Assembly: GCA_028748975.1 (NCBI GenBank)
Contig: JAQTPI010000001.1
Location: 64,354 to 128,353 of the forward strand
DNA: 64,000 bases
Direction of reading: 5' to 3'
DNA from: Patescibacteria group bacterium
GTDB taxonomy: Bacteria > Patescibacteriota > Patescibacteriia > UBA2196
The notes under the pieces are model-generated. The model was given only the letters and a program-made list of their open reading frames with translations. It ran no database searches and was not told the origin of the DNA. This document shows, piece by piece, positions 1 through 64,000 of this stretch. Positions within the stretch are counted from its first letter, which is position 1. The number at the start of each line of letters is the position of its first letter. Both the position numbers and the translations under genes were made by a program.

Positions 1-277
1 TTTTAAAATGTATAAAAAATTAAAATTTATCAAATTGTTTGTTCAATAAATACTACGATCGTAATATACGTTGAACAAAATTTAAACAATTTAATTTTTA
101 AAATAATGAATAAATTGAACCCCCCCAATAATTATTCATCAAATAGTAAAAAAAGAACCAAGGCATTATGTTTATAGATTTTCTAAAAACCTTCTGGGAT
201 ATTAGGACCGCTATGTGTCAACGAGGCGTTCAAGAATGTTTCGTTTCGGGCTTTTCAGCTAATTTCACTTAAAATAA

Positions 278-309
278 AGACGACCAACACATCGGTCGTC
301 TTTATTTAA
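278..309 (-). terminator. intrinsic terminator (usable in both directions)
   Basis: Hairpin agacgacc-aacacat-cggtcgtct with T/A-rich flanks on both strands. Lies downstream of miaA. Confidence 0.6.
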
Positions 310-342
310 ATCCCATACTCGTCTGCCAGTGAGGCAGGAATC

Positions 343-1353
343 TTAAATTATAAATCGTTTGATTAGTATTGTTGCTTCTTTTTTATTTTTAATCCACTTT
401 ATTTTTTTGTTGCGCTTGAACCATGTCATCTGCCGTTTGGCAAATTGGTGAGTGTGAATTTTGATTAAATTTATTGTCTCTAGGTCAATCTTTTGGCCCG
501 GTTTGTTTTTTAAAAAATCAATAATTTCTTTATAGCCAATGGTTTGCAGTGGCGCGGTATTTTTTCCGTACGTTCGCATTATTTTTTTTGTCTCTTCCGC
601 CAAACCGTTTTTTATCATTTTTTCCACTCGCGCGTCAATGCGTTTATCTAAAATATTTTTTTGGAAAGTAACACCCAATTGCAAGTAATCAAAAAGCGGC
701 TTGTTTTTCTTTCTCAATTCAGAAAATTTATAACCAGCCAAACAAACTTCCAAAACGCGGTCCAAGCGCCGTGGATTTCTGACATCAACAAATTTCAGCG
801 CCGCTGGATCCAGTTTTTTTAATAATTTTATTTTTTCTGATGTACTTAACTTTTCTAATTTTTTTCTTGTTTTTTTATCAGGCCCAACCGCCGGAAAATC
901 CAAATTATCGGTAATAGCGGAAATATAAAGTCCGGTGCCGCCAACAAGAATCGGCAATTTTCCGCGTCTAATAATATCATTAATTTCTTTCAGTGCCAGT
1001 TTTTTATGTTTAGCCACATTAAATTCGGTATTAGGATTAATGATATTTATGAGGTGATAGGGAACGAAAAAGTTGTCATCCCGGGCCGTGACCCGGGATC
1101 TAGGAATCGTTTTTCTGGATCCCCGCTGGAGTTTACCCCGCACCACGATGCGGAGCGGGAATGACATCACAGATAAACCATATTCTGATAAATCTTTACC
1201 AGTCCCAATATCCATCCCTTTATATACTTGTCGTGAGTCCGCTGAAACGATTTCCCCATTAAATTTTCGCGCCAAAGCTACCGCCAATTTGGTTTTACCG
1301 GTGGCGGTGGGGCCGAGAATGACAATTAATTTTGGCAGTTTTTTCTTTGACAT
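343..1353 (-). CDS. miaA: tRNA dimethylallyltransferase (MiaA)
   Basis: N-terminal P-loop GPTATGKT and MiaA-like sequence throughout. Carries an in-frame ~90-bp GC-rich palindromic repeat insertion at 1075-1165. Confidence 0.85.
   Translation of the reverse strand: MSKKKLPKLIVILGPTATGKTKLAVALARKFNGEIVSADSRQVYKGMDIGTGKDLSEYGLSVMSFPLRIVVRGKLQRGSRKTIPRSRVTARDDNFFVPYHLINIINPNTEFNVAKHKKLALKEINDIIRRGKLPILVGGTGLYISAITDNLDFPAVGPDKKTRKKLEKLSTSEKIKLLKKLDPAALKFVDVRNPRRLDRVLEVCLAGYKFSELRKKNKPLFDYLQLGVTFQKNILDKRIDARVEKMIKNGLAEETKKIMRTYGKNTAPLQTIGYKEIIDFLKNKPGQKIDLETINLIKIHTHQFAKRQMTWFKRNKKIKWIKNKKEATILIKRFII
1075..1165. repeat. family R1 palindromic element (GTCATCCYGAG..GGATCT type), composite copy inside the miaA CDS
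   Basis: gtcatcccgggccgtgacccgggatctagg...gggaatgac. 90 bp, in-frame. Confidence 0.7.
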
Positions 1354-1418
1354 AAAAGCGTTATTTTGCTAAGATATTACCAGGAGAATTATAGCAAATT
1401 ACCTTAAAAATTCAAGAA

Positions 1419-1991
1419 TTGGAGGGAGAAATGGATTTAGCCCATCTTTGGCAAGAAATTGTAAATTGGTTAAGTTTGGGTGCCAAATGGGAGGTTGGTG
1501 TTTATAGATTATTTCACCAAGGCCAACCCTTTTTACCGGTCCTGTGGAAAACTTTGGCCGTTGTCAATTTACCAATTTTGATTATTTTTGGTTTTTTGGA
1601 TTTATTTTTTGTGTTTTTTAAGTGGCTAAGCCGGCCACTTGTGCCTTTAATAAAAAAATATCGCAAGGAGTCGTCTGACTTAGATATAAATAACAATAAT
1701 GTGAATGATGTGATAGAAGATATTAATCGAACAAAAAATAAAATTATTAATAAGATGCGTCAAAAAGTGAAAGAATTGGTTCGGCGCTACGGTTATTGGG
1801 CCTTTTTTTTCATCGCTATTTTGCCATTTGTCCCTTGGTTGACAGAAATTGCAGCGGCATTTTGCGTTTCCATCTATGGCCGCAAAGCTATTTCCTGGTC
1901 AAACTTAAAGGGTTTTTTGGCGATAGTGATAGGAAACAGCATCAAGGTCGCCTATACCTTAGGTGGTATTTACGGATATTTCCATTTTTAA
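1419..1991 (+). CDS. hypothetical small membrane protein
   Basis: 190-aa ORF with hydrophobic segments and an N-terminal WxEI..W motif. Codon usage is typical of the window. Confidence 0.45.
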   Translation: MEGEMDLAHLWQEIVNWLSLGAKWEVGVYRLFHQGQPFLPVLWKTLAVVNLPILIIFGFLDLFFVFFKWLSRPLVPLIKKYRKESSDLDINNNNVNDVIEDINRTKNKIINKMRQKVKELVRRYGYWAFFFIAILPFVPWLTEIAAAFCVSIYGRKAISWSNLKGFLAIVIGNSIKVAYTLGGIYGYFHF

Positions 1992-2177
1992 GACCTCTTC
2001 ATTTTTTTAGCCGTGCCTGCCAGATTTTTCTGCGTTTTCAATCGCAAAAGCTGGCCGGAGAGGGTGCCGCCTTTTTTCTTTTTGAGTTTTAATTTGCGAG
2101 CCAGTTGCTCGCGCCGTTCGGCTTTGGTAGATTTAGTCATATATTAAAAATATAAAAAACAAGGAAAAGGAGGGAAC

Positions 2178-2384
2178 ATGATAGTGAAAGAGATTATCAA
2201 AAAGGCCAAAGAGTTGGGACTTACGCGTCAATCAGCCGCTGATTTCTTAGCGGAAAACATGCCACGGGACTTAGAGGAGAGAAAAAAATTGTTGCATTCT
2301 GTTTTAAATGAAGCTGATTTGGCAGCGAGAGCTCAAGATCTGAAAATTGTCGGACTTATAGTTGAAGCAGGTAAGGCCTCATAG
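2178..2384 (+). CDS. hypothetical small protein
   Basis: 68-aa ORF preceded by a strong Shine-Dalgarno site (AAGGAGGGAACATG). Confidence 0.45.
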   Translation: MIVKEIIKKAKELGLTRQSAADFLAENMPRDLEERKKLLHSVLNEADLAARAQDLKIVGLIVEAGKAS

Positions 2385-2421
2385 TATCTTTCATGCAGCT
2401 CGAATCATATTCGGGCTGTTT

Positions 2422-3789
2422 TTATTTTTCTAATTTTCCTTCCAAACTCCACGGCCCGGCCTTGATAATTTTAGTTTTAACAATTTTTCCTATCAAATTG
2501 TTGATTGTTGACTGCTTACTGTTGGCTGAAATTTTTATATCCTTAAAATTTCTCGTCTTACCAAAATATATAATATCATTGTTACTTTTATTGCTTTTAT
2601 TACTATTAATACTTTTATTCCTTTCAATTAATACTTCTATATTCTTACCAACCATCTTTTTATTATTTTCCAAAGCTGTCTTTTTCAAAATTTCATTTAA
2701 GGCCACGCGGCGCTGGGTTTTTTCTTCAGCCGAAATACTATCTTTCAGTTTGGCGGAAGCGGTGCCAGCGCGTGGAGAATATTCCGCCAAATAGGCCAGA
2801 TCAAATTTTATTGATTTCATGAGATTGGCGGTTTTTTGAAAGTCTTGCTTTGTTTCATTGGGAAAGCCCACAATAATGTCGGTACTAATGCTAATATTGC
2901 GAATAGAACGACGAATCTTGCGAATAAGATTCAAATATTTTTTGGAATCATACTTTCTATTCATCGCTTTCAAAATTTTATCCGAACCGGCCTGGAGCGG
3001 CAGGTGCAAGTAGGGGATGAGGTGCTGGCAATTTTTAAAACATTTTATCAAATCTCCCGACATATCTTTTGGGTGGGAGGTAATAAAACTTAACCAATAA
3101 TCTCCTGGAATAGAATTAACTAATTTTAATAATTGTGGAAAGTTCACTTTACTTTTTTGAAATTTGAACTTTGAAATTTTATTGGAAATTGGAAATTGGA
3201 AATTGGAAATTTGTGAAACATAACTATTCACATTCTGGCCCAATAATATAATTAACTTATATCCTTGAACAACTAATTTGTTCACCTCCGAAATTATTTC
3301 TTCGGCTGGTCGGGAAACTTCACGCCCACGCGTGAAAGGCACGACGCAGTAAGAACAGAAATTATTACAGCCAGTCATAATTGGAACATAGGCGATAAAT
3401 TTTGAATTATAGTTTGGTAAAATTGAGAAATAATTTATGTCTTTATTGTTAGTTGTTAATTGTTGGTTGTTAATTTTATTTAACCAATTATCTAAATTTT
3501 TAATATCTAAAATATAATCAGCGTGTTTTTCAAACTTATTTTTATCCGCTACCAAAACGCAGCCTGTTAAAATGATTTTAGCTTTTGGATTTTTTTTTCT
3601 GATGTCATCCAGTTTGCCCCAGACGCGGTTAACAGCTGTTTGCCGCACCGAACATAAATTTAAAATTACCAAATCCGCCGAAGCCAGATCCGCCGGTTGC
3701 AAATTATTTTTTTTAAGATAGCCGGCGATTCTTTCCGAATCCGACCAGTTCATCTGGCAGCCGTAAGTGATAATGTGATAAGTTTTCAT
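2422..3789 (-). CDS. miaB: tRNA-i6A37 methylthiotransferase, radical SAM (MiaB family)
   Basis: YGCQMN N-terminal motif plus radical-SAM and TRAM regions. Contains an in-frame low-complexity insertion derived from the ggaaatt tandem repeats at 3140-3230. Confidence 0.85.
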   Translation of the reverse strand: MKTYHIITYGCQMNWSDSERIAGYLKKNNLQPADLASADLVILNLCSVRQTAVNRVWGKLDDIRKKNPKAKIILTGCVLVADKNKFEKHADYILDIKNLDNWLNKINNQQLTTNNKDINYFSILPNYNSKFIAYVPIMTGCNNFCSYCVVPFTRGREVSRPAEEIISEVNKLVVQGYKLIILLGQNVNSYVSQISNFQFPISNKISKFKFQKSKVNFPQLLKLVNSIPGDYWLSFITSHPKDMSGDLIKCFKNCQHLIPYLHLPLQAGSDKILKAMNRKYDSKKYLNLIRKIRRSIRNISISTDIIVGFPNETKQDFQKTANLMKSIKFDLAYLAEYSPRAGTASAKLKDSISAEEKTQRRVALNEILKKTALENNKKMVGKNIEVLIERNKSINSNKSNKSNNDIIYFGKTRNFKDIKISANSKQSTINNLIGKIVKTKIIKAGPWSLEGKLEK

Positions 3790-3794
3790 AAAAA

Positions 3795-3884
3795 GCTACG
3801 AATGTACGAATTCTACGAATATACGAATGGCTACAAAACAACCTTGCAATTATTCGTACATTCTTTTTATTCGTAAATTCGTAG
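3795..3884. repeat. family R4 phased-heptamer inverted array (TACGAAT x4 ... ATTCGTA x3), upstream of the miaB start
   Basis: gctacgaatgtacgaattctacgaatatacgaat...attcgtacattctttttattcgtaaattcgtag. Heptamer spacing is 8-11 bp. Confidence 0.75.
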
Positions 3885-4303
3885 TTCAACATCAGTTTAT
3901 AGCTTAACATATTTTATCCAAAATAAAAACACCCGAGATGGCTCGCGTGTTTTTTGTTTTTATTTTTGTTTCTTTTTGAAAGAACAAACTAACTATATCA
4001 TCGCTGGCGCATGCTTGAGTGATTATTGGTTGGATTTATAAAAAATCCCTGTCTCAATTTAACGCCGTTTATTTCAATAATAAGACCGCTGAAGTCAGGA
4101 AAAGTATTATTCCTGCCGCCACAAACAATCTGGTGATTTTAACAGCTTTTTCGTCAAGAAAAAAGCCGGAATTGGCTTGCGTGTGCATAATTTTTGTTTT
4201 TATTTTTAACCCTCTACTATAAGTATAGCAAATTTTTTGGCTCTTGTCAAATCTAAAAAACCAATTTGACCTGTTTTTATTCTTTATGTTAAAATTAACT
4301 CAT

Positions 4304-6082
4304 ATGAAAAAAGACAACCACAACCAACTTTGGGCCCTGCGCCACAGCGCGGAACATGTTTTGATGGAAGCCATGCTCCGGCTTTATGGCGACAAAATAA
4401 TCATGGCCATGGGCCCGGCCACTGACGATGGTTTTTATTTTGACTTTGATGTCAAAGGTGATTTTAAAATTTCTCTGGAAAATTTTGCCGAAATTGAAGC
4501 GGAAATGAAAAAAATAATTAAAGAAGATTTGCCCATTACCAAAGAAGAACTTTCTGTTAAGGATGCTAAAAAATTGTTTAAGGATAATCCATATAAAATT
4601 GAATGGCTGGAAGAAATTGAAAAGCGCGGCGATAAACCAACCGTTTTTTGGACTGGTAAAGAATTTGTGGATCTCTGCGCCGGTCCACACGCTAAATCCA
4701 CCGGCGCCATTAAGGCCTTCAAACTTTTGAAATTGGCCGGTGCCTATTGGCATGGTGATGAAAAAAATAAAATGCTGACGAGAATTTATGGCACGGCTTT
4801 TGAATCTCAAAAAGAATTGGACGATTATTTAAAGATGATGGCCGAAGCGGAAAAAAGAGATCATCGAAAATTAGGTAAAGATTTAGATCTATTTGTTTTT
4901 GCCGACATTATTGGTAAGGGTTTGCCCATGCTGACGCCGCGCGGAACAGTTATCAGAAAAGAATTGGAAAAATTTGTTTTAGAGGAAGAAACTAGGCGTG
5001 GTTATCAGCATGTCGTCACGCCACACCTGGCCAAAGTTGATTTATATAAAAAATCAGGCCATTATCCATATTATAAAGACACCATGTACCCGGTCATGAA
5101 AGTTGATGAGGAAGAATTGATTTTACGGCCAATGACTTGCCCGCATCATTTTATGTTGTATAAATCGCGACCCCACAGTTATCGTGAGCTGCCGGTCAGA
5201 ATTGCGGAAATAGCCTCGCAGTTTCGTTATGAAAAAAGCGGTGAACTTTCCGGGCTGTCACGAGTGAGACTGTTCTGTTTGGCCGACGCCCATATTATTT
5301 GCGCCAAAGATCAGGCCAAGCAGGAAATTAAGAATGTTTTAGATTTAATCGATTACATGAATAAAATTTTAGGTTTGAAAAAAGGCCAGGATTATTGCTA
5401 TCGCTTGTCTTTGGGTGATCGAAGTGACGACAACAAAAAATATTATAAAGATGATGAAGCCTGGGAAAAAGCCGAGACAATTTTACGCGAAGTTTTAAAG
5501 GAAGCGAAAGCGCCATTTTTTGAAGCACCGGGAGAAGCAGCTTTTTATGGTCCCAAGATTGACATCCAAGTTAAAAAAGTTAACGGACAGGAAGAGACCG
5601 CTTTTACGGTGCAATATGATTTTGTAATGCCCCAGAGATTTGATTTGGCTTATATCAATAAAGAGGGGAAAGAAGAACAGCCAATAGTAATCCATCGTTC
5701 ATCCATCGGCTGTTTTGAAAGAACCATGGCGTTTTTAATTGAACACTATGCCGGCGCGTTCCCGCTCTGGTTCTCACCGGTGCAAATCGCCGTGCTTTCG
5801 GTGGCGGAAAAACACGCCAAACATTGCGAAAAATTAGCCCAAGAATTCAAAGACGCGGGACTGCGCGCCGAAGTTTGGGATGAAAACGAAACCGTGGGCA
5901 ATAAAATCCGTAAAGCCGTGGCGCAAAAGATTCCGTATTTGATTGTCATTGGCGACAAAGAACTGGCTTCGGAAAAATTGGCAGTGCGTCTGCGTGGGGA
6001 AAAGGACACAACTGAATTTGAAAAAGACAAATTTATCGCGCACGCTAAAAAACTAGTAGAGGAGAGAAGTGGGGAATTATAA
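4304..6082 (+). CDS. thrS: threonyl-tRNA synthetase lacking the N-terminal TGS domain
   Basis: LRHSAEHVLMEA editing-domain start and class II catalytic motifs. The start is set at the internal Met, which is preceded by the same ATTAACTCATATG context seen at the tsf start. The ORF-track start at 4244 is probably an over-extension. Confidence 0.88.
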   Translation: MKKDNHNQLWALRHSAEHVLMEAMLRLYGDKIIMAMGPATDDGFYFDFDVKGDFKISLENFAEIEAEMKKIIKEDLPITKEELSVKDAKKLFKDNPYKIEWLEEIEKRGDKPTVFWTGKEFVDLCAGPHAKSTGAIKAFKLLKLAGAYWHGDEKNKMLTRIYGTAFESQKELDDYLKMMAEAEKRDHRKLGKDLDLFVFADIIGKGLPMLTPRGTVIRKELEKFVLEEETRRGYQHVVTPHLAKVDLYKKSGHYPYYKDTMYPVMKVDEEELILRPMTCPHHFMLYKSRPHSYRELPVRIAEIASQFRYEKSGELSGLSRVRLFCLADAHIICAKDQAKQEIKNVLDLIDYMNKILGLKKGQDYCYRLSLGDRSDDNKKYYKDDEAWEKAETILREVLKEAKAPFFEAPGEAAFYGPKIDIQVKKVNGQEETAFTVQYDFVMPQRFDLAYINKEGKEEQPIVIHRSSIGCFERTMAFLIEHYAGAFPLWFSPVQIAVLSVAEKHAKHCEKLAQEFKDAGLRAEVWDENETVGNKIRKAVAQKIPYLIVIGDKELASEKLAVRLRGEKDTTEFEKDKFIAHAKKLVEERSGEL

Positions 6083-6126
6083 ATGACAGTAATAGAAGTA
6101 TTAAAGCAATAGAAGTAATAAAAGTA

Positions 6127-6158
6127 AAAAACCGGCGGAATGGCTGGTTTTTTTTGAT
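6127..6158 (+). terminator. intrinsic terminator after thrS
   Basis: accggc..gctggt stem followed by T8. Confidence 0.5.
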
Positions 6159-6186
6159 GTTGACAATTTTTTAATGGTTTGCTAAG

Positions 6187-6690
6187 ATGAAAGCACCAAA
6201 AACAATAATAGTAACTAAAACACAACTCACAACCCAAAAAAGGAGGTTCCTCGTGTCAGACCTGTCAAAAGAAGATGGTTTTGACGTTTATATCAAGAAA
6301 CGCTTGATTTCTGAAAATGTTTCTTTCACTGATGCCATTATGGTGTTGGCCCATCACACGGTCAATATGTTCAATTATTTTTCTACTAAAGGACGGCGTT
6401 ATCCCTTCACCTATCTTTCGCGTTGTTATCTTACAGCTGTCTTAGTATCTAATTTTCCTAAACCAGATGAACAGGGCGAAGGGGGAAAACCAGGACCGCC
6501 TTGGGATAAGAAGAAAATTACCTACAAAATTTCCTTTGCTCACCTCATCAGCTTGGTCTTTTGTTTGGGGATTATGGGAGAAACTGGTTTCGTCATCAAA
6601 AGGGAAATGACGGAAAAAGAAAATGAGAAAATTGCCACTCACTTTCTCATCCATGGCAAAAAAATAAAAGAGGAAACCATCACCACCTAA
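6187..6690 (+). CDS. hypothetical protein
   Basis: 167-aa ORF downstream of a TTGACA-17-TAAGAT promoter. Confidence 0.4.
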   Translation: MKAPKTIIVTKTQLTTQKRRFLVSDLSKEDGFDVYIKKRLISENVSFTDAIMVLAHHTVNMFNYFSTKGRRYPFTYLSRCYLTAVLVSNFPKPDEQGEGGKPGPPWDKKKITYKISFAHLISLVFCLGIMGETGFVIKREMTEKENEKIATHFLIHGKKIKEETITT

Positions 6691-6891
6691 AAATAAAGCC
6701 GCCCCGAGCAATTGGAGCGGTATTTTTTTTGTTTTATTTATTCGCCTTCGTTCCTTAGCAATCCTTTAATACTCCAGCGGATAAATTTCTAATTTTTTAT
6801 CGCCTCGCGACAGCGAGAAATTAAAGTTTATCCGCCATAGTTGCCGGCGAGCCGAGAGGCGAGACCGAAGCAGCGACGGCGGATAAACAAC

Positions 6892-8022
6892 TTATTGTTT
6901 TATTCTAATCTCCACATGATCCGCCAAGCTCGGCACGGTTTTCACCCAGAACGGCGAAAACACCACTTCCGCGTCTTTGATATTTTCATATTGGGAAAAG
7001 AAGAAACGCACGCCCTTGGCATCCAGGCCATAAAGTTTTTGTTTGTTAAATTCCGAAGGTTCGGGCAGGCCCAAAATCGCGGCCGAAAGCGTGATTTTTA
7101 CCGTGGCGGATTCTTTGGCAATGTCTACCAAAGAAACCTTAAAAGATTTTAAATCAAAATTTACCACCTCTTCTTTTTCCGCGAGCGTTTTATTATATTC
7201 GGTCTTGGCGTACTCTAGTATTTTATCTTTAGCGATTATGGCCGCCTGAACCTTTACTTTAATAGTCACAGTAAATTTTTCCACCTTGTCGCCGTCTTTG
7301 GCTGAAATTTTTTCATCTTTAATTTCTTTTTCAAATAAAACAGTTTTACTTTCATCAGCGCCGATTTCTTTAATAATTGATTCATCCAAAGAGTCAAGTA
7401 CTGTTTTTTGCGCCGTGGCAATTTCCGCGGCAGTCAAAGTGCCAATTTTTCTCACTCCGCCAGACATTACTTGGCTGGAAACGCCGTAGATTTTTTTCTG
7501 CAAATCAGTTGAAAGTCCGGGAATAGTAAAAGTTGTTGGCGCGATGTCGTATTTGGCGCCGGCTTCGTCAGCTTCAATTTCACCTATAATCTCTCCGCCC
7601 GCCGGCACTACCACGGAATTTTTCAAGCGGAATAATAAATTATTGGGTGAAAGAAATCTGGTGGTGGCGATGAGCGTCTGATTTTTGGTATTTTTATTGA
7701 TAATTTTCACCGCACCGCCGGATTTGCCTTCTTCGGTTTTGAAATTTTGCACGTCAAAAGTTTTGGTGATGTTTAAATCTTTTTCAATATAAGTTCCGGA
7801 TAATTCCGCCGTTGCTGCGGAGGCCAGTGGTACTGTCGCGGTGAAAGTCTTTTCCCGCGCCGCGTCTTTGGGAATCAAAGTGATCACGGCTTTGGATAGC
7901 GAGAAATAACTGATGACGCAAACCAAAAGTCCGGCCAAGACCAAAAAGGTAATGGCGATTTTTTTATAAGGCCGTTCGACCAAAATGAATTCCCGAGTAG
8001 CGGGTTTTTGTTTTTTAGGCAT
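6892..8022 (-). CDS. hypothetical membrane-anchored protein (paralog of 57825-59039)
   Basis: Single N-terminal transmembrane helix followed by a long beta-rich domain. Shares architecture and a C-terminal motif with the ORF at 57825. Confidence 0.5.
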   Translation of the reverse strand: MPKKQKPATREFILVERPYKKIAITFLVLAGLLVCVISYFSLSKAVITLIPKDAAREKTFTATVPLASAATAELSGTYIEKDLNITKTFDVQNFKTEEGKSGGAVKIINKNTKNQTLIATTRFLSPNNLLFRLKNSVVVPAGGEIIGEIEADEAGAKYDIAPTTFTIPGLSTDLQKKIYGVSSQVMSGGVRKIGTLTAAEIATAQKTVLDSLDESIIKEIGADESKTVLFEKEIKDEKISAKDGDKVEKFTVTIKVKVQAAIIAKDKILEYAKTEYNKTLAEKEEVVNFDLKSFKVSLVDIAKESATVKITLSAAILGLPEPSEFNKQKLYGLDAKGVRFFFSQYENIKDAEVVFSPFWVKTVPSLADHVEIRIKQ

Positions 8023-8069
8023 GGGAGTATGTTAAATTTTTAATTTTGTAATTTTTAATTTTTAAATAG

Positions 8070-8228
8070 ACGAGCGCGCCTATCGGCGAATACCTAATAA
8101 CAACCACCCCGAGCCGACTGCTGTCGGCTCACCCCTCCTTCGAAAGGAGGGGATAACCACGCTGCTATCCTCCCCTTTCGAAGGGGAGGTCTCCGACAGC
8201 AGTCGGAGGGAGGAGTTGTAATTATTCG
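8070..8228. repeat. family R3 composite GC-rich palindromic module (CCCCTCC-TTCGAA-GGAGGGG units plus a CGCCTATCGGCG box)
   Basis: cccctccttcgaaaggagggg and tcctcccctttcgaaggggagg are nested inside gagccgactgctgtcggctc ... ccgacagcagtcgg. Confidence 0.7.
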
Positions 8229-8324
8229 CAAAATTTGCCAGTAATTAGCATTAATTCGTAGCCGTTTTTCCACTAATATTAGCCAAAAAACAGCATTTTA
8301 AGGTATTTATTAAAGTTATCCACT

Positions 8325-8352
8325 TGACAAGAGATTTTAGACATGCTATAAT
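8325..8352 (+). promoter_or_regulatory. sigma70-type promoter
   Basis: TTGACA-16-TATAAT. Preceded by a conserved TTAAAGTTATCCACTT module. Confidence 0.65.
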
Positions 8353-8406
8353 TGAAATGGTACAAAATTATAGCCAATAGACAATTCATTTTAAAAAGGA
8401 GGTTGC

Positions 8407-8646
8407 ATGAGTGAAAACAACTACATTCATGGTGATGTGGAAGTAAAGAGATCTTTCGGAGGAATATTCTTCAGTATAAGATTTTTAGGGCATGACGAAG
8501 AAATCTGTCTACCTCGTGAGCTGAAAAAACTGGTGGACGTCGACGACAACATCGGAGTCGAATACGAAATACTTCCCATAGGCCAAAGACGTGCCACTAA
8601 GGTGACAAAAAACGGCAATACCATCTGGAAGGGTAAGTTGGAATAA
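8407..8646 (+). CDS. hypothetical small protein (possible OB-fold)
   Basis: 79-aa ORF with a strong AAAGGAGG site and a consensus promoter at 8325-8352. An intrinsic terminator follows. Confidence 0.45.
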   Translation: MSENNYIHGDVEVKRSFGGIFFSIRFLGHDEEICLPRELKKLVDVDDNIGVEYEILPIGQRRATKVTKNGNTIWKGKLE

Positions 8647-8676
8647 TTTATTGCCCCAGTCATCAGATCCAGACAT

Positions 8677-8712
8677 CCAGTGCTAAAAACGCTGGATGTT
8701 TTTTATTTTCTG
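8677..8712 (+). terminator. intrinsic terminator
   Basis: catccag-tgctaaaaacg-ctggatg followed by TTTTTTATTTT. Confidence 0.7.
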
Positions 8713-8784
8713 AATCTCTGTCTTCATGGAAATAACAGAACTTGTTAACTCGTTAACTCGTTAATAAAATAACTTTAAAATTTA

Positions 8785-8835
8785 CTGACGAGATCCCTCG
8801 GCTCCTAACTTCTCTAAAAGGCCGCTCGGGATAAA
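8785..8835 (-). repeat. family R2 element (TTTATCCCGAGCGGCC..GAGCCGAGGGATCTCG), directly 3' of the dnaE stop
   Basis: Reverse complement of caatttatcccgagcggccttttagagaagttaggagccgagggatctcgtcag. Confidence 0.75.
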
Positions 8836-8842
8836 TTGCGGG

Positions 8843-11800
8843 CTATTTCACCGCCACGCTGCCTTCGCCGGTGATTTCTTCAATCCGCGCTTTCAGCGCG
8901 TCGCTATACTTAATTTTATAACTTGTTTGGATTTTGCGCAACACGCCGGTTTGTTCCACTGTCAGCATCACCTGGTGATTGCCCGGGTGTTCCAAAAACA
9001 CCGCTTTGATTTGCAAATGAATTTCCGTATTAAAATATTTTGGCAATTTAATCCAGACCTGATTGGCCACTGCTGTGTAAGCCACTGGCGCGGCCGGTTT
9101 GTTGTAGCGCGGAGCGTAGAAACCATTACCGCTATTACTATTATTACTGCTATTGCTATTATTATTTTTATTACTGTATCCGTTTCCGTTCGCCAGCGCT
9201 TTCTCTGCCGTGGTCAAAATTTCCTCCGCCGTTTCTGGGAAAATTTGAAAAGCGCTGTCCACCAAAACCTTGGCCTCATCATCTTTATAAGATAATTTTC
9301 CAACTACCACCACTGGCCGTCCTTCCACCCAAAGTTCGCTGGTCTTTTTCAAAACCGAAGGGAAAACAATAATTTCCAAGCCCGAATTCAAATCTTCCAA
9401 ACCCACAAAAAGCATGGGCTCGTTGGTTTTGGTAAATATTTTTTTAATGGTGCTGATAATGCCGGCGGAAATTATTTTTTCTTCGCGATTAATAGCTTTA
9501 ATTTCATTTAAAGAACGCACGCGCCCGGTTAATAAAGTAGCAACCTCTGCAAAGGGGTGGCTGGAAACATAAAGTCCGAGTAATTCTTTTTCCCACTGCA
9601 GTTTGGTTTTGATGTCAGTTGCTGCGGTGGCTTTTAGATTTAGTGGCAGCAAACCCGGGTCTTCGCCTGCTTTTGGTGCGGTAGCGAAGAGCGAGGTTTG
9701 CCTGTCGTCCGTTTCTTTCTTGCTGTTTTTAATATACCCCAAAATCAAATCCATATTGGCCATAATGGTGCCGCGTTCGGCAAAAGAATCCAAAGCCCCG
9801 CTCATAGCGAGCGCTTCCAATGATTTTTTATTTAAAGTCCGGCCCTGCACGCGCTTCAGCAAGTCCTCAAAAGATTTAAAGGGGCCATTTTTTTCGCGCT
9901 CGGCCACGATGACGTTGATGACATCAGCTCCCAAATTCTTGATGGCCAAAAAACCAAAACGAATTTCCGCGTCGGAAATGTAAGTAAAATTCAGGCGCGA
10001 CTCGTTAATGTCCGGCGGTAAAATTTTAATGCCCATTTTTTTGGCTTCCTGCACTGCCGCCGCCACTTTTTCCGCGTCATCCGATTCCATGCTCAAAACC
10101 ATGGTCATGTATTCAGTGGGGAAATTAGCTTTTAAATAAGCTGTCAAATAGGCGACAATGCCATAAGAAGCGGCATGCGCCTTGTTGAAACCATAAGCCG
10201 CGAAGGGTTTTATTAATTCCCAAAGAGCGTCTGTTTTTTCTTGGCTAAGTCCACCCGCCACGCAGCCGGCCTTGAATTTGTCTTCCTGCGCCATCATTTC
10301 CGCTGGAATTTTTTTGCCCATGGCTTTTCTAAATTTATCCGCTTCGTCCCAGTTATAGCCGGCCAGATGAATGGCCGAAAGCATAATGTCTTCTTGATAA
10401 ATCAAAAGTCCAAGCGACATATCCAAAACATCTTTCATTCGGGGGTCGGGGTAAGTAACCAGGGTCGGATTGTGTTTGCGCCGGATGAATTCCGGAATGG
10501 ATTCCATCGGTCCTGGGCGATAAAGCGCCACCATGGCCATAATGTCAAAAATATTAGTCGGTTTTAAATCAATTAAATATTTAGTCATGCCGGAGGAAGA
10601 AAGCTGGAAAACGCCAATGGTTTCACCCTTGGCCAAAAGTTCGTATGTTTTTTTGTCATCAAAAGGAACTTTGGCCAAATCAATTTCCACGCCCTTGGTT
10701 TTTTTAATCAGTTTAATCGCTTCACCCATAATAGACAAGTTGGTGATGCCCAAAAAATCAAATTTCAAAAGCCCGGCCGCTTCGGCCGCGCCCATTTCAT
10801 ATTGCGTGATTTTTTTGCGCCCAGATGGATCGCGCTGCAGCGGCACAAATTCCGTAATTTTTCTTGGCGCGATTAAAACTCCCGCGGCGTGGATGGAAGT
10901 GTGCCGGCAGCAACCCTCAATTTTTTGCGCCAATTCAATAATGCGTTTGGCGTCCGGATTATTTTCATACTCCATTTTTAATTCCGGATTAATTCCCATG
11001 GCCGCTTCAATAGTCATGGCGAAACCCTGCGAACCAAAAGGAATCATTTTGGCCAATTTGTCGCCGTATTCATACGGGATGCCGAGCGCCCGCGTCACAT
11101 CGCGGACCGAACCCCTCGCCATCATGGTGCCAAAGGTGCAAATCTGCGCCACTTTATCCGCGCCGTATTTTTTGGTGGCGTATTCAATCATTTCATCGCG
11201 GCGGTTGTCGGCAAAATCCATGTCAATATCCGGCGGCGACGGACGGAAAGGATTTAAAAAACGTTCAAAAGGCAATTTAAAAGCAATCGGGTCAATCGTG
11301 ATAATGCCAATGGCAAAACTGACGAGTGAACCAGCGGCCGAGCCTCTCGTGGTCATGACAATGCCGTTTTCTCTGGACCAGTTGATTAAATCCGCCACTA
11401 CCAGAAAATATGGCGCGTAGCCCTTCTTAATGATAATTTCCAGTTCATATTCCAATCGTTCCAGATAATTTTGGGGAGTATTGGGAATTTTTTTAGAAAG
11501 ACCATCGCGCGCGTTTTCTCGAAGCACTTCTTCCGCGGTTTTATTTTCCGGCAATTCAATCGCTGGAAAATTCCACTTGCCCAACTCCAATTTCACTTCG
11601 CATTGGTCAGCGATTTTTGCCGTGTTTTCAATCGCGCCGGGATATTTTTTGAATTTTTCTTCCATCACTTCCGGCGAAGCAAAAGAACAGTCAAATTCCA
11701 GCATGGACAGCCGGCCGGGCGTGTCCACGGTGGAGCCGGTGTTGATGGCCAGCATCACGTCCTGGGCTTCCGCGTCAACTTTATTAATATAGTGAGAATC

Positions 11801-12415
11801 TTTAGTGGCGATTAAAGGCGCGCCTGTTTTTATTGACAGCGCCGCGATTTTTTCAAAATATTCTTCCTGGCCTTTAATATTTTCTCCCAGATAAACCATT
11901 TCCAGATAAAAATTTTCCGCGCCGAAAATTTCCTGATATTCGCGCGTTAATTTTTCCGCCAATTCCAAATTATCTTCGCGCAGCGCCCGATTAATTTCGC
12001 CGGCCCAGCAAGCGGAAGAACCGATCAGTCCTTCGGCATATTTTTTCAAAACTTCTTTATCCAAGCGCGGTTTGTAATAGAATCCATCAAGCTGCGCGAT
12101 GGTGGCCAATTCTATCAAATTATGATAACCGACATTATTTTTGGCGAGTAAAATCAAATGCGCTGCTTTCTCATCCAGTTTTGTTTTTTTATAAATCAAG
12201 CGGCGCGGGGCGACATAGGCCTCCATGCCGATAATTGGTTTCACCCCCATTTTTTTGGCGAGTTGATAAAATTCCAAAGCGCCGTACATGGCGCCGTGGT
12301 CGGTCAGCGCCATGGCCGGAATTTTGTATTCCAAACATTTCTTGAGATAATCCTCAAGTTTCGGCAGTCCGTCCAAGAGAGAATAGTGGGAGTGGTTGTG
12401 GAGGGGGATGTACAT
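8843..12415 (-). CDS. dnaE: DNA polymerase III alpha subunit
   Basis: PHP-domain start (HNHSHYSLLDG), polymerase core and an OB region. The AT-rich N-terminal extension to 12463 in the ORF track is probably not translated. An Asn/Ser-rich low-complexity insertion lies near the C-terminus. Confidence 0.9.
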   Translation of the reverse strand: MYIPLHNHSHYSLLDGLPKLEDYLKKCLEYKIPAMALTDHGAMYGALEFYQLAKKMGVKPIIGMEAYVAPRRLIYKKTKLDEKAAHLILLAKNNVGYHNLIELATIAQLDGFYYKPRLDKEVLKKYAEGLIGSSACWAGEINRALREDNLELAEKLTREYQEIFGAENFYLEMVYLGENIKGQEEYFEKIAALSIKTGAPLIATKDSHYINKVDAEAQDVMLAINTGSTVDTPGRLSMLEFDCSFASPEVMEEKFKKYPGAIENTAKIADQCEVKLELGKWNFPAIELPENKTAEEVLRENARDGLSKKIPNTPQNYLERLEYELEIIIKKGYAPYFLVVADLINWSRENGIVMTTRGSAAGSLVSFAIGIITIDPIAFKLPFERFLNPFRPSPPDIDMDFADNRRDEMIEYATKKYGADKVAQICTFGTMMARGSVRDVTRALGIPYEYGDKLAKMIPFGSQGFAMTIEAAMGINPELKMEYENNPDAKRIIELAQKIEGCCRHTSIHAAGVLIAPRKITEFVPLQRDPSGRKKITQYEMGAAEAAGLLKFDFLGITNLSIMGEAIKLIKKTKGVEIDLAKVPFDDKKTYELLAKGETIGVFQLSSSGMTKYLIDLKPTNIFDIMAMVALYRPGPMESIPEFIRRKHNPTLVTYPDPRMKDVLDMSLGLLIYQEDIMLSAIHLAGYNWDEADKFRKAMGKKIPAEMMAQEDKFKAGCVAGGLSQEKTDALWELIKPFAAYGFNKAHAASYGIVAYLTAYLKANFPTEYMTMVLSMESDDAEKVAAAVQEAKKMGIKILPPDINESRLNFTYISDAEIRFGFLAIKNLGADVINVIVAEREKNGPFKSFEDLLKRVQGRTLNKKSLEALAMSGALDSFAERGTIMANMDLILGYIKNSKKETDDRQTSLFATAPKAGEDPGLLPLNLKATAATDIKTKLQWEKELLGLYVSSHPFAEVATLLTGRVRSLNEIKAINREEKIISAGIISTIKKIFTKTNEPMLFVGLEDLNSGLEIIVFPSVLKKTSELWVEGRPVVVVGKLSYKDDEAKVLVDSAFQIFPETAEEILTTAEKALANGNGYSNKNNNSNSSNNSNSGNGFYAPRYNKPAAPVAYTAVANQVWIKLPKYFNTEIHLQIKAVFLEHPGNHQVMLTVEQTGVLRKIQTSYKIKYSDALKARIEEITGEGSVAVK

Positions 12416-12486
12416 GATAAAATAAAAAATTAAAAATAAAATATAAAAATTTTGGTTTGCCACTGCTGTGGCACGAATGATAATAA

Positions 12487-12660
12487 ACCCCTCCCAAACC
12501 CTCCCCTTAGTAAGGGGAGGAGCTTACGATGAGCTCCCCTCCTTTATAAGGAGGGGGTTGGGGGAGGTATTTGTATATTCGCCGCTAGGCGCGTCGCCAT
12601 CTCCTCCTTAAGAAGGAGGAGACCAAGAGGAGGTTAACTCGCCGATAGGCGCATATAATT
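12487..12660. repeat. family R3 composite module
   Basis: ccctccccttagtaaggggagg, cccctcctttataaggaggggg, ctcctccttaagaaggaggag and aactcgccgataggcgcatataatt. Confidence 0.7.
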
Positions 12661-12752
12661 TTCCGAAATATTTTTATCTTTTCTACCATCATTTTATCAG
12701 AACACCAGCCAGGTGGCAATCGTGGAAAAGTCAATTATTTTTTTAGTGCTGG

Positions 12753-12784
12753 TTGACAAATGTTTTAAAAAGGTATATAATGCC
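12753..12784 (+). promoter_or_regulatory. sigma70-type promoter
   Basis: TTGACA-17-TATAAT upstream of the 12868 gene. Confidence 0.6.
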
Positions 12785-12867
12785 CTTATCGGGTAAAAAC
12801 CCTAAAAATCTTTAATTTTGCTTTGCCCGAGGCAAAAATTAAGGGAACAAAAGAGGAGGATTTTAAA

Positions 12868-13758
12868 ATGGGAGTTTTACAAACAAGGACCGTGACGACG
12901 TATACGCTGGCCAATGCTTTGCTGGCGGCGGAGGAAATTTTGGGCAAGGGACGCAAGTGGCTGGCGGCCAATCGAACACAGGATGCATATTTGAAGGATT
13001 TTTTCCTGCCCAAGGAAGCGCTGGCCATTCCGGAGGTGGAGAGCAAAACGTCTTGGGATAATGAGGTTCTGAACGCTTTTCTGCGTGAAAAAGGATTCGA
13101 CATCCAATTATCACCCTTTGATTCAAGTACATTCGGCGTGGTGAGTATTCTGGATCTTTTGATCCACTGGCTGGTCAAGGGTGAAAAACGAACCTTGAAC
13201 GCGGTGGATAAGAAAAATTATCCGGCGGTTTTTTTGAAGCACGGAGTGATGGTCGGCAGGGTTTCGGGAGCGGGACACGAATATCCGATAGCAAGAATTG
13301 AAACCCAAAAACCGGATGGCAGTGAAGCCGGCAAGACCGTGGTCTATATGACACCGTGTGATAATCCGCCGGAAGATGGATTTGACCTGATTCGTTTGGT
13401 CACCAGATTTTCTAATTGTTTCACACTGGATCATGAATACGAAGGCGTGACATTCCCGATGATTGACTTGGACGTCAAACCGAATGTCAGTTGGTTGTTG
13501 CAAATGTCAACAACCGACCAAGGCGGGCAGCCCTGGGAGATATCCCAGGCAATGCAGCAGACCAAACTCCGTCTAAACGAAATCGGTGTTCATCTTAAGG
13601 ATGCGATGGCGATTGGAGTTCGGTGTATAAGTCTTCCTAAACAGCCTTTTGAAATTGATCGGCCGTTTCTGCTGTGGGTTACGCGCCAGGGGCTGAGTTT
13701 CCCTCTTTTTACGGGCTTTCTCCGCCCGGATGTCTGGAAGGAACCGGCGGCGTTATAA
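12868..13758 (+). CDS. hypothetical protein with a serpin-like C-terminal signature (possibly a truncated serpin)
   Basis: The start has an AAGAGGAGG site. The C-terminus FEIDRPFLLWVTRQGLSFPLFTGFLRPD matches the serpin pattern F-x-[IV]-D-R-P-F-[LV]-[LF]-x-[IV] ... LF-x-G, and a hinge-like NEIG lies upstream. Only ~296 aa long. Local GC (~50%) is higher than the flanks. Confidence 0.4.
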   Translation: MGVLQTRTVTTYTLANALLAAEEILGKGRKWLAANRTQDAYLKDFFLPKEALAIPEVESKTSWDNEVLNAFLREKGFDIQLSPFDSSTFGVVSILDLLIHWLVKGEKRTLNAVDKKNYPAVFLKHGVMVGRVSGAGHEYPIARIETQKPDGSEAGKTVVYMTPCDNPPEDGFDLIRLVTRFSNCFTLDHEYEGVTFPMIDLDVKPNVSWLLQMSTTDQGGQPWEISQAMQQTKLRLNEIGVHLKDAMAIGVRCISLPKQPFEIDRPFLLWVTRQGLSFPLFTGFLRPDVWKEPAAL

Positions 13759-13832
13759 AACACAGCAATACAAATCAAAACCCTCACCATTTGCTTGGTG
13801 GGGGTTTTATATTTTTTATAATTTAATTCAAC

Positions 13833-14135
13833 CTATTCCGCTTTCTTGCTTTTTTTCTCGGCTTTACCTTGTTTCTTCTCTTTCACATACCCAATAATTT
13901 TACCAATGCCAGTGGCGGCCAAATCAATGTATTCGGCGGTTTTTTCAAAACGCTCTTTGGCTTGCTTGGAAATGTCTTCCAGCGCTTTCAGTTTTTTTCT
14001 GATGCTTCTCGTGATGACATACACGTGGCGGACAATCATAATCACATAAAAAAGCCACCAGCAGACGAAAATGGTGAACCAGAGCAGACAAAAAGCAATG
14101 ACGATGTATAAAAGGTCTAAGGAATTGTTGAGCAT
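13833..14135 (-). CDS. hypothetical small membrane protein
   Basis: 100-aa ORF with an N-terminal transmembrane helix and a Lys/Glu-rich coiled tail. Confidence 0.4.
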   Translation of the reverse strand: MLNNSLDLLYIVIAFCLLWFTIFVCWWLFYVIMIVRHVYVITRSIRKKLKALEDISKQAKERFEKTAEYIDLAATGIGKIIGYVKEKKQGKAEKKSKKAE

Positions 14136-14146
14136 GGGAGTTGTCT

Positions 14147-14186
14147 CGCGAATTCCTCGCGAATTACCGGCGAATGAATCGCGAAT
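14147..14186. repeat. family R4 half-array (CGCGAAT x4 at an exact 11-bp period)
   Basis: cgcgaattcctcgcgaattaccggcgaatgaatcgcgaat, in a divergent promoter region. Confidence 0.65.
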
Positions 14187-14254
14187 ATTAATTGTGGATA
14201 AGTATAGTATAGCATTTTTTTGTTTTCAAAACAAATGTATGGTATAATAAAAAT

Positions 14255-15139
14255 ATGGATCAAATAGACTACAATAAATGGTATTATAAAATCATCTATT
14301 TTTTCATCGTTAATCAGGTGGCCCTTAAGCGCGCCTTGATTGTTGTTTTAATTGTTGTTAATATGATCTTCTGGGGATGGAGTGTGCCCAAATGGACGGA
14401 TTATTTTTTGACCTCTCAACAACATAATGCTTCCCTGGCGCAACTTAATAACATTAATTATAACGCTCTCAAAGGTTGTAATAGTTTAACCAGTGCTAAT
14501 GTTTCTTTGGTCAAAGCTTTGGTCAGTTCCGACACTTCCGACCAATATAATTTTTTAGCAAAAATTACCAATCCTAATGCCAAGTGTTTGGTAAAAAAAA
14601 TTAGATATTATTTCACCTATCAAGGTCATCAGCAAATCAATAATATTTATCACGAAGATTTTATTTTACCGGGGGAGACCAAATACCTTTTTTCTTTTAA
14701 CGAAGAAATTGATATGCCGGTGATCTCGGCAGTGGAATTAAAAATTGAAAGCGAAGAACTCCAACCCTTGCGTGACCTTAAAAACCTATCTCTTTTGAAA
14801 GATTTAAGTTATGAAAAGGCGCGGTTGGAAAATTTAGACGAGTCCACCATTGTTACTTTTAACGCCGTGAATGACACCCCCTATGATTTATGGCAGGTTG
14901 GTTATCAAGTTGTCTTGTATGCCGATAGCAATAAAACCACCCCTCTCGCCATGGGTTACACCACCGTTACTAATTTTTTAGCCGATTCCAAAGAGCCCGC
15001 GGCCGTTACTTGGTTTAAAGATTTTATTTCTCCTTCTCTGGTTGTGGAAATTATTCCGGATTTGAATGTTTTTGCGGCCAATATTTTTATGGAACGGGTT
15101 TATGAACCGGGTATTCCTCAGGGATTAGAGACAGAATAG
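14255..15139 (+). CDS. hypothetical membrane-anchored protein
   Basis: N-terminal transmembrane helix. The ATG lies 7 nt after an extended -10 (TGGTATAAT), so the transcript may be leaderless. Confidence 0.5.
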   Translation: MDQIDYNKWYYKIIYFFIVNQVALKRALIVVLIVVNMIFWGWSVPKWTDYFLTSQQHNASLAQLNNINYNALKGCNSLTSANVSLVKALVSSDTSDQYNFLAKITNPNAKCLVKKIRYYFTYQGHQQINNIYHEDFILPGETKYLFSFNEEIDMPVISAVELKIESEELQPLRDLKNLSLLKDLSYEKARLENLDESTIVTFNAVNDTPYDLWQVGYQVVLYADSNKTTPLAMGYTTVTNFLADSKEPAAVTWFKDFISPSLVVEIIPDLNVFAANIFMERVYEPGIPQGLETE

Positions 15140-15175
15140 GACCTATCAATAAGTCCTATAAGTCTTATAGGTCTT

Positions 15176-16276
15176 ATGTTAAATATTTCTCTAAAAAATT
15201 TTGATTGGTCGTTTTTTGCGGTGACGGTGCTTTTGATTTGTGTTGGGCTGACCATGATTTACAGCGTGACCTTAAGCCAAGAAGTGCCTGACTACTCGCT
15301 GCTTTGGAAGCAAGCGATTTTTTTTGCCATTGGCCTCATCTTGCTGTTTGTTTTTACCTCCTTTGACTATCGCACCCTCGGTTCTTTGAGTTGGTTGATT
15401 TATTTTTTATCACTTTTCCTGCTGTTGGCCGTTTTGTTTTTTGGCACCACCATCCATGGCACCCGCGGCTGGTTTAATTTTTTTGGTTTAAGTTTTCAGC
15501 CGGTGGAATTGGCCAAACTGACCATGATTATTTTTTTGGCCAAATTTTTTTCCAATCGGATGAGCCGCGACCGCTTGGCTCTCAAAACTATTTTTTCTTC
15601 CATATTTTTATTAATCGCGCCAATTGCTCTCATCATGCTCCAGCCGGATTTTGGCTCCGCCCTGATTATTTTTGCTGGCTGGCTCTTGATGGTTTGGTTC
15701 GCCGGCTTAAGTAGGAAGCACGCTTTAATACTTATAATTTTATTGATTATCATCGCCTCCATCAGTTGGTTGTTTGTCTTACAGGATTACCAAAAAGAAC
15801 GTTTCTTAAATTTTTTAAATTCTAATCGCGATCCCTTAAATGAGGGTTATAATGTGCGCCAATCCATTATTGCCGTTGGTTCTGGGGGTTTTTTGGGTCG
15901 TGGTTTGGGCTTTGGTCCGCAAAGCCAGTTGCGGTTTTTGCCGGAAACTTCGGCCGATTTCATTTTTGCTTCGCTTGCCGAAGAGCTTGGTTTTTGGGGC
16001 GTCCTTCTGGTCGTGGGTCTTTACGGAATTTTTTTCTGGCGTCTTTACCAAGCCGTAAAATTGGCGCGCGATAATTTCTCCACGCTTTTAATACTTGGCA
16101 TCTCCGCCATGTTTTTGTTTCAATTTTTCATCAATATTGGCATGGCTGTCGGCCTTTTGCCGGTCACCGGCCTACCCCTGCCTTTCATCAGTTCCGGCGG
16201 CACTTTCTTGATTATCAGTCTAATCACCGTCGGCATTGTGGAAAGCATGATCATGCGGAATAAGGGAGTGGTGTAA
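15176..16276 (+). CDS. FtsW/RodA/SpoVE-family (SEDS) lipid II flippase/polymerase
   Basis: Ten-TM profile and the GFGPQSQLRFLPETSADFIFASLAEELGF signature. Confidence 0.85.
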   Translation: MLNISLKNFDWSFFAVTVLLICVGLTMIYSVTLSQEVPDYSLLWKQAIFFAIGLILLFVFTSFDYRTLGSLSWLIYFLSLFLLLAVLFFGTTIHGTRGWFNFFGLSFQPVELAKLTMIIFLAKFFSNRMSRDRLALKTIFSSIFLLIAPIALIMLQPDFGSALIIFAGWLLMVWFAGLSRKHALILIILLIIIASISWLFVLQDYQKERFLNFLNSNRDPLNEGYNVRQSIIAVGSGGFLGRGLGFGPQSQLRFLPETSADFIFASLAEELGFWGVLLVVGLYGIFFWRLYQAVKLARDNFSTLLILGISAMFLFQFFINIGMAVGLLPVTGLPLPFISSGGTFLIISLITVGIVESMIMRNKGVV

Positions 16277-16289
16277 GAAAATTTTTAAT

Positions 16290-16560
16290 TTTATAATTTT
16301 TAATTTCTAATGACGCCATCGTCGCGACTGCCGCCTTAAAAAAGTTTTGGTATAAAATTGAGCTGACTGGAAGCGGTTCTCCGCCCGAGGCGGAGAAAAG
16401 TCCGCTTCTGTCTGACGCCGTTCCGCCGAAGCTCAACAGAGCGAGGCGGAACAAGGAGTTAACGGACTTAGCGACCAGGAAGCCAATTTTGTCAAAACTT
16501 TTTTACAGCGGCGCTTTTGGCGCCACCTTTATAAAAAGGTGGCAAAAGAAAGTTTGACAA
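16290..16560 (+). ncRNA. candidate structured non-coding region upstream of rplY (unclassified)
   Basis: GC-rich and stuffed with perfect hairpins (ttctccgcc-cgag-ggcggagaa, gttccgcc..gcggaac, ggcgccaccttt..aaaggtggc). Long-range complementarity between gaaaagtccgc and cggactt. No ORF. Confidence 0.25.
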
Positions 16561-16643
16561 AAAAATTATTACATATTAGAATAAAAGTAATATAAATTAA
16601 GATCCAAACTGGTTAGAAACTCGTCAAACCAGCCTTTTATTTT

Positions 16644-17372
16644 ATGAGTAAAGATACTTTTGAACTTAAAGCGAATTTAAGAGAAGAACTCGGCCGAAGC
16701 GTGGAAAAACTGCGCGCGGAAAATTTTTTACCGGCCGTGATCTATGGCCATGGTTTTAATAACCAAAACATTGTTTTAAAAAACAGTGATTTTGAACGCG
16801 TCTTTCGCGCTGCTGGCGAATCCAGCTTAATTGATCTGACTGTGGGTGAAGAAAAACCCATTAAAGTCTTGATTCATGACAAGCAAAACGATCCCATCAC
16901 CGGGGCTCCGATTCACGTTGATTTTTATAAAGTCAATATGGACGAAAAGATTAAAACCGAAGTGGAAATTGTTTTTGTGGGCGAATCAAGCGCGGTCAAA
17001 GATTTGGGCGGCGTCTTAATCAAAACTTTGGAAAAATTGCATATTGAATGTTTGCCCGGCGACTTAATCCACAGCGTGGAAGTTGATTTATCGGTGTTAA
17101 AACAAATTGGCGATGTGGTGCGCGTGGCCGATTTGAAAATCCCAGCCAATATTTTGGTTTTAAACAATCCGGAAAATCCGGTGGTTTTGGTGGAGGAAAT
17201 GAAAGTAGAGGTCTTTAAGGAAGAAACTCCGGCTGTTGCTCCTGGCGCTGAAGGTGCCACTCCTCCGCCGACTGAAGCTGAAGCTGCCGCGGCCGCCGCG
17301 GGTGAAACTGAAACGGGCGCCCAGCCAATGGCAGGAGCGGAAGATAAAAAAGATAAAAAAGATAAAAAATAA
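16644..17372 (+). CDS. rplY: 50S ribosomal protein L25 (general stress protein Ctc form)
   Basis: NFLPAVIYGHG N-terminal L25 motif. Carries a C-terminal Ala/Glu/Lys low-complexity tail. Confidence 0.85.
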   Translation: MSKDTFELKANLREELGRSVEKLRAENFLPAVIYGHGFNNQNIVLKNSDFERVFRAAGESSLIDLTVGEEKPIKVLIHDKQNDPITGAPIHVDFYKVNMDEKIKTEVEIVFVGESSAVKDLGGVLIKTLEKLHIECLPGDLIHSVEVDLSVLKQIGDVVRVADLKIPANILVLNNPENPVVLVEEMKVEVFKEETPAVAPGAEGATPPPTEAEAAAAAAGETETGAQPMAGAEDKKDKKDKK

Positions 17373-17522
17373 TCAAATCGTGTTATAATAAAAGTAATAG
17401 ATTTAATCATTGATAATTTTTATCTAAAATTTTTATCCGCGTTGATCAGCGTTCTAATCAGCGTAAATCCGTGTTAGTGTTTTTTACTTGGATTATAATG
17501 TCATAACACTAAATATTACCCC

Positions 17523-18014
17523 ATGCTTTCCATGCTAAAATTTGAGAAAAAAAATCACCAGGGCTTCACTCTCATTGAACTTTTGGTGATCATCGCCATC
17601 ATTGGCCTGCTCGCCGCCATTGGCCTGGTGGCCCTGCAAAACGCGCGCGAAAAATCTCACGATGTCAAAAGAAAAGATGATGCCAAGCAGCTTTCTGCCG
17701 CTTTAGGTTTATATTTTAATGGCGTTGGTAATGGCACCTATCCGACCCAAACCACTTTTGCCTGTCTCCCTGCCAGTTCTTTGGCTACGGATTTAATCAG
17801 CGGCGCTAAATCCATCATGAGCAATCTGCCCAGCGACCCCCTGATTGGTTGGAATACTGTCAGCACGGGTTGCTATGCCTATCGCGGCGGCGACCAGGAT
17901 TTTAAAATTATTATAGCTTTGGAAAACGATACCGCTTTAATGGCCAATGATGGCGGAGTGCTTAATAATCGTTATGAAATTTATACGCCCGGCGCGCAAA
18001 GTTGGCAACCGTAA
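17523..18014 (+). CDS. type IV pilin / pseudopilin (prepilin-type N-terminal cleavage/methylation domain)
   Basis: Leader ends ...NHQG followed by FTLIELLVIIAIIGLLAAIG. Confidence 0.8.
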   Translation: MLSMLKFEKKNHQGFTLIELLVIIAIIGLLAAIGLVALQNAREKSHDVKRKDDAKQLSAALGLYFNGVGNGTYPTQTTFACLPASSLATDLISGAKSIMSNLPSDPLIGWNTVSTGCYAYRGGDQDFKIIIALENDTALMANDGGVLNNRYEIYTPGAQSWQP

Positions 18015-18041
18015 GTTTTCTGCGGTTGTCATCTCAGAATT

Positions 18042-19109
18042 ATGGCTAAAAAAATAAAAATTAAATTTCCTAAACTTATTAAGATAGAATTAATTGCCGG
18101 CTTAATACTGGCAATTTTTTTGCTGATTTGCCATTTGGCTTACACCATACTTTATGGTGGTTCAACTGCGTCAAAAACCGAAGAAACAAAAGTTGAAGAA
18201 TGTAACAACAGGAGAATTTTGGATGGGATTTGTTTGGATAATGGCTTAGCAGAAAAATATCCCGTGGCCGTGATGATTGATAATCATCCTGATTCTTGGC
18301 CGCAGTTTGGTTTAAGCCGCGCGCAGATTGTTTATAATACTCTGGTGGAAGGCGGGCAAACCCGTCTCATGGCCGTTTATGCTGGTGGTCTAGCTGAACG
18401 GATTGGGCCGATTCGAAGTGCTCGGCCATATTATCTGGGTTGGGCCAAAGAACTGGATGCTTTTTATGGCCATTCCGGCGGGTCGCCCGAAGCCATCAAT
18501 ATTATTAAAAAAAATAATGTAAAAAATTTGGAAGAAGCCACGAGTTTCGGCCCCTTGTATTTTTGGCGCGATAAAAAATTCGCAGGGCCGCATAATCTTT
18601 TCACCTCTACCAAAAATTTGGAGCAGGCGAGTGTTGATTTTAATCTGGCCACCACCACACCAATAATTGAGTCCTGGCAGTTTAGTGAAAATAGTTTTAC
18701 TTCAGCCACAGAAACGACCACCAGAGTAGCCATCACTTATTCCACCTTAGGAATTTTTGATGTATCTTACAAATATAGTACTTCCACTAATAATTATTTA
18801 AGATTTCAAAACAGCGCGCCATTTATTGACGCTTTGGATAATAAACAAATTGAAATCAAAAACTTGATTATTCAATTTGTGCCCGCGGAAATTCATCTGG
18901 ATGCTGAAGATCGTTTGCGCCTTAACACCCTTGGCACCGGTTCGGCCTTCATTCTTTTTAATGGCCAGATTATCCGCGGCACCTGGCGCAAAATTGATTT
19001 TAATAGCCGCACCAAATTTTTTGACGCGGCCGGTGGTGAAATTATTTTTCCACCGGGAAATATCTGGGTAGAAGTGGTGCCGGGGAGTAGGGAAGTTATG
19101 GTTGAATAG
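18042..19109 (+). CDS. DUF3048-family protein (YerB-like putative lipoprotein)
   Basis: N-terminal transmembrane/signal segment followed by a conserved NHPDSWPQFGL...VEGGQTRLMAVY block. Confidence 0.65.
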   Translation: MAKKIKIKFPKLIKIELIAGLILAIFLLICHLAYTILYGGSTASKTEETKVEECNNRRILDGICLDNGLAEKYPVAVMIDNHPDSWPQFGLSRAQIVYNTLVEGGQTRLMAVYAGGLAERIGPIRSARPYYLGWAKELDAFYGHSGGSPEAINIIKKNNVKNLEEATSFGPLYFWRDKKFAGPHNLFTSTKNLEQASVDFNLATTTPIIESWQFSENSFTSATETTTRVAITYSTLGIFDVSYKYSTSTNNYLRFQNSAPFIDALDNKQIEIKNLIIQFVPAEIHLDAEDRLRLNTLGTGSAFILFNGQIIRGTWRKIDFNSRTKFFDAAGGEIIFPPGNIWVEVVPGSREVMVE

Positions 19110-19116
19110 CCAATAG

Positions 19117-19163
19117 TTTATCCCGAGCGGCCTTTTAGGGAAGTATTGAGCCGAGGGATCTCG
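19117..19163 (+). repeat. family R2 element, 8 nt after the DUF3048 gene stop
   Basis: gtttatcccgagcggccttttagggaagtattgagccgagggatctcg. Confidence 0.75.
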
Positions 19164-19173
19164 ATCATTTTTT

Positions 19174-19264
19174 CCCGAATTCTTACGAATGTTGTCAGAA
19201 TGTTTCCGAATGATGATAATCGTAATATTCGGGTAAATTCGGGGGTTATTCGTACTAATTCGGG
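19174..19264. repeat. family R4 inverted array (xCGAAT x4 ... ATTCGxx x4)
   Basis: cccgaattcttacgaatgttgtcagaatgtttccgaat...attcgggtaaattcgggggttattcgtactaattcggg. Confidence 0.7.
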
Positions 19265-19382
19265 CTATCTTATTGACTACTTGACACAAAAAATCAGGCA
19301 CGATACGATGGAATTGTTAGAAAATATCTTCTAATAATAAACCAAAAAACTGCCAATCTTGGCAGTAAAAAAGGAGGTTAAT

Positions 19383-19553
19383 ATGAATACCTTTTGGATT
19401 GTATTGTCGTGGGTGGCTTTTTTTGGATTCATTGGGCTGTTTGTCCGACGTTCCAATAAGACCACCAGCCGTCCAGCCGGCAGCGGATTTCGCGGCCGGG
19501 AAAGCGGCTGGTCGCGACCGCCAGAGCGGCGCCACCACCCATTTTTTGGGTAA
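19383..19553 (+). CDS. hypothetical small membrane peptide
   Basis: 56-aa ORF with an AAAGGAGG site and one transmembrane segment. GC-rich, and followed by a long terminator hairpin. Confidence 0.3.
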   Translation: MNTFWIVLSWVAFFGFIGLFVRRSNKTTSRPAGSGFRGRESGWSRPPERRHHPFFG

Positions 19554-19567
19554 AACACCAACAATTG

Positions 19568-19612
19568 AACCGCTAAGCGTCATGCGCTTCGCGGTTCTTT
19601 TTTATTTATTTT
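19568..19612 (+). terminator. intrinsic terminator
   Basis: 13-bp stem gaaccgctaagcg / cgcttcgcggttc followed by a T-run. Confidence 0.7.
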
Positions 19613-19618
19613 GGGAGC

Positions 19619-19647
19619 TTGACAAAAAATTCCAGATGCGCTATAAT
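19619..19647 (+). promoter_or_regulatory. sigma70-type promoter
   Basis: TTGACA-17-TATAAT upstream of the 19735 gene. Confidence 0.6.
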
Positions 19648-19734
19648 GAAATAAGTAAAAAATGGGCAAGAAAGCCCATAGCGACTCACACCGCTTAAGT
19701 GTGAAAATTCAAAACAAAAAAGAAGGAGGACAAA

Positions 19735-20184
19735 ATGTCCACGGATCAGCCAAAAACGAAATTATCAAAAGGAGATAAGTACAGCTTACTTATTGGCCTA
19801 GTAATTGTCTTATTTTTTTGTTTTTTTGGTTTTATTGATGTGTATTATGGGAACAAGAAGGTGGTGTTTGAAGACGAAAATTATAAGGTTTATGAGATAG
19901 GGTCCAATTATGTTTATGGCGGTGCTGGTATCATCGTTTTAAACAAAAAAGCCAAAAAAGATACCAGCCAGACGTGGAAAAAAGAATTCACTTCTTCCGA
20001 TCATGATCTCATTAACAAGGGTAATATCACTGATTGGGGCCGCACTTTTTACGGCGAAAGGACTTGGGCACAAAGACAAGGCGCGGTATTTATCGCTCAT
20101 GGTAATCTCGTAGCCTATTATTCTGTTGGAAACTATGGGTGCTATTATCCAACCGTAACCAATGTTGAATATGCCAAAAAATAA
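19735..20184 (+). CDS. hypothetical membrane-anchored protein
   Basis: AGGAGG site and an N-terminal transmembrane helix. Has a consensus promoter at 19619-19647 and a structured leader. Confidence 0.5.
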   Translation: MSTDQPKTKLSKGDKYSLLIGLVIVLFFCFFGFIDVYYGNKKVVFEDENYKVYEIGSNYVYGGAGIIVLNKKAKKDTSQTWKKEFTSSDHDLINKGNITDWGRTFYGERTWAQRQGAVFIAHGNLVAYYSVGNYGCYYPTVTNVEYAKK

Positions 20185-20198
20185 AAATCACGCGGACG

Positions 20199-20232
20199 CA
20201 AAAACCTTAGCCACGAGCTAAGGTTTTTTTAT
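20199..20232. terminator. bidirectional intrinsic terminator
   Basis: aaaaaccttagc-cacgag-ctaaggttttttt lies between convergent genes. Confidence 0.7.
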
Positions 20233-21293
20233 ATTTTTATCACTGCCACTCGCCACTTCTTGGCCAAATCTTTCTTAAATTTCACATTTGCTTTGGGCAG
20301 GTGTTTTTTTATTAATTTTTCCAAAAGCGGTTTTTGAAATGGTAAAATTTCTAAAAATATTGTTAATTGTTTATTGTTTATTGTTAATTGTTTAATCTGT
20401 TTCAATAGTTTTTCATATAAAAATAATCCATTATTTTTTGCCACCAGTGCCGTGCGCGGTTCAAATTTTAATCCTTGATAATTCCGGCGGTAAATTTTTT
20501 CTGGTAAGTACGGTAAGTTGGCGGTAACAATAATTTTCATGTCATTTTGAAGCCCCGAAGGGGCTGATGGAATCTCAAGATCCCATCGGTCCGATTTTAT
20601 CGGACCTCGGGATGACAAAAGAAAATTAAGCAGGTCGCTTTTAATAAATCTTATTTTTTTAGTAAGTCCGTGCAACCGCGCGTTTTTTTTCGCCACGGCG
20701 AGCGCGCGCTCTGAAATATCAGTGGCGACAGCGTCAATTAACAGCCAACAATTAGCAACTAGCAAATTTTTTAGAATTGATATAATAAGACAACCACTTC
20801 CTGTGCCGACATCAATAATGATTATTTTTTGTTTTTTTGTCCCGAGTACTCGGGATTGTTTATTGTTAATTGTTAATTGATTAATTACTTCTTCCACCAT
20901 CATCTCCGTCTCCGGCCGGGGGATTAAAACATTTTTATTCACCCAGAAATCCAGCCCAAAAAATTCTTTCTGTCCTAAAATATACGCCACCGGCTCGTTT
21001 TTACTTCGCCGGGCAATAAATTTTTTATATTTTTTTTCTTGGGATTTAGTCAATTCAAGTTCCGGGTGAGCGTAGAGAAGAGATTTACCAATCGACGACC
21101 TCTCTCTATCTCTCCCCTTATTAAGGGGAGAGGGATGAACAACCCCCCCTCCTTTACAAGGAGAGGGTCGGGGGTGAGGTCGTTGGTTTAAAATATTTAC
21201 TAATAAAATTTCCGCGTCCAAACCCGCCGACTCAATTCCGGCTTCTTGTAATTTTTTAATAGCCCAATTTAAAATTTGACAGATTTTTGGCAT
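20229..21293 (-). CDS. prmC: release factor glutamine N5-methyltransferase (PrmC/HemK)
   Basis: DVGTGSGCL and NLPY(L) motifs, immediately downstream of prfA. Contains two in-frame palindromic repeat insertions (20541-20616 and 21099-21182) plus LTINNKQ tandem repeats. Confidence 0.8.
   Translation of the reverse strand: MPKICQILNWAIKKLQEAGIESAGLDAEILLVNILNQRPHPRPSPCKGGGVVHPSPLNKGRDRERSSIGKSLLYAHPELELTKSQEKKYKKFIARRSKNEPVAYILGQKEFFGLDFWVNKNVLIPRPETEMMVEEVINQLTINNKQSRVLGTKKQKIIIIDVGTGSGCLIISILKNLLVANCWLLIDAVATDISERALAVAKKNARLHGLTKKIRFIKSDLLNFLLSSRGPIKSDRWDLEIPSAPSGLQNDMKIIVTANLPYLPEKIYRRNYQGLKFEPRTALVAKNNGLFLYEKLLKQIKQLTINNKQLTIFLEILPFQKPLLEKLIKKHLPKANVKFKKDLAKKWRVAVIKI
20541..20616. repeat. 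family R1 palindromic element inside the prmC CDS
   Basis: gtcattttgaagccccgaaggggctg...cggacctcgggatgac. In-frame. Confidence 0.7.
21099..21182. repeat. family R3 module inside the prmC CDS
   Basis: ctctccccttattaaggggagag...ccccccctcctttacaaggagagggtcgggggtgagg. In-frame. Confidence 0.7.
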
Positions 21294-21357
21294 AAGAGTA
21301 GGATAATTTTGGAGGTAAAAACAATCATTTTACAAACCAAACAGAGGGAGGAAAACC

Positions 21358-21573
21358 ATGTTTATAAAAGTAGGGCGTCCCTTTACATGTGCAGACGACT
21401 GTGAAAAGGTTTTAAGAGAAAACGGCATCACACCAAGAATGCAAAAGAAAGGAAAGGTAATCATCCTGCCGTGTTATCTTGGCGGACCAAGCGGCCAAGA
21501 TATTTTTTTGCAAATATTGGTCTGGAAAAAACAACCACCGCAAGAGCAACAAACGGTGGGTAGGCGCGCCTAA
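21358..21573 (+). CDS. hypothetical small Cys-containing protein
   Basis: 71-aa ORF with a GAGGGAGG site. Lies on the opposite strand between prfA and prmC. Confidence 0.35.
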   Translation: MFIKVGRPFTCADDCEKVLRENGITPRMQKKGKVIILPCYLGGPSGQDIFLQILVWKKQPPQEQQTVGRRA

Positions 21574-21646
21574 AAACGCGCTTTTTATTTTCGATTTTTT
21601 TGGTTTATTAGATTATTAAATTATCAGATTATTATTTTATTATTGG

Positions 21647-22684
21647 TCACACGTCCGCCTTTTTCAGCGCTTCAATAATTTCCGAAATGTTGCCATCCAT
21701 AATGCTCGCAATGTTGTGCCATGATTCTTTAATGCGGTGGTCGGTCACGCGATCCTGCGGAAAATTATAGGTGCGGATCTTTTCGCTTCTGTCGCCCGTG
21801 CCTACCTGTGATTTTCTCGTAGCCGCCAATTCTTTCTGTTTTTTTTCTTCCTCTATGGCGAGTAGCCGCGAACGCAAAACTTGCATGGCTTTTTCCTTAT
21901 TTTGCGCCTGCGAGCGTTCATCCTGGCAAGAAACAGCTAATCCGGTTGGAATATGTGTAATGCGCACCGCGGATTTGGTGGTGTTGACGCTTTGCCCGCC
22001 ATGGCCGCCGGCGCAAAAAGTGTCCACGCGCAAATCTTTCGGTTCAATTTTTAAATCAAATTCTTCCGCTTCCGGCATCACGGCCACCGTAATGGCCGAA
22101 GTGTGCACGCGCCCGGCTTTTTCCGTTTCCGGCACGCGCTGCACGCGGTGCGTGCCGCTTTCATATTTCATCCAGCCATAAACTCCGGAACCATTAATTT
22201 CAAAAATTATTTCTTTAAAACCGCCAATACCGATACTATTAGAAGAAATAATTTCTGTTTGCCAGCCCATCCGTTCGGCAAAGCGGGCATAGCAACGGAA
22301 TAATTCCGCCGAAAATAGCGCCGATTCGTCCCCGCCGGTGCCCGCCCGAATCTCTATAATGACATCTTTTTTATCCAGCGGATTTTTGGGATTGAGATAT
22401 TCTTCAATCTCTGCCGTCAGTTGTTTATTTTCTGCTTCTAAGGTAGTAATTTCTTCCGTGGCCACGCTTTTCAGTTCTTCGTCTTCGCCTTCAATAATAT
22501 TTTTATTTTCACCAATAGTAAAAGTATTTTTTTCCAGCCGTTCAATTTTTTCCAGAATTTCTTTCAGTTCGGAAAATTCTTTCATCATTTGCCCGTATTT
22601 TTTTTGGTCGTCAAAAACGCCCGGGGCTTGGAGAGCTCCGCCCAGTTCCGCGTATCGGTCTTTGAGTTTTTGGTAGTTAGACAT
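21647..22684 (-). CDS. prfA: peptide chain release factor 1
   Basis: GGQ motif (GGQSVNTT) and a PET tripeptide-anticodon region. The start is set at the internal Met (MSNYQ...) because the upstream ATG at 22702 lies inside a repeat element. The start is uncertain by 18 nt. Confidence 0.88.
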
Positions 22685-22697
22685 ATATTGTTTGATT

Positions 22698-22754
22698 GTC
22701 ATCCTGACGACCCACGATCCGCCAGCTGGCGGACGGGGGAGGAAGGATCTCGTG
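22698..22754 (+). repeat. family R1 element
   Basis: gtcatcctgacgacccacgatccgccagctggcggacgggggaggaaggatctcgtg. Confidence 0.7.
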
Positions 22755-22855
22755 ATCGAAGCGATGGGTAATAAAGATATAAGGAAATAAGGATATAAAA
22801 GGTTGGTTCTATATTTCCTTATATCTTTATATCCCTATATCTTTTCTATAAAATT

Positions 22856-22895
22856 ACGAGATTCCTCGTCCCGAGTATTTGGGACTCGGAATGAC
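22856..22895 (-). repeat. family R1 element
   Basis: acgagattcctcgtcccgagtatttgggactcggaatgac. Confidence 0.65.
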
Positions 22896-22902
22896 AACCA
22901 CT

Positions 22903-22940
22903 AAAAAATCCTCCTATAAACTTATTATAGCAGGATTTTT
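22903..22940 (-). terminator. intrinsic terminator after rpmE
   Basis: aaaaatcct...aggattttt hairpin. Confidence 0.5.
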
Positions 22941-22958
22941 AAATAAATTTAAACTCAG

Positions 22959-23285
22959 CTACTTTTTTGTGCTCTTTTTGTGCCCTGACTTTTTGGTTTT
23001 GATAATTTCAATATCCTTGGCTTTTTTGGCCTTGAGTTCTTTTCTTTTGGCGGTCTTGCCAATTTTACCTTTAGCGGCAGCTTCTTTTTTAGCCACTTTT
23101 TCCTGGAATTTTTCCACGCGGCGCGCGCTGTCTACCAATTTCTGTTTGCCCGTATAAAACGGATGGCAGGCAGAGCAAATTTCCACCTTGATTTCTTCTT
23201 CGGTGGAGCCGGTGGTAAAAGAATGCCCGCAGGCGCAAATTACTTTGGCATTTTTGTAGTATTTTGGGTGTATGTCTTTCTTCAT
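22959..23285 (-). CDS. rpmE: 50S ribosomal protein L31 with a Lys-rich C-terminal extension
   Basis: MKKDIHPKY...[12 protein letters not shown]. Confidence 0.9.
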
Positions 23286-23332
23286 AAAATCTTTTGATAA
23301 ATCGCCGGCTTTTCGCGTTATCTTCGCTTATC

Positions 23333-23370
23333 TGCGAATTAGTTGCGAATGCTGTGCAAATTTTGCGAAT
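23333..23370. repeat. family R4 half-array (TGCGAAT x3), upstream of rpmE
   Basis: tgcgaattagttgcgaatgctgtgcaaattttgcgaat. Confidence 0.6.
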
Positions 23371-23587
23371 AAATAATGATTAAAATAAGTATAGCATTTG
23401 TTTTTTTTGGTGTCAAATACGTAGAGATTTGACAAATATAACCCTAAAATGCTACGCTAAAAGAGTAAATAATTAATTCTCACGCCTGGGTGGCAAAAGC
23501 GTCCTGATTCCGTGCTTTTGGCATTTAAAGCCCTGGCGGAGGCGGATTCCAAATATTTTCATATTTGGAACCAAAGGACAAAAAACT

Positions 23588-24343
23588 ATGAGTAAAATTC
23601 CCGAGGTCAAAGACCTCCTCAAAGCGGGGTTGCATTTTGGTCACAAGTCAGCCGCTTGGAACCCAAAAATGGAGCCTTTTTTGTTTGGCGCCAAATCCGG
23701 CGTCCATGTTTTTAATTTGGAAAAAACCAGAGAGATGCTCTCGGCGGCCGTGGAGCAGGTGGAACGCACCGTGGCTTTGGGCGGGGTAGTGCTCTTTGTT
23801 GGCACCAAGCCGCAGGCCAAAGAAATTGTTAAAAAATATGCCATTGAGGCCGGTGTGCCGTTTGTCACCGAGCGCTGGCTTGGCGGTACCCTCACTAATT
23901 TTGGTGAGATTCGCCGGTTGATGCGCAAATATGAACAACTGACTAAAAATGCGGCGAGCGATGATTATGAACAAAAATATACCAAAAAAGAACGCCTGGA
24001 TTTTTCCGAAGAAATTAAAAAGCTGGAAAAAAACATCGGCGGCATCCTGACTTTAAATAAATTGCCGGATTTGGTTTTTGTGGCGAGCGCTCAAGAAAAT
24101 ATTATCGCGGTCAAGGAAGCCAAACAGTGTGAAATTCCGGTAGTTGGCGTTTGTGACAGCAATATCAATCCCGAGTTAGTGGATTATTGCATTCCAGGTA
24201 ATGATGACGCCACCAAATCAATCGAACTCATTTCTTCGCTTATGGCTGAAGCAGTCAAAACCGGCAAAAAAGAGTTGGAAAAAAATACCGTTAAAAAAGC
24301 CGAAGCCAAAAATAAAGAAGCTGAGGCTAAAGAAACTAAATAA
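23588..24343 (+). CDS. rpsB: 30S ribosomal protein S2
   Basis: LLKAGLHFGH... S2 signature throughout. Confidence 0.95.
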   Translation: MSKIPEVKDLLKAGLHFGHKSAAWNPKMEPFLFGAKSGVHVFNLEKTREMLSAAVEQVERTVALGGVVLFVGTKPQAKEIVKKYAIEAGVPFVTERWLGGTLTNFGEIRRLMRKYEQLTKNAASDDYEQKYTKKERLDFSEEIKKLEKNIGGILTLNKLPDLVFVASAQENIIAVKEAKQCEIPVVGVCDSNINPELVDYCIPGNDDATKSIELISSLMAEAVKTGKKELEKNTVKKAEAKNKEAEAKETK

Positions 24344-24363
24344 TAAAATAAAAATTAACTCAT

Positions 24364-24945
24364 ATGAATGAATTAATCAAAAAAATACGCGAGCAAACCG
24401 GCGCCGGCGTCATGGACATTAAAAAAGCGCTGATGGAAGCTGGTAATGATGAAAAAAAAGCCATTGAGATTTTAAGAAAACACGGCCAAAAAGTGGCGGC
24501 CAAGAAAAGCGCGGAGCGTGTTGCCAAAGAAGGTTTAATTGAGGCCTATGTCCACGGCAATGGCAAAGTGGCTTCTTTAATCATGCTTTCTTGCGAAACC
24601 GATTTTGTGGCGCGCAATTCTGAATTTAAAGAACTGGCGCATGACCTCGCCATGCAGGTGGCGGCCATGAACCCGCAATATCTCTCGGCTGACAAAATTC
24701 CCGCCGCGGTTTTGGAAGAAGAAAGAGAAATCATTCGGGCCAGCCTGAAAGAGGAAAAGAAACCCAAAGAAGTGGTGGAAAAAATTATTGATGGTAAATT
24801 AAATAAATTTTATAGCGAATTTTGTCTTTTGGAACAGCCTTTTATCAAAGATGATGAAAAAACTGTCAAAGAAGTGATTGCTGAAAAAATCGCCAAATTG
24901 GGCGAGAAGATTGAAGTGAAAAAAATCGCGCGGTTAAGTTTTTAA
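24364..24945 (+). CDS. tsf: elongation factor Ts (short form)
   Basis: UBA-like N-terminus and an LSCETDFVARN core, directly downstream of rpsB. Confidence 0.9.
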   Translation: MNELIKKIREQTGAGVMDIKKALMEAGNDEKKAIEILRKHGQKVAAKKSAERVAKEGLIEAYVHGNGKVASLIMLSCETDFVARNSEFKELAHDLAMQVAAMNPQYLSADKIPAAVLEEEREIIRASLKEEKKPKEVVEKIIDGKLNKFYSEFCLLEQPFIKDDEKTVKEVIAEKIAKLGEKIEVKKIARLSF

Positions 24946-24953
24946 CTTTTTTA

Positions 24954-25004
24954 GTTTATCCCGAGCGGCCTTTAAGGAAGTTAGGAGCCGAGGGATCTCG
25001 TCAG
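24954..25004 (+). repeat. family R2 element, 9 nt after the tsf stop
   Basis: gtttatcccgagcggcctttaaggaagttaggagccgagggatctcgtcag. The inverted partner cgctcgagataaac at 25090-25104 makes a MITE-like unit. Confidence 0.75.
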
Positions 25005-25117
25005 TAATCCATTAATCCGTAATTTGTTAATGAATAATAAATAATTTTGAATAACCAACGAGATCTCTCGACTCGTCCCGAGTACTCGGGACTTCGCTCG
25101 AGATAAACTGCTGTTTT

Positions 25118-25918
25118 ATGACCGTTGCTGAAGTACAATTCGCGCCTTGGGACAAGGCCTACTGGTTCGCCTATGATGGCCACGATGTCAACATTGGCGA
25201 TTATGTGATTGTCAGAACCGAGCTCGGTACGGAAATCGGCGTGGTCATTGGTTTTAAAGAAAATAATAATGATGAAAAAAAACGCGAAATAAAAAGCATC
25301 ATTCGCCTGGCCAACCTTTCTGATTTGGAACAAGTCAAAGAACGCAATAAAAGAAGGGCAGAGGCGCTCGCCACCTGTCGTCGTCTGGCCGCCGAACACG
25401 GCGTGGATTTAAAAATTGTTGATGCCCATTTTTCTTTTGACGGCGGGCGCATCACTTTTGCTTTTATTGCTAATGGCCGCCTGGATTTTCGCGAATTAGT
25501 CAAAGTTTTGACGCATACTTTTCAAAAATCAATCCGCATGCATCAACTTGGCGTGCGCGACGAAGCGCGTTACCTTGGCTCTTGCGGGCCTTGCGGCGAA
25601 AATCTTTGTTGCCAGCGTTTTTTAAAAGAGCTGGGGCAGGTGAGTTCGGAGTTGGTGGAAGCCCAGCAAATTATGCATCGCGGCAGTGAGCGCCTTTCCG
25701 GCATGTGCGGCCGTCTCAAATGCTGTTTGCGTTTTGAATATGACGGTTATTGTTCGCTCGCTAAAAATTTGCCAGCACTCGGCACGCGCGTGCGTACCGA
25801 CCACGGCCGCGGGGAAATTGTGGGGCAGAAAATTCTTAAACAAAGCGTGGTAGTGCGTCTTGACCCGGAAAAAGGCGAGTCCGGCGCTTTGGTGGAAGTA
25901 CCAATTAAGAAAAATTAA
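25118..25918 (+). CDS. PSP1 C-terminal domain protein (RicT/YaaT-like)
   Basis: Conserved PSP1 block with a cysteine cluster: CGPCGENLCC...CGRLKCCLRFE. Confidence 0.65.
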   Translation: MTVAEVQFAPWDKAYWFAYDGHDVNIGDYVIVRTELGTEIGVVIGFKENNNDEKKREIKSIIRLANLSDLEQVKERNKRRAEALATCRRLAAEHGVDLKIVDAHFSFDGGRITFAFIANGRLDFRELVKVLTHTFQKSIRMHQLGVRDEARYLGSCGPCGENLCCQRFLKELGQVSSELVEAQQIMHRGSERLSGMCGRLKCCLRFEYDGYCSLAKNLPALGTRVRTDHGRGEIVGQKILKQSVVVRLDPEKGESGALVEVPIKKN

Positions 25919-25939
25919 CAATCAAAAAAGGAGGATAAA

Positions 25940-26155
25940 ATGCGTATTTTTTCCAGGAGATTGGTAGGAGGACTTTGTTTACTTTTTGGTTCAATCTTGT
26001 TTCTTGTGTCTATCTTATCGTTTATTGGAGAGATAAAATTATTTCAAGGTTTGGCGTCTTTCATTCTCGGCGTTATTTTCACGTTTATTGGTTTTTATAA
26101 GTTAAAGGCTTTTGAGTCCGACCTTTTTTATACGGGGAAAAACGATGAAGAATAA
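25940..26155 (+). CDS. hypothetical small membrane protein
   Basis: 71-aa ORF with an AAAGGAGG site and two transmembrane segments. Confidence 0.4.
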   Translation: MRIFSRRLVGGLCLLFGSILFLVSILSFIGEIKLFQGLASFILGVIFTFIGFYKLKAFESDLFYTGKNDEE

Positions 26156-26171
26156 TTTTTTAAAACCCATT

Positions 26172-26205
26172 GAGTCGTCGTTTCACCGACGGCTTTTTTC
26201 TTTTC
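26172..26205 (+). terminator. intrinsic terminator
   Basis: gtcgtcg-tttcac-cgacggc followed by a T-run. Confidence 0.55.
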
Positions 26206-26213
26206 CGTTTTCT

Positions 26214-26242
26214 TGACATTATTTCTATAATTTGCTACAATG
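26214..26242 (+). promoter_or_regulatory. sigma70-type promoter
   Basis: TTGACA-17-TACAAT. Confidence 0.55.
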
Positions 26243-26321
26243 ACAATACAAAGATAGTTCTTTATAGAAAGCCAAGAGCACAGGCTAAAATGTGCTTAAA
26301 ACAAGAAAAGGGAGGATAAAA

Positions 26322-26834
26322 GTGAAAAGGGGATTTGTGTTGGGATTCACCTTATTTATCTGTTTCTTTTTATTGGCTGATTGTGCAAAACGGCCGGAAG
26401 GTCCGACCATAGGACACCAACTGGAAGAAATTGGGTTGATGGGTGAACACCAATTAATGAGGACCGAACACTCCAAACAAATTAAAGGTTCTTTGGCCGG
26501 ATTATTTTTTTTAGGTGTTGGCGGCATGGGTGGATCAATTGAATCAAATGATATTTTGGCGTTTTATTGGGAACCGAAACCGGGTGAAAGCATACGTTCT
26601 TCCTTGCCTTATAGTAAGTTTAGATTCATCAAAGATGAATCTAAAGATATTCCCACTATCGAATTTGTATTTGATCAGTATTGGTTAAAGAAGACCGGTA
26701 CTTATTGGTCTTTGGGTGAAGAAGAAATTTTAAACCCCAACCTAATAATTAATAGTCGATATTTATATTTGGCTAAAGTAAAAATTTCCGCCAAAACAAT
26801 GGAACAGGAAATTTATTTGCCGAAAGCCAAGTAA
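26322..26834 (+). CDS. hypothetical secreted protein / putative lipoprotein
   Basis: GTG start with an AAGGGAGG site. Signal peptide ends ...FLLADC. Consensus promoter at 26214-26242. Confidence 0.45.
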   Translation: MKRGFVLGFTLFICFFLLADCAKRPEGPTIGHQLEEIGLMGEHQLMRTEHSKQIKGSLAGLFFLGVGGMGGSIESNDILAFYWEPKPGESIRSSLPYSKFRFIKDESKDIPTIEFVFDQYWLKKTGTYWSLGEEEILNPNLIINSRYLYLAKVKISAKTMEQEIYLPKAK

Positions 26835-26975
26835 ATATTTGAAAACACTTTTTCAACAAACCACCGGTTTAACGGTGGTTTTTTCTTTCCCCGTAAATTC
26901 AGCAAGGTAAACTTGACATTTTTCTCCGCTTTTACTTGAAGGTGTGGTATAATAGAAGTATAAAAATATTAAAAC

Positions 26976-27012
26976 ATTCGCACCATTCGCACATAATTCG
27001 CACTAATTCGCA
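26976..27012. repeat. family R4 half-array (ATTCGCA x4) in the gap 5' UTR
   Basis: attcgcaccattcgcacataattcgcactaattcgca, downstream of an extended -10 TGGTATAAT. Confidence 0.65.
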
Positions 27013-27059
27013 TAAAACCGAATGACTGCGGGTGGGGCTGGCGAATAATAATAAACTCT

Positions 27060-28076
27060 ATGAAAAAGAATACACCAGCTATCCGCGTAGCCATTAATGG
27101 CTTTGGCCGAGTCGGCCGGGCGGCTTTTAAAATTATTCTGGACCGGCCGGATATGGAAGTAGTCGCCATTAATGATTTGACCGATAATCAAACCCTGGCG
27201 CATCTTTTGCGTTATGACAGTGTTTACGGCATTTATAATCGTAACGTCACGGCTGATGAAAAGAATATTTTTGTGGATGACCAGAAAATTCCCTGCCTGG
27301 CCATTAAGGAACCGAAAGAATTGCCCTGGAAAAAATATAATGTGGACGTGGTTTTGGAATGCACTGGCCGGTTTGTCAAAGACGGTGCCTCTAAAGCGCA
27401 TCTGGATGCTGGCGCCAAAAAAGTAATTCTTTCCGCGCCATCCAAAGGCAAGCCCGAAGCGCCGACTTATTTAATGGGTGTGAATCATTTAAAATATAAA
27501 GGTGAAAATATTATTTCCAATGCTTCTTGCACCACGAACTGCATCGCGCCAGTCACCAAAATTATTGATGAGATTTTTGGCATTAAACGCGCTTTTTTAA
27601 ACACCGTTCATTCTTATACCGCTGACCAAAATCTGGTTGACGGTCCGCATAAAGATTTGCGCCGCGCCCGTTCTGCCGCCGCCAATATCGTACCAACCAC
27701 CACCGGCGCCGCGATTTCCGTGACCAAAGTTCTGCCGCGCTTGCAAGATAAATTTGACGGCGTATCGCTCCGCGTGCCAACCATTTGCGGTTCCATTTCC
27801 GATTTAACATTTTTAGTCCGCCGCAAAGCCACCGTGAGAGAAATCAATAGCGCCCTAAGCAAAGCCAGCCGTTCCAAAGAATTAAAAGGAGTTTTGACAG
27901 TTTCTAATGAGCCCCTGGTTTCCACCGACATCATTGGCAACCCGGCCTCGGCCATTGTGGATTTGCCAAGCACCATGGTCATCGGCGGAGATTATGTAAA
28001 AATTTTGGCCTGGTATGATAATGAATGGGGCTATTCGGAAAGATTGGTGGATATGGTAAACGTTGTGATGAAATAA
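27060..28076 (+). CDS. gap: glyceraldehyde-3-phosphate dehydrogenase, type I
   Basis: INGFGRVGR NAD-binding motif and the active site SCTTNC. Confidence 0.95.
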   Translation: MKKNTPAIRVAINGFGRVGRAAFKIILDRPDMEVVAINDLTDNQTLAHLLRYDSVYGIYNRNVTADEKNIFVDDQKIPCLAIKEPKELPWKKYNVDVVLECTGRFVKDGASKAHLDAGAKKVILSAPSKGKPEAPTYLMGVNHLKYKGENIISNASCTTNCIAPVTKIIDEIFGIKRAFLNTVHSYTADQNLVDGPHKDLRRARSAAANIVPTTTGAAISVTKVLPRLQDKFDGVSLRVPTICGSISDLTFLVRRKATVREINSALSKASRSKELKGVLTVSNEPLVSTDIIGNPASAIVDLPSTMVIGGDYVKILAWYDNEWGYSERLVDMVNVVMK

Positions 28077-28108
28077 TGAAAAATGAAAAATAAATAATAT
28101 TTTTAATA

Positions 28109-28140
28109 TGGGCGGTTTTAAAACCCGCCCTTTTGATTTT
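28109..28140 (+). terminator. intrinsic terminator after gap
   Basis: gggcggttttaaaacccgccc followed by a T-run. Confidence 0.75.
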
Positions 28141-28154
28141 TTTAAAAATAGTAT

Positions 28155-28188
28155 ATCCACATCAATCACGATCGTGATTGATGTGGAT
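28155..28188. promoter_or_regulatory. 34-bp perfect palindrome (candidate operator)
   Basis: atccacatcaatcacgat|cgtgattgatgtggat. Shares its TCACGATCGTG core with the palindrome at 38251-38286. Confidence 0.4.
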
Positions 28189-28302
28189 GTTGGAGAAAAT
28201 AAAAAAGCCACCAGTGAGCGAGCGCTCTTGATTTTAATTTTTATTTACGCTAAGATAAAAGCGTTAGTTAAAACAAATAAAAAATCAAACAGGAGGTCAA
28301 AG

Positions 28303-28635
28303 ATGGAGGAAAAATTAAAGTCGTGCGGAATTCAAATATCGCTAATCCCAAAAAATAAACTAGCAAGAGATTATAGGTGCAGAACAGAAGGTTGTGAGAC
28401 TCAACTCTTTACTTTTAATGCCGCCGAATCTGAAGAAAAAAATGTATATCAAGATGTGGTTGGTTTTACATTTACAAAGGGAACTGATTTTTTAGGTTTT
28501 TTACCCAGCGAGGGGGTTTGGGTTTTAAGGTGTCCATATTGTAATAAATATTATTGGACGCACGCGTATGATGTAGAAATTGATATATTAAAAGAAATTC
28601 AACTGTGGGACAAGTCAACAAAGCATTTAAAATAA
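28303..28635 (+). CDS. hypothetical zinc-ribbon protein
   Basis: Start at the internal Met with a CAGGAGG site. Has a CxxC...CPYC arrangement. The ORF-track start at 28108 reads through the gap terminator and is rejected. Confidence 0.4.
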   Translation: MEEKLKSCGIQISLIPKNKLARDYRCRTEGCETQLFTFNAAESEEKNVYQDVVGFTFTKGTDFLGFLPSEGVWVLRCPYCNKYYWTHAYDVEIDILKEIQLWDKSTKHLK

Positions 28636-28667
28636 AACAATATTTTAGATGCTTTTTATTTTGTAAT

Positions 28668-28694
28668 TTAGCACTCTCTTGACGAGAGTGCTAA
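28668..28694 (+). promoter_or_regulatory. CIRCE operator (HrcA binding site)
   Basis: Perfect TTAGCACTC-N9-GAGTGCTAA immediately upstream of hrcA. Confidence 0.9.
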
Positions 28695-28786
28695 TAATAA
28701 TATATAATGAATATAGAAACCAAAAAACAGGCTATTTGAGCTTAAAAATGGCTAAATTAGCCCATAAATTTGTGTGGATAACCCCT

Positions 28787-29467
28787 ATGAACGACCGACA
28801 AAAGGAATTGCTAAAAATAATTGTGGAAGAATACATTAAGACCGCCGAGCCGGTAGGGTCAAAGTTATTGGTGGAAAAATATGGATTAAACTTTTCACCG
28901 GCGACAGTTCGAAATGACATGGCGGAATTGGAAGCGCAAAATTTAATCGCCCAGCCCCACACTTCAGCCGGCCGAGTACCGACTGAAGCTGGCTATCGCT
29001 GTTACATTAAAAATTACGTTGATTTAAAAAGCGAGTTGACGGAAAGCAAGAAAGATAAAATTTCCGCCAAAGGCGAAGTCGTTAAAGGTGAAAGCGATGA
29101 AAAAATAAAAACCCTAGCCAAAGTTTTGGCAGAAGAATCAGGACTCGCGACTTTTGTGGTTTTTGACGAGCACAATGTTTTCTATACCGGACTCACCAAT
29201 ATTTTTTCCCAGCCGGAATTTCGCGATTTGGATTTGATTTATGACATGTCGCGCGTGCTGGATCATTTGAGCGAAGTCATGGATGAAATTTATCCCGAGA
29301 TTGGCGAAGAGGTGGAAATTAAAATCGGTTTGGAAAATCATTTGGCCAAAGATTGCGCCGCGGTCATGGTTAGGTCGGGTGATATGATTTTGGGGATGGT
29401 CGGGCCGATGCGGATGAATTATAAGCAGAATATTGGTTTGATGAATTTTATTAAGAGTATAATTTAA
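28787..29467 (+). CDS. hrcA: heat-inducible transcription repressor HrcA
   Basis: The block [26 protein letters not shown]...[13 protein letters not shown]...[12 protein letters not shown] aligns to the HrcA N-terminus. A perfect CIRCE element lies at 28668-28694. Confidence 0.85.
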
Positions 29468-29469
29468 GA

Positions 29470-29560
29470 GCTACGAATGTACGAATAAAACGAATTTACA
29501 AATAAATCACAAAATTATTCTGCGGCCATTCGTATATTCGTACGATTCGTAAATTTGTAG
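29470..29560. repeat. family R4 inverted array between hrcA and grpE
   Basis: gctacgaatgtacgaataaaacgaat...attcgtatattcgtacgattcgtaaatttgtag. Same terminal sequences as 3795-3884. Confidence 0.75.
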
Positions 29561-29567
29561 ATTTTTT

Positions 29568-30083
29568 ATGCATAAACACAAAGAACAACAAAATGAAAAT
29601 CAGGCGGAGCCAAAAGATAAGTGTCCGCAATGTGATGAATACCTCAACGGCTGGAAGCGCGCTTTGGCTGATTATGAAAATTTGAAAAAACAGACGGCTA
29701 AAGAAAAAGAAGAGTTTGCCAAGTTCGCCAACACCAATTTAATCATCGGTTTGATTCCAGTTTATAACAACCTCAAAATTTCTTTTGGCCATCTACCAGC
29801 AGATTTAAAAAATAATAATTGGGTTAAAGGAATTGAACACATCAGAAAACAAATGTTGGATGTTTTGGAATTCAATGGCGTGGAAGAAATTGTGCCGAAA
29901 ATTGGCGAGAAGTTTAATCCGGAGCTGCACGAAGCGGTGAAGAGTGAAGAGCAAATAGTGAATAGTGAACAGATAACAGACGACAAACAACAAACAACAG
30001 ATCATAAAATAGTAAAAGTTTTGAGTGATGGTTACAAATTAAACGGCCGGGTGTTTATGCCGGCGAAAGTGGTTGTCGCTTAA
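29568..30083 (+). CDS. grpE: nucleotide exchange factor GrpE
   Basis: GrpE coiled-coil and C-terminal beta region, directly downstream of hrcA. Confidence 0.88.
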   Translation: MHKHKEQQNENQAEPKDKCPQCDEYLNGWKRALADYENLKKQTAKEKEEFAKFANTNLIIGLIPVYNNLKISFGHLPADLKNNNWVKGIEHIRKQMLDVLEFNGVEEIVPKIGEKFNPELHEAVKSEEQIVNSEQITDDKQQTTDHKIVKVLSDGYKLNGRVFMPAKVVVA

Positions 30084-30096
30084 ACCCAAAAAAATG

Positions 30097-30136
30097 TCAT
30101 TCCGAATCAGCCAGCAGGCGGAGAGGAATCTCGTTA
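30097..30136 (+). repeat. family R1 variant, 3' of the grpE stop
   Basis: gtcattccgaatcagccagcaggcggagaggaatctcgtt. Confidence 0.6.
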
Positions 30137-30195
30137 TCTCCCCCTTAAGAAGGGGGAGCGCGAGGGGGTCAACTCGCCGCTAGGCGCGTATAATT
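30137..30195. repeat. family R3 module
   Basis: atctcccccttaagaagggggagcgcgagggggtcaactcgccgctaggcgcgtataatt. Confidence 0.65.
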
Positions 30196-30197
30196 AA

Positions 30198-30242
30198 CGA
30201 GATCCCTCGTCGTCCCGAAGCGCCGGGACTCCTCGGGATGAC
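30198..30242 (-). repeat. family R1 element
   Basis: cgagatccctcgtcgtcccgaagcgccgggactcctcgggatgac. Confidence 0.7.
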
Positions 30243-30257
30243 AATCACCTATGAATT

Positions 30258-30548
30258 ATGGACACTCTAACTTCCCACACCCTCCATCTCATAAAAAATT
30301 GTCCTGTTTGCAAGGCCAAGTTTGGCGAGGGGCAAATTAGCGTCGTGGAAAAAGATGAGGAAGGCAAAGCCACGGTTTTGTTAAGTTGTCAGAATTGTCA
30401 AAGCGCGCTTTTGGCGCGGGTGGTGGAAATGCCGTTTGGAATTTTAGGCACGGCCTCTTTGACTGACATTCAGGCGAGTGAAGTTAAAAAATTCGCGGCC
30501 GGTGGCAAAGTGACGTTTGATGATGTGCTGGATTTGTATGGAAAATAA
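30258..30548 (+). CDS. hypothetical zinc-ribbon protein
   Basis: CPVC...CQNC arrangement. Lies between grpE and dnaK. Confidence 0.4.
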   Translation: MDTLTSHTLHLIKNCPVCKAKFGEGQISVVEKDEEGKATVLLSCQNCQSALLARVVEMPFGILGTASLTDIQASEVKKFAAGGKVTFDDVLDLYGK

Positions 30549-30559
30549 TTTTTTTGGTT

Positions 30560-30596
30560 GTCATCCTGAGCGAAGCGAAGGATCCTGTGGCCGAAG
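30560..30596 (+). repeat. family R1 element
   Basis: gtcatcctgagcgaagcgaaggatcctgtggccgaag, followed by the taataaagatataaggatataaa module. Confidence 0.65.
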
Positions 30597-30696
30597 AGAA
30601 AAAGTAATAAAGATATAAGGATATAAAGAAATAAAAGGAAAAGGTTCTTTAAAAACAAAAAAACCACCGAGGTGTGATTCGGTGGCGAGATGAAAA

Positions 30697-30870
30697 TCAT
30701 TTTATAAAAACGATTTCCAGTTTTTTTGTTTGTCTACAATTCTGACAAGTTGGAACTGGTTTCCCTGTCTTGGAGTTCATAGTCATATTGAAATACGGAT
30801 TGCTTTCGGTAAATTTTTCGCTGCATTGTCCGCAGTGGGTTGGTCTTTTTTCTTCTCCAACTGGAATCAT
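30697..30870 (-). CDS. hypothetical small zinc-ribbon protein (downstream gene of an overlapping pair)
   Basis: 57-aa ORF not in the ORF track (too short). Has CGQC...CQNC. Its ATG overlaps the stop of the upstream gene (ATGA), with an AAGGAGG site inside the upstream gene. Confidence 0.4.
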   Translation of the reverse strand: MIPVGEEKRPTHCGQCSEKFTESNPYFNMTMNSKTGKPVPTCQNCRQTKKLEIVFIK

Positions 30871-31067
30871 GGTTTCCTCCTTAATTCCCCGATGATTTGG
30901 GCGTTGAGTCTGGTGCAGATTCGATCAGCCTTTTCAAAAGGAAGATTTCTATATTTCTCAACAATTTTCCACCTTTTTCTCACAACACCTCCTTCTTTTT
31001 TAACCTGATAGAGCTCTGTCTCTCCGCCGAAATGCATCATATAATACCGGTGAATGCAGAATAGCAT
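30867..31067 (-). CDS. hypothetical small protein (upstream gene of an overlapping pair)
   Basis: 66-aa ORF with a TAAGGAGG site. Translationally coupled to the 30697-30870 ORF. Confidence 0.4.
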   Translation of the reverse strand: MLFCIHRYYMMHFGGETELYQVKKEGGVVRKRWKIVEKYRNLPFEKADRICTRLNAQIIGELRRKP

Positions 31068-31149
31068 AGCACTTCCTCCTTAATGTTTGATTGTTTAGGT
31101 TCTGTGGTCTAATTACATCTTAGACCCCGGAAGTTAAAAAGTCAAATTT

Positions 31150-31250
31150 AGAAAAGTAACAAGGTAACAGAGTAACAGGGTAACAAAGGAGACCAGAACC
31201 TTTATTACTTTGTTACTTTATTACTCTGTTACCAAAAATTATAATTAATT
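31150..31250. repeat. inverted phased array of GTAACA / TGTTAC units upstream of dnaK (R7)
   Basis: agtaacaaggtaacagagtaacagggtaacaaagg...cctttattactttgttactttattactctgttacc. Confidence 0.65.
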
Positions 31251-31308
31251 TTCTCTTTGGGCTTAAAGGCAGAAACCTTCCCTAAAGGGAGTAAGAATAG
31301 AAAAATAT

Positions 31309-33198
31309 ATGCCAAAAATTATCGGAATCGATCTTGGTACAACCAATTCCTGCGTTGCCATCATGGAAGGTGGCGCGCCAAAAATTTTGGAAAACAAAGA
31401 AGGCAACCGCACCACGCCCTCCATTGTCGCCATGAGCAAATCCGGCGAACGATTGGTCGGTCTTTTGGCCAAGCGCCAAGCCGTCACCAACCCCACCAAT
31501 ACTTTGTTTTCCATCAAGCGCTTAATCGGCCGCCATTTTGACGATGCCGAAGTTCAGCGCGACATCAAGACCATGCCGTTTAAAATCAAGCAGGCCGGCG
31601 CCGGCGTGAAAGTGGAAATGAGCGGTAAAGATTACACTCCGCAGGAAATTTCCGCCATGGTTTTGCAAAAAATCAAAGCTGATGTGGAGGAAAAACTTGG
31701 TGAAAAGATTGAAGAAGCGGTCATCACTGTGCCGGCATATTTTGATGATTCGCAAAGACAAGCGACCAAAGAAGCTGGAGAAATCGCTGGGCTAAAAGTG
31801 CGCCGAATTATTAATGAACCGACCGCGGCTGCTTTGGCTTATGGTTTTGATAAAAAGAAAGGCCAGCAAATTGCCGTCTACGATTTGGGCGGCGGAACTT
31901 TTGATATTTCCATTTTGGATATTTCGGCCGATACGGTGGAAGTAAAATCCACCAATGGCGACACGCATCTTGGCGGCGACGATTTTGACCAAAAAATTAT
32001 GAACTGGATTTTGGATGAATTCAAAAAACAGGAAGGCATTGATTTAAGCAAAGACCCGATGGCTCTCCAGCGCGTCAAAGAAGCGGCGGAAAAAGCTAAA
32101 ATTGAACTTTCCACCGCGCAGGAAACGGAAATTAATCAGCCCTTTATCACTTCCGGCGCCGAAGGCCCCAAACATTTGCTTTTGAAAATGAGCCGCGCCA
32201 AATTGGAAGAATTGGTGGGTGAATTTGTAGAAAAAACTTTGGAGCCAGTCAAAAAAGCCTTGTCTGATGCTGGTATGAAAACTGGCGATATTGAAGAAGT
32301 AATTATGGTAGGTGGCATGACCCGAATGCCACTTGTCCAACAAACAGTAGAAAAGTTTTTTGGTAAAAAAGTAAATATGTCGGTTAATCCGGATGAAGTG
32401 GTGGCGGCCGGCGCCGCGGTGCAAGCCGGCGTGCTGCAGGGCGATGTCAAAGATGTTTTGCTTTTGGATGTGACACCCTTAACACTTGGTATTGAAACAC
32501 TGGGTAGCGTGGCCACTCCTTTGATTGAAAGAAACACCACCATCCCGACTTCCAAGTCGCAGGTGTTTTCCACCGCGGCGGACAATCAGCCGAGCGTGGA
32601 AATTCATATCGTTCAAGGCGAACGCTCCATGGCGCATGACAATAAAACTTTGGGCCGGTTTATTTTGGATGGCATCATGCCTTCTCCGCGCGGCATTCCG
32701 CAAATTGAAGTCACTTTTGACATTGATGCTAATGGCATTTTAAACGTCAAAGCCAAAGACAAAGGCACTGGCAAAGAACAGCACATCACCATTACCGCCT
32801 CCACCGGTTTAAACAAAGATGAAATTGAAAAGATGAAAAAAGACGCCGAAGCGCACGCGGAAGAAGACAAAAAAAAGAAAGAGGGGATTGAAATTAAAAA
32901 TCTGGCCGAGACTTTGATTTATTCCACGGAGAAAGCCATGAAAGACGCTGGCGATAAAATTGGCGCTGACATCAAAAAGCCGGTGCAAGAAAAAATTGAG
33001 GCCTTGAAGAAAATTAAAGATGGGGAAGATTTTGAAGCAATTAAAAAAGCCACAGAAGAACTGGCCGGGGCCGCGCAGAAAATTGGGGAAGCGATTTATA
33101 AAACTCAGCAAGCAACTAACAACAAGCAACAGACAACGGAAGAAAAACCGGCTGAAGAAAAAAAGCCGGAAGAGGCGGAGTTTACGGAGAAGAAGTAA
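31309..33198 (+). CDS. dnaK: chaperone DnaK (Hsp70)
   Basis: [18 protein letters not shown] and the rest of the Hsp70 signatures. Confidence 0.95.
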
Positions 33199-33207
33199 CA
33201 CCGCAGT

Positions 33208-33249
33208 GTCATCCTGAGTCCCGAGCACTCGGGGCGAAGGATCTCGTTG
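33208..33249 (+). repeat. family R1 element, 10 nt after the dnaK stop
   Basis: gtcatcctgagtcccgagcactcggggcgaaggatctcgttg. Confidence 0.75.
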
Positions 33250-33348
33250 TAGAATTATGAATTAAGAATTAAGGACGGCGGGCCGACATTCGTCGGCCCG
33301 CCGCAGCTCACGTTTGTCATTCCGGGCTTGACCTGGAATCCAGAAAAA

Positions 33349-33696
33349 ATGAACAAATTTAAATTATTGGCGGATGTTTGTGTAGTGTTCCATTTTTTAT
33401 GGATTGTTTTGATTTTGCTAAGCTTACCGTTAATGTTTGTTTTTGATTTTTTTAAATACATAGCGATACTTCTTATATTTGGCAATATTTTGGCTTGGAT
33501 TGTTTGGAAGGTTTGCCCTTTATTTATTTGGGAGAAAAAATTAAGAGCTAAATATGATAAATCAAAAGTTTATGATGAGGCATTTATCACGCATTATGCT
33601 AAAAAATATTTAGGTATTTATATTTCCACAACAGTAATAAGAATTTTTCTCTATAGCTACGGATTATTAGTTTTAATTATTGCTTTAAATAAATAA
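33349..33696 (+). CDS. hypothetical membrane protein
   Basis: Three or four transmembrane segments. The start is taken at the internal Met downstream of a repeat element. Confidence 0.4.
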   Translation: MNKFKLLADVCVVFHFLWIVLILLSLPLMFVFDFFKYIAILLIFGNILAWIVWKVCPLFIWEKKLRAKYDKSKVYDEAFITHYAKKYLGIYISTTVIRIFLYSYGLLVLIIALNK

Positions 33697-33702
33697 AAAA
33701 GC

Positions 33703-33735
33703 CGTCGGTAGCGACGGCTGTGGGTGCTGCGATGA
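33703..33735 (-). terminator. intrinsic terminator for the 33741 gene
   Basis: agccgtcg-gtag-cgacggct followed by a T-run on the minus strand. Confidence 0.6.
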
Positions 33736-33740
33736 ACTAT

Positions 33741-34307
33741 TTATTTCTTTTGACGCATTTTTTGGCAGACCATTTCCGCCAGCTGAAATGTTAATTCCAG
33801 TTTTTTGCGGTGCATTTCGCGCCGCCATTTAGGAAAGATTAATTGTTCAATGTGATATTTCCGATAAGCCGGCCAGTTTCCATGCGCGGTGGGCAAATCT
33901 TCTGGGTAAAGGAAAAAAGCCAAAAGGTAATCATGTTGTCGAAAACCAGGATAGAGAACAGTGTAATGCTCAGCCGCGCCCATTCCTCCGCCGCCGGCAC
34001 CGGGTTCCGAATTCCACGCGCCGTCAATCTCATAAAACTTTTCCCATTGTTTTTCCACCTTTTTCCGCCACTCTTCCCACGCTTCTTCTATTAGTCTTTG
34101 AAAATCATACTTTTCAATTTTCGCGATTTCATTCAAATCCGGCTGCCGACTGATATAATAGAGCACCAAATCCATTACATCGCTAAACTCAATATTTTTT
34201 AGAAAATGGTCGCCCGTATAAACCCTACCCTTGTTTTGCAGAGTCGCGTCCGTGCTCTTTTCAATCAGCTCTAAAACGATTTCTTTTGGTGTTTTGACTG
34301 TCATCAA
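33741..34307 (-). CDS. hypothetical protein
   Basis: 188-aa ORF with a GAGGGGGA site. A terminator hairpin follows at 33703-33735. Confidence 0.5.
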   Translation of the reverse strand: MMTVKTPKEIVLELIEKSTDATLQNKGRVYTGDHFLKNIEFSDVMDLVLYYISRQPDLNEIAKIEKYDFQRLIEEAWEEWRKKVEKQWEKFYEIDGAWNSEPGAGGGGMGAAEHYTVLYPGFRQHDYLLAFFLYPEDLPTAHGNWPAYRKYHIEQLIFPKWRREMHRKKLELTFQLAEMVCQKMRQKK

Positions 34308-34342
34308 ATCCCCCTCGTTTGTTGTTTTTCCTCTGATGTGAA

Positions 34343-34513
34343 TTAGATAATAAAAACAACCTCTGCGCCGACGAAATTCGCCGCTTCAACCAAAAAATTT
34401 TCATCATCCTTTTTTTGATTGAATTTTTCAGTGTTGATTGAAATTCCATTACTTCTGTTGGCCCTGTCCAGAATATTTTGAATGGTTTGGGGTTTGTTGA
34501 TTTGTTTGGCCAT
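34343..34513 (-). CDS. hypothetical small protein
   Basis: 56-aa ORF with a strong AAAGGAGG site. The overlapping ORF in the track (34261-34545) is in another frame and is disfavoured. Confidence 0.35.
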   Translation of the reverse strand: MAKQINKPQTIQNILDRANRSNGISINTEKFNQKKDDENFLVEAANFVGAEVVFII

Positions 34514-34694
34514 AAAAACCTCCTTTTGTTTGTTTTTCCTCCCAATATAAATTGTGCTTTTATCTTATCATTAATAATTAAATCCTGTCAAGCGGCAGAA
34601 AATAATATTTGTCATTCCGGCCCGAGAGCCGGAATCCAGAAATTGTTTCTCTGGATTCCCGCTTTCGCGGGAATGACAAAGAAAGAAAATTTTT

Positions 34695-34973
34695 ATGGAC
34701 AATCAAAATCAAATCCAAATTAAAGATCCTTTTGCTGGTGCCGAATATGCTAATGTGATGAACATTAATTCCAGTAAAGAAGAGTTTTTGTTGAACTTTT
34801 TTAATATTGCCGGTGCGAATGGCAGGGTAGTTGGTAAAATAATCGTCAGCCCCAGGCACTTAAAAAGAATGTCTGGCGTGTTAACTAAAGTATTAAAAGA
34901 TTATGAAGAAAAGTTTGGTAAACTTGAAGAAGCCAATGAACCAAATACGGAAATAGGTTTTAAAGCCGAATAA
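34695..34973 (+). CDS. hypothetical small protein
   Basis: 92-aa ORF between two repeat elements, upstream of dnaJ. Confidence 0.45.
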
Positions 34974-34976
34974 AAC

Positions 34977-35022
34977 TGACGAGATCCCACCACCCCACAA
35001 ATGTGGGGTTCGGGATGACAAC
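34977..35022 (-). repeat. family R1 element
   Basis: ctgacgagatcccaccaccccacaaatgtggggttcgggatgacaa. Confidence 0.7.
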
Positions 35023-35025
35023 CAT

Positions 35026-36168
35026 ATGAGTAATAAAAATTATTACGACACTCTCGGCGTTTCCAAAACCGCCACATCAGACGAAATAAAGAAGGCCTTC
35101 AGAAAGCTTGCTCACGAACACCACCCCGACAAAAAAGGCGGCAACGAGGCCAAGTTTAAAGAAATTAACGAGGCCTATCAGGTTTTGGGCAATGAGGAAA
35201 AAAGAAAACAATACGACCAGTTTGGCCAAACTTTTAGTAATGGCGCTGGTGGATTTAATGCAGGCGGATTTAACGGCCAAGGATTTAATTGGCAGGATTT
35301 TGCGCGTCAAGCTGGCGGACAAGGAAATTTTGGCGGGCAAAATTTTGATTTTGATTTGGGCGATATTTTTGGCGATTTTTTTTCCGCCCGAGGCGGATCC
35401 GCCTTTGGCGGAGGTGGGAGACATAAACGTGGCCAACAAAGAAGCGGAGAAGACATTGAAGTCCAAATAAACATTGGTTTTCGTGAAGCGGTTTTTGGCG
35501 CGGAAAAAATTATTTCTTTAGAGCGCCAAGATGTTTGTGAAAAGTGTAATGGTAAAGGACACGAAGCTGGCGTGAAAATTATTACTTGTCCCGAGTGTAA
35601 AGGTGTGGGCCAAGTTCGCCAGGAACAGCGCACAATTTTTGGCGTGTTTGCTTCCGTGGGCGTCTGCCCAACTTGCGCGGGCGTTGGCAAAAAGCCGGAA
35701 AAGTTTTGTTCTAAATGTCATGGCGCTGGCCGAACCAAAAATAAAAAAGAAATTAAAATTGAAATTCCAGCCGGGATTGATGAAGGCCAAAGCATTAAAA
35801 TTTCCAACGCTGGCAACGCGGGCGAAAAGGGGAGCGCTGCCGGTGATTTATATATTTCTTTTCAAATTCGCCCTGATAAAATTTTCACGCGCGAAGGCGA
35901 GAATATTTTGACTAAAATTGAAATAAATATCGCGCAGGCGGCGCTTGGTGATAAAATAGAAGTGGAAACTCTGGACGGAATTGTCGAAATGAAAATTCCC
36001 GAGGGCACGCAATCAGGCAAAATTTTTATTTTGAAAGACAGAGGCGTGCCGATTTTAAACAGCCATGGCAGGGGGGACCAGTTAGTGGAAGTAGTGGTAA
36101 AAATTCCAACAAAATTATCGCGCAAAGAAAAGCAGTTGCTGGAAGAATTGAAAAATGAGTGGCGGTAG
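35026..36168 (+). CDS. dnaJ: chaperone DnaJ
   Basis: J-domain with HPD, a G/F-rich linker and four CxxCxGxG zinc-finger repeats. Confidence 0.9.
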
Positions 36169-36174
36169 TTTGTA

Positions 36175-36220
36175 GTTTATCCCGAGCGACCTCGTAGGGA
36201 AGTATTGAGCCGAGGGATCT
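36175..36220 (+). repeat. family R2 element, 7 nt after the dnaJ stop
   Basis: gtttatcccgagcgacctcgtagggaagtattgagccgagggatct. Confidence 0.75.
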
Positions 36221-36349
36221 GGTTTGAGGGTAGAAGGGTAATAAGTAATTTAGTATATAGAAGTAACCGTTTTTGATGGCGTTTGACAGGCCGATAATTA
36301 TATGCTAAGTTTTAATTGGTACATTTAAACCCAAAAACAAAAGGAGGTT

Positions 36350-37189
36350 TTGATGGGCAGGATCAGGGTAAAATTTTTGGTAGGTGCCATTATTTTAATT
36401 GCTCTTGCATATTTCACCGTTGGTTTTTTTGTCCGGCGTTATTGTGCGGAGTTGGATAGAAAAACCCAACTGCGAGAAAAAGCCAGAACTGAACAAATTG
36501 CTAAAGAGTGGCCAAAAATTTTGGCTGTTGCTAAAAGCAGGGGATTGGTTTGGCACGGCTCGCTGCGTTCAGACAGTAGTCTTTACGACGGTCGCCTTTG
36601 GGAAAGGTTTATTTTTCTGGATACCACTGCGGCGCTTAAACCAATTTGTGGTTTTCCGCGTGGAGCAAAAATTGCCAATAATAATCTAAGATTGATAGTT
36701 GTTGGCTTTGATCCCACCAAACCCGATTCAATTTTGGTAAAAGATGACTACCGCGGAGCAAAAGAGAATTTTTTACCAAAAAATTTTTTACAGGCCGAAG
36801 GTCTTCGCACCATGGCCGAAGCAGGATTTATCGCCAGTAATTTTCGCAAAAGAGTTATTAATCGGCACCCGCGGTTTGGCGGTTGGCCCCTGGACGATAA
36901 TCCATTTTCTCCACTGACTTGCCATTATCCCGAAATTACTGGATATATTAGCCCGGGTGATACAGTGAATGTTTGGTATCGTGTTGATAGTAAAAAATGG
37001 AAGTTCGTGAGTAAGGGCGTGGTGGTAGGGTATTGCCCGTATTTTTATTCCGATTTAAGGTATATTACCGAGTTTTTTATTTTGACTTACGTTTTTAAGA
37101 GTAAAGAACTGGAGATAACGCGCCCGCGTAACCTTCCTCCAGAATCACTTTTCCCCGCTAATCTTTATATTTCTTCTTTATATCACTAA
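36350..37189 (+). CDS. hypothetical membrane-anchored protein
   Basis: AAAGGAGG site and an N-terminal transmembrane helix. Confidence 0.5.
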   Translation: MMGRIRVKFLVGAIILIALAYFTVGFFVRRYCAELDRKTQLREKARTEQIAKEWPKILAVAKSRGLVWHGSLRSDSSLYDGRLWERFIFLDTTAALKPICGFPRGAKIANNNLRLIVVGFDPTKPDSILVKDDYRGAKENFLPKNFLQAEGLRTMAEAGFIASNFRKRVINRHPRFGGWPLDDNPFSPLTCHYPEITGYISPGDTVNVWYRVDSKKWKFVSKGVVVGYCPYFYSDLRYITEFFILTYVFKSKELEITRPRNLPPESLFPANLYISSLYH

Positions 37190-37259
37190 ATAAATTTAGT
37201 TTTCAATCCCGGTTTAGCGTCATCGCCAACCGGGTTTTATTTTTGGCTTAAATAAGCGT

Positions 37260-37291
37260 ACTTGACAGGATTTTTTAGGCATGCTATAATG
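37260..37291 (+). promoter_or_regulatory. sigma70-type promoter
   Basis: TTGACA-17-TATAAT. Confidence 0.6.
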
Positions 37292-37457
37292 GGGGTATTG
37301 AATAAAATCAATTCAATCCGCATCCCCAGAAAGAACTTGATGTAATGTAAGCTAATAGTAATATCAATAATTGAGCTTGAACTAACGAAAGTACTTTTTG
37401 GAGATGTGAGTTGGAATGATTTCTTTGAAAAAACAAAAAACACAAAGGAGGCCGGAG

Positions 37458-37916
37458 ATGGCCAAAATTACGAAGGAACAGATTGGGTTATTAAAAAAAT
37501 TTGGTTTACCGTCAAACCCCGATCTGATTAAAGGAAGAGGATTTTATCTTTATTGCCGTCATTTTATTTCTTTGGATAATCGTTGTTTTGATGACCATGG
37601 GCATGAGTTTTACGGAACAATTACAGGAATTGAATTTCGCCAGCCCGAACTTGGGCGTCACAACAGCATGATGGTTGTGTTGAATACGTCTTGTCATTTG
37701 CATTGTTATGCCACCCCCTCGGAGCCGTTAAGGGTTTTTTGTAGAGGTAGAAATGATTCCGTTGAATGGGGTTTAACTCCAGGATTGTTTATGTCGAACG
37801 CCGAGGAGTCAACGGAAGTGAGTATGAAAAAGGCGGAAGAATATGAAAAAAATATTGTTTTTAAATTTTTTCCTTGGCGTTTTGATTTTTTGAGAAAAGT
37901 TTTAAAAATTTATTAA
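37458..37916 (+). CDS. hypothetical protein
   Basis: AAAGGAGG site. Consensus promoter at 37260-37291 with a ~160-nt structured leader. Confidence 0.45.
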   Translation: MAKITKEQIGLLKKFGLPSNPDLIKGRGFYLYCRHFISLDNRCFDDHGHEFYGTITGIEFRQPELGRHNSMMVVLNTSCHLHCYATPSEPLRVFCRGRNDSVEWGLTPGLFMSNAEESTEVSMKKAEEYEKNIVFKFFPWRFDFLRKVLKIY

Positions 37917-37928
37917 CCAAACAAGGGG

Positions 37929-38186
37929 GTGTTCATGCTTTTAAAAAAAGGGATTCAGACAGGTAAAACCGAGCCGGAAAAACCGTCGAAGGAAATTCGG
38001 GAAGCCATCAATATGGGCGTTCCGAGGAATCACGTTTCTTCGGCCATCAAGCCCCTACTTCACTCTAGGCCGTTGAGTTTTGCGGACAGAGTGGAACAAT
38101 GGGCCCATCGTCGGCGACAGAGAAGACTGGAACGGCGCGCGGCCAAAGAGGCACGCAAAAAGGCACGGTGCATCGCCACCGCCTGA
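37929..38186 (+). CDS. hypothetical small basic protein
   Basis: 85-aa ORF with an Arg-rich C-terminus. A terminator follows. Confidence 0.35.
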   Translation: MFMLLKKGIQTGKTEPEKPSKEIREAINMGVPRNHVSSAIKPLLHSRPLSFADRVEQWAHRRRQRRLERRAAKEARKKARCIATA

Positions 38187-38203
38187 CATTTTCATTCTGT
38201 ATC

Positions 38204-38235
38204 CACCAGCGGGGCAACCTGCTGGTTTTTTTATT
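38204..38235 (+). terminator. intrinsic terminator
   Basis: ccagc-ggggcaacct-gctgg followed by T7. Confidence 0.65.
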
Positions 38236-38250
38236 TTCTAATAATGAGGA

Positions 38251-38286
38251 TGTGTAATTATCTCACGATCGTGGGATAATTACACA
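38251..38286. promoter_or_regulatory. 36-bp near-perfect palindrome (candidate operator)
   Basis: gtgtaattatctcacgatcgtgggataattacacac. Confidence 0.4.
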
Positions 38287-38315
38287 CTTTTATTTTAAAT
38301 TAAAAATTAAAAAAG

Positions 38316-38350
38316 GCGGTCCGATATTTCATCGGACCGCCCTTACAAAA
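38316..38350 (-). terminator. intrinsic terminator after the corA-like gene
   Basis: Perfect hairpin ggcggtccgat-atttc-atcggaccgcc with a T-run on the minus strand. Confidence 0.65.
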
Positions 38351-38401
38351 ATTTGTGTATCTGTGAAAATCTGTAATAAATCTGTGTCTATCTGTTTTTT
38401 A

Positions 38402-39346
38402 TTATAGCCACCTCTTCTTCTTAAAATAAAACACCATACAGAGCATGGCCACAAGCATAATTCCAATTATAACCCAAAAATTATACGGGTGGTTAAGGAA
38501 AGGCATGGCATTGGTGGTGTTCATACTGAAGATGGTGGCAAACAGCGTCAGCGGAAAAACAATTACGGAAAAAATCGTCAGTGTTTTAATAATCTGGTTT
38601 AAACGGTGAGAAACCAAGGATTCATGCGTCTCGTACAAAGCATCAATCGTATCTTTGTAATTGGAAAGAAAATCCCAAATGTCTTTGGTGTGGTTGACCA
38701 AATTTTGATAATAACTTTGCAGGCGGTGGGCGGCGAACAGTTTTTGCGAACGATCAATCAGTTTTTGTATCACGCTTTTATGAGCTTGCATGATTTTTCG
38801 AAAAGCAACAATGTTTCTTTTAATGCGCATGATTTCTTTGATAATATCAATTCGGTTGTGGTTGAAGTTGAAAATATTTTTTTCCACTGCGTCAATGTCT
38901 TGGCTTAAATGTGTCAGCATGGGGAAGCAATAATGGAGCAGAGTGTTGAGAATTTCATACATTAAAACCGCCGGATTTTTTTCCTGATAAATTTTTGTCA
39001 GCTTGGAATTTTTTTGATATTTAGCTGCCAGCTCCGCGAGCGGTACTAAATTTTCATTAAAAACCGTCACCACATAATCATGGCCAATGAAAAAATTAAC
39101 CTCGGAAGGATCAACGCAGCCGGTGGCGCGGTTATAAATTGGAAATTGCAGAATCATGAAAAGATAAGAACCGCGGTCGGTCAGTTTTGGCCGCTGGCAG
39201 GGCGGCAGGCAATCAGTCAGGTCTTGTTCCGCAAAATGAAATTCTTTTCCCAATGTTTCCAATTCTTTTTTCGCCGGCAAATCCACCACCACCCATTTTA
39301 ATCCGGTGGGGAAGAAAATTGTTTTGATGTGTTTGGCGTTTAACAT
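38402..39346 (-). CDS. CorA-family divalent cation transporter (atypical SMN motif)
   Basis: Two C-terminal transmembrane segments and FSMNTTNAMPF where CorA normally has YGMNFxxMPEL. Confidence 0.7.
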   Translation of the reverse strand: MLNAKHIKTIFFPTGLKWVVVDLPAKKELETLGKEFHFAEQDLTDCLPPCQRPKLTDRGSYLFMILQFPIYNRATGCVDPSEVNFFIGHDYVVTVFNENLVPLAELAAKYQKNSKLTKIYQEKNPAVLMYEILNTLLHYCFPMLTHLSQDIDAVEKNIFNFNHNRIDIIKEIMRIKRNIVAFRKIMQAHKSVIQKLIDRSQKLFAAHRLQSYYQNLVNHTKDIWDFLSNYKDTIDALYETHESLVSHRLNQIIKTLTIFSVIVFPLTLFATIFSMNTTNAMPFLNHPYNFWVIIGIMLVAMLCMVFYFKKKRWL

Positions 39347-39359
39347 AAAGGTTTAGTAA

Positions 39360-39500
39360 ATTCCAAGCTCCAAGCACCAATTTCCAAACAGATCTCAAAT
39401 TTCAATGATCAAAATTCAAAACCGTCGCGTCTAGAATTTGGAATTTGATATTTTGAATTTGTTTGTTATTTGGAATTTGGAGCTTGGTGCTTAACCGTAT
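39360..39500. repeat. inverted-array element (TTCCAAA / TTTGGAA units with AAGCACCAA termini) (R6)
   Basis: ttccaagctccaagcaccaatttccaaa ... tttggaatttggagcttggtgctt. Confidence 0.6.
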
Positions 39501-39557
39501 GTGGACAATTATATTATACCATTTTTATTAAACATGGTATAATGTTAAAAGAAGGTT

Positions 39558-40022
39558 ATGTCTATTGATGAAATGGAACTGATTAAAAAAGTAGAATATG
39601 AGGCGCCACCGGAGGCGGCGCCGGATTTTGGCGTAGAAAGCGAAACGGGGAAGGGACTGGAAAATAAGCCAGAGGTAATGCCGGAACAAGAAGCGCCGGG
39701 CGCGTTTGCTGGCATTCCGGTACCACTAAGCGCGCCACAGCCAACAGCCAAAGACCCTGTTGTTGCGAGCGTGGAAAACATTTTGGAAGAAAATTTGGCC
39801 GATCTTTACATAAATTTATCGCCCCAAGAGCAAGCGCGATTCAAAGCCAAGGGCGAAGAAACCACCAAAAAAATTGTGGAGCTTTTGCGCTCTGCCAAAG
39901 CCACTTTCAAAAAAATATTCAATCTGATTTTCGGCTGGCTGAAAATCATTCCCGGCATTAATAAATTTTTCATGGAACAGGAAGCCAAAATCAAGGCAGA
40001 TAAAATAATCAAGCTACATTAA
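39558..40022 (+). CDS. hypothetical acidic protein
   Basis: 154-aa ORF downstream of an extended -10 TGGTATAAT. Confidence 0.45.
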   Translation: MSIDEMELIKKVEYEAPPEAAPDFGVESETGKGLENKPEVMPEQEAPGAFAGIPVPLSAPQPTAKDPVVASVENILEENLADLYINLSPQEQARFKAKGEETTKKIVELLRSAKATFKKIFNLIFGWLKIIPGINKFFMEQEAKIKADKIIKLH

Positions 40023-40045
40023 TTGTTAGATTGTTGAATTGTTAA

Positions 40046-40170
40046 ACAACCACCCCGGCTCGGTCTGTTGACCTCGCCAACCCCTCCTTCGAAAGGAGGG
40101 GATATTGGTCGCTATCCTCCCCTTTCGAAGGGGAGGTGTTCCGCCGCAGCGGAACGGAGGGGTTGTAATA
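40046..40170. repeat. family R3 composite module
   Basis: Same architecture as 8070-8228: cccctccttcgaaaggagggg...cctcccctttcgaaggggagg flanked by ccgc..gcgg arms. Confidence 0.7.
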
Positions 40171-40202
40171 ATTGAACAATTTAGCAATTTAGCAATTAAA
40201 TA

Positions 40203-42743
40203 ATGCCAAATTATTTACCCTCATCTCCCTTGGAACCAAACCTATTAAGCAACCCATCCTTTGCCGTCTTTTTATTTTTACTCGGCATTCTCGTCCTAAT
40301 TTTTGTGGCGCTTTTAATTTACCGCAATTATTTGCGGCGGCACTATAAAATCCCGGCCAAATATCAGCCGGCGGTGCTTTTAATTACCGTGCCGAAAGAA
40401 GCGGCTGGCGATAAGAATCAGTCTGGTAATCTGACCGAAACCATGCGTTCGCAAATCGCCTGGGCCGAAGGATTTTTAACTCAGCTCGGTTCCATCAAGC
40501 CGCAAAAAGGCTTTAAGGCCTGGCTCTATGGCCGTCATGATAATTTGGCTCTGGAAATTGTGGCGCATCAAAAATTAATTTCTTTTTACGTGGTGGTGCC
40601 AGAGTATCTTAAGCAATTTCTGGAACAGCAGCTGCTGGCCCAGTACCCGAGCGCCCAAGTGGAAGAAGCAGAGGATTATAATATCTTCACTCCCAAATCT
40701 TTTGTCGCCTCGGCCAATCTGCAATTGGGTAAAAATTCCATGTTCCCGATTAAAACTTATCGTGAATTTGATAATGACCCCCTGAACGCCATCACCAATG
40801 TCTTAAGCAAACTGGAAGACACCGCTGGCGCCGTGGTCCAAATTTTAATTCGTCCGGCGCCGAGAAATTGGCACGATTATGGCTTGAAAGTTGTCACTGC
40901 TATGCAGCAGGGCAAACCTCTGAAAAAAGTTTTGAAAGCGCAGGAAGCGGACATTTTTAGCGCGCTCAGTAAAACTTACAATTTTTTTGCCGGTCCTGCG
41001 GCTAAAAAGGAAGACAATCAAATGGCGCCGGGGGTTTACCGCCTTTCGCCCATGGAAGAAGAAATGATTAAAAAAATTCAGGCCAAAAGTTCCAAAGCTG
41101 GTTTGCAATCCAACATTCGCGTGGTGGTTTCCTCGGAAAATTATCAGGCGCCGGATATCTACCTTCATAATATTTTAAATTCTTTTGGGCAGTACAACAT
41201 CACTGAATATGGCAATAATTTCAAAATCAGTAAAGCCAAAAGCAATGACCGCATTGTTTCGGAATCCATCCACCGTATTTTTGATAATAACCGTTCTTTC
41301 ATCTTGAACACGGAAGAGTTGGCATCGCTCTATCATTTTCCTCTGCCCACTTGCGAAACTCCCAATATTCGCTGGCTTTTGGCGCGTAAAGCCGCTCCGC
41401 CAATTAATATTCCGCCCACAGGAATTGTTTTAGGAAAAAATAATTTTCGCGGGGTGGAAACTTTAATCAGAATGAAAGAAGAAGATCGCATGCGCCATTT
41501 CTATATTATTGGTATGACTGGTACTGGTAAATCCGTTTTGATGGAAGAAATGGCCAAACAAGACATTGCTGAAGGCCGCGGTGTTTGTTTTCTTGACCCG
41601 CATGGCACGGCCATTGACCAAATTTTGCCTTGCATCCCAGAAAATCGTCAAAAAGATGTGGTCTATTTTGACCCCTCCGACGTGGAAATGCCAATTGGTT
41701 TAAATATGCTGGAAGCCAAGACCCAGCAGGAAATGGATTTTGCCGCTTCGGAAATGATTACGATTTTTTATAAACTTCTGCCCGACCCGTCCATGGGCGG
41801 TCCCATGTTTGAACACTACATGAGAAATGCTTTGCTTCTTTTGATGGCCGACCAGGCTGACCCGGGTACTTTGGTGGAATTGGGCCGCGTTTTTACTGAT
41901 GATGAATATCGCGCGGAAAAATTAAAACACACTCGTGATTTGTTGGTGCGTGACTTTTGGGAAAGAGAATATCCGGCCTCCCAGCGGGGGAGCATGGCTT
42001 CCGATATGCTGTCCTATGTTGTTTCCAAAACTGGCCGTTTTGTGGAAAATGAAATGATGAGAAACATCATTGGCCAGTCACGTTCCGGCTTCAATTTCCG
42101 CCAAGTCATGGATGAGGGCAAAATTCTTCTAGTCAATTTGTCCAAAGGAAAAATCGGCGAAATGAATAGTAACTTACTGGGTTTAATTATTGTTTCCAAA
42201 TTGCAAATGGCCGCCATGGGCCGTGCTGATTTGCCGGAAAATCAAAGAAAAGATTTTCTACTCTACATTGATGAGTTCCAAAATTATACCACCGATTCCA
42301 TGTCCACCATTTTGGCTGAAGCCAGAAAATATCGCCTCGGTCTAATTATGGCGCATCAATACATCGGCCAGTTGGTGAAGGGCCAGGACACTTCCATCCG
42401 TGACGCGGTTTTCGGCAACGTCGGCACGCTCGCTGTTTTCCGCATTGGCGCCGAAGACGCGGAATTTTTGGCCAAACAATACGCCCCGGTCTTTAATGAG
42501 TATGATTTAATCAATATTGAAAAATTTAACGCTTATGTTAGGCTATTAATAGATAACCAGGCCAGCCGGCCGTTTAATATGGCCACCCTGCCGCCCAGTT
42601 TTGGTAATCCGCAAACAGCAACTTCTATTATTAATAATTCCCGCCAAACCTATGGCCACTCCAAAGCGGAAGTGGAAGCGGAAATTGTGAGAAGGTCAAA
42701 GATAGGAGAGCTTGGCAAGGAAATGGAAGAAGAAGAAAAATAG
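40203..42743 (+). CDS. membrane-anchored P-loop ATPase of the FtsK/HerA superfamily (TraG/VirD4/DUF87-like)
   Basis: N-terminal transmembrane helix, a ~400-aa unknown domain, then Walker A GMTGTGKS and Walker B LLYIDEFQ followed by AHQ. Confidence 0.65.
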   Translation: MPNYLPSSPLEPNLLSNPSFAVFLFLLGILVLIFVALLIYRNYLRRHYKIPAKYQPAVLLITVPKEAAGDKNQSGNLTETMRSQIAWAEGFLTQLGSIKPQKGFKAWLYGRHDNLALEIVAHQKLISFYVVVPEYLKQFLEQQLLAQYPSAQVEEAEDYNIFTPKSFVASANLQLGKNSMFPIKTYREFDNDPLNAITNVLSKLEDTAGAVVQILIRPAPRNWHDYGLKVVTAMQQGKPLKKVLKAQEADIFSALSKTYNFFAGPAAKKEDNQMAPGVYRLSPMEEEMIKKIQAKSSKAGLQSNIRVVVSSENYQAPDIYLHNILNSFGQYNITEYGNNFKISKAKSNDRIVSESIHRIFDNNRSFILNTEELASLYHFPLPTCETPNIRWLLARKAAPPINIPPTGIVLGKNNFRGVETLIRMKEEDRMRHFYIIGMTGTGKSVLMEEMAKQDIAEGRGVCFLDPHGTAIDQILPCIPENRQKDVVYFDPSDVEMPIGLNMLEAKTQQEMDFAASEMITIFYKLLPDPSMGGPMFEHYMRNALLLLMADQADPGTLVELGRVFTDDEYRAEKLKHTRDLLVRDFWEREYPASQRGSMASDMLSYVVSKTGRFVENEMMRNIIGQSRSGFNFRQVMDEGKILLVNLSKGKIGEMNSNLLGLIIVSKLQMAAMGRADLPENQRKDFLLYIDEFQNYTTDSMSTILAEARKYRLGLIMAHQYIGQLVKGQDTSIRDAVFGNVGTLAVFRIGAEDAEFLAKQYAPVFNEYDLINIEKFNAYVRLLIDNQASRPFNMATLPPSFGNPQTATSIINNSRQTYGHSKAEVEAEIVRRSKIGELGKEMEEEEK

Positions 42744-42796
42744 AACAGATTGACACAGATATAAAACAGATAGTACACAGATACACAGATTTTTTC

Positions 42797-42838
42797 GTCT
42801 CCCTCTCCTTAATAAGGAGAGGGTCGGGGGAGAGGTCG
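42797..42838. repeat. family R3 module
   Basis: ctccctctccttaataaggagagggtcgggggagaggtcg. Confidence 0.65.
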
Positions 42839-42895
42839 CAAATATCTGTGCATCTGTGAAAATCCGTGCTCTATCTGTGAAAATTTGTTTATTAT

Positions 42896-43477
42896 ATGCT
42901 TGAAAACCTTTTCGGCTCGCGCACGCGCGTCAAATTATTGAAACTTTTCCTTTTGTCCGAAGGCCGTTTTTTTGTGCGCGAAATCGCGCGCCTGACCGGC
43001 GAGGAACTGAATTCTGTCCGGCGCGAACTGAAAAATTTGGTGGAGTTCGGCTTGGTCAAAGAAGTCAGCGCCGAAGTCGGCCGCGCCGCCAAAGATGAAA
43101 GCAAAAAATTTTATGAGGCCGATGTTAATTTCGTGCTCTATGATGAATTGAAAAATTTATTTTTGAAAACCCGTCTCTTGGTGGAGCGCCTCTTTATTAA
43201 AAACGCCAAGCGCCTTGGCCATGTCAAACTTTTGGTGCTCTCTGGTTTTTTTGTTAATGATTTGGATGCCAAAACCGACCTCCTCATCGCCGGCCAAATC
43301 AATAAGCGCGCCCTGGCCGGTTTCATCAATAAAATCAGCCACGAATTCAATCAGCCCATCCGCTACACCACCATGACTTCCACGGAATTCAATTATCGCC
43401 ACAAAATCACCGACAAATTTTTATTTGAAGTTCTGGAAGGCAGAAAAATCGTGGTAATTGATAATTTGGAGAAATAA
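42896..43477 (+). CDS. winged-helix (ArsR-like) DNA-binding protein with a C-terminal domain of unknown function
   Basis: N-terminal RTRVKLLKLF...REIARLTG...VRRELKNLVEFGLV helix-turn-helix. Confidence 0.5.
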   Translation: MLENLFGSRTRVKLLKLFLLSEGRFFVREIARLTGEELNSVRRELKNLVEFGLVKEVSAEVGRAAKDESKKFYEADVNFVLYDELKNLFLKTRLLVERLFIKNAKRLGHVKLLVLSGFFVNDLDAKTDLLIAGQINKRALAGFINKISHEFNQPIRYTTMTSTEFNYRHKITDKFLFEVLEGRKIVVIDNLEK

Positions 43478-43535
43478 ATAAATGAAAATAAAAAATCGGC
43501 CGCGTGCTCATGGCCGATTTTGATTTTGAAAATAT

Positions 43536-44432
43536 TTACGGGCTTAAGAGGTTTTTGGCCTTTTTTGCCACGTATTTTTGCGTTTTTTCATTCAGACTGT
43601 AAAATGAAAGATTTTGGAGAACTTGATTTTTTTCTATTGGATAATTTGGGCTAAGTTGCCTAAGGATGATGACTCCTGGCGGACTTTTATAAGCCAAATT
43701 TCGTTCACGCTTTTCATTGGTTTTCCAATTATAGCAATAGTAGGTGGTATCATTTTTTTTATTAACCCTGTTCCACCAGAGATAGTAATAGATATTGATT
43801 CCATTCCACTCGGCACGCGCTTGTTTTAAGAATTGAGCCCCGTTAACCGGTAGCAGAGGAATGTAATTTTTAATATCAAAATTACTGTCAAGCATGAAAG
43901 CCTTTTGACCATATTGCGACAAATCCAGTGGCACGCATTCTTTTTTTACTTTTGTCCGATAACTTTTTAGCAAATTAAGAACCGTCTTTCTGATTTGTCT
44001 CTGCTCGGCTTTGTTTATTTTTTTCCAGTCTGAGAATGATTTGTTGTACCACAGATCAGCTACATTAGGGATGCCATACCATTCTTTTGCTGAAAAGAAT
44101 TCATTTGTTATGTTTTTTTTCTTGCCAGAGGTTTCAATCTTTTGTCTCAAACATTTGTAAGAATCAGGATATTTTGATGGACCTTCCACCCACCAGAACC
44201 AATAGGTCATTACCGAATCTTGATTGTCCGGCGGAACGCGTTTAATCTGCCTGACAAACAAGGATTTATCAACGATTGGCACAAACGTTTCCCAATTCAA
44301 ATCCGCTGTTTCCAGTTGCGGACTGTTTTCATATTTTGCCAGATTGGGCGGTTGGGTGCGCCGGATATTCCAGGCAATTGCACAAAGAATTGCAGTCGCC
44401 ACCACCGCCACCACCGCTACTTTTACCCGCAT
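43536..44432 (-). CDS. hypothetical membrane-anchored protein
   Basis: GAAGGAGG site and an N-terminal transmembrane helix. Rich in Trp/Tyr. Confidence 0.5.
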   Translation of the reverse strand: MRVKVAVVAVVATAILCAIAWNIRRTQPPNLAKYENSPQLETADLNWETFVPIVDKSLFVRQIKRVPPDNQDSVMTYWFWWVEGPSKYPDSYKCLRQKIETSGKKKNITNEFFSAKEWYGIPNVADLWYNKSFSDWKKINKAEQRQIRKTVLNLLKSYRTKVKKECVPLDLSQYGQKAFMLDSNFDIKNYIPLLPVNGAQFLKQARAEWNGINIYYYLWWNRVNKKNDTTYYCYNWKTNEKRERNLAYKSPPGVIILRQLSPNYPIEKNQVLQNLSFYSLNEKTQKYVAKKAKNLLSP

Positions 44433-44492
44433 AAATTACCTCCTTCGGGTTTGGTTTTGAAAGGATATTTGATCATTTTAATCTTAGCAAAT

Positions 44493-44522
44493 TTTGAAAA
44501 ATAGGTCAAGAAGGTGTATAAT
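44493..44522 (+). promoter_or_regulatory. sigma70-type promoter
   Basis: TTGAAA-18-TATAAT upstream of the PAP2 gene. Confidence 0.5.
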
Positions 44523-44552
44523 AAAATTAGGTTGACAGTAATCCACAAATTA

Positions 44553-45107
44553 ATGTTAAATCTTGATTACCAAATCTTCAAATTAATCAACGACCTGGCT
44601 GGCAAAAGCCAGCTACTTGATTTTGTCGGAATTTTTTGCGCCAAATATTTGATTTTTGTCATCGCTGGCGTGGTTTTGGGCTGGTGGCTGGGGCTGCATA
44701 AAACCAAGCCCACCTTGGCCTGGCCAATCATTGGTCGGCGCAAGTGGCTGATTTTCGGCAATGTTTCGCTTTCCATTCTTTTAACCATGCTTTTGAATTA
44801 TGTTTTAGGTTTTTTAAAATTTCGCAGCCGGCCCTTTGTCAGTTTGCATACCGGCCGCCTCGTTAATCCTTTTTCCGAAAAATCTTTTCCCTCTGACCAC
44901 GCCGCCGTGGCTTTTGCCATTGCCCTGGCGGTTTTTCTTTATGATAAAAAGTTGGGAATTGTTTTAATGTTTCTTTCAGTGTTGGTGGGCCTGGGCCGGA
45001 TTTACGCCGGCGTGCATTATCCTTTAGATGTTGTTGGCGGAATTATCGTCGGCATTTTATCGGCCGTGTTTATGAAGTTGGTGGTGTTTAGGGGGGTTAG
45101 AGAATAG
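44553..45107 (+). CDS. PAP2-family phosphatase (undecaprenyl-diphosphatase-like)
   Basis: PAP2 motifs KFRSRP, PSDH and GRIYAGVHYPLDV. The start is set after the promoter, because the GTG start at 44514 in the ORF track lies inside the -10 element. Confidence 0.75.
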   Translation: MLNLDYQIFKLINDLAGKSQLLDFVGIFCAKYLIFVIAGVVLGWWLGLHKTKPTLAWPIIGRRKWLIFGNVSLSILLTMLLNYVLGFLKFRSRPFVSLHTGRLVNPFSEKSFPSDHAAVAFAIALAVFLYDKKLGIVLMFLSVLVGLGRIYAGVHYPLDVVGGIIVGILSAVFMKLVVFRGVRE

Positions 45108-45238
45108 AGAAGAGTGAAAAGAGAACAGTGAATAGTGTGAGCGGGCTTCCAACTCGTCTTTTTATTTGACACATTTTTTGTCGTTTGCTAAGCTGTTAAT
45201 ACATAAATTACCTTACCAATTCATAAAAGGGAGGAAAG

Positions 45239-45604
45239 ATGCCAGAACCAGTAGCCAAAACAAAACCGAGATTTCGGGGTCATTTTTCAATGGCGGGATG
45301 TATGACATTGCCAGCGGGTAAAGTCAGAGAATCTTTACTAAACGAAAAAGGATATGATTTATTGATCTCAATGTTTTGTCACTCGGGTGCTCATAGTGGT
45401 GGTTATAGTTTAGAATTTACTACTTGGAGTAGGGAAATTGTTGCCATTTTGGAGCAAGAAATAATTCCAGGCTATAGTGAAGGGATACCAGAAAAAAAAG
45501 AAGAAGAAAACGGCCTGATTATATTAAGAGTCGCCAGTTTTTACAGGCACATAGGGGCCGTAGTTCAATATTTCCGTAAAATCGGTTTTGAATTTGATTT
45601 TTAA
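45239..45604 (+). CDS. hypothetical protein
   Basis: 121-aa ORF with an AAGGGAGG site. A terminator follows at 45633-45665. Confidence 0.45.
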   Translation: MPEPVAKTKPRFRGHFSMAGCMTLPAGKVRESLLNEKGYDLLISMFCHSGAHSGGYSLEFTTWSREIVAILEQEIIPGYSEGIPEKKEEENGLIILRVASFYRHIGAVVQYFRKIGFEFDF

Positions 45605-45632
45605 AGTTTGTTCGGGTTGGTAATTTCATAAC

Positions 45633-45668
45633 ATCAAACCTCGCCCAAAACGAGGTTTTTTTTATTTC
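45633..45668 (+). terminator. intrinsic terminator
   Basis: aaacctcg-cccaaaa-cgaggttt followed by T8. Confidence 0.75.
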
Positions 45669-45699
45669 CACTCTTTTAGAAGGAAAAGAAGTTATCCAC

Positions 45700-45790
45700 T
45701 TTTATTGGTTATTGTCAGATGTTAAAAAGTGGTGTATAATTAATGTAGAGTGGTAAAAAGTGGAAAAAAGTGGATAACTAGTGTAAAACA
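45700..45790 (+). promoter_or_regulatory. dcw promoter with MraZ operator repeats
   Basis: TTGTCA (45712-17) -17- TATAAT (45735-40). AAGTGG boxes recur at a 10-bp period downstream (45727, 45751, 45758, 45768). They are flanked by the inverted pair GTTATCCACTT (45704) / AAGTGGATAAC (45767). Confidence 0.7.
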
Positions 45791-45838
45791 ATTTGGTTTT
45801 AAGCTAAGTTTTGAACTAACCACGCTAAAAATAACACA

Positions 45839-45882
45839 ACGGGATCCCTCGGCCGATGAAATATCGGCCTCGGGATGACAAA
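45839..45882 (-). repeat. family R1 element in the mraZ 5' UTR
   Basis: acgggatccctcggccgatgaaatatcggcctcgggatgacaaa. Confidence 0.7.
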
Positions 45883-45891
45883 CACAGTAAC

Positions 45892-46323
45892 ATGTTCATC
45901 GGCGAATATCTTCATGGTTTAGACGCTAAAAACAGATTGGCTATTCCAGCCAAATTTCGGGCTGAACTGAAAAGCGGGGCAGTCTTGACGCGTGGTTTGG
46001 ATTCCTGCCTTTTTCTTCTAACCAAAAAAGATTGGGAGAAATTTATGGAAAAAATCTCCGGCTCGCCTTTGGGCAAAGCCGATGCCCGCGGGTTTTCCCG
46101 TTTTATGCTGGCTGGCGCCATGGAAGTGAAATTAGATGGGCTTGGCCGCATTCTCTTGCCCGATTATCTTAAAAAATATGCCGCTTTGGCCAAAAAAGCC
46201 GCCATCATCGGCGTCAACAACCGTTTGGAAATTTGGGACGAAGCCAAATGGGCGTTGTATAAAAAAGGCATTGAAAAACAGGCTGACGAGCTGGCGGAAA
46301 GAATGGGAGAGTTGGGCGTGTAA
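45892..46323 (+). CDS. mraZ: transcriptional regulator MraZ
   Basis: Duplicated DXXXR-type MraZ domains (LDAKNRLAIP and LDGLGRILLP). The upstream ORF-track extension reads through a repeat element. Confidence 0.85.
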   Translation: MFIGEYLHGLDAKNRLAIPAKFRAELKSGAVLTRGLDSCLFLLTKKDWEKFMEKISGSPLGKADARGFSRFMLAGAMEVKLDGLGRILLPDYLKKYAALAKKAAIIGVNNRLEIWDEAKWALYKKGIEKQADELAERMGELGV

Positions 46324-46408
46324 GCATGAAAACATAAAAGCATTAAAGCATGAAAACAATTCCTTATTGATTTGTTTTAATGCTCTAGTGTTTTAATGTT
46401 TTAATGTT

Positions 46409-47287
46409 ATGGCTATCCATAAATCAGTTTTATTGAAAGAGGTTTTAGAATATTTAAATCCGGAACCAAACCATAATTTTATTGATTGTACTTTCGGCGG
46501 TGGGGGACACAGCCGGGAAATCTTGAAAAGAATCGCGCCAGCTGGTAAACTTTTGGCCATTGATGCGGATGCTGAAACCAGAAATCAGAAACCAGAAATC
46601 AGGGATGACAAAAATTTTATCTTTGTCAACGCTAACTTCCGCGATTTGGAAAACATTGTCAAAGAAAATTTTCCTTACCCTGTTAATGGAATTCTGATGG
46701 ACTTGGGGCTTTCTTCGGATCAATTGGAATCTTCCGGCCGCGGTTTCACTTTTCAAAAAGATGAGCCCCTGGACATGCGCTTTGATACTCGCAAAGAAAC
46801 CAAAGCGGCTGACATCCTTAATTTTGGTTCTCTAGATTATTTAAAAAATATATTTGAAAATTACGGCGAAATTCGCCCAGCGGAAAAATTGGCCAGAAAA
46901 ATTATTGATTTAAGAAAACAAAAGAAATTTCAGACCACCTTTGATCTGGTGGCGGCGGTGGACGAAGCGGGCATTAAATCTCGCAGTCCCAAAATTAATT
47001 CGGCCACGCTGGCTTTTCAGGCGCTGCGCCTCGCGGTCAATGATGAACTGGGCGCCCTGAAAAATGTTTTGCCCGCGGCTCTAAATGTTTTAGCGCCCGG
47101 CGGCCGGTTGGCTGTAATTTCTTTTCACGCCCTGGAAGATAAAATTGTCAAAAATGTTTTTCGTGATTGGTACAAAGCCGGGGCGGTCAGACTTTTAACC
47201 AAAAAACCAGTCGCGCCGAGTTGGGAAGAAGTGAAAACGAATAATAGAAGTCGTAGTGCTAAATTAAGGGTGATTGAAAAAATATAA
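46409..47287 (+). CDS. rsmH: 16S rRNA m4C1402 methyltransferase RsmH (MraW)
   Basis: FIDCTFGGGGHS SAM motif, directly downstream of mraZ. Contains an in-frame tandem repeat (gaaaccagaaatca x2) at 46570-46600. Confidence 0.9.
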   Translation: MAIHKSVLLKEVLEYLNPEPNHNFIDCTFGGGGHSREILKRIAPAGKLLAIDADAETRNQKPEIRDDKNFIFVNANFRDLENIVKENFPYPVNGILMDLGLSSDQLESSGRGFTFQKDEPLDMRFDTRKETKAADILNFGSLDYLKNIFENYGEIRPAEKLARKIIDLRKQKKFQTTFDLVAAVDEAGIKSRSPKINSATLAFQALRLAVNDELGALKNVLPAALNVLAPGGRLAVISFHALEDKIVKNVFRDWYKAGAVRLLTKKPVAPSWEEVKTNNRSRSAKLRVIEKI

Positions 47288-47289
47288 AA

Positions 47290-47380
47290 TGCGAATTATT
47301 ACAAATTTTGTGCGAATTTTACGAACAGATTATTTGATGTTTATTCGCACAATTCGCAGGTAATTCGCCATTAATTCGCA
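47290..47380. repeat. family R4 inverted array after rsmH
   Basis: tgcgaattattacaaattttgtgcgaattttacgaac...attcgcacaattcgcaggtaattcgccattaattcgca. Confidence 0.75.
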
Positions 47381-47549
47381 TAAGACACGGTAAAAAACAA
47401 CGAGCGGGTGAAAAATGAATAAATTTAATAAATAGTAGGGTTAATAGAAATATATAGGGAAAGCGTAAGCCGTCGAACTGACGGTAAAAACAAAAATAAA
47501 AATGTCCAAGTATTTTTCATTTTGCAATGATAAGCAGAAAAGGTTAAAT

Positions 47550-47864
47550 ATGGGCAAAAAAACACGCCGCGCCAAATGTTTAAACTTGAATTTAACTTCG
47601 CGCCTTTTTCTTTTGGGCTTGGTTTGTTTTGGTGTTTTTGCCTATGTTTTAACCGTCAACAACGGTTCGGTCAAGGGTTTTGAAATTTCCCGTTTGGAGA
47701 GCCAGCTTAATGAGCTGCAACTTCAAAATCAAAAATTAACTGACCAAGTGCAGGCCACCAAATCCCTTTCCACTCTGGAAGATAAAGTTAAAACACTCCA
47801 AATGGTGGCGGTTTCCAACATAGAATATCTGGATGTTAGTGGACCAGTGGCGATGGCAAAATAA
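47550..47864 (+). CDS. ftsL: cell division protein FtsL-like
   Basis: Small single-transmembrane protein with a coiled coil, at the canonical dcw position between rsmH and ftsI. The start is set at the internal Met. Confidence 0.55.
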   Translation: MGKKTRRAKCLNLNLTSRLFLLGLVCFGVFAYVLTVNNGSVKGFEISRLESQLNELQLQNQKLTDQVQATKSLSTLEDKVKTLQMVAVSNIEYLDVSGPVAMAK

Positions 47865-47865
47865 A

Positions 47866-47950
47866 AACTCAAAACTCAAGGAAAGGAAAACAGAAATTAG
47901 AAATCAGAAAACAGGGAAATCCTGATTACTAATTTCTGATTTCTGATTAC
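47866..47950. repeat. inverted array of GAAATCAG units preceded by AAAACTCAAAACTCA (R8)
   Basis: cagaaattagaaatcagaaaacagggaaatcctgattactaatttctgatttctgattac. The AAAACTCAAAACTCA unit recurs at 60900. Confidence 0.55.
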
Positions 47951-47969
47951 AATCTATGGCCCTTGCTTC

Positions 47970-49751
47970 TTGCTTTTTGTTTATTGTGTTTTGTGTTTTG
48001 AAATATCTATGTTTCACCGTCACGGCATCATCAAAAATAGCCATAAGGAAAATTCGGCGGCGCGGATAACAATTGTTGCCGCGCTGTTTTTCTTTTTGGC
48101 GGTTTTAATTGGACTCCGCCTTTTTTATTTGCAGGTCTGGCGCCATGGCTCTTTTCAAAATCAAAGCGATGAACAGCGTGGGTCTTTAAAAAAAATCATA
48201 CCTAGCCGTGGTTTAATTTATGCCGCCGATCAAGCTGGTGATAATCCATTGGTGGCCGATAATAAAGAATTATATCTGCTTTTCGCCGTGCCGCCGCAAA
48301 TTAAAAACGCCACCGCCACCGTGGATGCGCTCAATAAAATTTGGCCCCTGACGCAAACCGAACGGGAAAAAATTTGGCGCCAACTCCAAAAAGTAAATGA
48401 CCCCTACGAGCCCCTGCGGCATTATTTGACTGTGGAAGAAAAAAATAAAATTTTCGACTTGCAAATAGCTGGTTTGAATTTTTCTCCGGAAACCAAGAGA
48501 TATTATCCGGAAAAAAATATTTTTTCGCACCTGACCGGTTTTGTGGGTTTTGTCGGCGACAGCCAGGTGGGCAGTTATGGTTTGGAAGAATTTTTTGAAA
48601 GTGAATTAAAAGGCCAGAGTGGGGAAGTGAAACTGGAAAAAGACCCAGCCGGCCGTTTAATCGGCGTGGGTGACTTTGAAATCACTCCGGCTGTTAATGG
48701 CGCGGATTTATATTTAACCATTGACCGCCAAGTGCAATTCAAAACTTGTTCGGTTTTGGCGGAGACAATCAAAAAATTTGAAGCCGAGGGCGGTTCGGCT
48801 TTGGTGCAAGATCCCAACACTGGCGCGATTTTGGCGCTCTGCAATAACCCCGATTTTGATCCCAATAATTATAATCAAGTTGCCAGCGCCAGCGTCTATA
48901 CTAATCAGGCCATTGCTTCCCAATTTGAACCCGGTTCAATTTTTAAAGCTTTTACCATGGCCGTCGCGCTTGATGTTGGCGCGGTTACGCCGGAAACCAC
49001 CTATGAAGACAAGGGTGTTTTGGTTTTTGGCAAAGAAACTGTCCGCAATGCCGCTGATAAAGTCTATGGTCTCTCCAGCATGACCAAAGTCTTGGAATAT
49101 TCCATCAACACTGGCGCAGTTTTCGCTGCCGAGAGCGCCGGCCGCGAAAATATGAAAAAATATCTGGAGAATTTTGGTTTTGGCGTCAAGACCGGAATTG
49201 AATTTAAAAGCGAAGCCAAAGGCGATATTTCTTCTCTTAAAAATAAAAGTGCCATTTATTTGGCTACTTCTTCTTTTGGCCAAGGCATTGCGGTCACGCC
49301 CATTCAAATTTTAAATGCTTTTTCTGCCATCGCGAATGGCGGCAATCTCTATCAGCCTTTTGTTGTCAAAAAAATTATTTCCGCGGATGGCCGCAACAAA
49401 GAGATCGAGCCAAAAATAGTCCGCCGGGTAATTTCCGAACGCACCGCCAATGTTTTGAAGGCCATGTTGGTGTCGGTGATTGAAAATGGGCACGGCAAAC
49501 CCGCCGCGGTCAAAGGTTATTATGTCGGCGGCAAAACCGGTACTGCCGAAATTCCTTCGCCTGCCGGCGGCTATCTTAACGCTTTCAATCATTCTTTTGT
49601 TGGTTTTGCGCCGGCTGGGAGTCCGCGTTTCACTGTTTTTGTCAAAATAACCAATCCTAAAATGCGTTTTGCCGAAAGTACGGCCGCGCCCGCATTTGCG
49701 GAAATCATGAAATTTCTGCTAAACTATTACCAGGTTCCGACGGAACGGTAA
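47970..49751 (+). CDS. ftsI: class B penicillin-binding protein (FtsI/PBP2-like transpeptidase)
   Basis: N-terminal transmembrane helix, dimerisation domain and the SxxK (SIFK), SxN (SIN) and KTG (KTGTA) motifs. The exact start is uncertain. Confidence 0.85.
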   Translation: MLFVYCVLCFEISMFHRHGIIKNSHKENSAARITIVAALFFFLAVLIGLRLFYLQVWRHGSFQNQSDEQRGSLKKIIPSRGLIYAADQAGDNPLVADNKELYLLFAVPPQIKNATATVDALNKIWPLTQTEREKIWRQLQKVNDPYEPLRHYLTVEEKNKIFDLQIAGLNFSPETKRYYPEKNIFSHLTGFVGFVGDSQVGSYGLEEFFESELKGQSGEVKLEKDPAGRLIGVGDFEITPAVNGADLYLTIDRQVQFKTCSVLAETIKKFEAEGGSALVQDPNTGAILALCNNPDFDPNNYNQVASASVYTNQAIASQFEPGSIFKAFTMAVALDVGAVTPETTYEDKGVLVFGKETVRNAADKVYGLSSMTKVLEYSINTGAVFAAESAGRENMKKYLENFGFGVKTGIEFKSEAKGDISSLKNKSAIYLATSSFGQGIAVTPIQILNAFSAIANGGNLYQPFVVKKIISADGRNKEIEPKIVRRVISERTANVLKAMLVSVIENGHGKPAAVKGYYVGGKTGTAEIPSPAGGYLNAFNHSFVGFAPAGSPRFTVFVKITNPKMRFAESTAAPAFAEIMKFLLNYYQVPTER

Positions 49752-49881
49752 TAATTTTTTTATAGCCTGCCCTGAGCGCTAGCGAAGGGCACCAGCCGAA
49801 TTTTGGGGAGGCAATATTAAAATCGCTAGAACCATCAAAAAATCCCTTTGTTACTCCGTTACTTTGTTACTTTATTATTCA

Positions 49882-49939
49882 CCGCTTCGGCCACGGGATC
49901 CTTCGCCTCGCCCATGCTTGGGCGATGGCTCAGGATAGA
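49882..49939 (-). repeat. family R1 element with an internal insertion, just upstream of murF
   Basis: ccgcttcggccacgggatccttcgcctcgcccatgcttgggcgatggctcaggatag. Confidence 0.6.
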
Positions 49940-49952
49940 CTTAGTAAAACCT

Positions 49953-51230
49953 ATGAAAAAACTTCTTGATAAAACTTTAGCCGTTTTAGCTAAAGCCATA
50001 CTAAAGAAATACCGCCCCAAAATAATCGGCATCACTGGTTCCATGGGCAAGACCTCGGCTAAGGAGGCGGTTTTCACTGTTTTGAAAGACAAATTTAATG
50101 TCCGCCAAAATATCAAAAACTATAATACTGAAATTGGCCTGCCCTTAACCATCATCGGCGCCAAATCCGGCGGCAAGAACTTTTTTAAATGGCTGTCTGT
50201 TTTTGGACGCGCCTTGTTTTTATTAATCATTAAAGATCAGAAATATCCGTCAGTTTTAATTTTGGAAATGGGCGCTGACCATCCAGGCGACATTCAGCAT
50301 CTGGTCAAAATTGCTCCTTGCGATTTGGCCATCGTCACTTCCATCGGCCCCACCCATCTGGAATTTTTTGGCTCGGTGGAAAACGTAAAAAAAGAAAAAG
50401 AAAACATTGTGGCCCACCAAAAACCCACCGCCGTTGCCATTTTGAATTTTGACGATGAATTGGTCATGGCCATGAAAAAGAAAACCCTGGCCAAAGTTAT
50501 CACCGTGGGTTTTGGCGACGGAGCTGACATTCGCGTCACCGACACCAGTTTTGGTTTGGATGAAAAGACCAAAAAACCCTATCTCACTTTCAAGCTCCAT
50601 CATGCTGGCTCCCTTGTGCCGGTCAAACTTACCAAATGTTTGGCCGCCACTCACGTTTATTCTTTTCTTTTTGCCGTCGCCATCGGCACGGAGATGGGTT
50701 TTAGCACCTTGGCCATGATTGAATTATTGAAAGATTTTCAACCGCCGCGTGGCCGCATGAATCTTTTATCCGGCATCAAACACACCGAGCTGATTGACGA
50801 TACTTATAATTCTTCCCCGAGCGCCGCGCTGGCTGCTTTGGCTGTTTTATCAAAAATGACTGCCAAAAGAAAAATCGCCGTCCTCGGCGACATGCTGGAA
50901 TTGGGCGCGGAAACGGAAACGGAACACCAAACAGTCGGTAGAAAAGTTGCGGAATTAAATTTGGATTTACTTTTGGCCGTGGGCGAACGCGCGCGCAATT
51001 TTATTGTGGGCGCTCTAGCTCTCGGCTTTGATAAAAATAAAATTTTTCATTTTGACAATGTTTCCGCCGCCGGCCAATTTTTGCAGGATAAAATGGAACC
51101 GGGTGATTTGGTTTTAATTAAAGGCTCGCAGGGCGCGCGCATGGAAAAAATTGTTAAAGAAGTCATGGCTGAGCCGGAACGCGCCAAAGAACTTTTGGTG
51201 CGTCAAGACGAGGAGTGGATGAGAAAGTGA
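49953..51230 (+). CDS. murF: UDP-MurNAc-tripeptide--D-Ala-D-Ala ligase MurF
   Basis: GITGSMGKTS P-loop and Mur ligase middle and C-terminal domains. The upstream ORF-track extension is a translated repeat element. Confidence 0.85.
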   Translation: MKKLLDKTLAVLAKAILKKYRPKIIGITGSMGKTSAKEAVFTVLKDKFNVRQNIKNYNTEIGLPLTIIGAKSGGKNFFKWLSVFGRALFLLIIKDQKYPSVLILEMGADHPGDIQHLVKIAPCDLAIVTSIGPTHLEFFGSVENVKKEKENIVAHQKPTAVAILNFDDELVMAMKKKTLAKVITVGFGDGADIRVTDTSFGLDEKTKKPYLTFKLHHAGSLVPVKLTKCLAATHVYSFLFAVAIGTEMGFSTLAMIELLKDFQPPRGRMNLLSGIKHTELIDDTYNSSPSAALAALAVLSKMTAKRKIAVLGDMLELGAETETEHQTVGRKVAELNLDLLLAVGERARNFIVGALALGFDKNKIFHFDNVSAAGQFLQDKMEPGDLVLIKGSQGARMEKIVKEVMAEPERAKELLVRQDEEWMRK

Positions 51231-51240
51231 CACGACAGTG

Positions 51241-51280
51241 TCATCCTGAGCCCCGCAAATGCGGGGCGAAGGATCTCGTT
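51241..51280 (+). repeat. family R1 element, 11 nt after the murF stop
   Basis: gtcatcctgagccccgcaaatgcggggcgaaggatctcgt. Confidence 0.75.
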
Positions 51281-51386
51281 GTTGTTTAACGGCGTCGCGG
51301 CCCGTTTCGTCAGTCGTTAAAGGTTTTACGTTTAATTAAATCGTAAAACGATACGGGTGGCGACGTCGTATAACCACAACCCGTAT

Positions 51387-51424
51387 ATTCGCAAAATTCG
51401 CCGGTAATTCGCACTAATTCGAAT
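51387..51424. repeat. family R4 half-array abutting a promoter
   Basis: attcgcaaaattcgccggtaattcgcactaattcgaat, ending 12 nt before the TTGACA at 51436. Confidence 0.6.
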
Positions 51425-51435
51425 AATTACAAAAT

Positions 51436-51464
51436 TTGACACCTTTTTTAATTTGTCTATAATA
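51436..51464 (+). promoter_or_regulatory. sigma70-type promoter
   Basis: TTGACA-17-TATAAT upstream of the zinc-ribbon peptide. Confidence 0.6.
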
Positions 51465-51537
51465 GAATATATATAAAATAAAAATAAAAACCAGCCGTGT
51501 CTTAAAAGGCCTAAGCTGGATTTTAAAGAATAAAGTT

Positions 51538-51705
51538 ATGAAAGAATGTTCTTTTTGCGGCATGCCTCTTAAAAGCGATGCCGAAGCTGACCTTTGTGAT
51601 TTTTGCCTCAATGATGACGGCAAAGAAATGCTGGCCGCTCCCGCAGCGGAAGAGCTTGATTTGGAAAACCCGACTTCCACCGGCTGGACCGAGACAGTGG
51701 AGTAG
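51538..51705 (+). CDS. hypothetical small zinc-ribbon peptide
   Basis: 55-aa ORF with CxxC...CxxC. Consensus promoter at 51436-51464. Not in the ORF track (too short). Confidence 0.35.
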   Translation: MKECSFCGMPLKSDAEADLCDFCLNDDGKEMLAAPAAEELDLENPTSTGWTETVE

Positions 51706-51725
51706 TGTTTTTTGTTTTTTTAGCA

Positions 51726-51773
51726 GTTTATCCCGAGCGGCCTCCTAGGGAATTTAGGAGTCGAGGGATCTCG
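51726..51773 (+). repeat. family R2 element, 21 nt after the small ORF stop
   Basis: gtttatcccgagcggcctcctagggaatttaggagtcgagggatctcg. Confidence 0.7.
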
Positions 51774-51800
51774 TGAAAATTTATTGTGATTTACAGTAGG

Positions 51801-51832
51801 AGCGAGTTTTTAACTTGCTCTTTTTTTATTCG
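51801..51832 (+). terminator. intrinsic terminator
   Basis: gagcgagtt-tttaa-cttgctc followed by T7. Confidence 0.5.
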
Positions 51833-51966
51833 CAAAATTCGCCCGCCTCAACTCGCGGTCGCTCATCGACGCGAGGCGGGCTCTAAATTCGCATTTATTA
51901 GCAGTTAATTTTTGGCTAAGATTAGCCAAAAAAATGAATTATTTTAAAGTTATCCACTTTTTGCTC

Positions 51967-51995
51967 TTGACAAGTTTCCCAAAGTGCGCTATAAT
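51967..51995 (+). promoter_or_regulatory. sigma70-type promoter
   Basis: TTGACA-17-TATAAT. The same upstream module as the 8325 promoter. Confidence 0.65.
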
Positions 51996-52041
51996 AGAGA
52001 TAGGTAAAATAAAAATAAAAGCACCTAAATAAGAGGGAAAA

Positions 52042-52179
52042 ATGACTAAAAGTAGCTGCGTAGGATTATTTGTGGTGGTTATGGTCGCCATGGCCATGTC
52101 CATCAGCTCGCTTTTCTCCGCCAGTAAGGAGAAAACCGAGCACTCCACGACGATTGAAGTCGTCGTGACGGCCGAGTAG
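52042..52179 (+). CDS. hypothetical 45-aa hydrophobic peptide
   Basis: AAGAGGGAAAAATG site and a consensus promoter at 51967-51995. The N-terminus is signal-peptide or transmembrane-like. Confidence 0.35.
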   Translation: MTKSSCVGLFVVVMVAMAMSISSLFSASKEKTEHSTTIEVVVTAE

Positions 52180-52299
52180 TTTTAAGAGAATTCTAATCAA
52201 AAAGACAAACCACTTCTGTTGGGCAGGAAAAGATTTAATTTTTCTGACCCGCACCAAAATTCATCATCCGGCCGCGGAGCATTCAACATTTGCTCCGCA

Positions 52300-52392
52300 C
52301 CATTTTCCTAATCGGTAGTGATAAACTAGTGGTTAGAAAAATGGGCAAACGACCCAGAAGTTTCAGAATTTAAAACGCACCTGGCGTGTCCA
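52300..52392 (+). repeat. island direct repeat, copy 1 (R5)
   Basis: ccattttcctaatcggtagtgataaactagtggttagaaaaatgggcaaacgacccagaagtttcagaatttaaaacgcacctggcgtgtccagg. The 47-nt imperfect hairpin is cccattttcctaatc / ggttagaaaaatggg. Confidence 0.8.
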
Positions 52393-52418
52393 GGCAAAAT
52401 TAAATAAGGAGGTGATGT

Positions 52419-52730
52419 ATGAATACGGGAATAAGCGCAGGAACTTTGTTCACAATTTATTTCTTCTCTCTGATGGGGCTTCTGATTTTGATGAATCCCC
52501 GTGGAGGAAAAAAAATTGTGGCCACGGTTGGTTTCGTTCTTTTCATTTTTGGAACGACCAGCGCCTTACCCAGACTTCTTTTGCTTTTGGGCGTCAATGT
52601 GACCATAGGGGATGTTGGTCACATATTTCGGTTACAGCCAATATTCATCTGGCTGGGTTTGATTATTTATCTTGCGGGATTGTCGGTCAATACGCTTCCC
52701 AAGAAAAAAATGAAACTCGTCCGAAACTGA
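52419..52730 (+). CDS. hypothetical small membrane protein (island gene 1)
   Basis: AAGGAGG site, two to three transmembrane segments. Preceded by island repeat copy 1. Confidence 0.45.
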   Translation: MNTGISAGTLFTIYFFSLMGLLILMNPRGGKKIVATVGFVLFIFGTTSALPRLLLLLGVNVTIGDVGHIFRLQPIFIWLGLIIYLAGLSVNTLPKKKMKLVRN

Positions 52731-52756
52731 TTCGCCCCAACATCAACCTGGCGGCG

Positions 52757-52852
52757 CGTCTGCGAAACATCGTAGACGCCCGCCAGCCCATTTTCCTAAT
52801 CGGTAGTGATAAACTAGTGGTTAGAAAAATGGGCAAACGACCCAGAAGTTTC
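52757..52852 (+). repeat. island direct repeat, copy 2 (R5)
   Basis: 96 bp with 3 mismatches to copy 1. Preceded by a GC-rich hairpin. Confidence 0.8.
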
Positions 52853-52901
52853 AAAATCTAAAACGCGCCTGGCGTGTCCAGGAAATATCAAGGAGGAAGA
52901 A

Positions 52902-53603
52902 ATGAAGAAGTTGTTTGTGGTTTTAATGGCGGTCGTTATTTTGACCCCCGTGATTTGTCTTGCCGGTAGCAGTGAAAAATTCGAGCAAATTGGTGAGCCG
53001 TTTTTGATTATTGTTCCTGCGGATTACCATCACGACACCTACATGGAGTCGTTTGGTAAAAAATATAGTTCAGAATTTCCCAACTACCGTAGCTCTGGCG
53101 TGACTGCTGACAAATTCAGTCAGGTCACAACCAAGCTTTTGCCGAATCAAAAACTCGCGGTTACGGTCTACTTGGTGAAGTCCTGGACAATTTCAAGACA
53201 AGAAATCATAACATTTCTGAAAGCCAATAATGCCTTTCTCGTTGGAGCTCAGGGCTTGGCCTTGACCTTTGAACAAAAGCGTGATCAACTTCCCATAGGG
53301 TGTATCACTTCTTTTGATCAGAAAGAACACCTCTGGCGAGACATCGAAGGACACACAATGGAATTGAAGCTGTTTAAATTTGGACCCCCTAATGAATACC
53401 ATCCCGCTTTCGATTCTTGGCTTGGCCCTTCAGATGCATTAAACATCGGAGATATTTTTTTTCTTTGTTTTCGTGATGGTTTTACCGCGGTTGAAAAGAA
53501 ACAAAACGAAATCGCGGTTGAAAAGAAACAAAACGAAATCAAAGATCTGGAGGAAAAACTCGCTAAGGCAAAAGAAGAATTAGAAAGACTGAGTGGAAAG
53601 TAA
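52902..53603 (+). CDS. hypothetical secreted coiled-coil protein (island gene 2)
   Basis: AAGGAGGAAGAAATG site and a signal peptide. The C-terminus carries a duplicated AVEKKQNEI unit from a 27-bp tandem repeat. Preceded by island repeat copy 2. Confidence 0.5.
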   Translation: MKKLFVVLMAVVILTPVICLAGSSEKFEQIGEPFLIIVPADYHHDTYMESFGKKYSSEFPNYRSSGVTADKFSQVTTKLLPNQKLAVTVYLVKSWTISRQEIITFLKANNAFLVGAQGLALTFEQKRDQLPIGCITSFDQKEHLWRDIEGHTMELKLFKFGPPNEYHPAFDSWLGPSDALNIGDIFFLCFRDGFTAVEKKQNEIAVEKKQNEIKDLEEKLAKAKEELERLSGK

Positions 53604-53661
53604 AAATTTCGTTAACAATCAATACTGGCGCGCCTATTCTTAACAGAATAGTCCGCGCCAG

Positions 53662-53718
53662 CCCATTTTCCTAATCGGTAGTGATAAACTAGTGGTTAGA
53701 AAAATGGGCAAACGACCC
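53662..53718 (+). repeat. island direct repeat, copy 3 (R5, 57-bp core only)
   Basis: Identical hairpin core cccattttcctaatcggtagtgataaactagtggttagaaaaatgggcaaacgaccc, then it diverges. Confidence 0.8.
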
Positions 53719-53782
53719 ATTTTCCTCCTGGCCTTAGGGGGAATGTAAAAAATTACATTACAAATTTTTAGGAGGAAGATCA

Positions 53783-54022
53783 ATGATAGCTTTTGGAATC
53801 ATCGTGATGCTAATTGGAATTCTTTTTGCCCTCCTTCATTTTTTTGCCGGGGGCAACAAGAAATGTCTGTCCGTGACCGGTCTCTGTTGCGCCATCTTTT
53901 CATTGACGCCGTCATTGAAGACATGGCTCCACAATGACCCGAACGCGCTGGTATTTCAGGTCATATCTTTTCTTATCGGCGTGATTCTTTTTTTCATCGG
54001 ACTGACAGGCAAAAAAAACTGA
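53783..54022 (+). CDS. hypothetical small membrane protein (island gene 3)
   Basis: TAGGAGGAAG site, two transmembrane segments, and a GG(N/K)KK loop resembling gene 1. Preceded by island repeat copy 3. Confidence 0.45.
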   Translation: MIAFGIIVMLIGILFALLHFFAGGNKKCLSVTGLCCAIFSLTPSLKTWLHNDPNALVFQVISFLIGVILFFIGLTGKKN

Positions 54023-54198
54023 AAACTGATCAGCCGAAATTTTCCCGAAGGAAAATTTCGGCTGATCCTTCCACTTTTGTCCCTCACATCTGGTGGGGAA
54101 TAAATAGGAAGAAAATAAAATTTTTTCCAATATAAAAAAACTTTCATAATTCATAGACCGTCTTCTGCCAAAAGCAGAGACAAGAGGAGGAAATAGTC

Positions 54199-54687
54199 AT
54201 GGAAAAGCACCTGAACAAATTATTTTGGATTTTTGTAATCATGGCGGCCTTTGCCCTTGTCTGCCGTTCCAAGCCGGCGCGGTCGCAATCCGCTTCCAAC
54301 TCCGCCGCCGCTTTGGAAAAAACCCGTCAGGCCATCGCCGTTTTGGCAACGCTTGACCGCGACAAGTCAATCACCGGCCTTTCGGAGAAATATTTTCTCT
54401 GGGAAGCCAGGGTGCGGCTGGAATTGATCAATGTTTCCGCCGGTGATCTGCGGGAACTGGTATCCGACATTGGCGCCGTCGCCAGTTGGACCAAAAGTCC
54501 CCATGGTGGAAAGATCGCCGACCTCGTCTTAGCCGAGATGGCCAAACGGGCGAAAAAAATGTCCAAAAACGAAGTATATCAATACTTCGTTAAAGACAAC
54601 AACGTCGCCTGGAAACTGGCCTATACTGGCGCCGGAAACCTGATGGAGGTCTGGGACAAGGCGGGCGTCACCGAGTATCCCGTGTAA
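54199..54687 (+). CDS. hypothetical secreted protein
   Basis: GAGGAGG site and a signal peptide. GC-rich (~55%) relative to the flanks. Confidence 0.5.
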   Translation: MEKHLNKLFWIFVIMAAFALVCRSKPARSQSASNSAAALEKTRQAIAVLATLDRDKSITGLSEKYFLWEARVRLELINVSAGDLRELVSDIGAVASWTKSPHGGKIADLVLAEMAKRAKKMSKNEVYQYFVKDNNVAWKLAYTGAGNLMEVWDKAGVTEYPV

Positions 54688-54796
54688 ATTTTGACAGTTT
54701 GTCTGTCAGGCCGTTGCATCATATGCAGCGGCCTTTTTTATTTGTTTTTAATTTTATCCCTAATTACTGATTACTAATTACTTATTACTCCTCAGT

Positions 54797-54823
54797 TTGA
54801 CACCAATCTTTTTTCATGATAAA
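54797..54823 (+). promoter_or_regulatory. sigma70-type promoter
   Basis: TTGACA-17-TAAAAT. Confidence 0.5.
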
Positions 54824-54904
54824 ATGGAATTATCAAACCAAAAGAAAATTCAAAACCTAAAAAAGCCCGTCTCTACCAAACAGAGTCAAGGCAAGGAGGA
54901 AAAA

Positions 54905-55450
54905 ATGAAAAAAAGTAGCTGGCTGGTACTGTTGATGATTTTTATAGCCATTTTTCAGACAAAATTGGCGTTATCACAGAGTAGCTCTGTTTCTACATCT
55001 CAAAACATTCCGATTTTTTTGGACATTCCCGACAGCGTCGTGATAAATTTTGCCAAATCTTTGACGCCTGGTGCTCTACCACCCACTAATCCGCCGCAGC
55101 CCTGGAAAAAATGGGATATCTGGCCTGGTTATGAAAAATCATATTTCTTAAACTTTGATTATCGGCGATCAAATAACCGAATGCCGTTTATATCTTTTAT
55201 GACTAATTATGATACGGTATATTCTTATTTTATTATTTTTAGGGTTCCTAAAAATCAGATCCAACCAAAGTTTGACCCAATCCTTAATGATCGGAAAGTC
55301 CGAAGAAAAATAATCTTTCACAAAATCGGATATTGGCGTTATTGCTGCCTTTGTGGTGGCCAGGCGATGAATATCACCCCCAATCACATCGCCCGCTCCT
55401 TGGCCGATCTGGAAGGAAATTTTGAACAAGACTATTTGGCTAAACCTTAA
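54905..55450 (+). CDS. hypothetical secreted protein
   Basis: AAGGAGG site and signal peptide MKKSSWLVLLMIFIAIF. The TTG start at 54797 in the ORF track coincides with the -35 of its promoter and is rejected. Confidence 0.45.
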   Translation: MKKSSWLVLLMIFIAIFQTKLALSQSSSVSTSQNIPIFLDIPDSVVINFAKSLTPGALPPTNPPQPWKKWDIWPGYEKSYFLNFDYRRSNNRMPFISFMTNYDTVYSYFIIFRVPKNQIQPKFDPILNDRKVRRKIIFHKIGYWRYCCLCGGQAMNITPNHIARSLADLEGNFEQDYLAKP

Positions 55451-55511
55451 TAGGTTTAGCCAACCCGAAGTCTCATGACTCCGGGTTTTTTTATTTGGCC
55501 TAATGGCCTCC

Positions 55512-55553
55512 TACGAATTACGAATCCCGAGTACTCGGGACGAATATACGAAT
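55512..55553. repeat. family R4 inverted half-sites flanking the TCCCGAGTACTCGGGA palindrome
   Basis: tacgaattacgaatcccgagtactcgggacgaatatacgaat. Confidence 0.6.
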
Positions 55554-55558
55554 GACGG

Positions 55559-55620
55559 TTATCCCCTCCTTAATAAGGAGGGGAAAGGGGAGGTAAACTC
55601 GCCGATAGGCGCGTATTATT
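55559..55620. repeat. family R3 module
   Basis: ttatcccctccttaataaggaggggaaaggggaggtaaactcgccgataggcgcgtattatt. Confidence 0.65.
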
Positions 55621-55691
55621 TCCGTTTGCTTTTTTGGTATATTTTTGGTACCATTATTTATGTTAATATGTTAAAAAGTTAAAATGCTTTT

Positions 55692-57593
55692 ATGAAGTCA
55701 AAAGATTTGCGTCGCAAATACATTGAATTTTTTAAAGCCAAAGGTCACGTCGAAATTCCTTCGGCTTCTTTACTTCCGGAAAATGATCCTTCCGTGCTTT
55801 TTACCACTGCCGGCATGAGCCCCTTGGTGCCGTTTTTGCTTGGTGAAAAACACCCGGCTGGCGCGCGTTTGGTCAATTCCCAAAAATGCATCCGCACCGG
55901 CGACATTGACGAAGTCGGCGATGGTTTTCACCACACCTTTTTTGAAATGCTCGGCCACTGGTCATTTGATGATTATTGGAAAGATGAAGCGCTGAAAATG
56001 AGTTTTGAATTTGTGACCAAAGAACTTGGCCTGGATAAAAAATATCTGGCCGTTTCTGTTTTTGAAGGCGACAAAAACGCGCCGCGCGACGATGAATCCA
56101 TTGAGGTTTGGAAAAAGTTGGGTATTGATGAAAAAAGAATAAAACCGCTACCCAAAGACAGTAATTGGTGGGAGCCAACAGGCGATAATGGCCCCTGCGG
56201 CCCCTGTACTGAAATGTTCTATTGGACCGGCGACAAAAAATTCGTGCCCGATGTTTTTGACCCGGCCGATAAAAATTGGGTAGAAATCGGCAATGATGTT
56301 TTGATGCAGTATGAAAAAGTGGGGGAGAATAAATATAAAATTGCCAAGCAAAAAAATATTGATAACGGCACCGGCTTGGAGCGTTTGCTGGCCGTGATGA
56401 ATGGTTTGGATGACGACTACCGCACTGATTTATTTTGGCCGATAATACAGAAAATTGAAGAGCTTTCTGGTAAAACCTACGACCTCACCCCCGACCCTCT
56501 CCTTGTAAAGGAGAGGGGGACCAGCGACACTGTGCGTTCTATGCGCATCATCGCCGACCACCTGCGTGCCGCTACATTTATTATGGGCGATAATCTTGGT
56601 GTGGCGTCATCTAACTTGGATCAGGGTTATGTCGTGCGCAAACTCATTCGCCGCGCTATTAGACACGGTAAATTAATTGGAATTGATAAAAACTTCTGCT
56701 CCGAAATCGCGGAAATAATTATCAATTTAATGAAAGGTGTCTATTCGGAGTTAGAAAAGAATAAAGAATTTGTGATTTCTAATATGAAAGAGGAGGAAGA
56801 AAAATTTAGAAAAACGTTAGAAAAAGGATTGAAGGTTTTGACCACTCATATGAGAGCAAGAGATAAGGGAGATATAATAAATCAAGAAAATATTCCAAAT
56901 TGTTCACCGGTAGACGGAGTCAAGGGATATGTTCCACCGGTAATAACGGGGGATTGGTTATTTGATATTTATCAGAAACTTGGTTTTCCTCTGGAATTAT
57001 CATTAGAGGAAATACAAAAGGAACAAAAAATTAATAAATTTGATTTAGAGAGAATTAAAAATGAGTTTGAAGAAGAGATGAAAAAACACCAAGATCTTTC
57101 CCGCACTGCTTCGGCCGGGAAATTCAAAGGTGGCCTTGCCAATCAAAGCGAAATGGCGATAAAATATCACACTGCCACGCACCTGACTCTGGCGGCATTA
57201 CGAAAAGTTTTAGGCGAACATGTTTTCCAGCGCGGATCAAATATCACCGACGAAAGAATGCGCCTGGATTTTTCTCATGGCGAAAAAATGACTCCGGAAC
57301 AAATCAAGCAAGTGGAAAACATTGTTAATGAACAAATCCAAAAAAACCTGCCCGTGGAATGCGAAGAAATGAATGTGGACGAGGCAAAAAATTCCGGCGC
57401 CATGGGAATTTTTGAAAACAAATATGGTGAAAGAGTAAAAGTTTATTCTGTCGGCGCGGGCGATGTTTGTTTTTCCAAAGAAATCTGCGGCGGGCCGCAC
57501 GTGGAAAATACCAGCGAGCTTGGCCACTTTAAAATTTTGAAAGAAGAAGCGAGTTCCGCTGGTGTACGTAGAATAAAAGCAGTTCTCTCCTAG
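55692..57593 (+). CDS. alaS: alanyl-tRNA synthetase, truncated form lacking the C-terminal C-Ala domain
   Basis: Class II catalytic core plus the editing domain (HTATHLTLAAL...CGGPH). Only 633 aa. Contains an in-frame palindromic repeat at 56487-56523 and a Lys/Glu-rich insertion. Confidence 0.88.
   Translation: MKSKDLRRKYIEFFKAKGHVEIPSASLLPENDPSVLFTTAGMSPLVPFLLGEKHPAGARLVNSQKCIRTGDIDEVGDGFHHTFFEMLGHWSFDDYWKDEALKMSFEFVTKELGLDKKYLAVSVFEGDKNAPRDDESIEVWKKLGIDEKRIKPLPKDSNWWEPTGDNGPCGPCTEMFYWTGDKKFVPDVFDPADKNWVEIGNDVLMQYEKVGENKYKIAKQKNIDNGTGLERLLAVMNGLDDDYRTDLFWPIIQKIEELSGKTYDLTPDPLLVKERGTSDTVRSMRIIADHLRAATFIMGDNLGVASSNLDQGYVVRKLIRRAIRHGKLIGIDKNFCSEIAEIIINLMKGVYSELEKNKEFVISNMKEEEEKFRKTLEKGLKVLTTHMRARDKGDIINQENIPNCSPVDGVKGYVPPVITGDWLFDIYQKLGFPLELSLEEIQKEQKINKFDLERIKNEFEEEMKKHQDLSRTASAGKFKGGLANQSEMAIKYHTATHLTLAALRKVLGEHVFQRGSNITDERMRLDFSHGEKMTPEQIKQVENIVNEQIQKNLPVECEEMNVDEAKNSGAMGIFENKYGERVKVYSVGAGDVCFSKEICGGPHVENTSELGHFKILKEEASSAGVRRIKAVLS
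56487..56523. repeat. family R3 module inside the alaS CDS
   Basis: cccccgaccctctccttgtaaaggagagggggacc. Near-identical to 21147-21178 in the opposite orientation. Confidence 0.7.
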
Positions 57594-57594
57594 T

Positions 57595-57638
57595 GTCATC
57601 CTGACGACCCCGAGGCCTCGGGGGAGGAAGGATCTCGT
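57595..57638 (+). repeat. family R1 element, 2 nt after the alaS stop
   Basis: gtcatcctgacgaccccgaggcctcgggggaggaaggatctcgt. Confidence 0.75.
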
Positions 57639-57639
57639 A

Positions 57640-57765
57640 AATATCCCCTCCTTTCGAAGGAGGGGTGCGAGCGAGAGCGAGCGGGGTGGTTGTGGTAGAA
57701 TATTTTTACAACCCCTCCGTTCCGCTGCGGCGGAACACCTCCCCTTCGAAAGGGGAGGATAACGA
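57640..57765. repeat. family R3 composite module
   Basis: atcccctcctttcgaaggaggggtg...cctccccttcgaaaggggagg with ccgttccgctgcggcggaac. Confidence 0.7.
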
Positions 57766-57808
57766 CGAGATCCCTCGTCGTCCCGCGCCCGTGACTCCTC
57801 GGGATGAC
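57765..57808 (-). repeat. family R1 element
   Basis: acgagatccctcgtcgtcccgcgcccgtgactcctcgggatgac. Confidence 0.7.
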
Positions 57809-57824
57809 ACCCCACTAAAACTTT

Positions 57825-59039
57825 ATGGACCCCAAAACCTACCAACCAACCCATAATTACCAACCTCCGGAAAAAGCCAAAAAAAGCAAAAAGGCCAAAT
57901 GGCTTGGCCGGTTGTTTTTTCTGGTTCTGATTGCCGCGGTCATCGTGGTGCTTTTTGGTTTTGTTTTGCCGACCGCGGAAGTGACTGTCTATTTTTCTTC
58001 CACGGATTTGAGCAAGGACTATGAAGTTGTTTTGGACCAAAATTTAAACAGTCCTGATTCCGCGCGGCTGTCACTCCCGGCGCGGGTCTATGAAGAAACA
58101 GGGGAGGAACAGAAAAAATTTCAAACCACCGGCAAAAAAGATATGGGCGACAAGGCCTCCGGCTCGGCCACTTTTTTCAACTATACCGGCCGGCCCTATC
58201 CTTTGACTCCGACCGTGGAATTAAATCATTCATCCGGAAAGATTTATATTTTAAAAAGCGAATTAACCATTCCCGCTGCCACCGTTTCCGATACTGGTGA
58301 AATTGTGCCCGGAAAAATTCAAGGCGATGTGGAAGGCAAGGATGCCGGCGATTCTTTCAACCAAGCCGCCGGCCGTCTTAATCTTTCCATTTTAACACCG
58401 GAACTGCAAAGCAAAGTTTACGCCGATGTTGGGGCAATCAGCGGCGGCACCAGTAAATTAGTGTCCGTAATTTCGCAGGAAGATTTGGACAATGCTCAAA
58501 ATGAATTAAGCAATACCCTGACTTTGAAATTGAAAACAAAAATTAGGGATCGCCTAAAAAAGAATGAAGAAATGATGCGCGATGAACTCACCAATTTTGA
58601 AATTTTGAGCTCGGAAAAAAGCGTGGAGCTGGACAAAGAAGCCAAGGACTTTGATATGAAAATTACGGGCAAACTCAAAACCCTCGCCTTTAATGAAACC
58701 GAATTGAAGAATTTTCTCAAAACCCGCAGTCTAACCGATTTGCCTTCGGACAAAATGATCGCGGAAGATGATTTGGGTGAACTGCAAATCGCGGTTGATC
58801 AGGCCGATTTCAGTTTGGGCGTGGCTAAATTGAAAGTCAAAGCGACCTATAAAACTTTCCCCAAAACCGATTTGAGTTCGCTCCGCGATAAAATCAAAGG
58901 CCTCTCGGAAGTGGACGCCCGCCGCCTAATTTTAGGCACGGAAAACATCCGCGATGTTCATTTCAGTTTTTCTTTCAATCTTTGGAACAAACTGCCGACC
59001 AATGTCAATAAAATAAAAATCAAGGTGGGGAACAAATAG
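57825..59039 (+). CDS. hypothetical membrane-anchored protein (paralog of 6892-8022)
   Basis: N-terminal transmembrane helix and a long extracytoplasmic domain with a shared C-terminal motif. Confidence 0.5.
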   Translation: MDPKTYQPTHNYQPPEKAKKSKKAKWLGRLFFLVLIAAVIVVLFGFVLPTAEVTVYFSSTDLSKDYEVVLDQNLNSPDSARLSLPARVYEETGEEQKKFQTTGKKDMGDKASGSATFFNYTGRPYPLTPTVELNHSSGKIYILKSELTIPAATVSDTGEIVPGKIQGDVEGKDAGDSFNQAAGRLNLSILTPELQSKVYADVGAISGGTSKLVSVISQEDLDNAQNELSNTLTLKLKTKIRDRLKKNEEMMRDELTNFEILSSEKSVELDKEAKDFDMKITGKLKTLAFNETELKNFLKTRSLTDLPSDKMIAEDDLGELQIAVDQADFSLGVAKLKVKATYKTFPKTDLSSLRDKIKGLSEVDARRLILGTENIRDVHFSFSFNLWNKLPTNVNKIKIKVGNK

Positions 59040-59092
59040 TGCGTTTTTTTACACAAGGAATAATAAAAACTCAAAAAACATGGAGGATTGTT

Positions 59093-59539
59093 ATGAAAAT
59101 TAGAATAGCTGTTGTGGTCATGGTCTTTTTTGAAGGCCGGATACTTATTGGTAAAAAACGTTCTGATTCTTCAAAATCGTTTGCTGGTAAATGGCATATT
59201 CCTGGTGGAGATTTAAAATCAGGAGAAAAACTTTTAACAGGCGCATGCAGAGAAATATCTGAGGAAACCGGCCTTAAAATTGATTCAAAAAAAATACGGC
59301 AGATTGATGTGATTGGTTTTCTTAAACCCGACCAAGATGAATTCGTAAATATTCTTTGGTTGTATACAAAATTAGAAGCGAAAACAGAAAAAGAACGAGC
59401 TGCAATTTTGAATGCCAAGCCCAATGGAGATTTAGAAGCAATTAAATGGATTTTACCAAAAGATATTTTTTGTGAGCTGGATATATTATCTTTAAGTAGA
59501 ATGCCAACTTCCGCTAAAGTACTCTTAGAGAAGATCTAA
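59093..59539 (+). CDS. NUDIX hydrolase
   Basis: Nudix box GGDLKSGEKLLTGACREISEETGL. GGAGG site. Confidence 0.8.
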   Translation: MKIRIAVVVMVFFEGRILIGKKRSDSSKSFAGKWHIPGGDLKSGEKLLTGACREISEETGLKIDSKKIRQIDVIGFLKPDQDEFVNILWLYTKLEAKTEKERAAILNAKPNGDLEAIKWILPKDIFCELDILSLSRMPTSAKVLLEKI

Positions 59540-59562
59540 TTTTTATAGAGTAAAAATAACAA

Positions 59563-59598
59563 AAGCCAGTTGTTCCGACTGGCTTTTTATTTTCATTT
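59563..59598 (+). terminator. intrinsic terminator after the NUDIX gene
   Basis: agccagt-tgttccg-actggct followed by TTTTTATTTT. Confidence 0.75.
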
Positions 59599-59606
59599 GA
59601 CAAACT

Positions 59607-59635
59607 TTTTTATCGGCGTTAAGATAGAAATATAT
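59607..59635 (+). promoter_or_regulatory. sigma70-type promoter
   Basis: TTGACA-17-TAAGAT. Shares the 19-mer TTATTTTCATTTGACAAAC with the 60305 promoter. Confidence 0.5.
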
Positions 59636-59666
59636 TCACAAATTATCAAACAAAAAGGAGGTAAAA

Positions 59667-60242
59667 ATGGGAGTGCCACAACAAGGCGACTGGAAGACCG
59701 TTGCCAAACCAGGATGGTTTGGTGAAGCAAAAAATGATATGTTGGCTCATTTTGACCAAGACTACGGCGCGGGAAACTGGCGCATTCGGCATCGCTTGGG
59801 ACCGCGTCTACTGAATCTACCAGAAGCATTGCGGCTGTATGAACTTTGTTATGAACTACACTTCCTTAATCCTAACACCAGATTTCTGTGGACAAAATTA
59901 TTTGAGCAGGCTTGTGAAGTTTGGACAGAATATGAATCAGACGTTGAATCGGGATTAGACTATAGTATCCAAAAAGCCAAAGCGCCCCACTACGAGGATG
60001 TTTCAATTCGTATCATTATGAAACAATATGGACACCAATTCGGGGGCGAACGATTAATCCGCGTCCGTGCTGACAGTAATGACGTAATTGGCATCGCCCT
60101 CAGTTCCATTCATATTCCGTTTGTTTTTCCGGAATTTATTGAAAGTGACGCGCACGGAGTTCAATGGTGGAATAGACACCGGGGGTCGCTGGAACACTTC
60201 TGGCACGCCAATAAAGAGCTTCAAGTTGCTTTCAAAAAATAA
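59667..60242 (+). CDS. hypothetical protein
   Basis: Strong AAAGGAGG site and a promoter at 59607-59635. Higher GC than the flanks. Confidence 0.5.
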   Translation: MGVPQQGDWKTVAKPGWFGEAKNDMLAHFDQDYGAGNWRIRHRLGPRLLNLPEALRLYELCYELHFLNPNTRFLWTKLFEQACEVWTEYESDVESGLDYSIQKAKAPHYEDVSIRIIMKQYGHQFGGERLIRVRADSNDVIGIALSSIHIPFVFPEFIESDAHGVQWWNRHRGSLEHFWHANKELQVAFKK

Positions 60243-60304
60243 GGTATGTAAGACATCGCGGAGCCATCATCGGTTCCGCCTTTTTATTTGAAAGTTATTT
60301 TCAT

Positions 60305-60333
60305 TTGACAAACCTTTCCCCATGCTCTATAAT
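60305..60333 (+). promoter_or_regulatory. sigma70-type promoter of the infA/alpha-operon region
   Basis: TTGACA-17-TATAAT. Confidence 0.65.
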
Positions 60334-60337
60334 TACC

Positions 60338-60567
60338 CTAGACCCTAATGTTTGGGGCTTATATTCTTACAATGGAATACTTCCTAAACCCGAAAGTTTT
60401 GGCTAACCTTAGCCAAAAATATGACTTTTGGGTGGTAGGTTTTGTAAGAAATATGAGCTATCCACAAAAGAAAGCTCGTATTTTTTTAGTGCTTTTTGTC
60501 ATTCCGAACTTGTTTCGGAATCTCAAAAGTAGATGCTGAAATAAATTCAGCATGACAAACAAAATAA
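60338..60567 (+). ncRNA. candidate structured leader or sRNA between the 60305 promoter and infA
   Basis: Hairpins ttggctaa-cc-ttagccaa, attccgaa-cttgtt-tcggaat, atgctgaa-ataaa-ttcagcat and a terminator-like gagct..agctc-T7 at 60456-60490. The ORF-track product at 60348 is low-complexity. Confidence 0.25.
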
Positions 60568-60897
60568 ATGACTGAACCAATCAAAAAAGAAGAAGAAATA
60601 ATCACGCCCGCTCCTGTAACTCCGGTTAGTTCAACGGCGCCTGTTTCTGGTGATAATAATGAAGATTTTTCCCGTTTCAAAATCAATAAAAAGGGTTTTA
60701 TGGAAATTGACGGCGAAGTGGTGGAAACTCTGCCCAGCATCACTTTTAAGGTGCGCTTGGAAAACGACCACGAAGTTTTGGCCCGTCTTTCCGGCCGCAT
60801 GCGCCTGAATAAAATTATGCTTTTGCCTGGCGACCGGGTGCGCGTGGAAATGACACCTTATGATTTGAATAAAGGGAGGATTACGTATAGGTACTAA
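60568..60897 (+). CDS. infA: translation initiation factor IF-1 with an N-terminal extension
   Basis: C-terminal ~70 aa match the IF-1 S1-like fold ([24 protein letters not shown]...[17 protein letters not shown]). Confidence 0.8.
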
Positions 60898-60992
60898 AAT
60901 AAAAACTCAAAACTCAGACAACAAAACCCAGAATATGATAACAATTCCATTTTTTGAGTTTTGCTAATTGGGTTTTGAGTTTTGAAATAATT

Positions 60993-61109
60993 ATGAAAGT
61001 CCAATCTTCGGTAAAAAAAATTTGCAAAGACTGTCAAACCCTGCGGCGCAAAAACCGCGTATTTGTGATTTGCAAAAAAAACCCGAAGCATAAGCAGAGA
61101 CAAGGCTAA
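60993..61109 (+). CDS. rpmJ: 50S ribosomal protein L36
   Basis: 38-aa [15 protein letters not shown]...[21 protein letters not shown]. Not in the ORF track (too short). Confidence 0.8.
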
Positions 61110-61129
61110 ACTTAATAAATTAAGTAAGC

Positions 61130-61200
61130 ACCAAATCCCAAATTCCAAAATACAAACAATTGGCGCTCCGCGCCAACCGTTTGGAACTTGGTGCTTGTAA
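61130..61200. repeat. inverted-array element (R6 family), upstream of rpsM
   Basis: gcaccaaatcccaaattccaaaatacaaac...gtttggaacttggtgcttg. Confidence 0.6.
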
Positions 61201-61219
61201 TTTGTAATTTAAATATTTT

Positions 61220-61609
61220 ATGGCTCGTATCGCTGGTGTCAACCTACCCAATGATAAAAAAATTGATGTCGCTTTGACCTACCTTTATGGCATTGGTCTG
61301 ACTTTGGCGCTCAAAATTTTGGCCGACATGAAAGTTGACAGAAATAAGCGCGTCAAGGAATTAACCGATGACGAAGTTAATGGTTTGCGCAATGAAATTG
61401 AAAAAAAATACCGCGTGGAAGGTGAATTGCGCCGTGAAATTTTGGGCAACATCAAACGCTTGAAAGAAATTAGTTGCTATCGCGGCAGCCGCCATTCCAA
61501 AAATTTACCAGTCAGGGGCCAGCGCACCAAAACCAATTCCCGTACCGTGCGCGGCAACAAGCGTCACACCATGGGCTCGGGCCGCAAACCAGCCGGACAA
61601 AAAACCTAA
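61220..61609 (+). CDS. rpsM: 30S ribosomal protein S13
   Basis: [10 protein letters not shown]....GIG S13 signature. Confidence 0.95.
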
Positions 61610-61641
61610 AGTTAATTTTTAATTTTCAATAAAATAAAAGT

Positions 61642-62205
61642 ATGTCAGACGAGGTGAAAAAAAATCAAGAAGAAACAGCTCCGGAAACAGCCGGTGTGGT
61701 TGCTAATGAAGAAAAAAAAGAAGGCAGCGAAGTAGTTGTTGAAAACTTGCCAGTGGAAGAAATGAAATTGGTTGAAAACAGTGAAGAAGGAAAATCTGGT
61801 AAAGAAAAAACAGTCACCGTTAAAGGCAAGAAGAAAAAGAAAAAGGAACCGTTTTTGCGCGGTGGCCGGGGACAGGTGCACATCAAATCTTCCTACAATA
61901 ACACCATAATTTCTGTCACCGATTTGAATGGCGCGCTTTTAGTTTGGGCTTCGGCTGGCAAATGCGGCTTTAAAGGGCCTAAAAAAGCCACGCCTTATGC
62001 CGCTGGCGTGATTGTTAAATCTTTAATTGATAATATTAAATCTTTTGGTATTAAAGAAGCGGAAGTTTTTGTTAAGGGCCTCGGCATGGGTCGTGAAGCC
62101 GCGGTTAGAGCTTTGGGAGTTAATGGCATCCAGGTTATTTCCATCAAAGATGTTACTCCAGTTGCCCATGGTGGAGTTCGAGCTAAAAAAGCGCGAAGAA
62201 TTTAA
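61642..62205 (+). CDS. rpsK: 30S ribosomal protein S11 with an acidic/Lys-rich N-terminal extension
   Basis: C-terminal ~120 aa are canonical S11. Confidence 0.9.
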   Translation: MSDEVKKNQEETAPETAGVVANEEKKEGSEVVVENLPVEEMKLVENSEEGKSGKEKTVTVKGKKKKKKEPFLRGGRGQVHIKSSYNNTIISVTDLNGALLVWASAGKCGFKGPKKATPYAAGVIVKSLIDNIKSFGIKEAEVFVKGLGMGREAAVRALGVNGIQVISIKDVTPVAHGGVRAKKARRI

Positions 62206-62209
62206 TAAA

Positions 62210-62300
62210 TGCGAATTATTGGCGAATTACTTGCGAATTGTGCAAATAGCTACCAAATAATCTGTTCGCAAAATTCGCACAAAATTCGTAAGAATTCGTA
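62210..62300. repeat. family R4 inverted array between rpsK and rpsD
   Basis: tgcgaattattggcgaattacttgcgaatt...ttcgcaaaattcgcacaaaattcgtaagaattcgta, ending 11 nt before the rpsD ATG. Confidence 0.75.
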
Positions 62301-62310
62301 TAAAGTTTTT

Positions 62311-62943
62311 ATGTCAAAAGTTCTTGGACCAAAATGCAGATTATGCCGTCGTCTTGGAGTAAAACTTTGCTCCAAAGGCGAGCGGGGCATGGGCGCTAAA
62401 TGCGCCTTGGTTCGCCGCGCCTATCCGCCGGGCGTGCATGGTCAAAAAGGCTATGGCCGTCTGACCGATTATGGTTTGCATCTGAAAGAAAAACAGAAAT
62501 TGAAAGTGCTTTATGGCATCATGGAGCGCCAGTTGCGCAAATATTTTGAAGAAGCCAAAAGATTCAAATCCAATACCAGCTTTAAATTGATTGAAACCTT
62601 GGAGCGTCGTTTTGATAATGTTGTTTTCCGCCTGGGGCTCGCCAGTTCCCGCCGTCAGGCGCGCCAGTTTGTCAATCATGGTCATTTCTTAATCAATGGC
62701 AAAAAAATGGATATCCCTTCCTATTTGGTGAAAAAGGGCGACGCCATCACTATTAAAAAAGCCAAAATGATGGAAAAAGGCCCCATGAGTGAAAATTTAA
62801 AAATGATTGCTAAAAAAGAAACGCCGGCTTGGTTAATTTGGAATGATGTTGAAAAGAAAGGCCAGATTATTGAAATGCCTTCGGGCAAAGATTTGGACGT
62901 CGGCGTGGACACCAAGTTGATTGTGGAACACTATTCTCGTTAA
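62311..62943 (+). CDS. rpsD: 30S ribosomal protein S4
   Basis: Zn-ribbon-like N-terminus (CRLCRR...C) and an S4 domain. The start is set at MSKVLGPK, because the ORF-track start translates the upstream repeat array. Confidence 0.9.
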   Translation: MSKVLGPKCRLCRRLGVKLCSKGERGMGAKCALVRRAYPPGVHGQKGYGRLTDYGLHLKEKQKLKVLYGIMERQLRKYFEEAKRFKSNTSFKLIETLERRFDNVVFRLGLASSRRQARQFVNHGHFLINGKKMDIPSYLVKKGDAITIKKAKMMEKGPMSENLKMIAKKETPAWLIWNDVEKKGQIIEMPSGKDLDVGVDTKLIVEHYSR

Positions 62944-63006
62944 TTTTTAATTTATAAAAATTTATATAGATTTATTTTCAAATTTATGTAAATTTATTAA
63001 AAATAT

Positions 63007-63207
63007 ATGGAAAAAAACTTTGAAAACGACAAAAATCCAGAGCAGACCACTTATGTGGTCAGTGATAAATTAAGAGAAATTAACATGAAGAATCCCAAGG
63101 GAATTGAGATAGTTCATTCCGATGGAAAAAGGGAAATTTTAGATAATAGTATTAAAACTTTAAAAATGAAAGATGAAAACGGAAATGTAATATCGATCAT
63201 GAATTAA
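63007..63207 (+). CDS. hypothetical small protein
   Basis: 66-aa ORF in the rpsD-rpoA spacer with a weak ribosome-binding site. Confidence 0.2.
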   Translation: MEKNFENDKNPEQTTYVVSDKLREINMKNPKGIEIVHSDGKREILDNSIKTLKMKDENGNVISIMN

Positions 63208-63251
63208 TTTAATAATTTTAATTGGCATTTAAAAATGCCGAAAATAAAAAT

Positions 63252-64000
63252 ATGGAAATAATCCCCATTGCCAAAAAAGTCGAATACCACGAAGTGGAAA
63301 AAAGCAAAGGACAAAAAGGTTCTTTCATCATTGAGCCCCTTTACCCGGGCTATGGTTTAACCGTGGGCAACGCCTTGCGCCGCGTGCTTTTATCGTCTCT
63401 CTCCGGCGCCGCCATTGTGGCCATCAAAATCAAAGGCGTGGATCATGAATTTTCCACCCTGGAATACGTCAAAGAAGATGTGGTTGATATTATCTTAAAT
63501 TTAAAACAAGTGCGGATTAAATTAGCGGACATTCCGACTGAGCCAATTAAAATAGTTTTGAATGCCAAGGGCGAAAAAGAAGTGACGGCCGGTGATTTTA
63601 GCAAAATGGCCGGCGTGGAAATTTTAAATCCGGATTTAAAAATTGTCACTTTAACCGACAAGGCCGCCAGTTTTGAACTGGAAGCTTATGTGGAATTTGG
63701 CCGCGGTTATGATCCGGTGGAAACCAGAGAGAAAAAAGATTATGAAGTGGGCGTGATGGCCATTGACGCGCTTTATAGTCCGGTTAAACGCGTTGGCTAT
63801 GAAATTGAAAATATGCGCGTGGGCGAAATGACCAACTGGGACAGAGTCACTTTAAATATTGAAACCGACGGTACCTCCGACTGCGAAGAGGTTTTTGCCA
63901 AAGCCGTCAGCATTTTGGTTGACCAGTTTTCCGCTTTAATGCCAGCGATGGAAGAAAAACCAGCAAAAGTAAAAAAAGGAAAAAAGGAAAAAGAGGAAAT
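63252..64000 (+). CDS. rpoA: DNA-directed RNA polymerase alpha subunit (partial, continues past the window end)
   Basis: Alpha-subunit N-terminal domain motifs. No stop codon before position 64000. Confidence 0.9.
   Translation, partial: MEIIPIAKKVEYHEVEKSKGQKGSFIIEPLYPGYGLTVGNALRRVLLSSLSGAAIVAIKIKGVDHEFSTLEYVKEDVVDIILNLKQVRIKLADIPTEPIKIVLNAKGEKEVTAGDFSKMAGVEILNPDLKIVTLTDKAASFELEAYVEFGRGYDPVETREKKDYEVGVMAIDALYSPVKRVGYEIENMRVGEMTNWDRVTLNIETDGTSDCEEVFAKAVSILVDQFSALMPAMEEKPAKVKKGKKEKEE

Follow-up and report, generated by a model that had tools for sequence, protein, structure and literature searches.

The gene miaA, coding for tRNA dimethylallyltransferase, is located on the reverse strand of the window (the whole 64,000-nt, or 64-kb, stretch of Patescibacteria DNA that was analysed) and contains a GC-rich palindromic pair of hairpin repeats at 1075–1165, whose + strand sequence is GTCATCCCGGGCCGTGACCCGGGATCTAGGAATCGTTTTTCTGGATCCCCGCTGGAGTTTACCCCGCACCACGATGCGGAGCGGGAATGAC. 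The positions of the gene, the repeat and the related features are collected in Table 1. The initial annotation had placed a palindromic element of 90 bp within the miaA frame at this position; the location was correct but the length is 91 nt, consisting of the G of ATG codon 63 followed by 30 whole codons (residues 64–93). The G+C content of the element is 61.5%, compared with 35.4% in the remainder of miaA, and its folding surpasses that of shuffled sequences on both strands (z = -2.8 as RNA and z = -2.5 as DNA), with three hairpins on the mRNA-sense strand. The encoded peptide (LSV...NFF), correctly quoted in the initial annotation as a basic loop, contains 7 Arg and 2 Lys against 2 Asp.

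Table 1. Positions of miaA, of the parts of the palindromic element inside it and of related copies in the 64-kb window.
Feature	Position	Strand	Description
miaA (tRNA dimethylallyltransferase)	343..1353	-	uninterrupted 336-aa ORF; Pfam IPPT E=1e-63
Core element	1075..1165	-	hairpin-module doublet, tail to tail; residues 64-93 = SFPLRIVVRGKLQRGSRKTIPRSRVTARDD; no counterpart in empty-site orthologs (DNA alignment)
Terminal inverted repeat of core element	1075..1165	-	GTCATYCC / GGRATGAC
Module A	1075..1100	+	GTCATCCCGGG-CCGTGA-CCCGGGATC (GTCAT-CCCGGG-CCGTGA-CCCGGG-ATC); perfect 8-bp stem 1078-1085 / 1092-1099
Spacer between modules A and B	1101..1117	.	TAGGAATCGTTTTTCTG; partial self-complementarity with module ends
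Module B	1118..1165	-	GTCATTCCCGC-[28-nt loop]-GCGGGGATC; SRM-type module, 28-nt loop instead of 4-nt loop
Nested expansion in module B loop	1127..1154	-	+24 nt compared with canonical 4-nt loop; own small hairpin CCGCA..TGCGG (DNA alignment, fold)
Extra 12 nt at mRNA-5' flank	1166..1177	-	TTTATCTGTGAT; not in empty allele
Extra 15 nt at mRNA-3' flank	1060..1074	-	AACTTTTTCGTTCCC (N F F V P); common to other filled alleles; in place of empty-allele AAAAATTAAA
Second doublet copy, same architecture	34611..34677	+	67 nt; intergenic; 18 nt upstream of DUF3467 gene; right-hand module 34651-34678 (- strand)
In-frame copy in prmC, long-stem variant	20541..20616	-	two-module TGTCAT..ATGACA architecture; about 21 extra residues compared with solved HemK structures

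When comparing the window copy with orthologous copies, a canonical form of 67 nt, GTCATCCCGGCGAAWGCCGGGATCCAGAAA..N..TGGATTCCGGRTCAAGYCCGGAATGAC, was identified in L005 and L006. Relative to this form the window copy has 24 additional nt nested in one loop and the copy of P0006 has 21 additional nt in the spacer, while both have 9 additional nt at one flank. The position of module B is in the orthologous copies occupied by the sequence GTCATTCCCGC-GAAG-GCGGGAATC, and the spacer has the counterpart CCAGAAA..N..TGG. Module A extended by one base at its 5' end and three bases at its 3' end (1074–1103) matches the published SRM motif described below.

In P0003 and P0005, the closest of the orthologs at about 80% identity, the site is empty and the protein sequence reads DLKEY-GKIKYHL, and the DNA of the empty site in L001 and L007 reads GAATATGG / AAAAATTAAA / TATCAT. 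In the window 118 nt, i.e. the 91-nt core and 12 and 15 flanking nt, stand against 10 nt in the empty alleles, so that the window allele is longer by 108 nt, equal to 36 codons. Alignments to MiaA structures in PDB (phmmer; 2qgn, 3d3q and 2zm5) are split into residues 7–57 and 88–321 of the query with ~30 residues unmatched, and the distance from the DIGTGK motif to the YHL strand is about 9–10 residues in most of the 120 homologs where both anchors were found but 45 residues in the window protein. Judged by these alignments, 1075–1165 is an insertion relative to the orthologs, as the initial annotation had supposed; the extra codons which the filled alleles carry beside the element are left unexplained by the model proposed below. 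Since the miaA copies of close relatives all share the same site, orientation and phase they possibly descend from one old insertion, rather than reflecting ongoing mobility.

The sequence of the modules points to a repeat family first described in Neisseria. The Neisseria NTS repeat is CGTCATTCCCGCGMAVGCGGGAATCYRG (PMC11893778) and alongside it a degenerate Ssn-related motif (SRM) was published, HGTCWY N0-2 YYVSBRH N0-5 WNVSBRG N0-2 RNCYNB (Nat Commun 2025, PMC11893778). In that paper SsnA of Neisseria meningitidis is described as a 94-aa single-domain GIY-YIG protein that binds and nicks the hairpin solely as ssDNA and restricts the integration of transforming DNA bearing the repeat, the cognate enzyme class for NTS/SRM-type repeats having been identified only in 2025 (PMC11893778). 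A search of the 64-kb window with the strict SRM expression gave two matches, 1074–1103 and 34651–34678, against 0.08 expected from shuffles, and the latter differs from the Neisseria NTS by a single mismatch. With the relaxed module GTCATYCY..GGRATY 13 matches were found in the 64-kb window, compared with 0.42 ± 0.64 in dinucleotide shuffles, although the strict expression is matched neither by module B, which fits the SRM only if a 28-nt loop is allowed, nor by 11 of the 13 relaxed modules. The family is detected only through the conserved GTCAT..GGATC frame; the exact element halves, searched with up to three mismatches, have no match in the 64-kb window beyond the element itself.

An alignment (A4) was made of 50 distinct modules from doublet loci of public collections. 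In this alignment G3, T4, C5, A6 and T7 are invariant and C26, following the stem, is conserved to at least 90%. The oriented, non-palindromic flank that marks NTS/SRM hairpins, with three nt ahead of the hairpin and a C behind the stem, is thus present. Of the stem cells 92% are paired, while shuffles reach 81% and slid controls no more than 49%, and compensatory double changes appear in 51 cells against 14.9 ± 2.7, a number reached by none of 500 shuffles; they are located at four of the eight stem pairs. It is the structure that is conserved and not the sequence of the stem, in agreement with recognition of the hairpin by a protein. Nearly all stem pairs are of Watson-Crick type, so that either strand can fold as well as the other. 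By motif and pairing pattern the modules of the element thus belong to the NTS/SRM class of repeats.

The two-module inverted architecture is also present in 90 composites from other loci, and when public collections were scanned with the doublet pattern a viral collection contributed 26 stretches and metagenomes 120 or more, indicating a widely distributed type of element. The loci bearing doublets span 32–73% G+C, and the copies found elsewhere are mostly intergenic and occur in both orientations. Inside genes, the AT-rich loci have convincing copies in miaA and in one FtsZ-like protein, where the copy falls in the N-terminal tail. Several apparent in-ORF copies in AT-rich loci look non-coding, and in the G+C-rich metagenome loci read-through of an ORF is uninformative. 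Among the matches listed in the genome scan, few modules were found for miaA relatives of 50% identity or less.

The initial annotation had also reported the same element twice in prmC and once in alaS. Both genes (prmC, 20229–21293; alaS, 55692–57593) are intact ORFs with palindromic inserts situated opposite gaps in solved homologues, and the prmC copy of Table 1 has the doublet architecture, but the inserts at 21096–21182 in prmC and ~56480–56524 in alaS represent a different repeat family. In MiaB of close relatives in-frame peptides of SRM type can be seen, which the MiaB of the window does not have. The small ORFs bracketed by modules in the window are not nucleases; one of them is DUF3467 and another is without assignment.

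When searching for an enzyme that could serve the repeats, neither a GIY-YIG, RAYT nor transposase gene was found in the 64-kb window (GIY-YIG regular expression and gene survey), so that the link to an Ssn enzyme in the host organism is made by analogy. No GIY-YIG protein was found near the doublets in 146 doublet-bearing loci. A phmmer search over the collected loci gave a single GIY-YIG match, in L050, another Patescibacteria MAG. This protein of 98 aa is a single-domain GIY-YIG protein (PF01541) with GTCAY hairpins on both sides and is located 9 kb from miaA; its small homologs number more than 1,100 and are spread over several phyla, and searches against NCBIfam and PDB gave no match. The window also encodes a type IV pilin-like protein and a TraG/VirD4-like ATPase, which is compatible with DNA uptake but no proof of it.

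A similar picture could in principle arise from an ordinary MITE or REPIN whose movement depends in trans on an IS transposase or on a Y1 enzyme of the RAYT/IS200-IS605 kind, and not on an Ssn-type nuclease. The terminal inverted repeats and the inverted two-hairpin doublet are arranged as in REPINs (PMC3337134), the copies are dispersed and mostly intergenic, and a resemblance to IS200/IS605-REP systems is remarked on in the Ssn paper itself (PMC11893778). This origin nevertheless appears unlikely, as the flanks of 88 composites contain no target-site duplication but merely extend the palindrome (TY/GTCAT..ATGAC/RA), as a gene for a transposase or RAYT is absent from the 64-kb window, and as the GTCAT head is that of NTS/SRM, down to the single mismatch between one copy and the Neisseria NTS. 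The REP heads recognised by RAYTs differ from this GTCAT head.

Alignment of the homologs presents the MiaA loop as a recurrent insertion hot spot. Peptides of SRM type (SFPRRRES.., SSPRKRGS.., ..RGND/AGMT) occupy the loop in at least a dozen of the 120 homologs, including lineages only 52–60% identical, and many other homologs have AT-rich repeat peptides at the same loop. Two informative pairs of strains, both 98–99.9% identical, were compared over the region. Between L002 and L003 127 of 2,308 aligned positions differ, all but 3 of them within a tract of ~250 bp around the site, where one allele has an SRM doublet and the other an AT-rich repeat. The second pair, L235 (filled) and L236 (empty), is 98–99% identical across miaA-gatB apart from a similar divergent tract. 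The divergent tracts in both pairs reveal that filled, empty and alternative alleles of the loop have been exchanged between near-identical strains within short (~250 bp) recombination tracts. For the window allele a mosaic test gave a weak signal, the identity just downstream of the insert being 0.80–0.84 against 0.64–0.76, and no conclusion is based on it.

The host protein of the window retains all 18 invariant columns of a family alignment of 104 sequences, and the P-loop GPTxxGKT, the DSxQ motif, the IPPT domain and the MiaA fold are all present. An AlphaFold2 model, built with 104 sequences, has a mean pLDDT of 90.2 and a pTM of 0.84, and only residues ~61–90 are low (pLDDT about 48–50) and without secondary structure. 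When superposed on the E. coli MiaA-tRNA complexes (3foz/2zm5) the model gave a target-normalised TM of 0.80–0.83 and an rmsd of 3.3–3.6 Å. Comparing the window miaA with six orthologs, dN/dS outside the insert is 0.10–0.17. The confident fold, the kept invariant columns and this low ratio together indicate that miaA, an essential-looking gene, is functional and under purifying selection, and that the insert is a predicted disordered surface excursion. A split gene or pseudogene was looked for and miaA is not split; the suggestions of the initial annotation that the element had entered a coding sequence without killing it, and that structure modelling might place it in a surface loop, are in line with these results.

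Within the insert dN/dS is 0.43–0.53, 3–4 times the value of the core, and the peptide is not the same in the copies of the window, of P0006 and of P0007/8. Between P0007 and P0008 dS is 0.12 in the region of the element, compared with 1.69 in the rest of the gene, at an element dN/dS of 0.43. The low dS of the element together with its relaxed dN/dS argues for constraint or homogenisation acting on the nucleotides and not on the peptide. This bears on the proposal that selection keeps the loop as a functional extension of MiaA, for instance a basic tRNA-binding arm, with the palindromic DNA being incidental or secondary. MiaA binds tRNA, the peptide has a strongly basic character with 9 Arg/Lys against 2 Asp, and inserts recur at the loop in many lineages, but a selected arm is hard to reconcile with a peptide that varies between variants under such relaxed constraint, with near-identical strains that have the GC element, an AT-rich repeat or nothing at the site, with the low pLDDT and absent secondary structure of the segment in the AlphaFold2 model, and with the finding of the same DNA in intergenic regions. 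We therefore consider this proposal very improbable, and the loop peptide seems rather to be a passenger without selected function.

Slightly less probable still is that the hairpins are kept for a role at the RNA level within the mRNA, such as pausing, stability or processing. The three hairpins of the mRNA-sense strand (z = -2.8), the covarying stems and the conservation of the element at the nucleotide level would all agree with such a role, whereas the copies lie for the most part outside genes and in either orientation, and the nearly exclusive Watson-Crick pairing lets both strands fold equally. The NTS, the only homologous repeat tested experimentally, is moreover recognised as ssDNA and not as RNA (PMC11893778), and an Rfam search of the element returned no family, only a sub-threshold chance match of 13 bits against a gathering score of 40.

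The element variants give information on translation as well. The three independent length differences (+24, +21 and +9 nt) are each a multiple of 3, and the reading frame used is stop-free in all five element variants, which argues for translation of the element and not for skipping; that the frame is preserved, as noted initially for the window copy, thus applies to every variant. Frame conservation accordingly suggests that the element is translated as part of MiaA. Stop-free frames are only modestly commoner in the composites than in random AT-rich DNA, so openness alone does not account for the tolerance of the insert. In the NCBI annotation miaA is called as a 274-aa protein (P0001) that begins MSFPLRIV, its start being an ATG at 1167–1165 formed at the element junction, so that the call starts inside the element and the P-loop is dropped; this start is wrongly called. 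That the insert is untranslated (through ribosome bypass, as known for G+C-rich inserts in yeast mitochondria, or removal from the transcript), or that miaA is a pseudogene with the real product starting at Met63 as in the NCBI call, is scarcely credible, the complete ORF being open, every length variant in frame and stop-free, and the 62 codons upstream of Met63 encoding the conserved P-loop and DSRQ motif at 76–89% DNA identity to orthologs, so that a protein starting at Met63 would be without its nucleotide-binding loop.

The most probable reading, in which we have reasonable though not full confidence, is that a dispersed non-coding hairpin doublet of NTS/SRM type has landed in miaA, where it is now translated and tolerated as a disordered loop. 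According to this model an element that is non-coding by origin, composed of two 'GTCATYCC - 8-bp stem - loop - stem - GGRATC' modules inverted around a short spacer in a layout like that of a REPIN doublet, would enter the gene and become translated. Tolerance would have three sources: the insertion falls in the surface connection between a short helix (residues 55–58) and the strand with the YHL motif, all length changes of the element are multiples of three, and its G+C-rich sequence is without stop codons in the frame used. MiaA would by this acquire about 36 residues that form a disordered, basic loop, while its fold and catalytic residues are retained. The element may be generated and maintained in the Patescibacteria lineage by an Ssn-like GIY-YIG nuclease acting on ssDNA hairpins, by analogy with Neisseria and with indirect support from the GIY-YIG protein of L050, and its spread between strains would mainly take place by homologous recombination, possibly after DNA uptake.

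In-frame palindromic repeats were formerly thought to be largely a Rickettsia curiosity. The behaviour is now seen in a new phylum, Patescibacteria, where a hairpin doublet of Ssn type acts like a Rickettsia palindromic element (RPE). With a nuclease as candidate, an ssDNA substrate that is defined, and filled as well as empty alleles occurring in nature, it becomes possible to test how such inserts arise and spread. Housekeeping enzymes of these minimal genomes have loops with rapid turnover by recombination, and as the public miaA annotation starts in the element and is without P-loop, the repeats lead to faulty gene calls and make proteins of candidate-phyla genomes look more novel than they are. 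A wider and much more speculative proposal, which we regard as doubtful, is that protein-coding palindromes in bacteria with reduced genomes generally stem from hairpin repeats served by Ssn-type nucleases, so that one ssDNA-hairpin system would have produced both the doublets of Patescibacteria and the RPEs. Rickettsia is listed among the genomes richest in SRMs in the Ssn paper (PMC11893778), and our literature search found no paper linking RPEs with GIY-YIG nucleases or describing such inserts in Patescibacteria. If the proposal is true, in-gene copies are the places at which ssDNA derived from uptake is cut and short mosaic tracts are swapped, loops such as that of MiaA become hypervariable cassettes, and the 25-year-old RPE puzzle gains a candidate enzyme.

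Among known systems the NTS/SRM repeats share with the element the oriented GTCAT head, the 8-bp G+C-rich stem (ATTCCCGC/GCGGGAAT and compensated variants), the short loop and the conserved C after the stem. As with NTS/SRM the repeats are over-represented and dispersed (in the 64-kb window, to which this count applies), and the Patescibacteria MAG L050 has a small single-domain GIY-YIG gene with such hairpins on either side. The published repeats differ in surrounding genes (NTS-gene-NTS; PMC11893778), and in those parts of the Ssn paper that were consulted intragenic copies, inverted doublets and Patescibacteria are not mentioned (PMC11893778). The ssn gene that goes with such repeats is a single-domain GIY-YIG gene of cd10448 type, typically with repeats at its sides; a further difference is that none was seen in the 64-kb window, the family membership here being by sequence match.

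The RPEs, to which the initial annotation had likened the element, are according to a later account of Ogata et al. 2000 and 2002 about 100–150 bp long and form Rickettsia-specific families, each encoding a conserved peptide (PMC10969869). The likeness consists in palindromic repeats placed in frame within unrelated housekeeping genes of a reduced-genome bacterium and translated as an extra peptide at positions compatible with the fold, with intergenic copies occurring as well (PMC10969869). In contrast, the miaA-type element is 67–91 nt long, its peptide is not conserved and its sequence is that of NTS/SRM, the RPEs being compared here by their description only. The parallel therefore holds for behaviour and not for membership: by this comparison with the described RPEs the element is RPE-like but not an RPE.

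With REPINs the element has in common the two inverted repeats with a spacer (PMC3337134), seen also at 34611–34677 and 20541–20616, and like them it is non-autonomous and presumably served by a single-copy enzyme recognising ssDNA hairpins (PMC3337134). REPINs are however extragenic by definition and tied to Y1 (RAYT) transposases (PMC3337134) while the miaA copy is intragenic, and the head motif of the element and its candidate enzyme class (GIY-YIG) differ from theirs. Intragenic MITEs (ERIC, BOX, Correia and cyanobacterial MITEs; PMC10969869) resemble the element in being small and structured, in bearing terminal inverted repeats and in forming occasional in-frame fusions with host ORFs. 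A classical MITE was considered and ruled out, since the element has terminal inverted repeats but no target-site duplication; it also differs from MITEs in having no related IS, and it is defined by a conserved hairpin with compensatory changes and not by a conserved full-length sequence.

The annotation of miaA (343..1353, minus strand) in the window is corrupted by the repeat that it carries. NCBI's gene call takes as its start codon an ATG (1165-1167) which is created at the junction of the G+C-rich GTCAT-headed element, and therefore the P-loop-bearing N-terminus is lost from the predicted protein P0001 (274 aa), with 62 N-terminal residues missing. In some strains the MiaA loop that holds this element in the window is instead filled by AT-rich repeats, reading RFKIYDLRFKKNKIKK and KLTTNDKQQTTKN. 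Short AT-rich repeats are likewise read in frame in other genes of the window, as LTINNKQ (twice) in PrmC and as KSINSNKSNKSNN in MiaB (miaB 2422..3789). A further G+C palindrome, CCGCCCGAGGCGGATCCGCCTTTGGCGGAGG, reads as 10 residues of DnaJ, and the near-identical peptide SAHGGSASGG is inserted in P0008, the MiaA of a relative (locus L005), in a loop different from that of the GC element.

Modules of the SRM (Ssn-related motif) type were found in frame in genes of other Patescibacteria-like contigs (L003, L006 and L122), those in MiaB being situated in the C-terminal region and in a loop of the N-domain, while MiaB of the window has no SRM-type modules at the positions occupied in its relatives. 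When comparing miaA of L005 and L006, dS is 0.12 in the element region versus 1.69 in the surrounding gene, and the far lower divergence of the element suggests that it is constrained at the nucleotide level, has been converted by copies elsewhere or was transferred recently.

A separate G+C-rich two-hairpin family, with the terminal inverted repeat CGACCTC..GAGGTCG and the hairpins CCCTCTCCTT-NNNN-AAGGAGAGGG, is different from the GTCAT family and occurs both in frame and as several intergenic clusters in the window. At the end of alaS a 246-nt cluster of palindromic modules starts exactly where the ORF ends (stop 57593). The alaS product is 633 aa long and is without the C-terminal C-Ala region; the cluster may be the source of the stop codon or the cause of a truncation of the gene. 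An additional family of ~48-nt repeats (TTTATCCCGAGCGGCC..GAGCCGAGGGATCT) has five copies in the window, apparently situated downstream of genes.

Repeats, repeat-associated genes and possible transfer-related genes in the window and in other loci
Feature	Location	Remark
AT-rich repeat in the MiaA loop	P0002/P0004/P0012 (L008, L003)	MiaA alleles of some strains
In-frame SRM-type module	L003 1875-1898; L006 1298-1342	miaB of relatives
In-frame SRM-type module	L122 4113-4183	N-terminal tail, FtsZ-like protein
G+C palindrome	35370-35438	in dnaJ (35026..36168)
CGACCTC..GAGGTCG copy	21096-21182	in frame, prmC (20229..21293)
CGACCTC..GAGGTCG copy	~56480-56524	in frame, alaS (55692..57593)
CGACCTC..GAGGTCG, further sites	8093-8222, 12488-12627, 40043-40171, 57640-57823	
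Palindromic-module cluster	57578-57823	end of alaS
~48-nt repeat	19114-19161, 24951-24998, 36173-36220, 51724-51771, 8788-8839(-)	
Small ORF between GTCAT modules	30258..30548	no family; region 30201-30584
Small ORF between GTCAT modules	34695..34973	DUF3467; region 34611-35019
GIY-YIG nuclease gene	L050 19841-20191 (-)	98 aa, single domain
Type IV pilin-like protein	17523..18014	N-terminal methylation motif
TraG/VirD4/TrwB-like coupling ATPase	40203..42743	846 aa

GTCAT modules flank each of two small ORFs in the window, a "repeat-gene-repeat" layout like that described for ssnA, the gene of the GIY-YIG ssDNA nuclease Ssn in Neisseria; neither ORF encodes a GIY-YIG protein. A GIY-YIG nuclease gene is present in another Patescibacteria MAG (L050), 9 kb from its miaA, and since GTCAY-headed hairpins are located on both sides of the gene its product is a candidate Ssn homolog within the phylum. 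The pilin-like protein and the coupling ATPase of the window possibly have functions in DNA uptake or transfer. In Neisseria the repeats limit transformation, and the genome of the window harbours both such repeats and these possible uptake or transfer genes.

Follow-up and report, generated by a model that had tools for sequence, protein, structure and literature searches.

What are the clusters of spaced heptamers, each built on ATTCG or its complement CGAAT, that recur along the 64-kb stretch of Patescibacteria DNA analysed here (hereafter the window)? The arrays occupy positions in which one expects promoters, leaders and ribosome-binding regions, ahead of ribosomal-protein and chaperone genes, a location in which the label of regulatory motif needs further evidence. 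The question is therefore whether they are sites of regulation or inserted elements, and their architecture, their neighbours, their fate in related genomes and the company they keep elsewhere bear on the answer.

Heptamer arrays in the window

By searching the window for units with the core ATTCG/CGAAT, 11 arrays with at least three units each at 7-13 bp spacing were determined, compared with a mean of 0.027 and a maximum of 1 in 300 first-order Markov simulations. Concomitantly, the heptamer ATTCGYA occurs 47 times versus 23.4 +/- 4.7 in dinucleotide-preserving shuffles, and its occurrences are tightly clustered. The original prediction had listed ten copies and two partial ones as a dispersed family; all twelve were recovered where they had been placed, and the family is indeed dispersed and not low-complexity sequence. 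An apparent twelfth array at 2898-2925 was rejected, as it is the MiaB coding sequence for LIRKIRRSIRNI (Ile-Arg codons).

The window elements comprise five inverted pairs of ~90 bp, five single arms and two degenerate or interrupted arms (Table 1). While ATTCG/CGAAT is the conserved core of the heptamers, the bases flanking it define four subfamilies, namely A (unit TACGAAT, spacing 8-9-8), B (TGCGAAT, spacing 9/11-11-10), C (CGCGAAT) and D (CCGAAT). In the inverted pairs the arms are separated by spacers of 20-35 nt with no coding capacity, so that in size and terminal inverted repeats these elements conform to miniature inverted-repeat elements (MITEs). The single arms account for about half of the arrays, and their stereotyped four-unit architecture is better kept than simple MITE decay would predict.

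Table 1. ATTCG elements and arms of the window, with unit structure and genomic context
Feature	Positions	Strand	Subfamily	Units and spacing	Context
Full element	3795-3884		A	left arm 4 x TACGAAT (3797-3828, spacing 8-9-8); spacer 3829-3851; right arm ATTCGTA / degenerate ATTCTTT / ATTCGTA / ATTCGTAG	left terminus 7 nt from miaB ATG (3789, minus strand)
Degenerate single arm	8224-8260	+	B	ATTCGCA aa ATTTGCC agta ATTAGCA tta ATTCGTA	64 nt upstream of perfect promoter 8324-8352
Single arm	14147-14186	-	C	4 x (T)CGCGAAT, 11-bp spacing	between minus-strand promoter TTGAAA-17-TATACT (14229-14201) and ATG at 14135; 11 nt from ATG
Full element	19174-19264		D	CCGAAT / ATTCGGG units	left arm toward DUF3048 gene 3' end; right arm 17 nt upstream of TTGACA (19281)
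Single arm	23333-23370	-	B	TGCGAAT x3 + TGCAAAT	between minus-strand promoter TTGACA-17-TATACT (23416-23388) and rpmE ATG (23285); 47 nt to ATG
Single arm	26976-27012	+	B	4 x ATTCGCA, spacing 9-11-10	between extended -10 (TGgTATAAT, ~26948) and gap ATG (27060); 47 nt to ATG
Full element	29470-29560		A		occupies hrcA-grpE spacer; starts 8 nt past conserved TATAAT, stops 10 nt short of grpE ATG (29568)
Full element	47290-47380		B		dcw cluster; 2 nt past rsmH (mraW) stop, upstream of ftsL-like ORF (47502)
Single arm	51387-51424	+	B	spacing 9-11-10	12 nt upstream of perfect promoter of a 55-aa ORF (51436-51463)
Interrupted arm	51828-51893	+	B	~42-nt palindrome between units 2 and 3	
Single arm	55512-55553	-	A	small palindrome cccgagtactcggg interrupts arm	points at upstream gene's terminator; no gene start ahead
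Full element	62210-62300		B		occupies rpsK-rpsD spacer; stops 10 nt short of rpsD ATG (62311)

Pair-wise comparison of the full elements revealed that the alignment of 3795 (minus strand) with 29470 (plus strand) runs through both arms and the spacer, and likewise that of 47290 with 62210, so that whole units have been copied, and the window copies spread as such in at least two subfamilies. A search for target-site duplications, in flanks that are AT-rich and at termini that are ambiguous, established none: TAAA flanks 62210 left and right and TAA(A/G)A flanks 47290, whereas the inspected flanks of 3795 and 29470 have no such match. RNA folding agreed with the earlier expectation that the two arms pair into a long interrupted stem: the full elements fold into long hairpins in which heptamer pairs with heptamer, and the inter-heptamer spacers, which are not complementary, form symmetric internal loops. 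The fold z-scores of the window elements range from -3.2 to -7.5, as exemplified by element 3795 (-36.2 kcal/mol, z -7.5) and element 19174 (-35.0, z -4.6).

Distribution, gene context and turnover of the arrays

To look beyond the window, one genome per species was scanned with the pattern ATTCGYA-N1-4-ATTCGYA-N1-4-ATTCGYA, and at least 120 loci were obtained, against a back-of-envelope chance expectation of ~34. The family is thus not confined to this stretch, with many loci in Patescibacteria and Bacteroidota; the matches listed, with plain tandem repeats set aside, mostly carry one of these two labels. Among them, the array-bearing Patescibacteria include Parcubacteria/Paceibacteria, Zambryskii-, Moran-, Uhr-, Magasanik- and Nealsonbacteria and Saccharibacteria, and some array-bearing MAGs are recorded under a Gammaproteobacteria label. 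In viral contigs, which served as a negative control, plain tandem repeats made up 126 of the 134 arrays with the same pattern. A common architecture emerged across the loci, ATTCGTAnATTCGTAnnn(n)ATTCGTAATTCGTAG, with spacings of 8, 10-11 and 7-8. The spacing of 8-11 bp given earlier stands for the window, but the 8/10-11/7 found elsewhere leaves no helical phasing; because spacings of 7-8 bp belong to the conserved architecture, the idea that a ~10.5-bp phasing puts all heptamers on one face of the helix for cooperative binding is ruled out.

The window promoters are canonical sigma70-type, with six perfect TTGACA-17/16-TATAAT matches, and since conserved promoters of this type lie upstream of several arrays, the idea of leaderless promoters was rejected. 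Three arrays are located between a promoter and an ATG (14147, 23333 and 26976), four arms upstream of a -35 (8224, 19227, 51387 and 51828), and three full elements within operons, in the hrcA-grpE, rpsK-rpsD and rsmH-ftsL-like spacers. Two half-arrays, 14147 and 23333, had been described as abutting a -35; being downstream of their minus-strand promoters, they are actually part of 5' leaders. No constant position relative to promoters emerges for the arrays.

Given this context, the arrays could be cis-regulatory sites, either DNA operators or enhancers or mRNA leader elements, through which a conserved factor acts on highly expressed housekeeping genes. Six window arms end 7-47 nt before the ATGs of miaB, rpmE, gap, grpE, rpsD and one ORF, at the very distances claimed at the outset, and in three of these six cases the arm separates a sigma70-type promoter from the ATG. 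In other Patescibacteria, many arrays among the matches listed stop 5-13 nt short of the ATG of a highly expressed gene, the genes just past the arrays including rpsF, rplB, rplK, rplM, rplA, rpsP, fusA, dnaK, groEL, secY, tig and ssb; this bias toward very highly expressed genes (ribosomal proteins, EF-G, DnaK, GroEL, SecY) could reflect function instead of insertion preference. A promoter-array-hairpin-terminator module, present in L138, in L140 and at 55450-55560 (minus strand) of the window, could further be a decoy sRNA.

A functional link to start codons, however, is weak. Whereas six window arms do precede an ATG closely, among the 92 single arms with a callable neighbour in the matches listed, 55 point toward a gene start and 37 toward the stop codon of a convergent gene, the latter at distances of 1-17 nt, as short as those toward starts; the notion that an arm always points to a start codon was therefore rejected. 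Left arms of full elements in the window point to the 3' ends of hrcA, rpsK and rsmH. What the single arms share is an outer ...ATTCGTAG terminus right at the boundary of a coding sequence, which is to be expected because the inserts sit in very short spacers, and the short distances between arms and ATGs follow from the shortness of the intergenic spacers as well. Since arms face both gene starts and gene ends, the motif is transcribed sometimes as AUUCGUA and sometimes as UACGAAU, which argues against a single-stranded RNA-binding factor. The RNA level gives the cis-regulatory reading no better footing: the hairpins are no stabler on the sense strand, the antisense-strand hairpin being the more stable one in 16 of 21 co-directional contexts (Wilcoxon p = 0.017), so that selection for a sense-strand RNA hairpin was rejected, and Rfam returned no family match at gathering thresholds and nothing except spurious miRNA-like matches at E < 5. 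The window holds no tRNAs.

Two regulators encoded nearby were considered and rejected as array binders, as both have operators of their own. The mraZ gene (45856-46323) is preceded by four to five AAAGTGG units with a 10-bp period just past the -10 (45727-45777), and the hrcA promoter carries a canonical CIRCE at 28668-28694.

Comparison with relatives also bears on the cis-regulatory reading. In L121, the closest relative found (S4 87% identical), the rpsK-rpsD spacer measures 23 nt and is without an element; the similarity between the spacer of 62210 and this empty spacer was set aside as too short to interpret. Three syntenic relatives, L136, L138 and L140 (GrpE 76, 76 and 66% identical, respectively), keep the promoters, i.e. 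the extended -10 before gap, TTGACA-17-TATACT before rpmE and TATAAT at the end of hrcA, but the slot from the -10 to the ATG is taken by a different palindromic family, TGTCATYCYGA...GGGATGACA. Such TGTCAT-family palindromes replace the ATTCG arm in the gap leaders of L136 and L138 behind the kept promoter, and occupy the hrcA-grpE slot in all three relatives; the rpmE leader of L138 combines the same promoter as in the window with a different insert. The exchange also runs in the opposite direction, since the slot upstream of prfA holds a full ATTCG element in L138 and a TGTCAT-family one in the window, which contains ~12 copies of the latter family.

The relatives thus differ by insertion in the way MITE-bearing genomes do, with an empty rpsK-rpsD spacer in L121 and differing occupants at gap, rpmE, grpE and prfA. 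An array of operators would be expected to hold its position at orthologous promoters, but relatives whose promoters are kept have lost these sites or carry something else in their place, and arrays are encountered upstream of a -35, downstream of a -10, past stop codons and in rRNA. In the sequences compared, the orthologous slots thus show insertion-like turnover and not the conservation of a regulatory site. We regard the cis-regulatory reading as quite improbable; a purely regulatory role is unlikely, and side-effects on the expression of adjacent housekeeping genes are possible.

Copies in 23S rRNA genes and the GxxExxY gene between the arms

Since 1990, 23S rRNA has been known to harbour intervening sequences (IVSs), classically in its apical helices 25 and 45, and we know of no accepted mechanism for their origin or mobility. 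By inspecting the array-bearing loci, we observed ATTCG elements in this setting: the 23S rRNA gene of L048 (2078-6187, minus strand) has two full elements inside it and a third in the 23S-5S spacer, that of L017 has one full element inside, and in L089 a single arm adjoins a 23S rRNA segment. One L048 copy maps to Rfam LSU model position ~583, a hairpin that we take to be helix 25 and so one of the two classical IVS sites, and the second lies further 3'. These inserts are near-perfect hairpins that extend the rRNA helix, and the fold energies of the copies in L048 are -93 to -105 kcal/mol per 200-nt segment. The window copies themselves lie outside rRNA. A location inside 23S rRNA is a further point against the cis-regulatory reading. 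The rRNA genes of CPR bacteria are reported to hold numerous insertions at IVS sites that are short, uncharacterised and free of ORFs (PMC11270868).

At other loci, outward-facing ATTCG arrays enclose a gene, which encodes a GxxExxY protein (TIGR04256, PF13366 PDDEXK_3) of 125-141 aa with the PD-(D/E)XK nuclease fold and a conserved catalytic D...(D/E)xK; a PDB sequence search gave nothing significant. ATTCG arrays flank the GxxExxY gene at 12 of 13 independent loci, and at seven of the eight that were picked by the protein alone. The array-selected loci with the gene are L072, L041 (Prevotellaceae), L140, L093 and L076, the last with a fragment of the gene, all flanked by outward arms. L140 is at the same time a GxxExxY-bearing relative of the window organism. 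Among the array-bearing loci inspected, no other type of ORF was enclosed by a pair of arms, except an ordinary 298-aa gene in L090, which lies between two separate arrays. When six Patescibacteria homologues were sampled with protein similarity as the sole criterion, at least two ATTCG units were found to begin 0-7 nt past the stop codon in all six, and CGAAT or CGAAA units to stand right before the ATG in four to five of them. The same arrangement was seen in Xylanibacter ruminicola (L272). A Prevotella GxxExxY gene (L275), 70% identical to an ATTCG-flanked one, lies instead between inverted CWGATT arrays of 9-10 bp spacing, which would mean either a rapid evolution of unit specificity or arrays that the encoded protein does not read.

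All 11 GxxExxY genes with both neighbours visible (L140, L072, L041, the six Patescibacteria chosen by protein alone, L272 and L275) are located inside conserved operons and in the operon's orientation, in slots such as yidD-yidC, hydrogenase small-large subunit, atpE-atpF, nusG-rplK (L072) and POR alpha-beta (L041). The family as a whole (PF13366/TIGR04256) comprises ~13,800 clusters at 50% identity, and the GxxExxY domains fused to longer proteins in public libraries probably arose through read-through gene calls. Neither a GxxExxY gene nor a pseudogene of it was found in the 64-kb window, and a single peptide pattern retrieved no GxxExxY relatives from the viral collection. The links to 23S rRNA IVSs and to this nuclease gene were absent from the original prediction.

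Taken together, we think it probable that the ~90-bp elements and the single arms are non-autonomous, ORF-less members of a family of selfish cassettes of the 23S rRNA IVS type, the copies in the window being, most likely, either MITE-like derivatives of such a cassette that lack the ORF or its empty target sites. The complete cassette would consist of an outward array of three to four (C)TACGAAT-like units, a GxxExxY gene of ~125-135 aa and an inverse ATTCGTA(G) array. With or without the gene, such elements would settle in the very short spacers between genes of transcribed operons and in apical helices of rRNA, where the pairing of the arms would let the insert be tolerated as an extra hairpin, and the arrays would probably serve for recognition by the nuclease of the element itself, by a host factor or by both. 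The comparisons above show that the copies form one family, that they are dispersed and copied as whole units, that they turn over in position, that they occur in rRNA and in operon spacers, and that the arms are associated with the GxxExxY gene. We infer that the nuclease mobilises the element, with the arrays as binding sites for it or for a host factor, that arm pairing makes the insert tolerable to RNase III or the ribosome, and that RNase III excises the hairpins.

As for how this might work, we tentatively propose that GxxExxY proteins are the mobility enzymes of IVS-type elements: multimers may bind the arm repeats as transposases do and cut or resolve the extruded palindrome, thereby spreading both cassettes and the far commoner ORF-less copies through the operon spacers and rRNA helices of Patescibacteria and Bacteroidota, and arm pairing at the RNA level may render the insertions harmless. 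If true, this would establish a new class of prokaryotic mobile element, account for the origin of rRNA intervening sequences and give the GxxExxY family a function. With heptamer arrays as defined cis sites and a single candidate for the trans factor, the system is testable.

Within the selfish-element picture, the main rival reverses the roles of gene and palindrome. The ORF-less palindromes would be the primary units, propagating themselves or maintained by the host, and GxxExxY would be a parasite resembling a homing endonuclease that enters the centre of the palindrome, e.g. by cutting an extruded cruciform; under this reading a 'full cassette' would be an occupied site and a window copy an empty one. 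The ORF always lies exactly between two arms, as this reading expects, and ORF-less arrays are far commoner (~130 arms versus five genes in the array-selected loci among the matches listed). The GxxExxY fold is related to that of junction-resolving and Cas4-type nucleases, and the close relative between CWGATT arrays is what a gene that switches palindrome families should produce. The dispersal and turnover of the ORF-less palindromes themselves are, however, left unexplained, and no pair of empty and occupied states was found at one orthologous site. We hold the homing alternative to be rather doubtful.

Comparison with known systems

The classical 23S IVSs of Salmonella, Leptospira, Campylobacter and Coxiella are, like the ATTCG elements in rRNA, inverted-repeat inserts that extend an rRNA helix, some with one small ORF, and they are sporadic, horizontally spread and regarded as selfish; the L048 element at what is presumably the helix-25 site shares their position too. 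For Coxiella, the 23S IVS is described as selfish: it has inverted repeats and one small ORF, two to three tandem heptamers (GACAGAT) stand ahead of the ORF start, and its copy number differs between strains (PMC4990558). Unlike the classical ORFs, which encode S23p/four-helix-bundle proteins (PF05635), the gene found here is GxxExxY (PF13366) in all cases; further, most ATTCG copies lie in mRNA leaders and operon spacers, their arms are arrays of spaced heptamers, and excision by RNase III without religation, which belongs to IVSs, is putative for them.

The label 'MITE/BIME-like' attached to the family at the outset named the right general class. As MITEs, the elements are short, multi-copy and bounded by terminal inverted repeats, form subfamilies, differ in presence or absence between relatives and have a longer, gene-carrying relative with the same ends, 12 of the 13 GxxExxY genes sharing the ATTCG arms; unlike in MITEs, the gene encodes a ~130-aa PD-(D/E)XK nuclease and not a recognised transposase, and each arm is made of three to four repeated units. 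With REP/BIME/REPIN sequences they have in common a similar size of ~100 nt, a population of intergenic palindromic doublets plus singlets with many copies per genome, an occurrence within operons and a terminal GTAG, which would be explained if a RAYT (IS200/IS605-like Y1) transposase moved them. REP units, however, are individually palindromic with GTAG at the 5' end, whereas each ATTCG arm is an array of direct repeats and its GTAG belongs to the last heptamer, at the outer 3' end; in addition, ORF inspection of ~1.3 Mb of array-bearing loci revealed GxxExxY as the only gene between arms and no Y1 transposase. A REPIN-RAYT system is thus very improbable.

The palindromic elements of Rickettsia (RPEs) are likewise selfish palindromic inserts of reduced genomes that are tolerated in functional genes and RNAs, but they lie in frame in protein-coding genes and are without heptamer arrays or an associated nuclease gene. 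Similar in appearance are the TAACTGA heptamers of Beggiatoaceae, Cyanobacteria and Bacteroidetes, which form sets of two to six intergenic units, often just before start codons, are patchy across phyla and have no known function (PMC4679880). These are direct repeats, with a single indirect (inverted) set in the draft genome, and neither a flanked ORF nor an rRNA link was reported for them (PMC4679880). The MraZ operator resembles the arrays in its short direct repeats at ~10 bp between promoter and start codon, but the window mraZ gene has its AAAGTGG array, which is unrelated to the ATTCG ones. A paper on a 77-bp inverted repeat of P. gingivalis was rejected as a precedent, its heptamer matches being oligonucleotide sequences only.

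In the searchable literature no description was found of the association between ATTCG arrays and GxxExxY. Palindromic selfish inserts, IVSs and MITE-like repeats are already known in kind; new against that literature are the arms of spaced heptamers, their spread from rRNA to mRNA leaders across two phyla and their consistent association with GxxExxY. The ATTCG family connects short inserts of rRNA with the palindromic repeats that abound in mRNA leaders of ultra-small genomes and with a single, uncharacterised family of nucleases.

Interspersed palindromes and other inserts

A second palindromic family, TGTCATYCYGA ... GGATCTCG/CGAGATCC ... YCGGGATGACA, was found dispersed in the window, where it fills operon spacers, beginning directly past a stop codon and ending 5-15 nt short of the next ATG. 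The slots holding ATTCG elements in the window are those of the TGTCAT family in relatives. Two ATTCG arrays were also interrupted by small GC-rich palindromes, which, being inserted inside the arrays, make repeats nested within repeats. At rRNA loci, the 23S rRNA gene of locus L048, which has two ATTCG elements, contains a LAGLIDADG homing-endonuclease ORF as well, and at another array-bearing locus (L089) a group I intron adjoins the array.

Coordinates of repeats, motifs and associated features
Feature	Sequence	Positions	Remark
TGTCAT family	window	1074-1166, 20540-20617, 22697-22896, 30095-30243, 30559-~30620, 33207-33325, 34610-34678, ~34990-35020, ~45840-45880, 51239-~51290, 57594-57809, 60497-60557	
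GC-rich palindromes inside ATTCG arrays	window	55526-55540, 51844-51886	
(A)AGTTATCCAC	window	8316-8323, 45692-45699, 51950-51957	directly 5′ of -35, three strong promoters
(A)AGTTATCCAC, further copies	window	14194, 13204, 28774, 45770	minus strand
CGCCGATAGGCG-like 12-mer	window	8077, 12580, 12640, 30175, 55600	
AAAGTGG array	window	45727-45777	-10 TATAAT, 45735-45740
CIRCE	window	28668-28694	
Weak S4-leader match	window	61148-61252	upstream of rpsM
Cys-rich ORF	window	51539-51706	feature span 51436-51706
Terminator	window	51798-51822	downstream of Cys-rich ORF
Homing-endonuclease ORF	L048	3028-3492	
GxxExxY flanks	L275	950-1200, 1590-1900	arrays within ~75-nt repeats

Promoter-associated motifs and operators

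Two short motifs exceeded expectation in the window, namely a DnaA-box-like octamer, (A)AGTTATCCAC (7 copies versus 1.6 expected), which is also present upstream of an array at locus L114, and a CGCCGATAGGCG-like 12-mer (5 versus 0.1), usually with a TATAAT-like hexamer right behind it. At L138 and L140, two loci of syntenic relatives, this 12-mer/TATAAT-like module is followed by an ATTCG array and then by a hairpin and terminator, a unit that could be a small RNA.

Upstream of mraZ, four to five AAAGTGG units with a 10-bp period lie immediately 3′ of the -10, and in this CPR genome they form an MraZ-type operator of textbook form. A canonical CIRCE, TTAGCACTC-N9-GAGTGCTAA, overlaps the hrcA promoter; the hrcA 3′ end holds a second, conserved TATAAT, which suggests that grpE has an internal promoter. 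A 55-aa Cys-rich ORF (CxxC...CxxC) is under the control of a perfect TTGACA-16-TATAAT promoter.

Two classes of start region

Gene starts of the whole window split into two classes: accessory or hypothetical genes carry a strong AGGAGG Shine-Dalgarno, and genes for ribosomal proteins, chaperones, tRNA synthetases and glycolysis lack one and start behind A/U-rich leaders alone. The alpha-operon ribosome-binding-site (S4 leader) family matched weakly upstream of rpsM, scoring 25.6 bits (E 0.079), which is below the gathering score.

GxxExxY genes in other contexts

In a representative protein library, a complete domain of GxxExxY, the ~130-aa protein encoded between ATTCG arrays in the full cassette, occurs terminally or centrally in many 'proteins' of 270-900 aa, which are probably gene calls reading through from the cassette into an adjacent host gene. 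The GxxExxY gene of a Prevotella locus (L275) is likewise flanked on both sides by inverted arrays, with a different unit, CACAGATT / CTGATT at 9-10 bp, resembling the GACAGAT heptamers of the Coxiella 23S rRNA intervening sequence (PMC4990558).

Follow-up and report, generated by a model that had tools for sequence, protein, structure and literature searches.

The hrcA-grpE-dnaK-dnaJ heat-shock cluster of an uncultured Patescibacterium and the variable genes between its core genes

In Bacillus and Clostridium, the hrcA-grpE-dnaK-dnaJ operon with its CIRCE operator makes up the class I heat-shock genes. The literature also describes excludon-like layouts, and flexible genomic islets of the replacement type that lie among core genes. 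The locus described here lies at 28-36 kb of a 64-kb window (the whole stretch of DNA analysed). Pfam searches upheld the identity of its hrcA, grpE, dnaK and dnaJ genes, and it is the class I (HrcA/CIRCE) cluster of heat-shock genes in an uncultured Patescibacterium, tagged PHT40_005xx in the NCBI record of the metagenome-assembled genome (MAG). It resembles the Bacillus/Clostridium operon in the order of the four core genes and in an exact-consensus CIRCE overlapping a sigma-70-type promoter ahead of hrcA. The Firmicutes loci that we fetched had the compact form. The window, by contrast, shows no evident contiguous operon. Its HrcA has 226 aa, about 110 fewer than the 338 of 1STZ, and the cluster additionally contains the conserved genes zn96 and DUF3467 as well as a membrane gene and two antisense cassettes that separate core genes.

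The common form in the sampled related genomes is hrcA-grpE-hsp20-dnaK-DUF3467-dnaJ, as derived from four loci (L085-L088; L numbers denote fetched loci) and about 80 metagenomic loci. The window shares with it a short hrcA preceded by just one CIRCE, variable spacers and DUF3467 directly 5' of dnaJ, but it lacks hsp20, has zn96 in its place and carries minus-strand cassettes in addition.

The first-pass annotation had described a canonical gene order fragmented by eight inserted small ORFs. The core order is kept, though interrupted, and all the small ORFs it listed were found at their positions, but the list counts seven, not eight; orf110 may be the eighth. The features of the locus are as follows.

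28303-28635, plus strand: orf110, small protein rich in Cys, encoded between GAPDH and CIRCE
28668-28694: CIRCE operator, TTAGCACTC-N9-GAGTGCTAA, perfect 9-N9-9 inverted repeat before hrcA
28679-28708, plus: sigma-70-type promoter, TTGACG-18-TATAAT, 11/12 consensus matches
28787-29467, plus: hrcA, short form, 226 aa; alternative ATG at 28748
29471-29560: 8-bp-periodic inverted array, unit TACGAATN, at the hrcA/grpE junction, read from sequence
29568-30083, plus: grpE (PF01025 at 1.9e-36)
30096-30134, plus, and 30197-30242, minus: two REP-like mini-repeats flanking a CCCCC/GGGGG palindrome
30258-30548, plus: zn96, small CxxC...CxxC (zinc-ribbon) protein between grpE and dnaK
30560-30588, plus: REP-like mini-repeat, then a half array at 30601-30636
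30663-30686, minus: cassette A intrinsic terminator, hairpin AAAAAAACCACCGA..TCGGTGGCG
30697-30870, minus: as57 (PHT40_00525), zinc-ribbon protein, terminal gene of cassette A
30867-31067, minus: as66, putative first gene of cassette A, uncertain
31117-31145, minus: cassette A promoter, TTGACT-17-TAAGAT, near-consensus
31153-31232: GTAACA inverted array, GTAACANN x4, long hairpin in the divergent region
31233-31253, plus: box AAAAATTATAATTAATTT, candidate dnaK -10 region
31309-33198, plus: dnaK (PF00012 at 861 bits)
33208-33247 and 33316-33344: two mini-repeats around a GC hairpin (33275-33304)
33349-33696, plus: DUF2784 membrane protein (PF10861, 37.5 bits, cut-off 29.7)
33700-33719, minus: cassette B terminator, hairpin AAAAAAGCCGTCGG..CGACGGC, kept in L100
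33741-34307, minus: orf188, cassette B, near-orphan
34343-34513, minus: orf56 (PHT40_00545), cassette B, strong Shine-Dalgarno
34562-34591, minus: cassette B promoter, TTGACA-18-TAAGAT, near-consensus
34611-34677: two mutually inverted mini-repeats within the DUF3467 leader
34695-34973, plus: DUF3467, 92 aa (PF11950, 59.5 bits, cut-off 25)
34979-35019, minus: mini-repeat between DUF3467 and dnaJ
35026-36168, plus: dnaJ (PF00226, PF00684, PF01556)

We consider it probable that the locus is a conserved backbone with true inserts in two slots, repeats at its junctions and regulation of the kind proposed below. The backbone would run on the plus strand from the CIRCE/promoter through short hrcA, grpE and zn96, then, after interruptions, to dnaK, DUF3467 and dnaJ. 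True inserts would be DUF2784, which encodes a membrane protein, and a pair of cassettes on the minus strand, as66-as57 and orf56-orf188.

The plus-strand backbone

CIRCE ahead of hrcA matched the consensus exactly, as had been claimed. It was the sole match in the 64-kb window at <=3 mismatches (0 expected), and a half-site scan of the locus gave no additional half-sites, in agreement with the earlier observation that dnaK has no CIRCE in front of it. CIRCE was found ahead of hrcA in nearly all of 80 related loci. In the window it overlaps the first promoter, whose -35 falls in the CIRCE spacer, so the cognate operator of HrcA is present in hrcA's own promoter. HrcA itself is of a short form common to all Patescibacteria relatives (226 aa versus about 340), labelled 'DeoR family' in the NCBI record (226 aa). 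It scored 53.5 bits with PF01628, covering only profile positions 101-215, and 183 bits with TIGR00331, under the 197.2 cut-off. The N-terminal winged-helix DNA-binding domain is present (PF03444, 23.1 bits, cut-off 21) and this end of the protein aligned with 1STZ residues 13-101 (E=1e-19). Upstream, orf110 gave no match in a Pfam search; a syntenic homolog was found in L084 (52% identity, dN/dS 0.28) and the gene is absent from L083.

Two of the genes listed as insertions are, by their conservation, cluster members instead. Homologs of zn96 reached 82-93% identity, and the gene was syntenic in five close relatives (L083, L084, L090 and L091 among those named) and in L007 and L164. Its dN/dS was 0.10-0.15, compared with 0.06-0.14 for grpE and hrcA, and its codon usage is host-like. 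On these grounds zn96 is best regarded as a clade-conserved resident under purifying selection.

DUF3467 was also considered as an insert and rejected, being the gene that normally separates dnaK from dnaJ in this part of the Patescibacteria. All 126 homologs carried PF11950. Among metagenomic loci, DUF3467 lay <=300 nt upstream of dnaJ in 56/70, with dnaJ further downstream in 10 more, and dnaK was upstream of it in 51/59. In the fetched loci 19/19 HMM matches belonged to the hrcA..dnaJ cluster and shared its strand. The order in L085-L088 was hrcA-grpE-HSP20-dnaK-DUF3467-dnaJ, and HSP20 was found in 17 loci. These counts make DUF3467 a conserved, unstudied neighbour of dnaJ. The window copy shares just 56% identity with its counterparts in relatives whose dnaK matches at 94% identity, and the L083 cluster lacks the gene, suggesting that some close relatives can do without it or have moved it elsewhere. 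An accessory role in the Hsp70 system is proposed from the conserved linkage to dnaK and dnaJ across the Patescibacteria loci covered. DUF3467 gave no match to PDB sequences, a best Foldseek hit of E=0.2 (TM 0.3) and an hhalign probability of 0.2% with E. coli SecB. Overall, we see here a known system in a messy, lineage-typical form, with the dnaK-DUF3467-dnaJ linkage as the most useful lead.

Variable genes at two junctions

The term fragmentation holds for two junctions, which carry lineage-specific minus-strand genes, but not for DUF3467 and zn96 as conserved residents. Gaps between grpE, dnaK and dnaJ in relatives ranged from ~20 nt up to 4.4 kb, indicating that fragmentation is widespread in the group and not peculiar to this genome. 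The comparison with relatives that the first-pass annotation had proposed identified both minus-strand cassettes and DUF2784 as the variable cargo. The cassettes would fill two 'slots', zn96/dnaK (slot A) and dnaK/DUF3467 (slot B). Every cassette has a near-consensus promoter, a strong ribosome-binding site and an intrinsic terminator of its own.

In L083, whose dnaK is 92% identical, zn96 is followed directly by dnaK, and a GATase_7 gene replaces cassette B and DUF3467. Slot A of L084 holds three other minus-strand genes, with the terminator and promoter region as in the window; the terminator hairpin is conserved in L091 too, and L091 has yet another variant. L090 has a minus-strand gene at the grpE/zn96 junction instead. 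Slot B of L100 (dnaK 94% identical) contains a different minus-strand ORF of ~65 aa with an identical terminator. DUF2784 varies in position: it is missing from L100 and L083, and in L092, where DUF2784-DUF3467-dnaJ are contiguous, it stands directly 5' of DUF3467, with the cassette promoter region conserved and on the opposite side. The picture that emerges from these short metagenomic contigs of five or six relatives is that both slots keep their terminators and, where readable, promoter regions, while the cargo differs or is absent, indicating that genes turn over rapidly between core genes that are themselves highly conserved. Conserved flanks around cargo that varies among close relatives recall replacement-type flexible islets, though here the cargo amounts to just 1-3 very small orphan genes, and neither an integrase nor an att-like site was seen at the slots. 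Opposite-strand units between co-oriented genes recall excludon-like, convergent-transcription layouts.

The cargo proteins as57, as66, orf56 and orf188 had no PADLOC, PHROG, Pfam or NCBIfam match (defence or toxin-antitoxin components). An exhaustive HMMER search restricted as57 homologs to a small clade with L084 and L091; the C-terminus of L084 m163 and as57 share 45% identity. The weakest member is as66, which has an AAGGAGG Shine-Dalgarno and a 4-nt ATGA overlap with as57. It has no homolog in any fetched locus, is uncalled in the MAG's NCBI record and has weak codon bias, and it may not be a gene. For orf56, the fetched loci yielded no homolog, only a 16-aa match at the edge of L092, and orf188 had a single homolog among 5.8 billion proteins, with a different neighbour.

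Could the small ORFs be chance, and the junctions merely repeat-rich non-coding spacers? The codon-usage scores of as66 and as57 are near zero, as66 is unannotated, and neither it nor orf56 has homologs in the fetched loci. However, zn96, DUF3467 and DUF2784 show Pfam membership or purifying selection, orf188 has a good codon score and its one homolog is 51% identical, conserved Cys pairs are common to as57 and the L084 and L091 proteins, and promoter, Shine-Dalgarno and terminator are properly placed in every cassette; we find this reading improbable. Misjoins do occur in repeat-rich MAG contigs, and the mosaic might then be an artefact of assembly or binning. An independently assembled Logan contig was 100% identical over 32872-34637 (dnaK-DUF2784-orf188-orf56), and separate metagenomes have equivalent layouts at both slots, which makes such an artefact exceedingly unlikely.

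Transcription of dnaK and dnaJ

HrcA bound to CIRCE, over the -35 and -10, would repress hrcA-grpE-zn96. In L083 and L084 a near-identical copy of box AAAAATTATAATTAATTT precedes dnaK, whereas the adjacent spacer has diverged. This TATAAT box, conserved in three relatives, suggests that dnaK has its own CIRCE-less promoter, albeit one with a poor -35 (3/6 at best). As dnaK also lies behind a convergent cassette, it is most likely transcribed at least partly from this promoter. DUF3467-dnaJ would form a further transcription unit, for which we found no convincing plus-strand promoter.

A GTAACA array in front of dnaK, where CIRCE might be expected, had been pointed out previously. The array is present, with arms of 26 nt that are 88% complementary (intergenic fold z = -7), and it sits exactly between the divergent promoters, adjoining the TATAAT box, in a layout conserved in L084. 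One might thus propose a dedicated dnaK operator replacing CIRCE, bound by the as66 or as57 product. We judge this very unlikely, and the array does not hold up as a stand-in for CIRCE: it belongs to a genome-wide class found at unrelated genes. Arrays with other 8-mer units precede mraW, alaS, a TraG-like gene and others, a half copy lies at 49849-49877, and L083 has a GTAACA-type array at an unrelated locus and none at dnaK. Enrichment of arrays before dnaK in relatives was not significant (3/46 vs 11/515, p=0.10), the L084 array persists despite different cassette cargo, and profile searches found no DNA-binding domain match in as66 or as57. A more serious competitor, though still on the unlikely side, keeps dnaK and dnaJ under HrcA: the CIRCE promoter would read through zn96 and the antisense cassettes to dnaJ, with internal promoters minor and the hairpin repeats, in a REP-like role in processing or stability, setting the relative segment levels. 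Neither the stretch from zn96 to dnaK nor that from dnaK to DUF3467 yielded a plus-strand intrinsic terminator, and the cassette terminators have T-runs on the minus strand only, so read-through across these junctions would be possible. In compact relatives grpE and dnaK are 20-70 nt apart, which makes co-transcription look ancestral, and a second CIRCE before dnaK was seen in only one of ~45 Patescibacteria loci (L024), suggesting that most loci rely on one operator. Against this, transcription would collide with two near-consensus convergent promoters, and the 26-bp hairpin and the conserved TATAAT box stand just ahead of dnaK.

Repeats at the junctions

Repeat elements had been noted at nearly every junction, and the counts bear this out. 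Eight of the window's 18 'GTCATYCY-hairpin-GGATCY' elements fall within 30084-35025 (p=3e-5 by length, 1e-4 by intergenic length), and in L083 all 9 hairpin elements in 20 kb gather around GAPDH-hrcA-grpE-zn96. By a crude map, 14 of the 18 copies are outside ORFs; all fold (z -0.8 to -5.5). Like REP-type repeats, they are 28-56 nt long, intergenic and multi-copy, with conserved ends, a G+C-rich hairpin and often an inverted-pair arrangement; no associated transposase or recombinase was seen. The junctions are hot spots both of these repeats and of 8-bp-periodic palindromic arrays, each also found genome-wide; an array of the TACGAATN unit type recurs at 3797-3875.

A Neisseria repeat of the form CGTCATTCCCGCGAAAGCGGGAATCTAG, which we take to be dRS3/NIME, resembles the conserved-end hairpin elements of the window, although the phylum differs. 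A further difference is that the long subtype has a variable inner stem between conserved GTCATCCYGA and GGATCTCGT ends. A Neisseria gonorrhoeae sequence printed in PMC7593972 contains one 22-mer of the window, TCATTCCCGCGAAAGCGGGAAT (34652-34673, minus strand).

Operator, regulator and setting of the locus

The perfect CIRCE described in the first-pass annotation was recovered at 28668-28694 as the sole match in 64 kb at ≤3 mismatches (0 expected), and no further half-sites were found across the locus. A TTGACG-18-TATAAT promoter overlaps it, with its -35 element within the CIRCE spacer. Pfam confirmed hrcA, grpE, dnaK and dnaJ. Counted from the ATG at 28787, the start used in the NCBI record, HrcA has 226 aa and is a short form: its N-terminus is the winged helix (1STZ residues 13-101), and the C-terminal domain is present in part; this short form was common to all Patescibacteria relatives examined. 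The closest GrpE among species-representative genomes was 59% identical and came from Patescibacteria-type MAGs. The surroundings are housekeeping in character (thrS, dnaE, S2/EF-Ts synteny, GAPDH, PBP2, mraW, alaS, corA and a TraG-like ATPase).

HrcA/CIRCE control is textbook material, to which this locus adds little; the locus is a lineage-typical variant of this known class-I heat-shock kind, marked by a shortened HrcA, additional conserved genes, slots with antisense cargo and a high density of repeats. We found nothing specific to CIRCE/HrcA in Patescibacteria in the literature searched. An Rfam scan of the whole window at gathering thresholds gave no match, and no tRNA or tmRNA was found in the window. 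The public record names the HrcA protein (28787-29467) 'DeoR family transcriptional regulator', because it scores under the TIGR00331 cut-off; a systematic misnaming of patescibacterial HrcA is possible. A perfect 34-nt palindrome, ATCCACATCAATCACGATCGTGATTGATGTGGAT, was also observed at 28155-28188; the GAPDH terminator hairpin (28110-28130) precedes it, and orf110, the small ORF before CIRCE, follows.

Resident genes and variable cargo

The small ORFs of the locus are as follows.

28303-28635, plus strand: orf110, between GAPDH and CIRCE
30258-30548, plus strand: zn96, a zinc-ribbon ORF between grpE and dnaK
30697-31067, minus strand: as66-as57 (cassette A, slot A), between zn96 and dnaK, overlapping by ATGA
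33349-33696, plus strand: DUF2784, a membrane ORF
33741-34307 and 34343-34513, minus strand: orf188 and orf56 (cassette B, slot B), between dnaK and DUF3467
34695-34973, plus strand: DUF3467, upstream of dnaJ

The heat-shock genes had been read as broken up by eight inserted small ORFs. That description is accurate in that all the listed ORFs are present, but they number seven unless orf110 is counted. Its interpretation is right in part: the variable cassettes are real, but DUF3467 and zn96 are residents. These assignments were made with three comparison sets: 80 GrpE-anchored loci, contigs of much closer relatives reached via zn96, DUF2784 and DUF3467 homologs, and 80 metagenomic DUF3467 loci (L-numbers denote loci or contigs of related genomes). 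In the GrpE-anchored set, DUF3467 gave 19 profile matches, every one of them within the hrcA..dnaJ cluster and in its orientation. Among the metagenomic loci, dnaJ was found ≤300 nt downstream of DUF3467 in 56 of the 70 with enough sequence (often at 3-25 nt) and further downstream in 10 more, while dnaK was upstream in 51/59. On long contigs the order was hrcA-grpE-HSP20-dnaK-DUF3467-dnaJ, and HSP20 recurred in 17 loci. Since linkage to dnaK/dnaJ was seen in both locus sets, DUF3467 is a conserved cluster member and not an insert; the dnaJ linkage across many Patescibacteria corrects the 'inserted ORF' reading and gives a concrete, testable functional lead. Five close relatives likewise have zn96 between grpE and dnaK (80-91% identity in pairwise alignments), as do L007 (33%) and L164 (44%). 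The dN/dS of zn96, 0.10-0.15, is in the range of grpE and hrcA; a structure model of the protein (pLDDT 47) was unusable.

The cassettes behaved differently. Slot A was empty in L083 (dnaK 92% identical), where dnaK follows zn96 after 80 nt, and was occupied in L084 by three minus-strand genes that differ from those of the window (74, 131 and 163 aa) and in L091 by yet another gene set. The terminator hairpin beside zn96 was kept in the window, L084 and L091, and the cassette A promoter region, the array before dnaK and a dnaK-proximal box were all conserved between the window and L084. In slot B, L100 (dnaK 94%) carried a single unrelated minus-strand ORF of ~65 aa with the same terminator hairpin as orf188. 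DUF2784, a Pfam family, varied in position between relatives: in L092, DUF2784-DUF3467-dnaJ were contiguous, DUF2784 was flanked on its other side by the promoter region of the cassette together with a fragment resembling orf56, and the breakpoints coincided with GTCATTCCGG...CCGGAATCCAG repeats. A minus-strand 90-aa gene occupied the grpE-zn96 junction in L090 instead.

For as57, the sole relatives are those of L084 and L091, which occupy the same junction; exhaustive HMMER searching gave nothing else credible. No homologs of as66 (unannotated, with weak codon bias) or orf56 were found in any fetched locus, and orf188, whose start in the NCBI record is one codon later than the TTG start, had one 51% homolog with a different neighbour gene. 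PHROGs, PADLOC and NCBIfam gave no match to the small ORFs except a weak PHROG of no known function (DUF3467). The idea that as66 and as57 are a split form of a longer L084 protein was rejected, as the zinc-ribbon part alone matched.

Spacers among relatives ranged from ~20 nt to 4.4 kb, so fragmentation is a property of the group. Between dnaK and dnaJ we found a GATase_7 gene in L083 and L016, and a multi-pass membrane protein (260-375 aa, no Pfam domain) in ten other Patescibacteria loci (L005, L006, L032, L033, L034, L039, L040, L049, L052 and L067); both add to the lineage-specific genes that accompany the chaperones. An assembly artefact was rejected because an independent Logan contig was identical over 32872-34637. 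Cargo turns over fast, with very conserved core genes on either side: the flanks that hold promoter and terminator are retained and the cargo is exchanged, showing gene turnover at base-pair resolution within an essential cluster of a reduced genome. We regard this overall account of architecture and turnover as probable.

DUF3467 is a protein of ~95 aa with the invariant or near-invariant motifs GAEYAN, G(R/K)..GKI..P.H.KR, YE..FG and, at the C-terminus, EIGFK. Its AlphaFold model (pLDDT 71.6, moderate) shows one long helix and three strands, and confidence is low at the conserved termini; the GAEYAN and EIGFK termini are predicted to be disordered in the monomer, as expected of partner-binding segments. 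No significant structural or sequence relative was found in the PDB, and phage tblastn gave no match. Foldseek matches in the PDB to beta-beta-beta-alpha pieces of Hsp70 and hexokinase ATPase domains were discounted as insignificant (E >= 0.2, rmsd ~12 A), and a SecB-like identity was unsupported (0.2% probability in hhalign, with a single SecB sequence of E. coli as the comparison). DUF3467 appeared once in the literature searched, as a stress-induced Porphyromonas protein, listed at 5-fold induction by chlorhexidine beside GroES at 4.75-fold (PMC11986949).

That DUF3467 acts in the DnaK/DnaJ system is a hypothesis of the guilt-by-association kind. Our joint reading is a tentative one, in which DUF3467 is a DnaK-DnaJ accessory, zn96 is maybe a second, clade-restricted one and the antisense slots maybe modulate expression. 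Such an accessory might act as co-chaperone, adaptor or regulator, and the two antisense slots could, independently, modulate chaperone expression through transcriptional interference.

As a side observation, DUF3467 of the window was just 56% identical to the copies in L092 (835-1119) and L100 (1329-1611), while in the same relatives dnaK was 94%, DUF2784 90% and dnaJ 72-76% identical. Either unusually fast divergence or recombinational replacement has affected DUF3467 or the whole dnaJ-proximal segment.

Control of dnaK and dnaJ

No CIRCE was found before dnaK, DUF3467 or dnaJ in the window and half-site scans, which for dnaK agrees with the earlier reading; the single copy is at the hrcA promoter, from which HrcA would repress at least hrcA-grpE-zn96. 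Read-through from the CIRCE promoter is possible. The cassette promoters are near-consensus (TTGACT-17-TAAGAT and TTGACA-18-TAAGAT) and converge on the plus-strand genes, and the T-runs of the cassette terminators lie solely on the minus strand. A GTAACA array had been noted before dnaK in place of a CIRCE. It is indeed present there, but it belongs to a generic class: such arrays also precede mraW, alaS and a TraG-like gene, a GTAACA-type array lies at an unrelated locus in L083, whose dnaK has none, and arrays before dnaK were not significantly enriched among relatives (3/46 vs 11/515, p=0.10). We therefore rejected it as a dnaK-specific element. A box, AAAAATT(T)ATAATTAATTT, is located 50-65 nt upstream of dnaK and kept in the window, L083 and L084. 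Because it is conserved in a spacer that has otherwise diverged or gained repeats, the sequence suggests that it is dnaK's own putative -10 region, with a poor -35. No convincing plus-strand promoter was found for DUF3467-dnaJ.

Within the overall account, we lean towards dnaK being at least partly HrcA-independent. In these organisms a lone CIRCE may have ceased to cover dnaK and dnaJ, which bears on proteostasis regulation in ultra-small, host-dependent bacteria. A second CIRCE before dnaK was found in 1 of ~45 Patescibacteria loci, L024 (a Peregrinibacteria MAG), where it lies directly upstream of dnaK at 11681-11707 with one mismatch; re-acquisition or retention of a second operator occurs in the wider group.

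Repeat families

Repeat elements had been noted at the junctions, and we confirmed that two kinds, REP-like units and 8-bp-periodic arrays, fill the spacers. The REP-like unit is GTCATYCY-(G+C hairpin)-GGATCY, 28-56 nt long. Of its 18 copies in the window, the stretch 30084-35025 holds eight (p=3e-5 by length, 1e-4 by intergenic length), and in L083 all 9/9 copies in 20 kb were found around GAPDH-hrcA-grpE-zn96 (7120-9986); the heat-shock cluster seems to be favoured for landing or retention of these repeats. In a long subtype the GTCATCCYGA and GGATCTCGT ends are kept and the inner stem varies with compensating changes. The copy GTCATTCCCGCGAAAGCGGGAATCCAG (34650-34677, minus strand) shares an identical 22-mer and the inverted-pair layout with a repeat upstream of Neisseria gonorrhoeae pilE (PMC7593972), so very distant phyla have this type of small palindromic repeat in common. 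Two proposed functions were dropped: promoter carriage, as no consistent -10 was seen among copies, and Shine-Dalgarno sequestration ('RNA thermometer'), as the 3' arm holds no real Shine-Dalgarno. A literature search on the repeats returned nothing specific in the literature searched.

The arrays consist of 3-4 tandem units, mostly inverted pairs that form A+T-rich hairpins of 25-35 bp. Each site has its own 8-mer, and many lie directly upstream of start codons.

8-bp-periodic arrays in the window
29471-29560: TACGAATN, between hrcA and grpE
31153-31232: GTAACANN, the GTAACA array, before dnaK
49849-49877: half copy of the GTAACA array
Others: 3797-3875, 8737-8767, 21600-21644, 22770-22842, 30601-30636, 40022-40046, 40167-40204, 46325-46412, 47304-47365, 47886-47943, 55658-55686, 62223-62288

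Arrays were also found upstream of dnaK in L009, L014, L023, L031, L084, L085-87 and L088, and L091 has one at 50-215. The architecture is conserved across Patescibacteria and the sequence is not. The arrays had no Rfam match and no description in the literature searched; genome-wide, they are a lead worth following, as is the dnaK-DUF3467-dnaJ linkage.

Two further repeats were observed. A CCCCTCC/GGAGGGG palindrome family occurs at 8131-8190 and 40080-40137, 32 kb apart, with both 25-nt arms identical and spacers of 10 and 8 nt, and related pieces lie at 12535-12622, 30139-30160 and ~57640. Identical 49-nt hairpins (GCCCATTTTCCTAATCGGTAGT...ACTAGTGGTTAGAAAAATGGGC) at 52786-52834 and 53661-53709, 875 nt apart, flank the ORF at 52902-53603.
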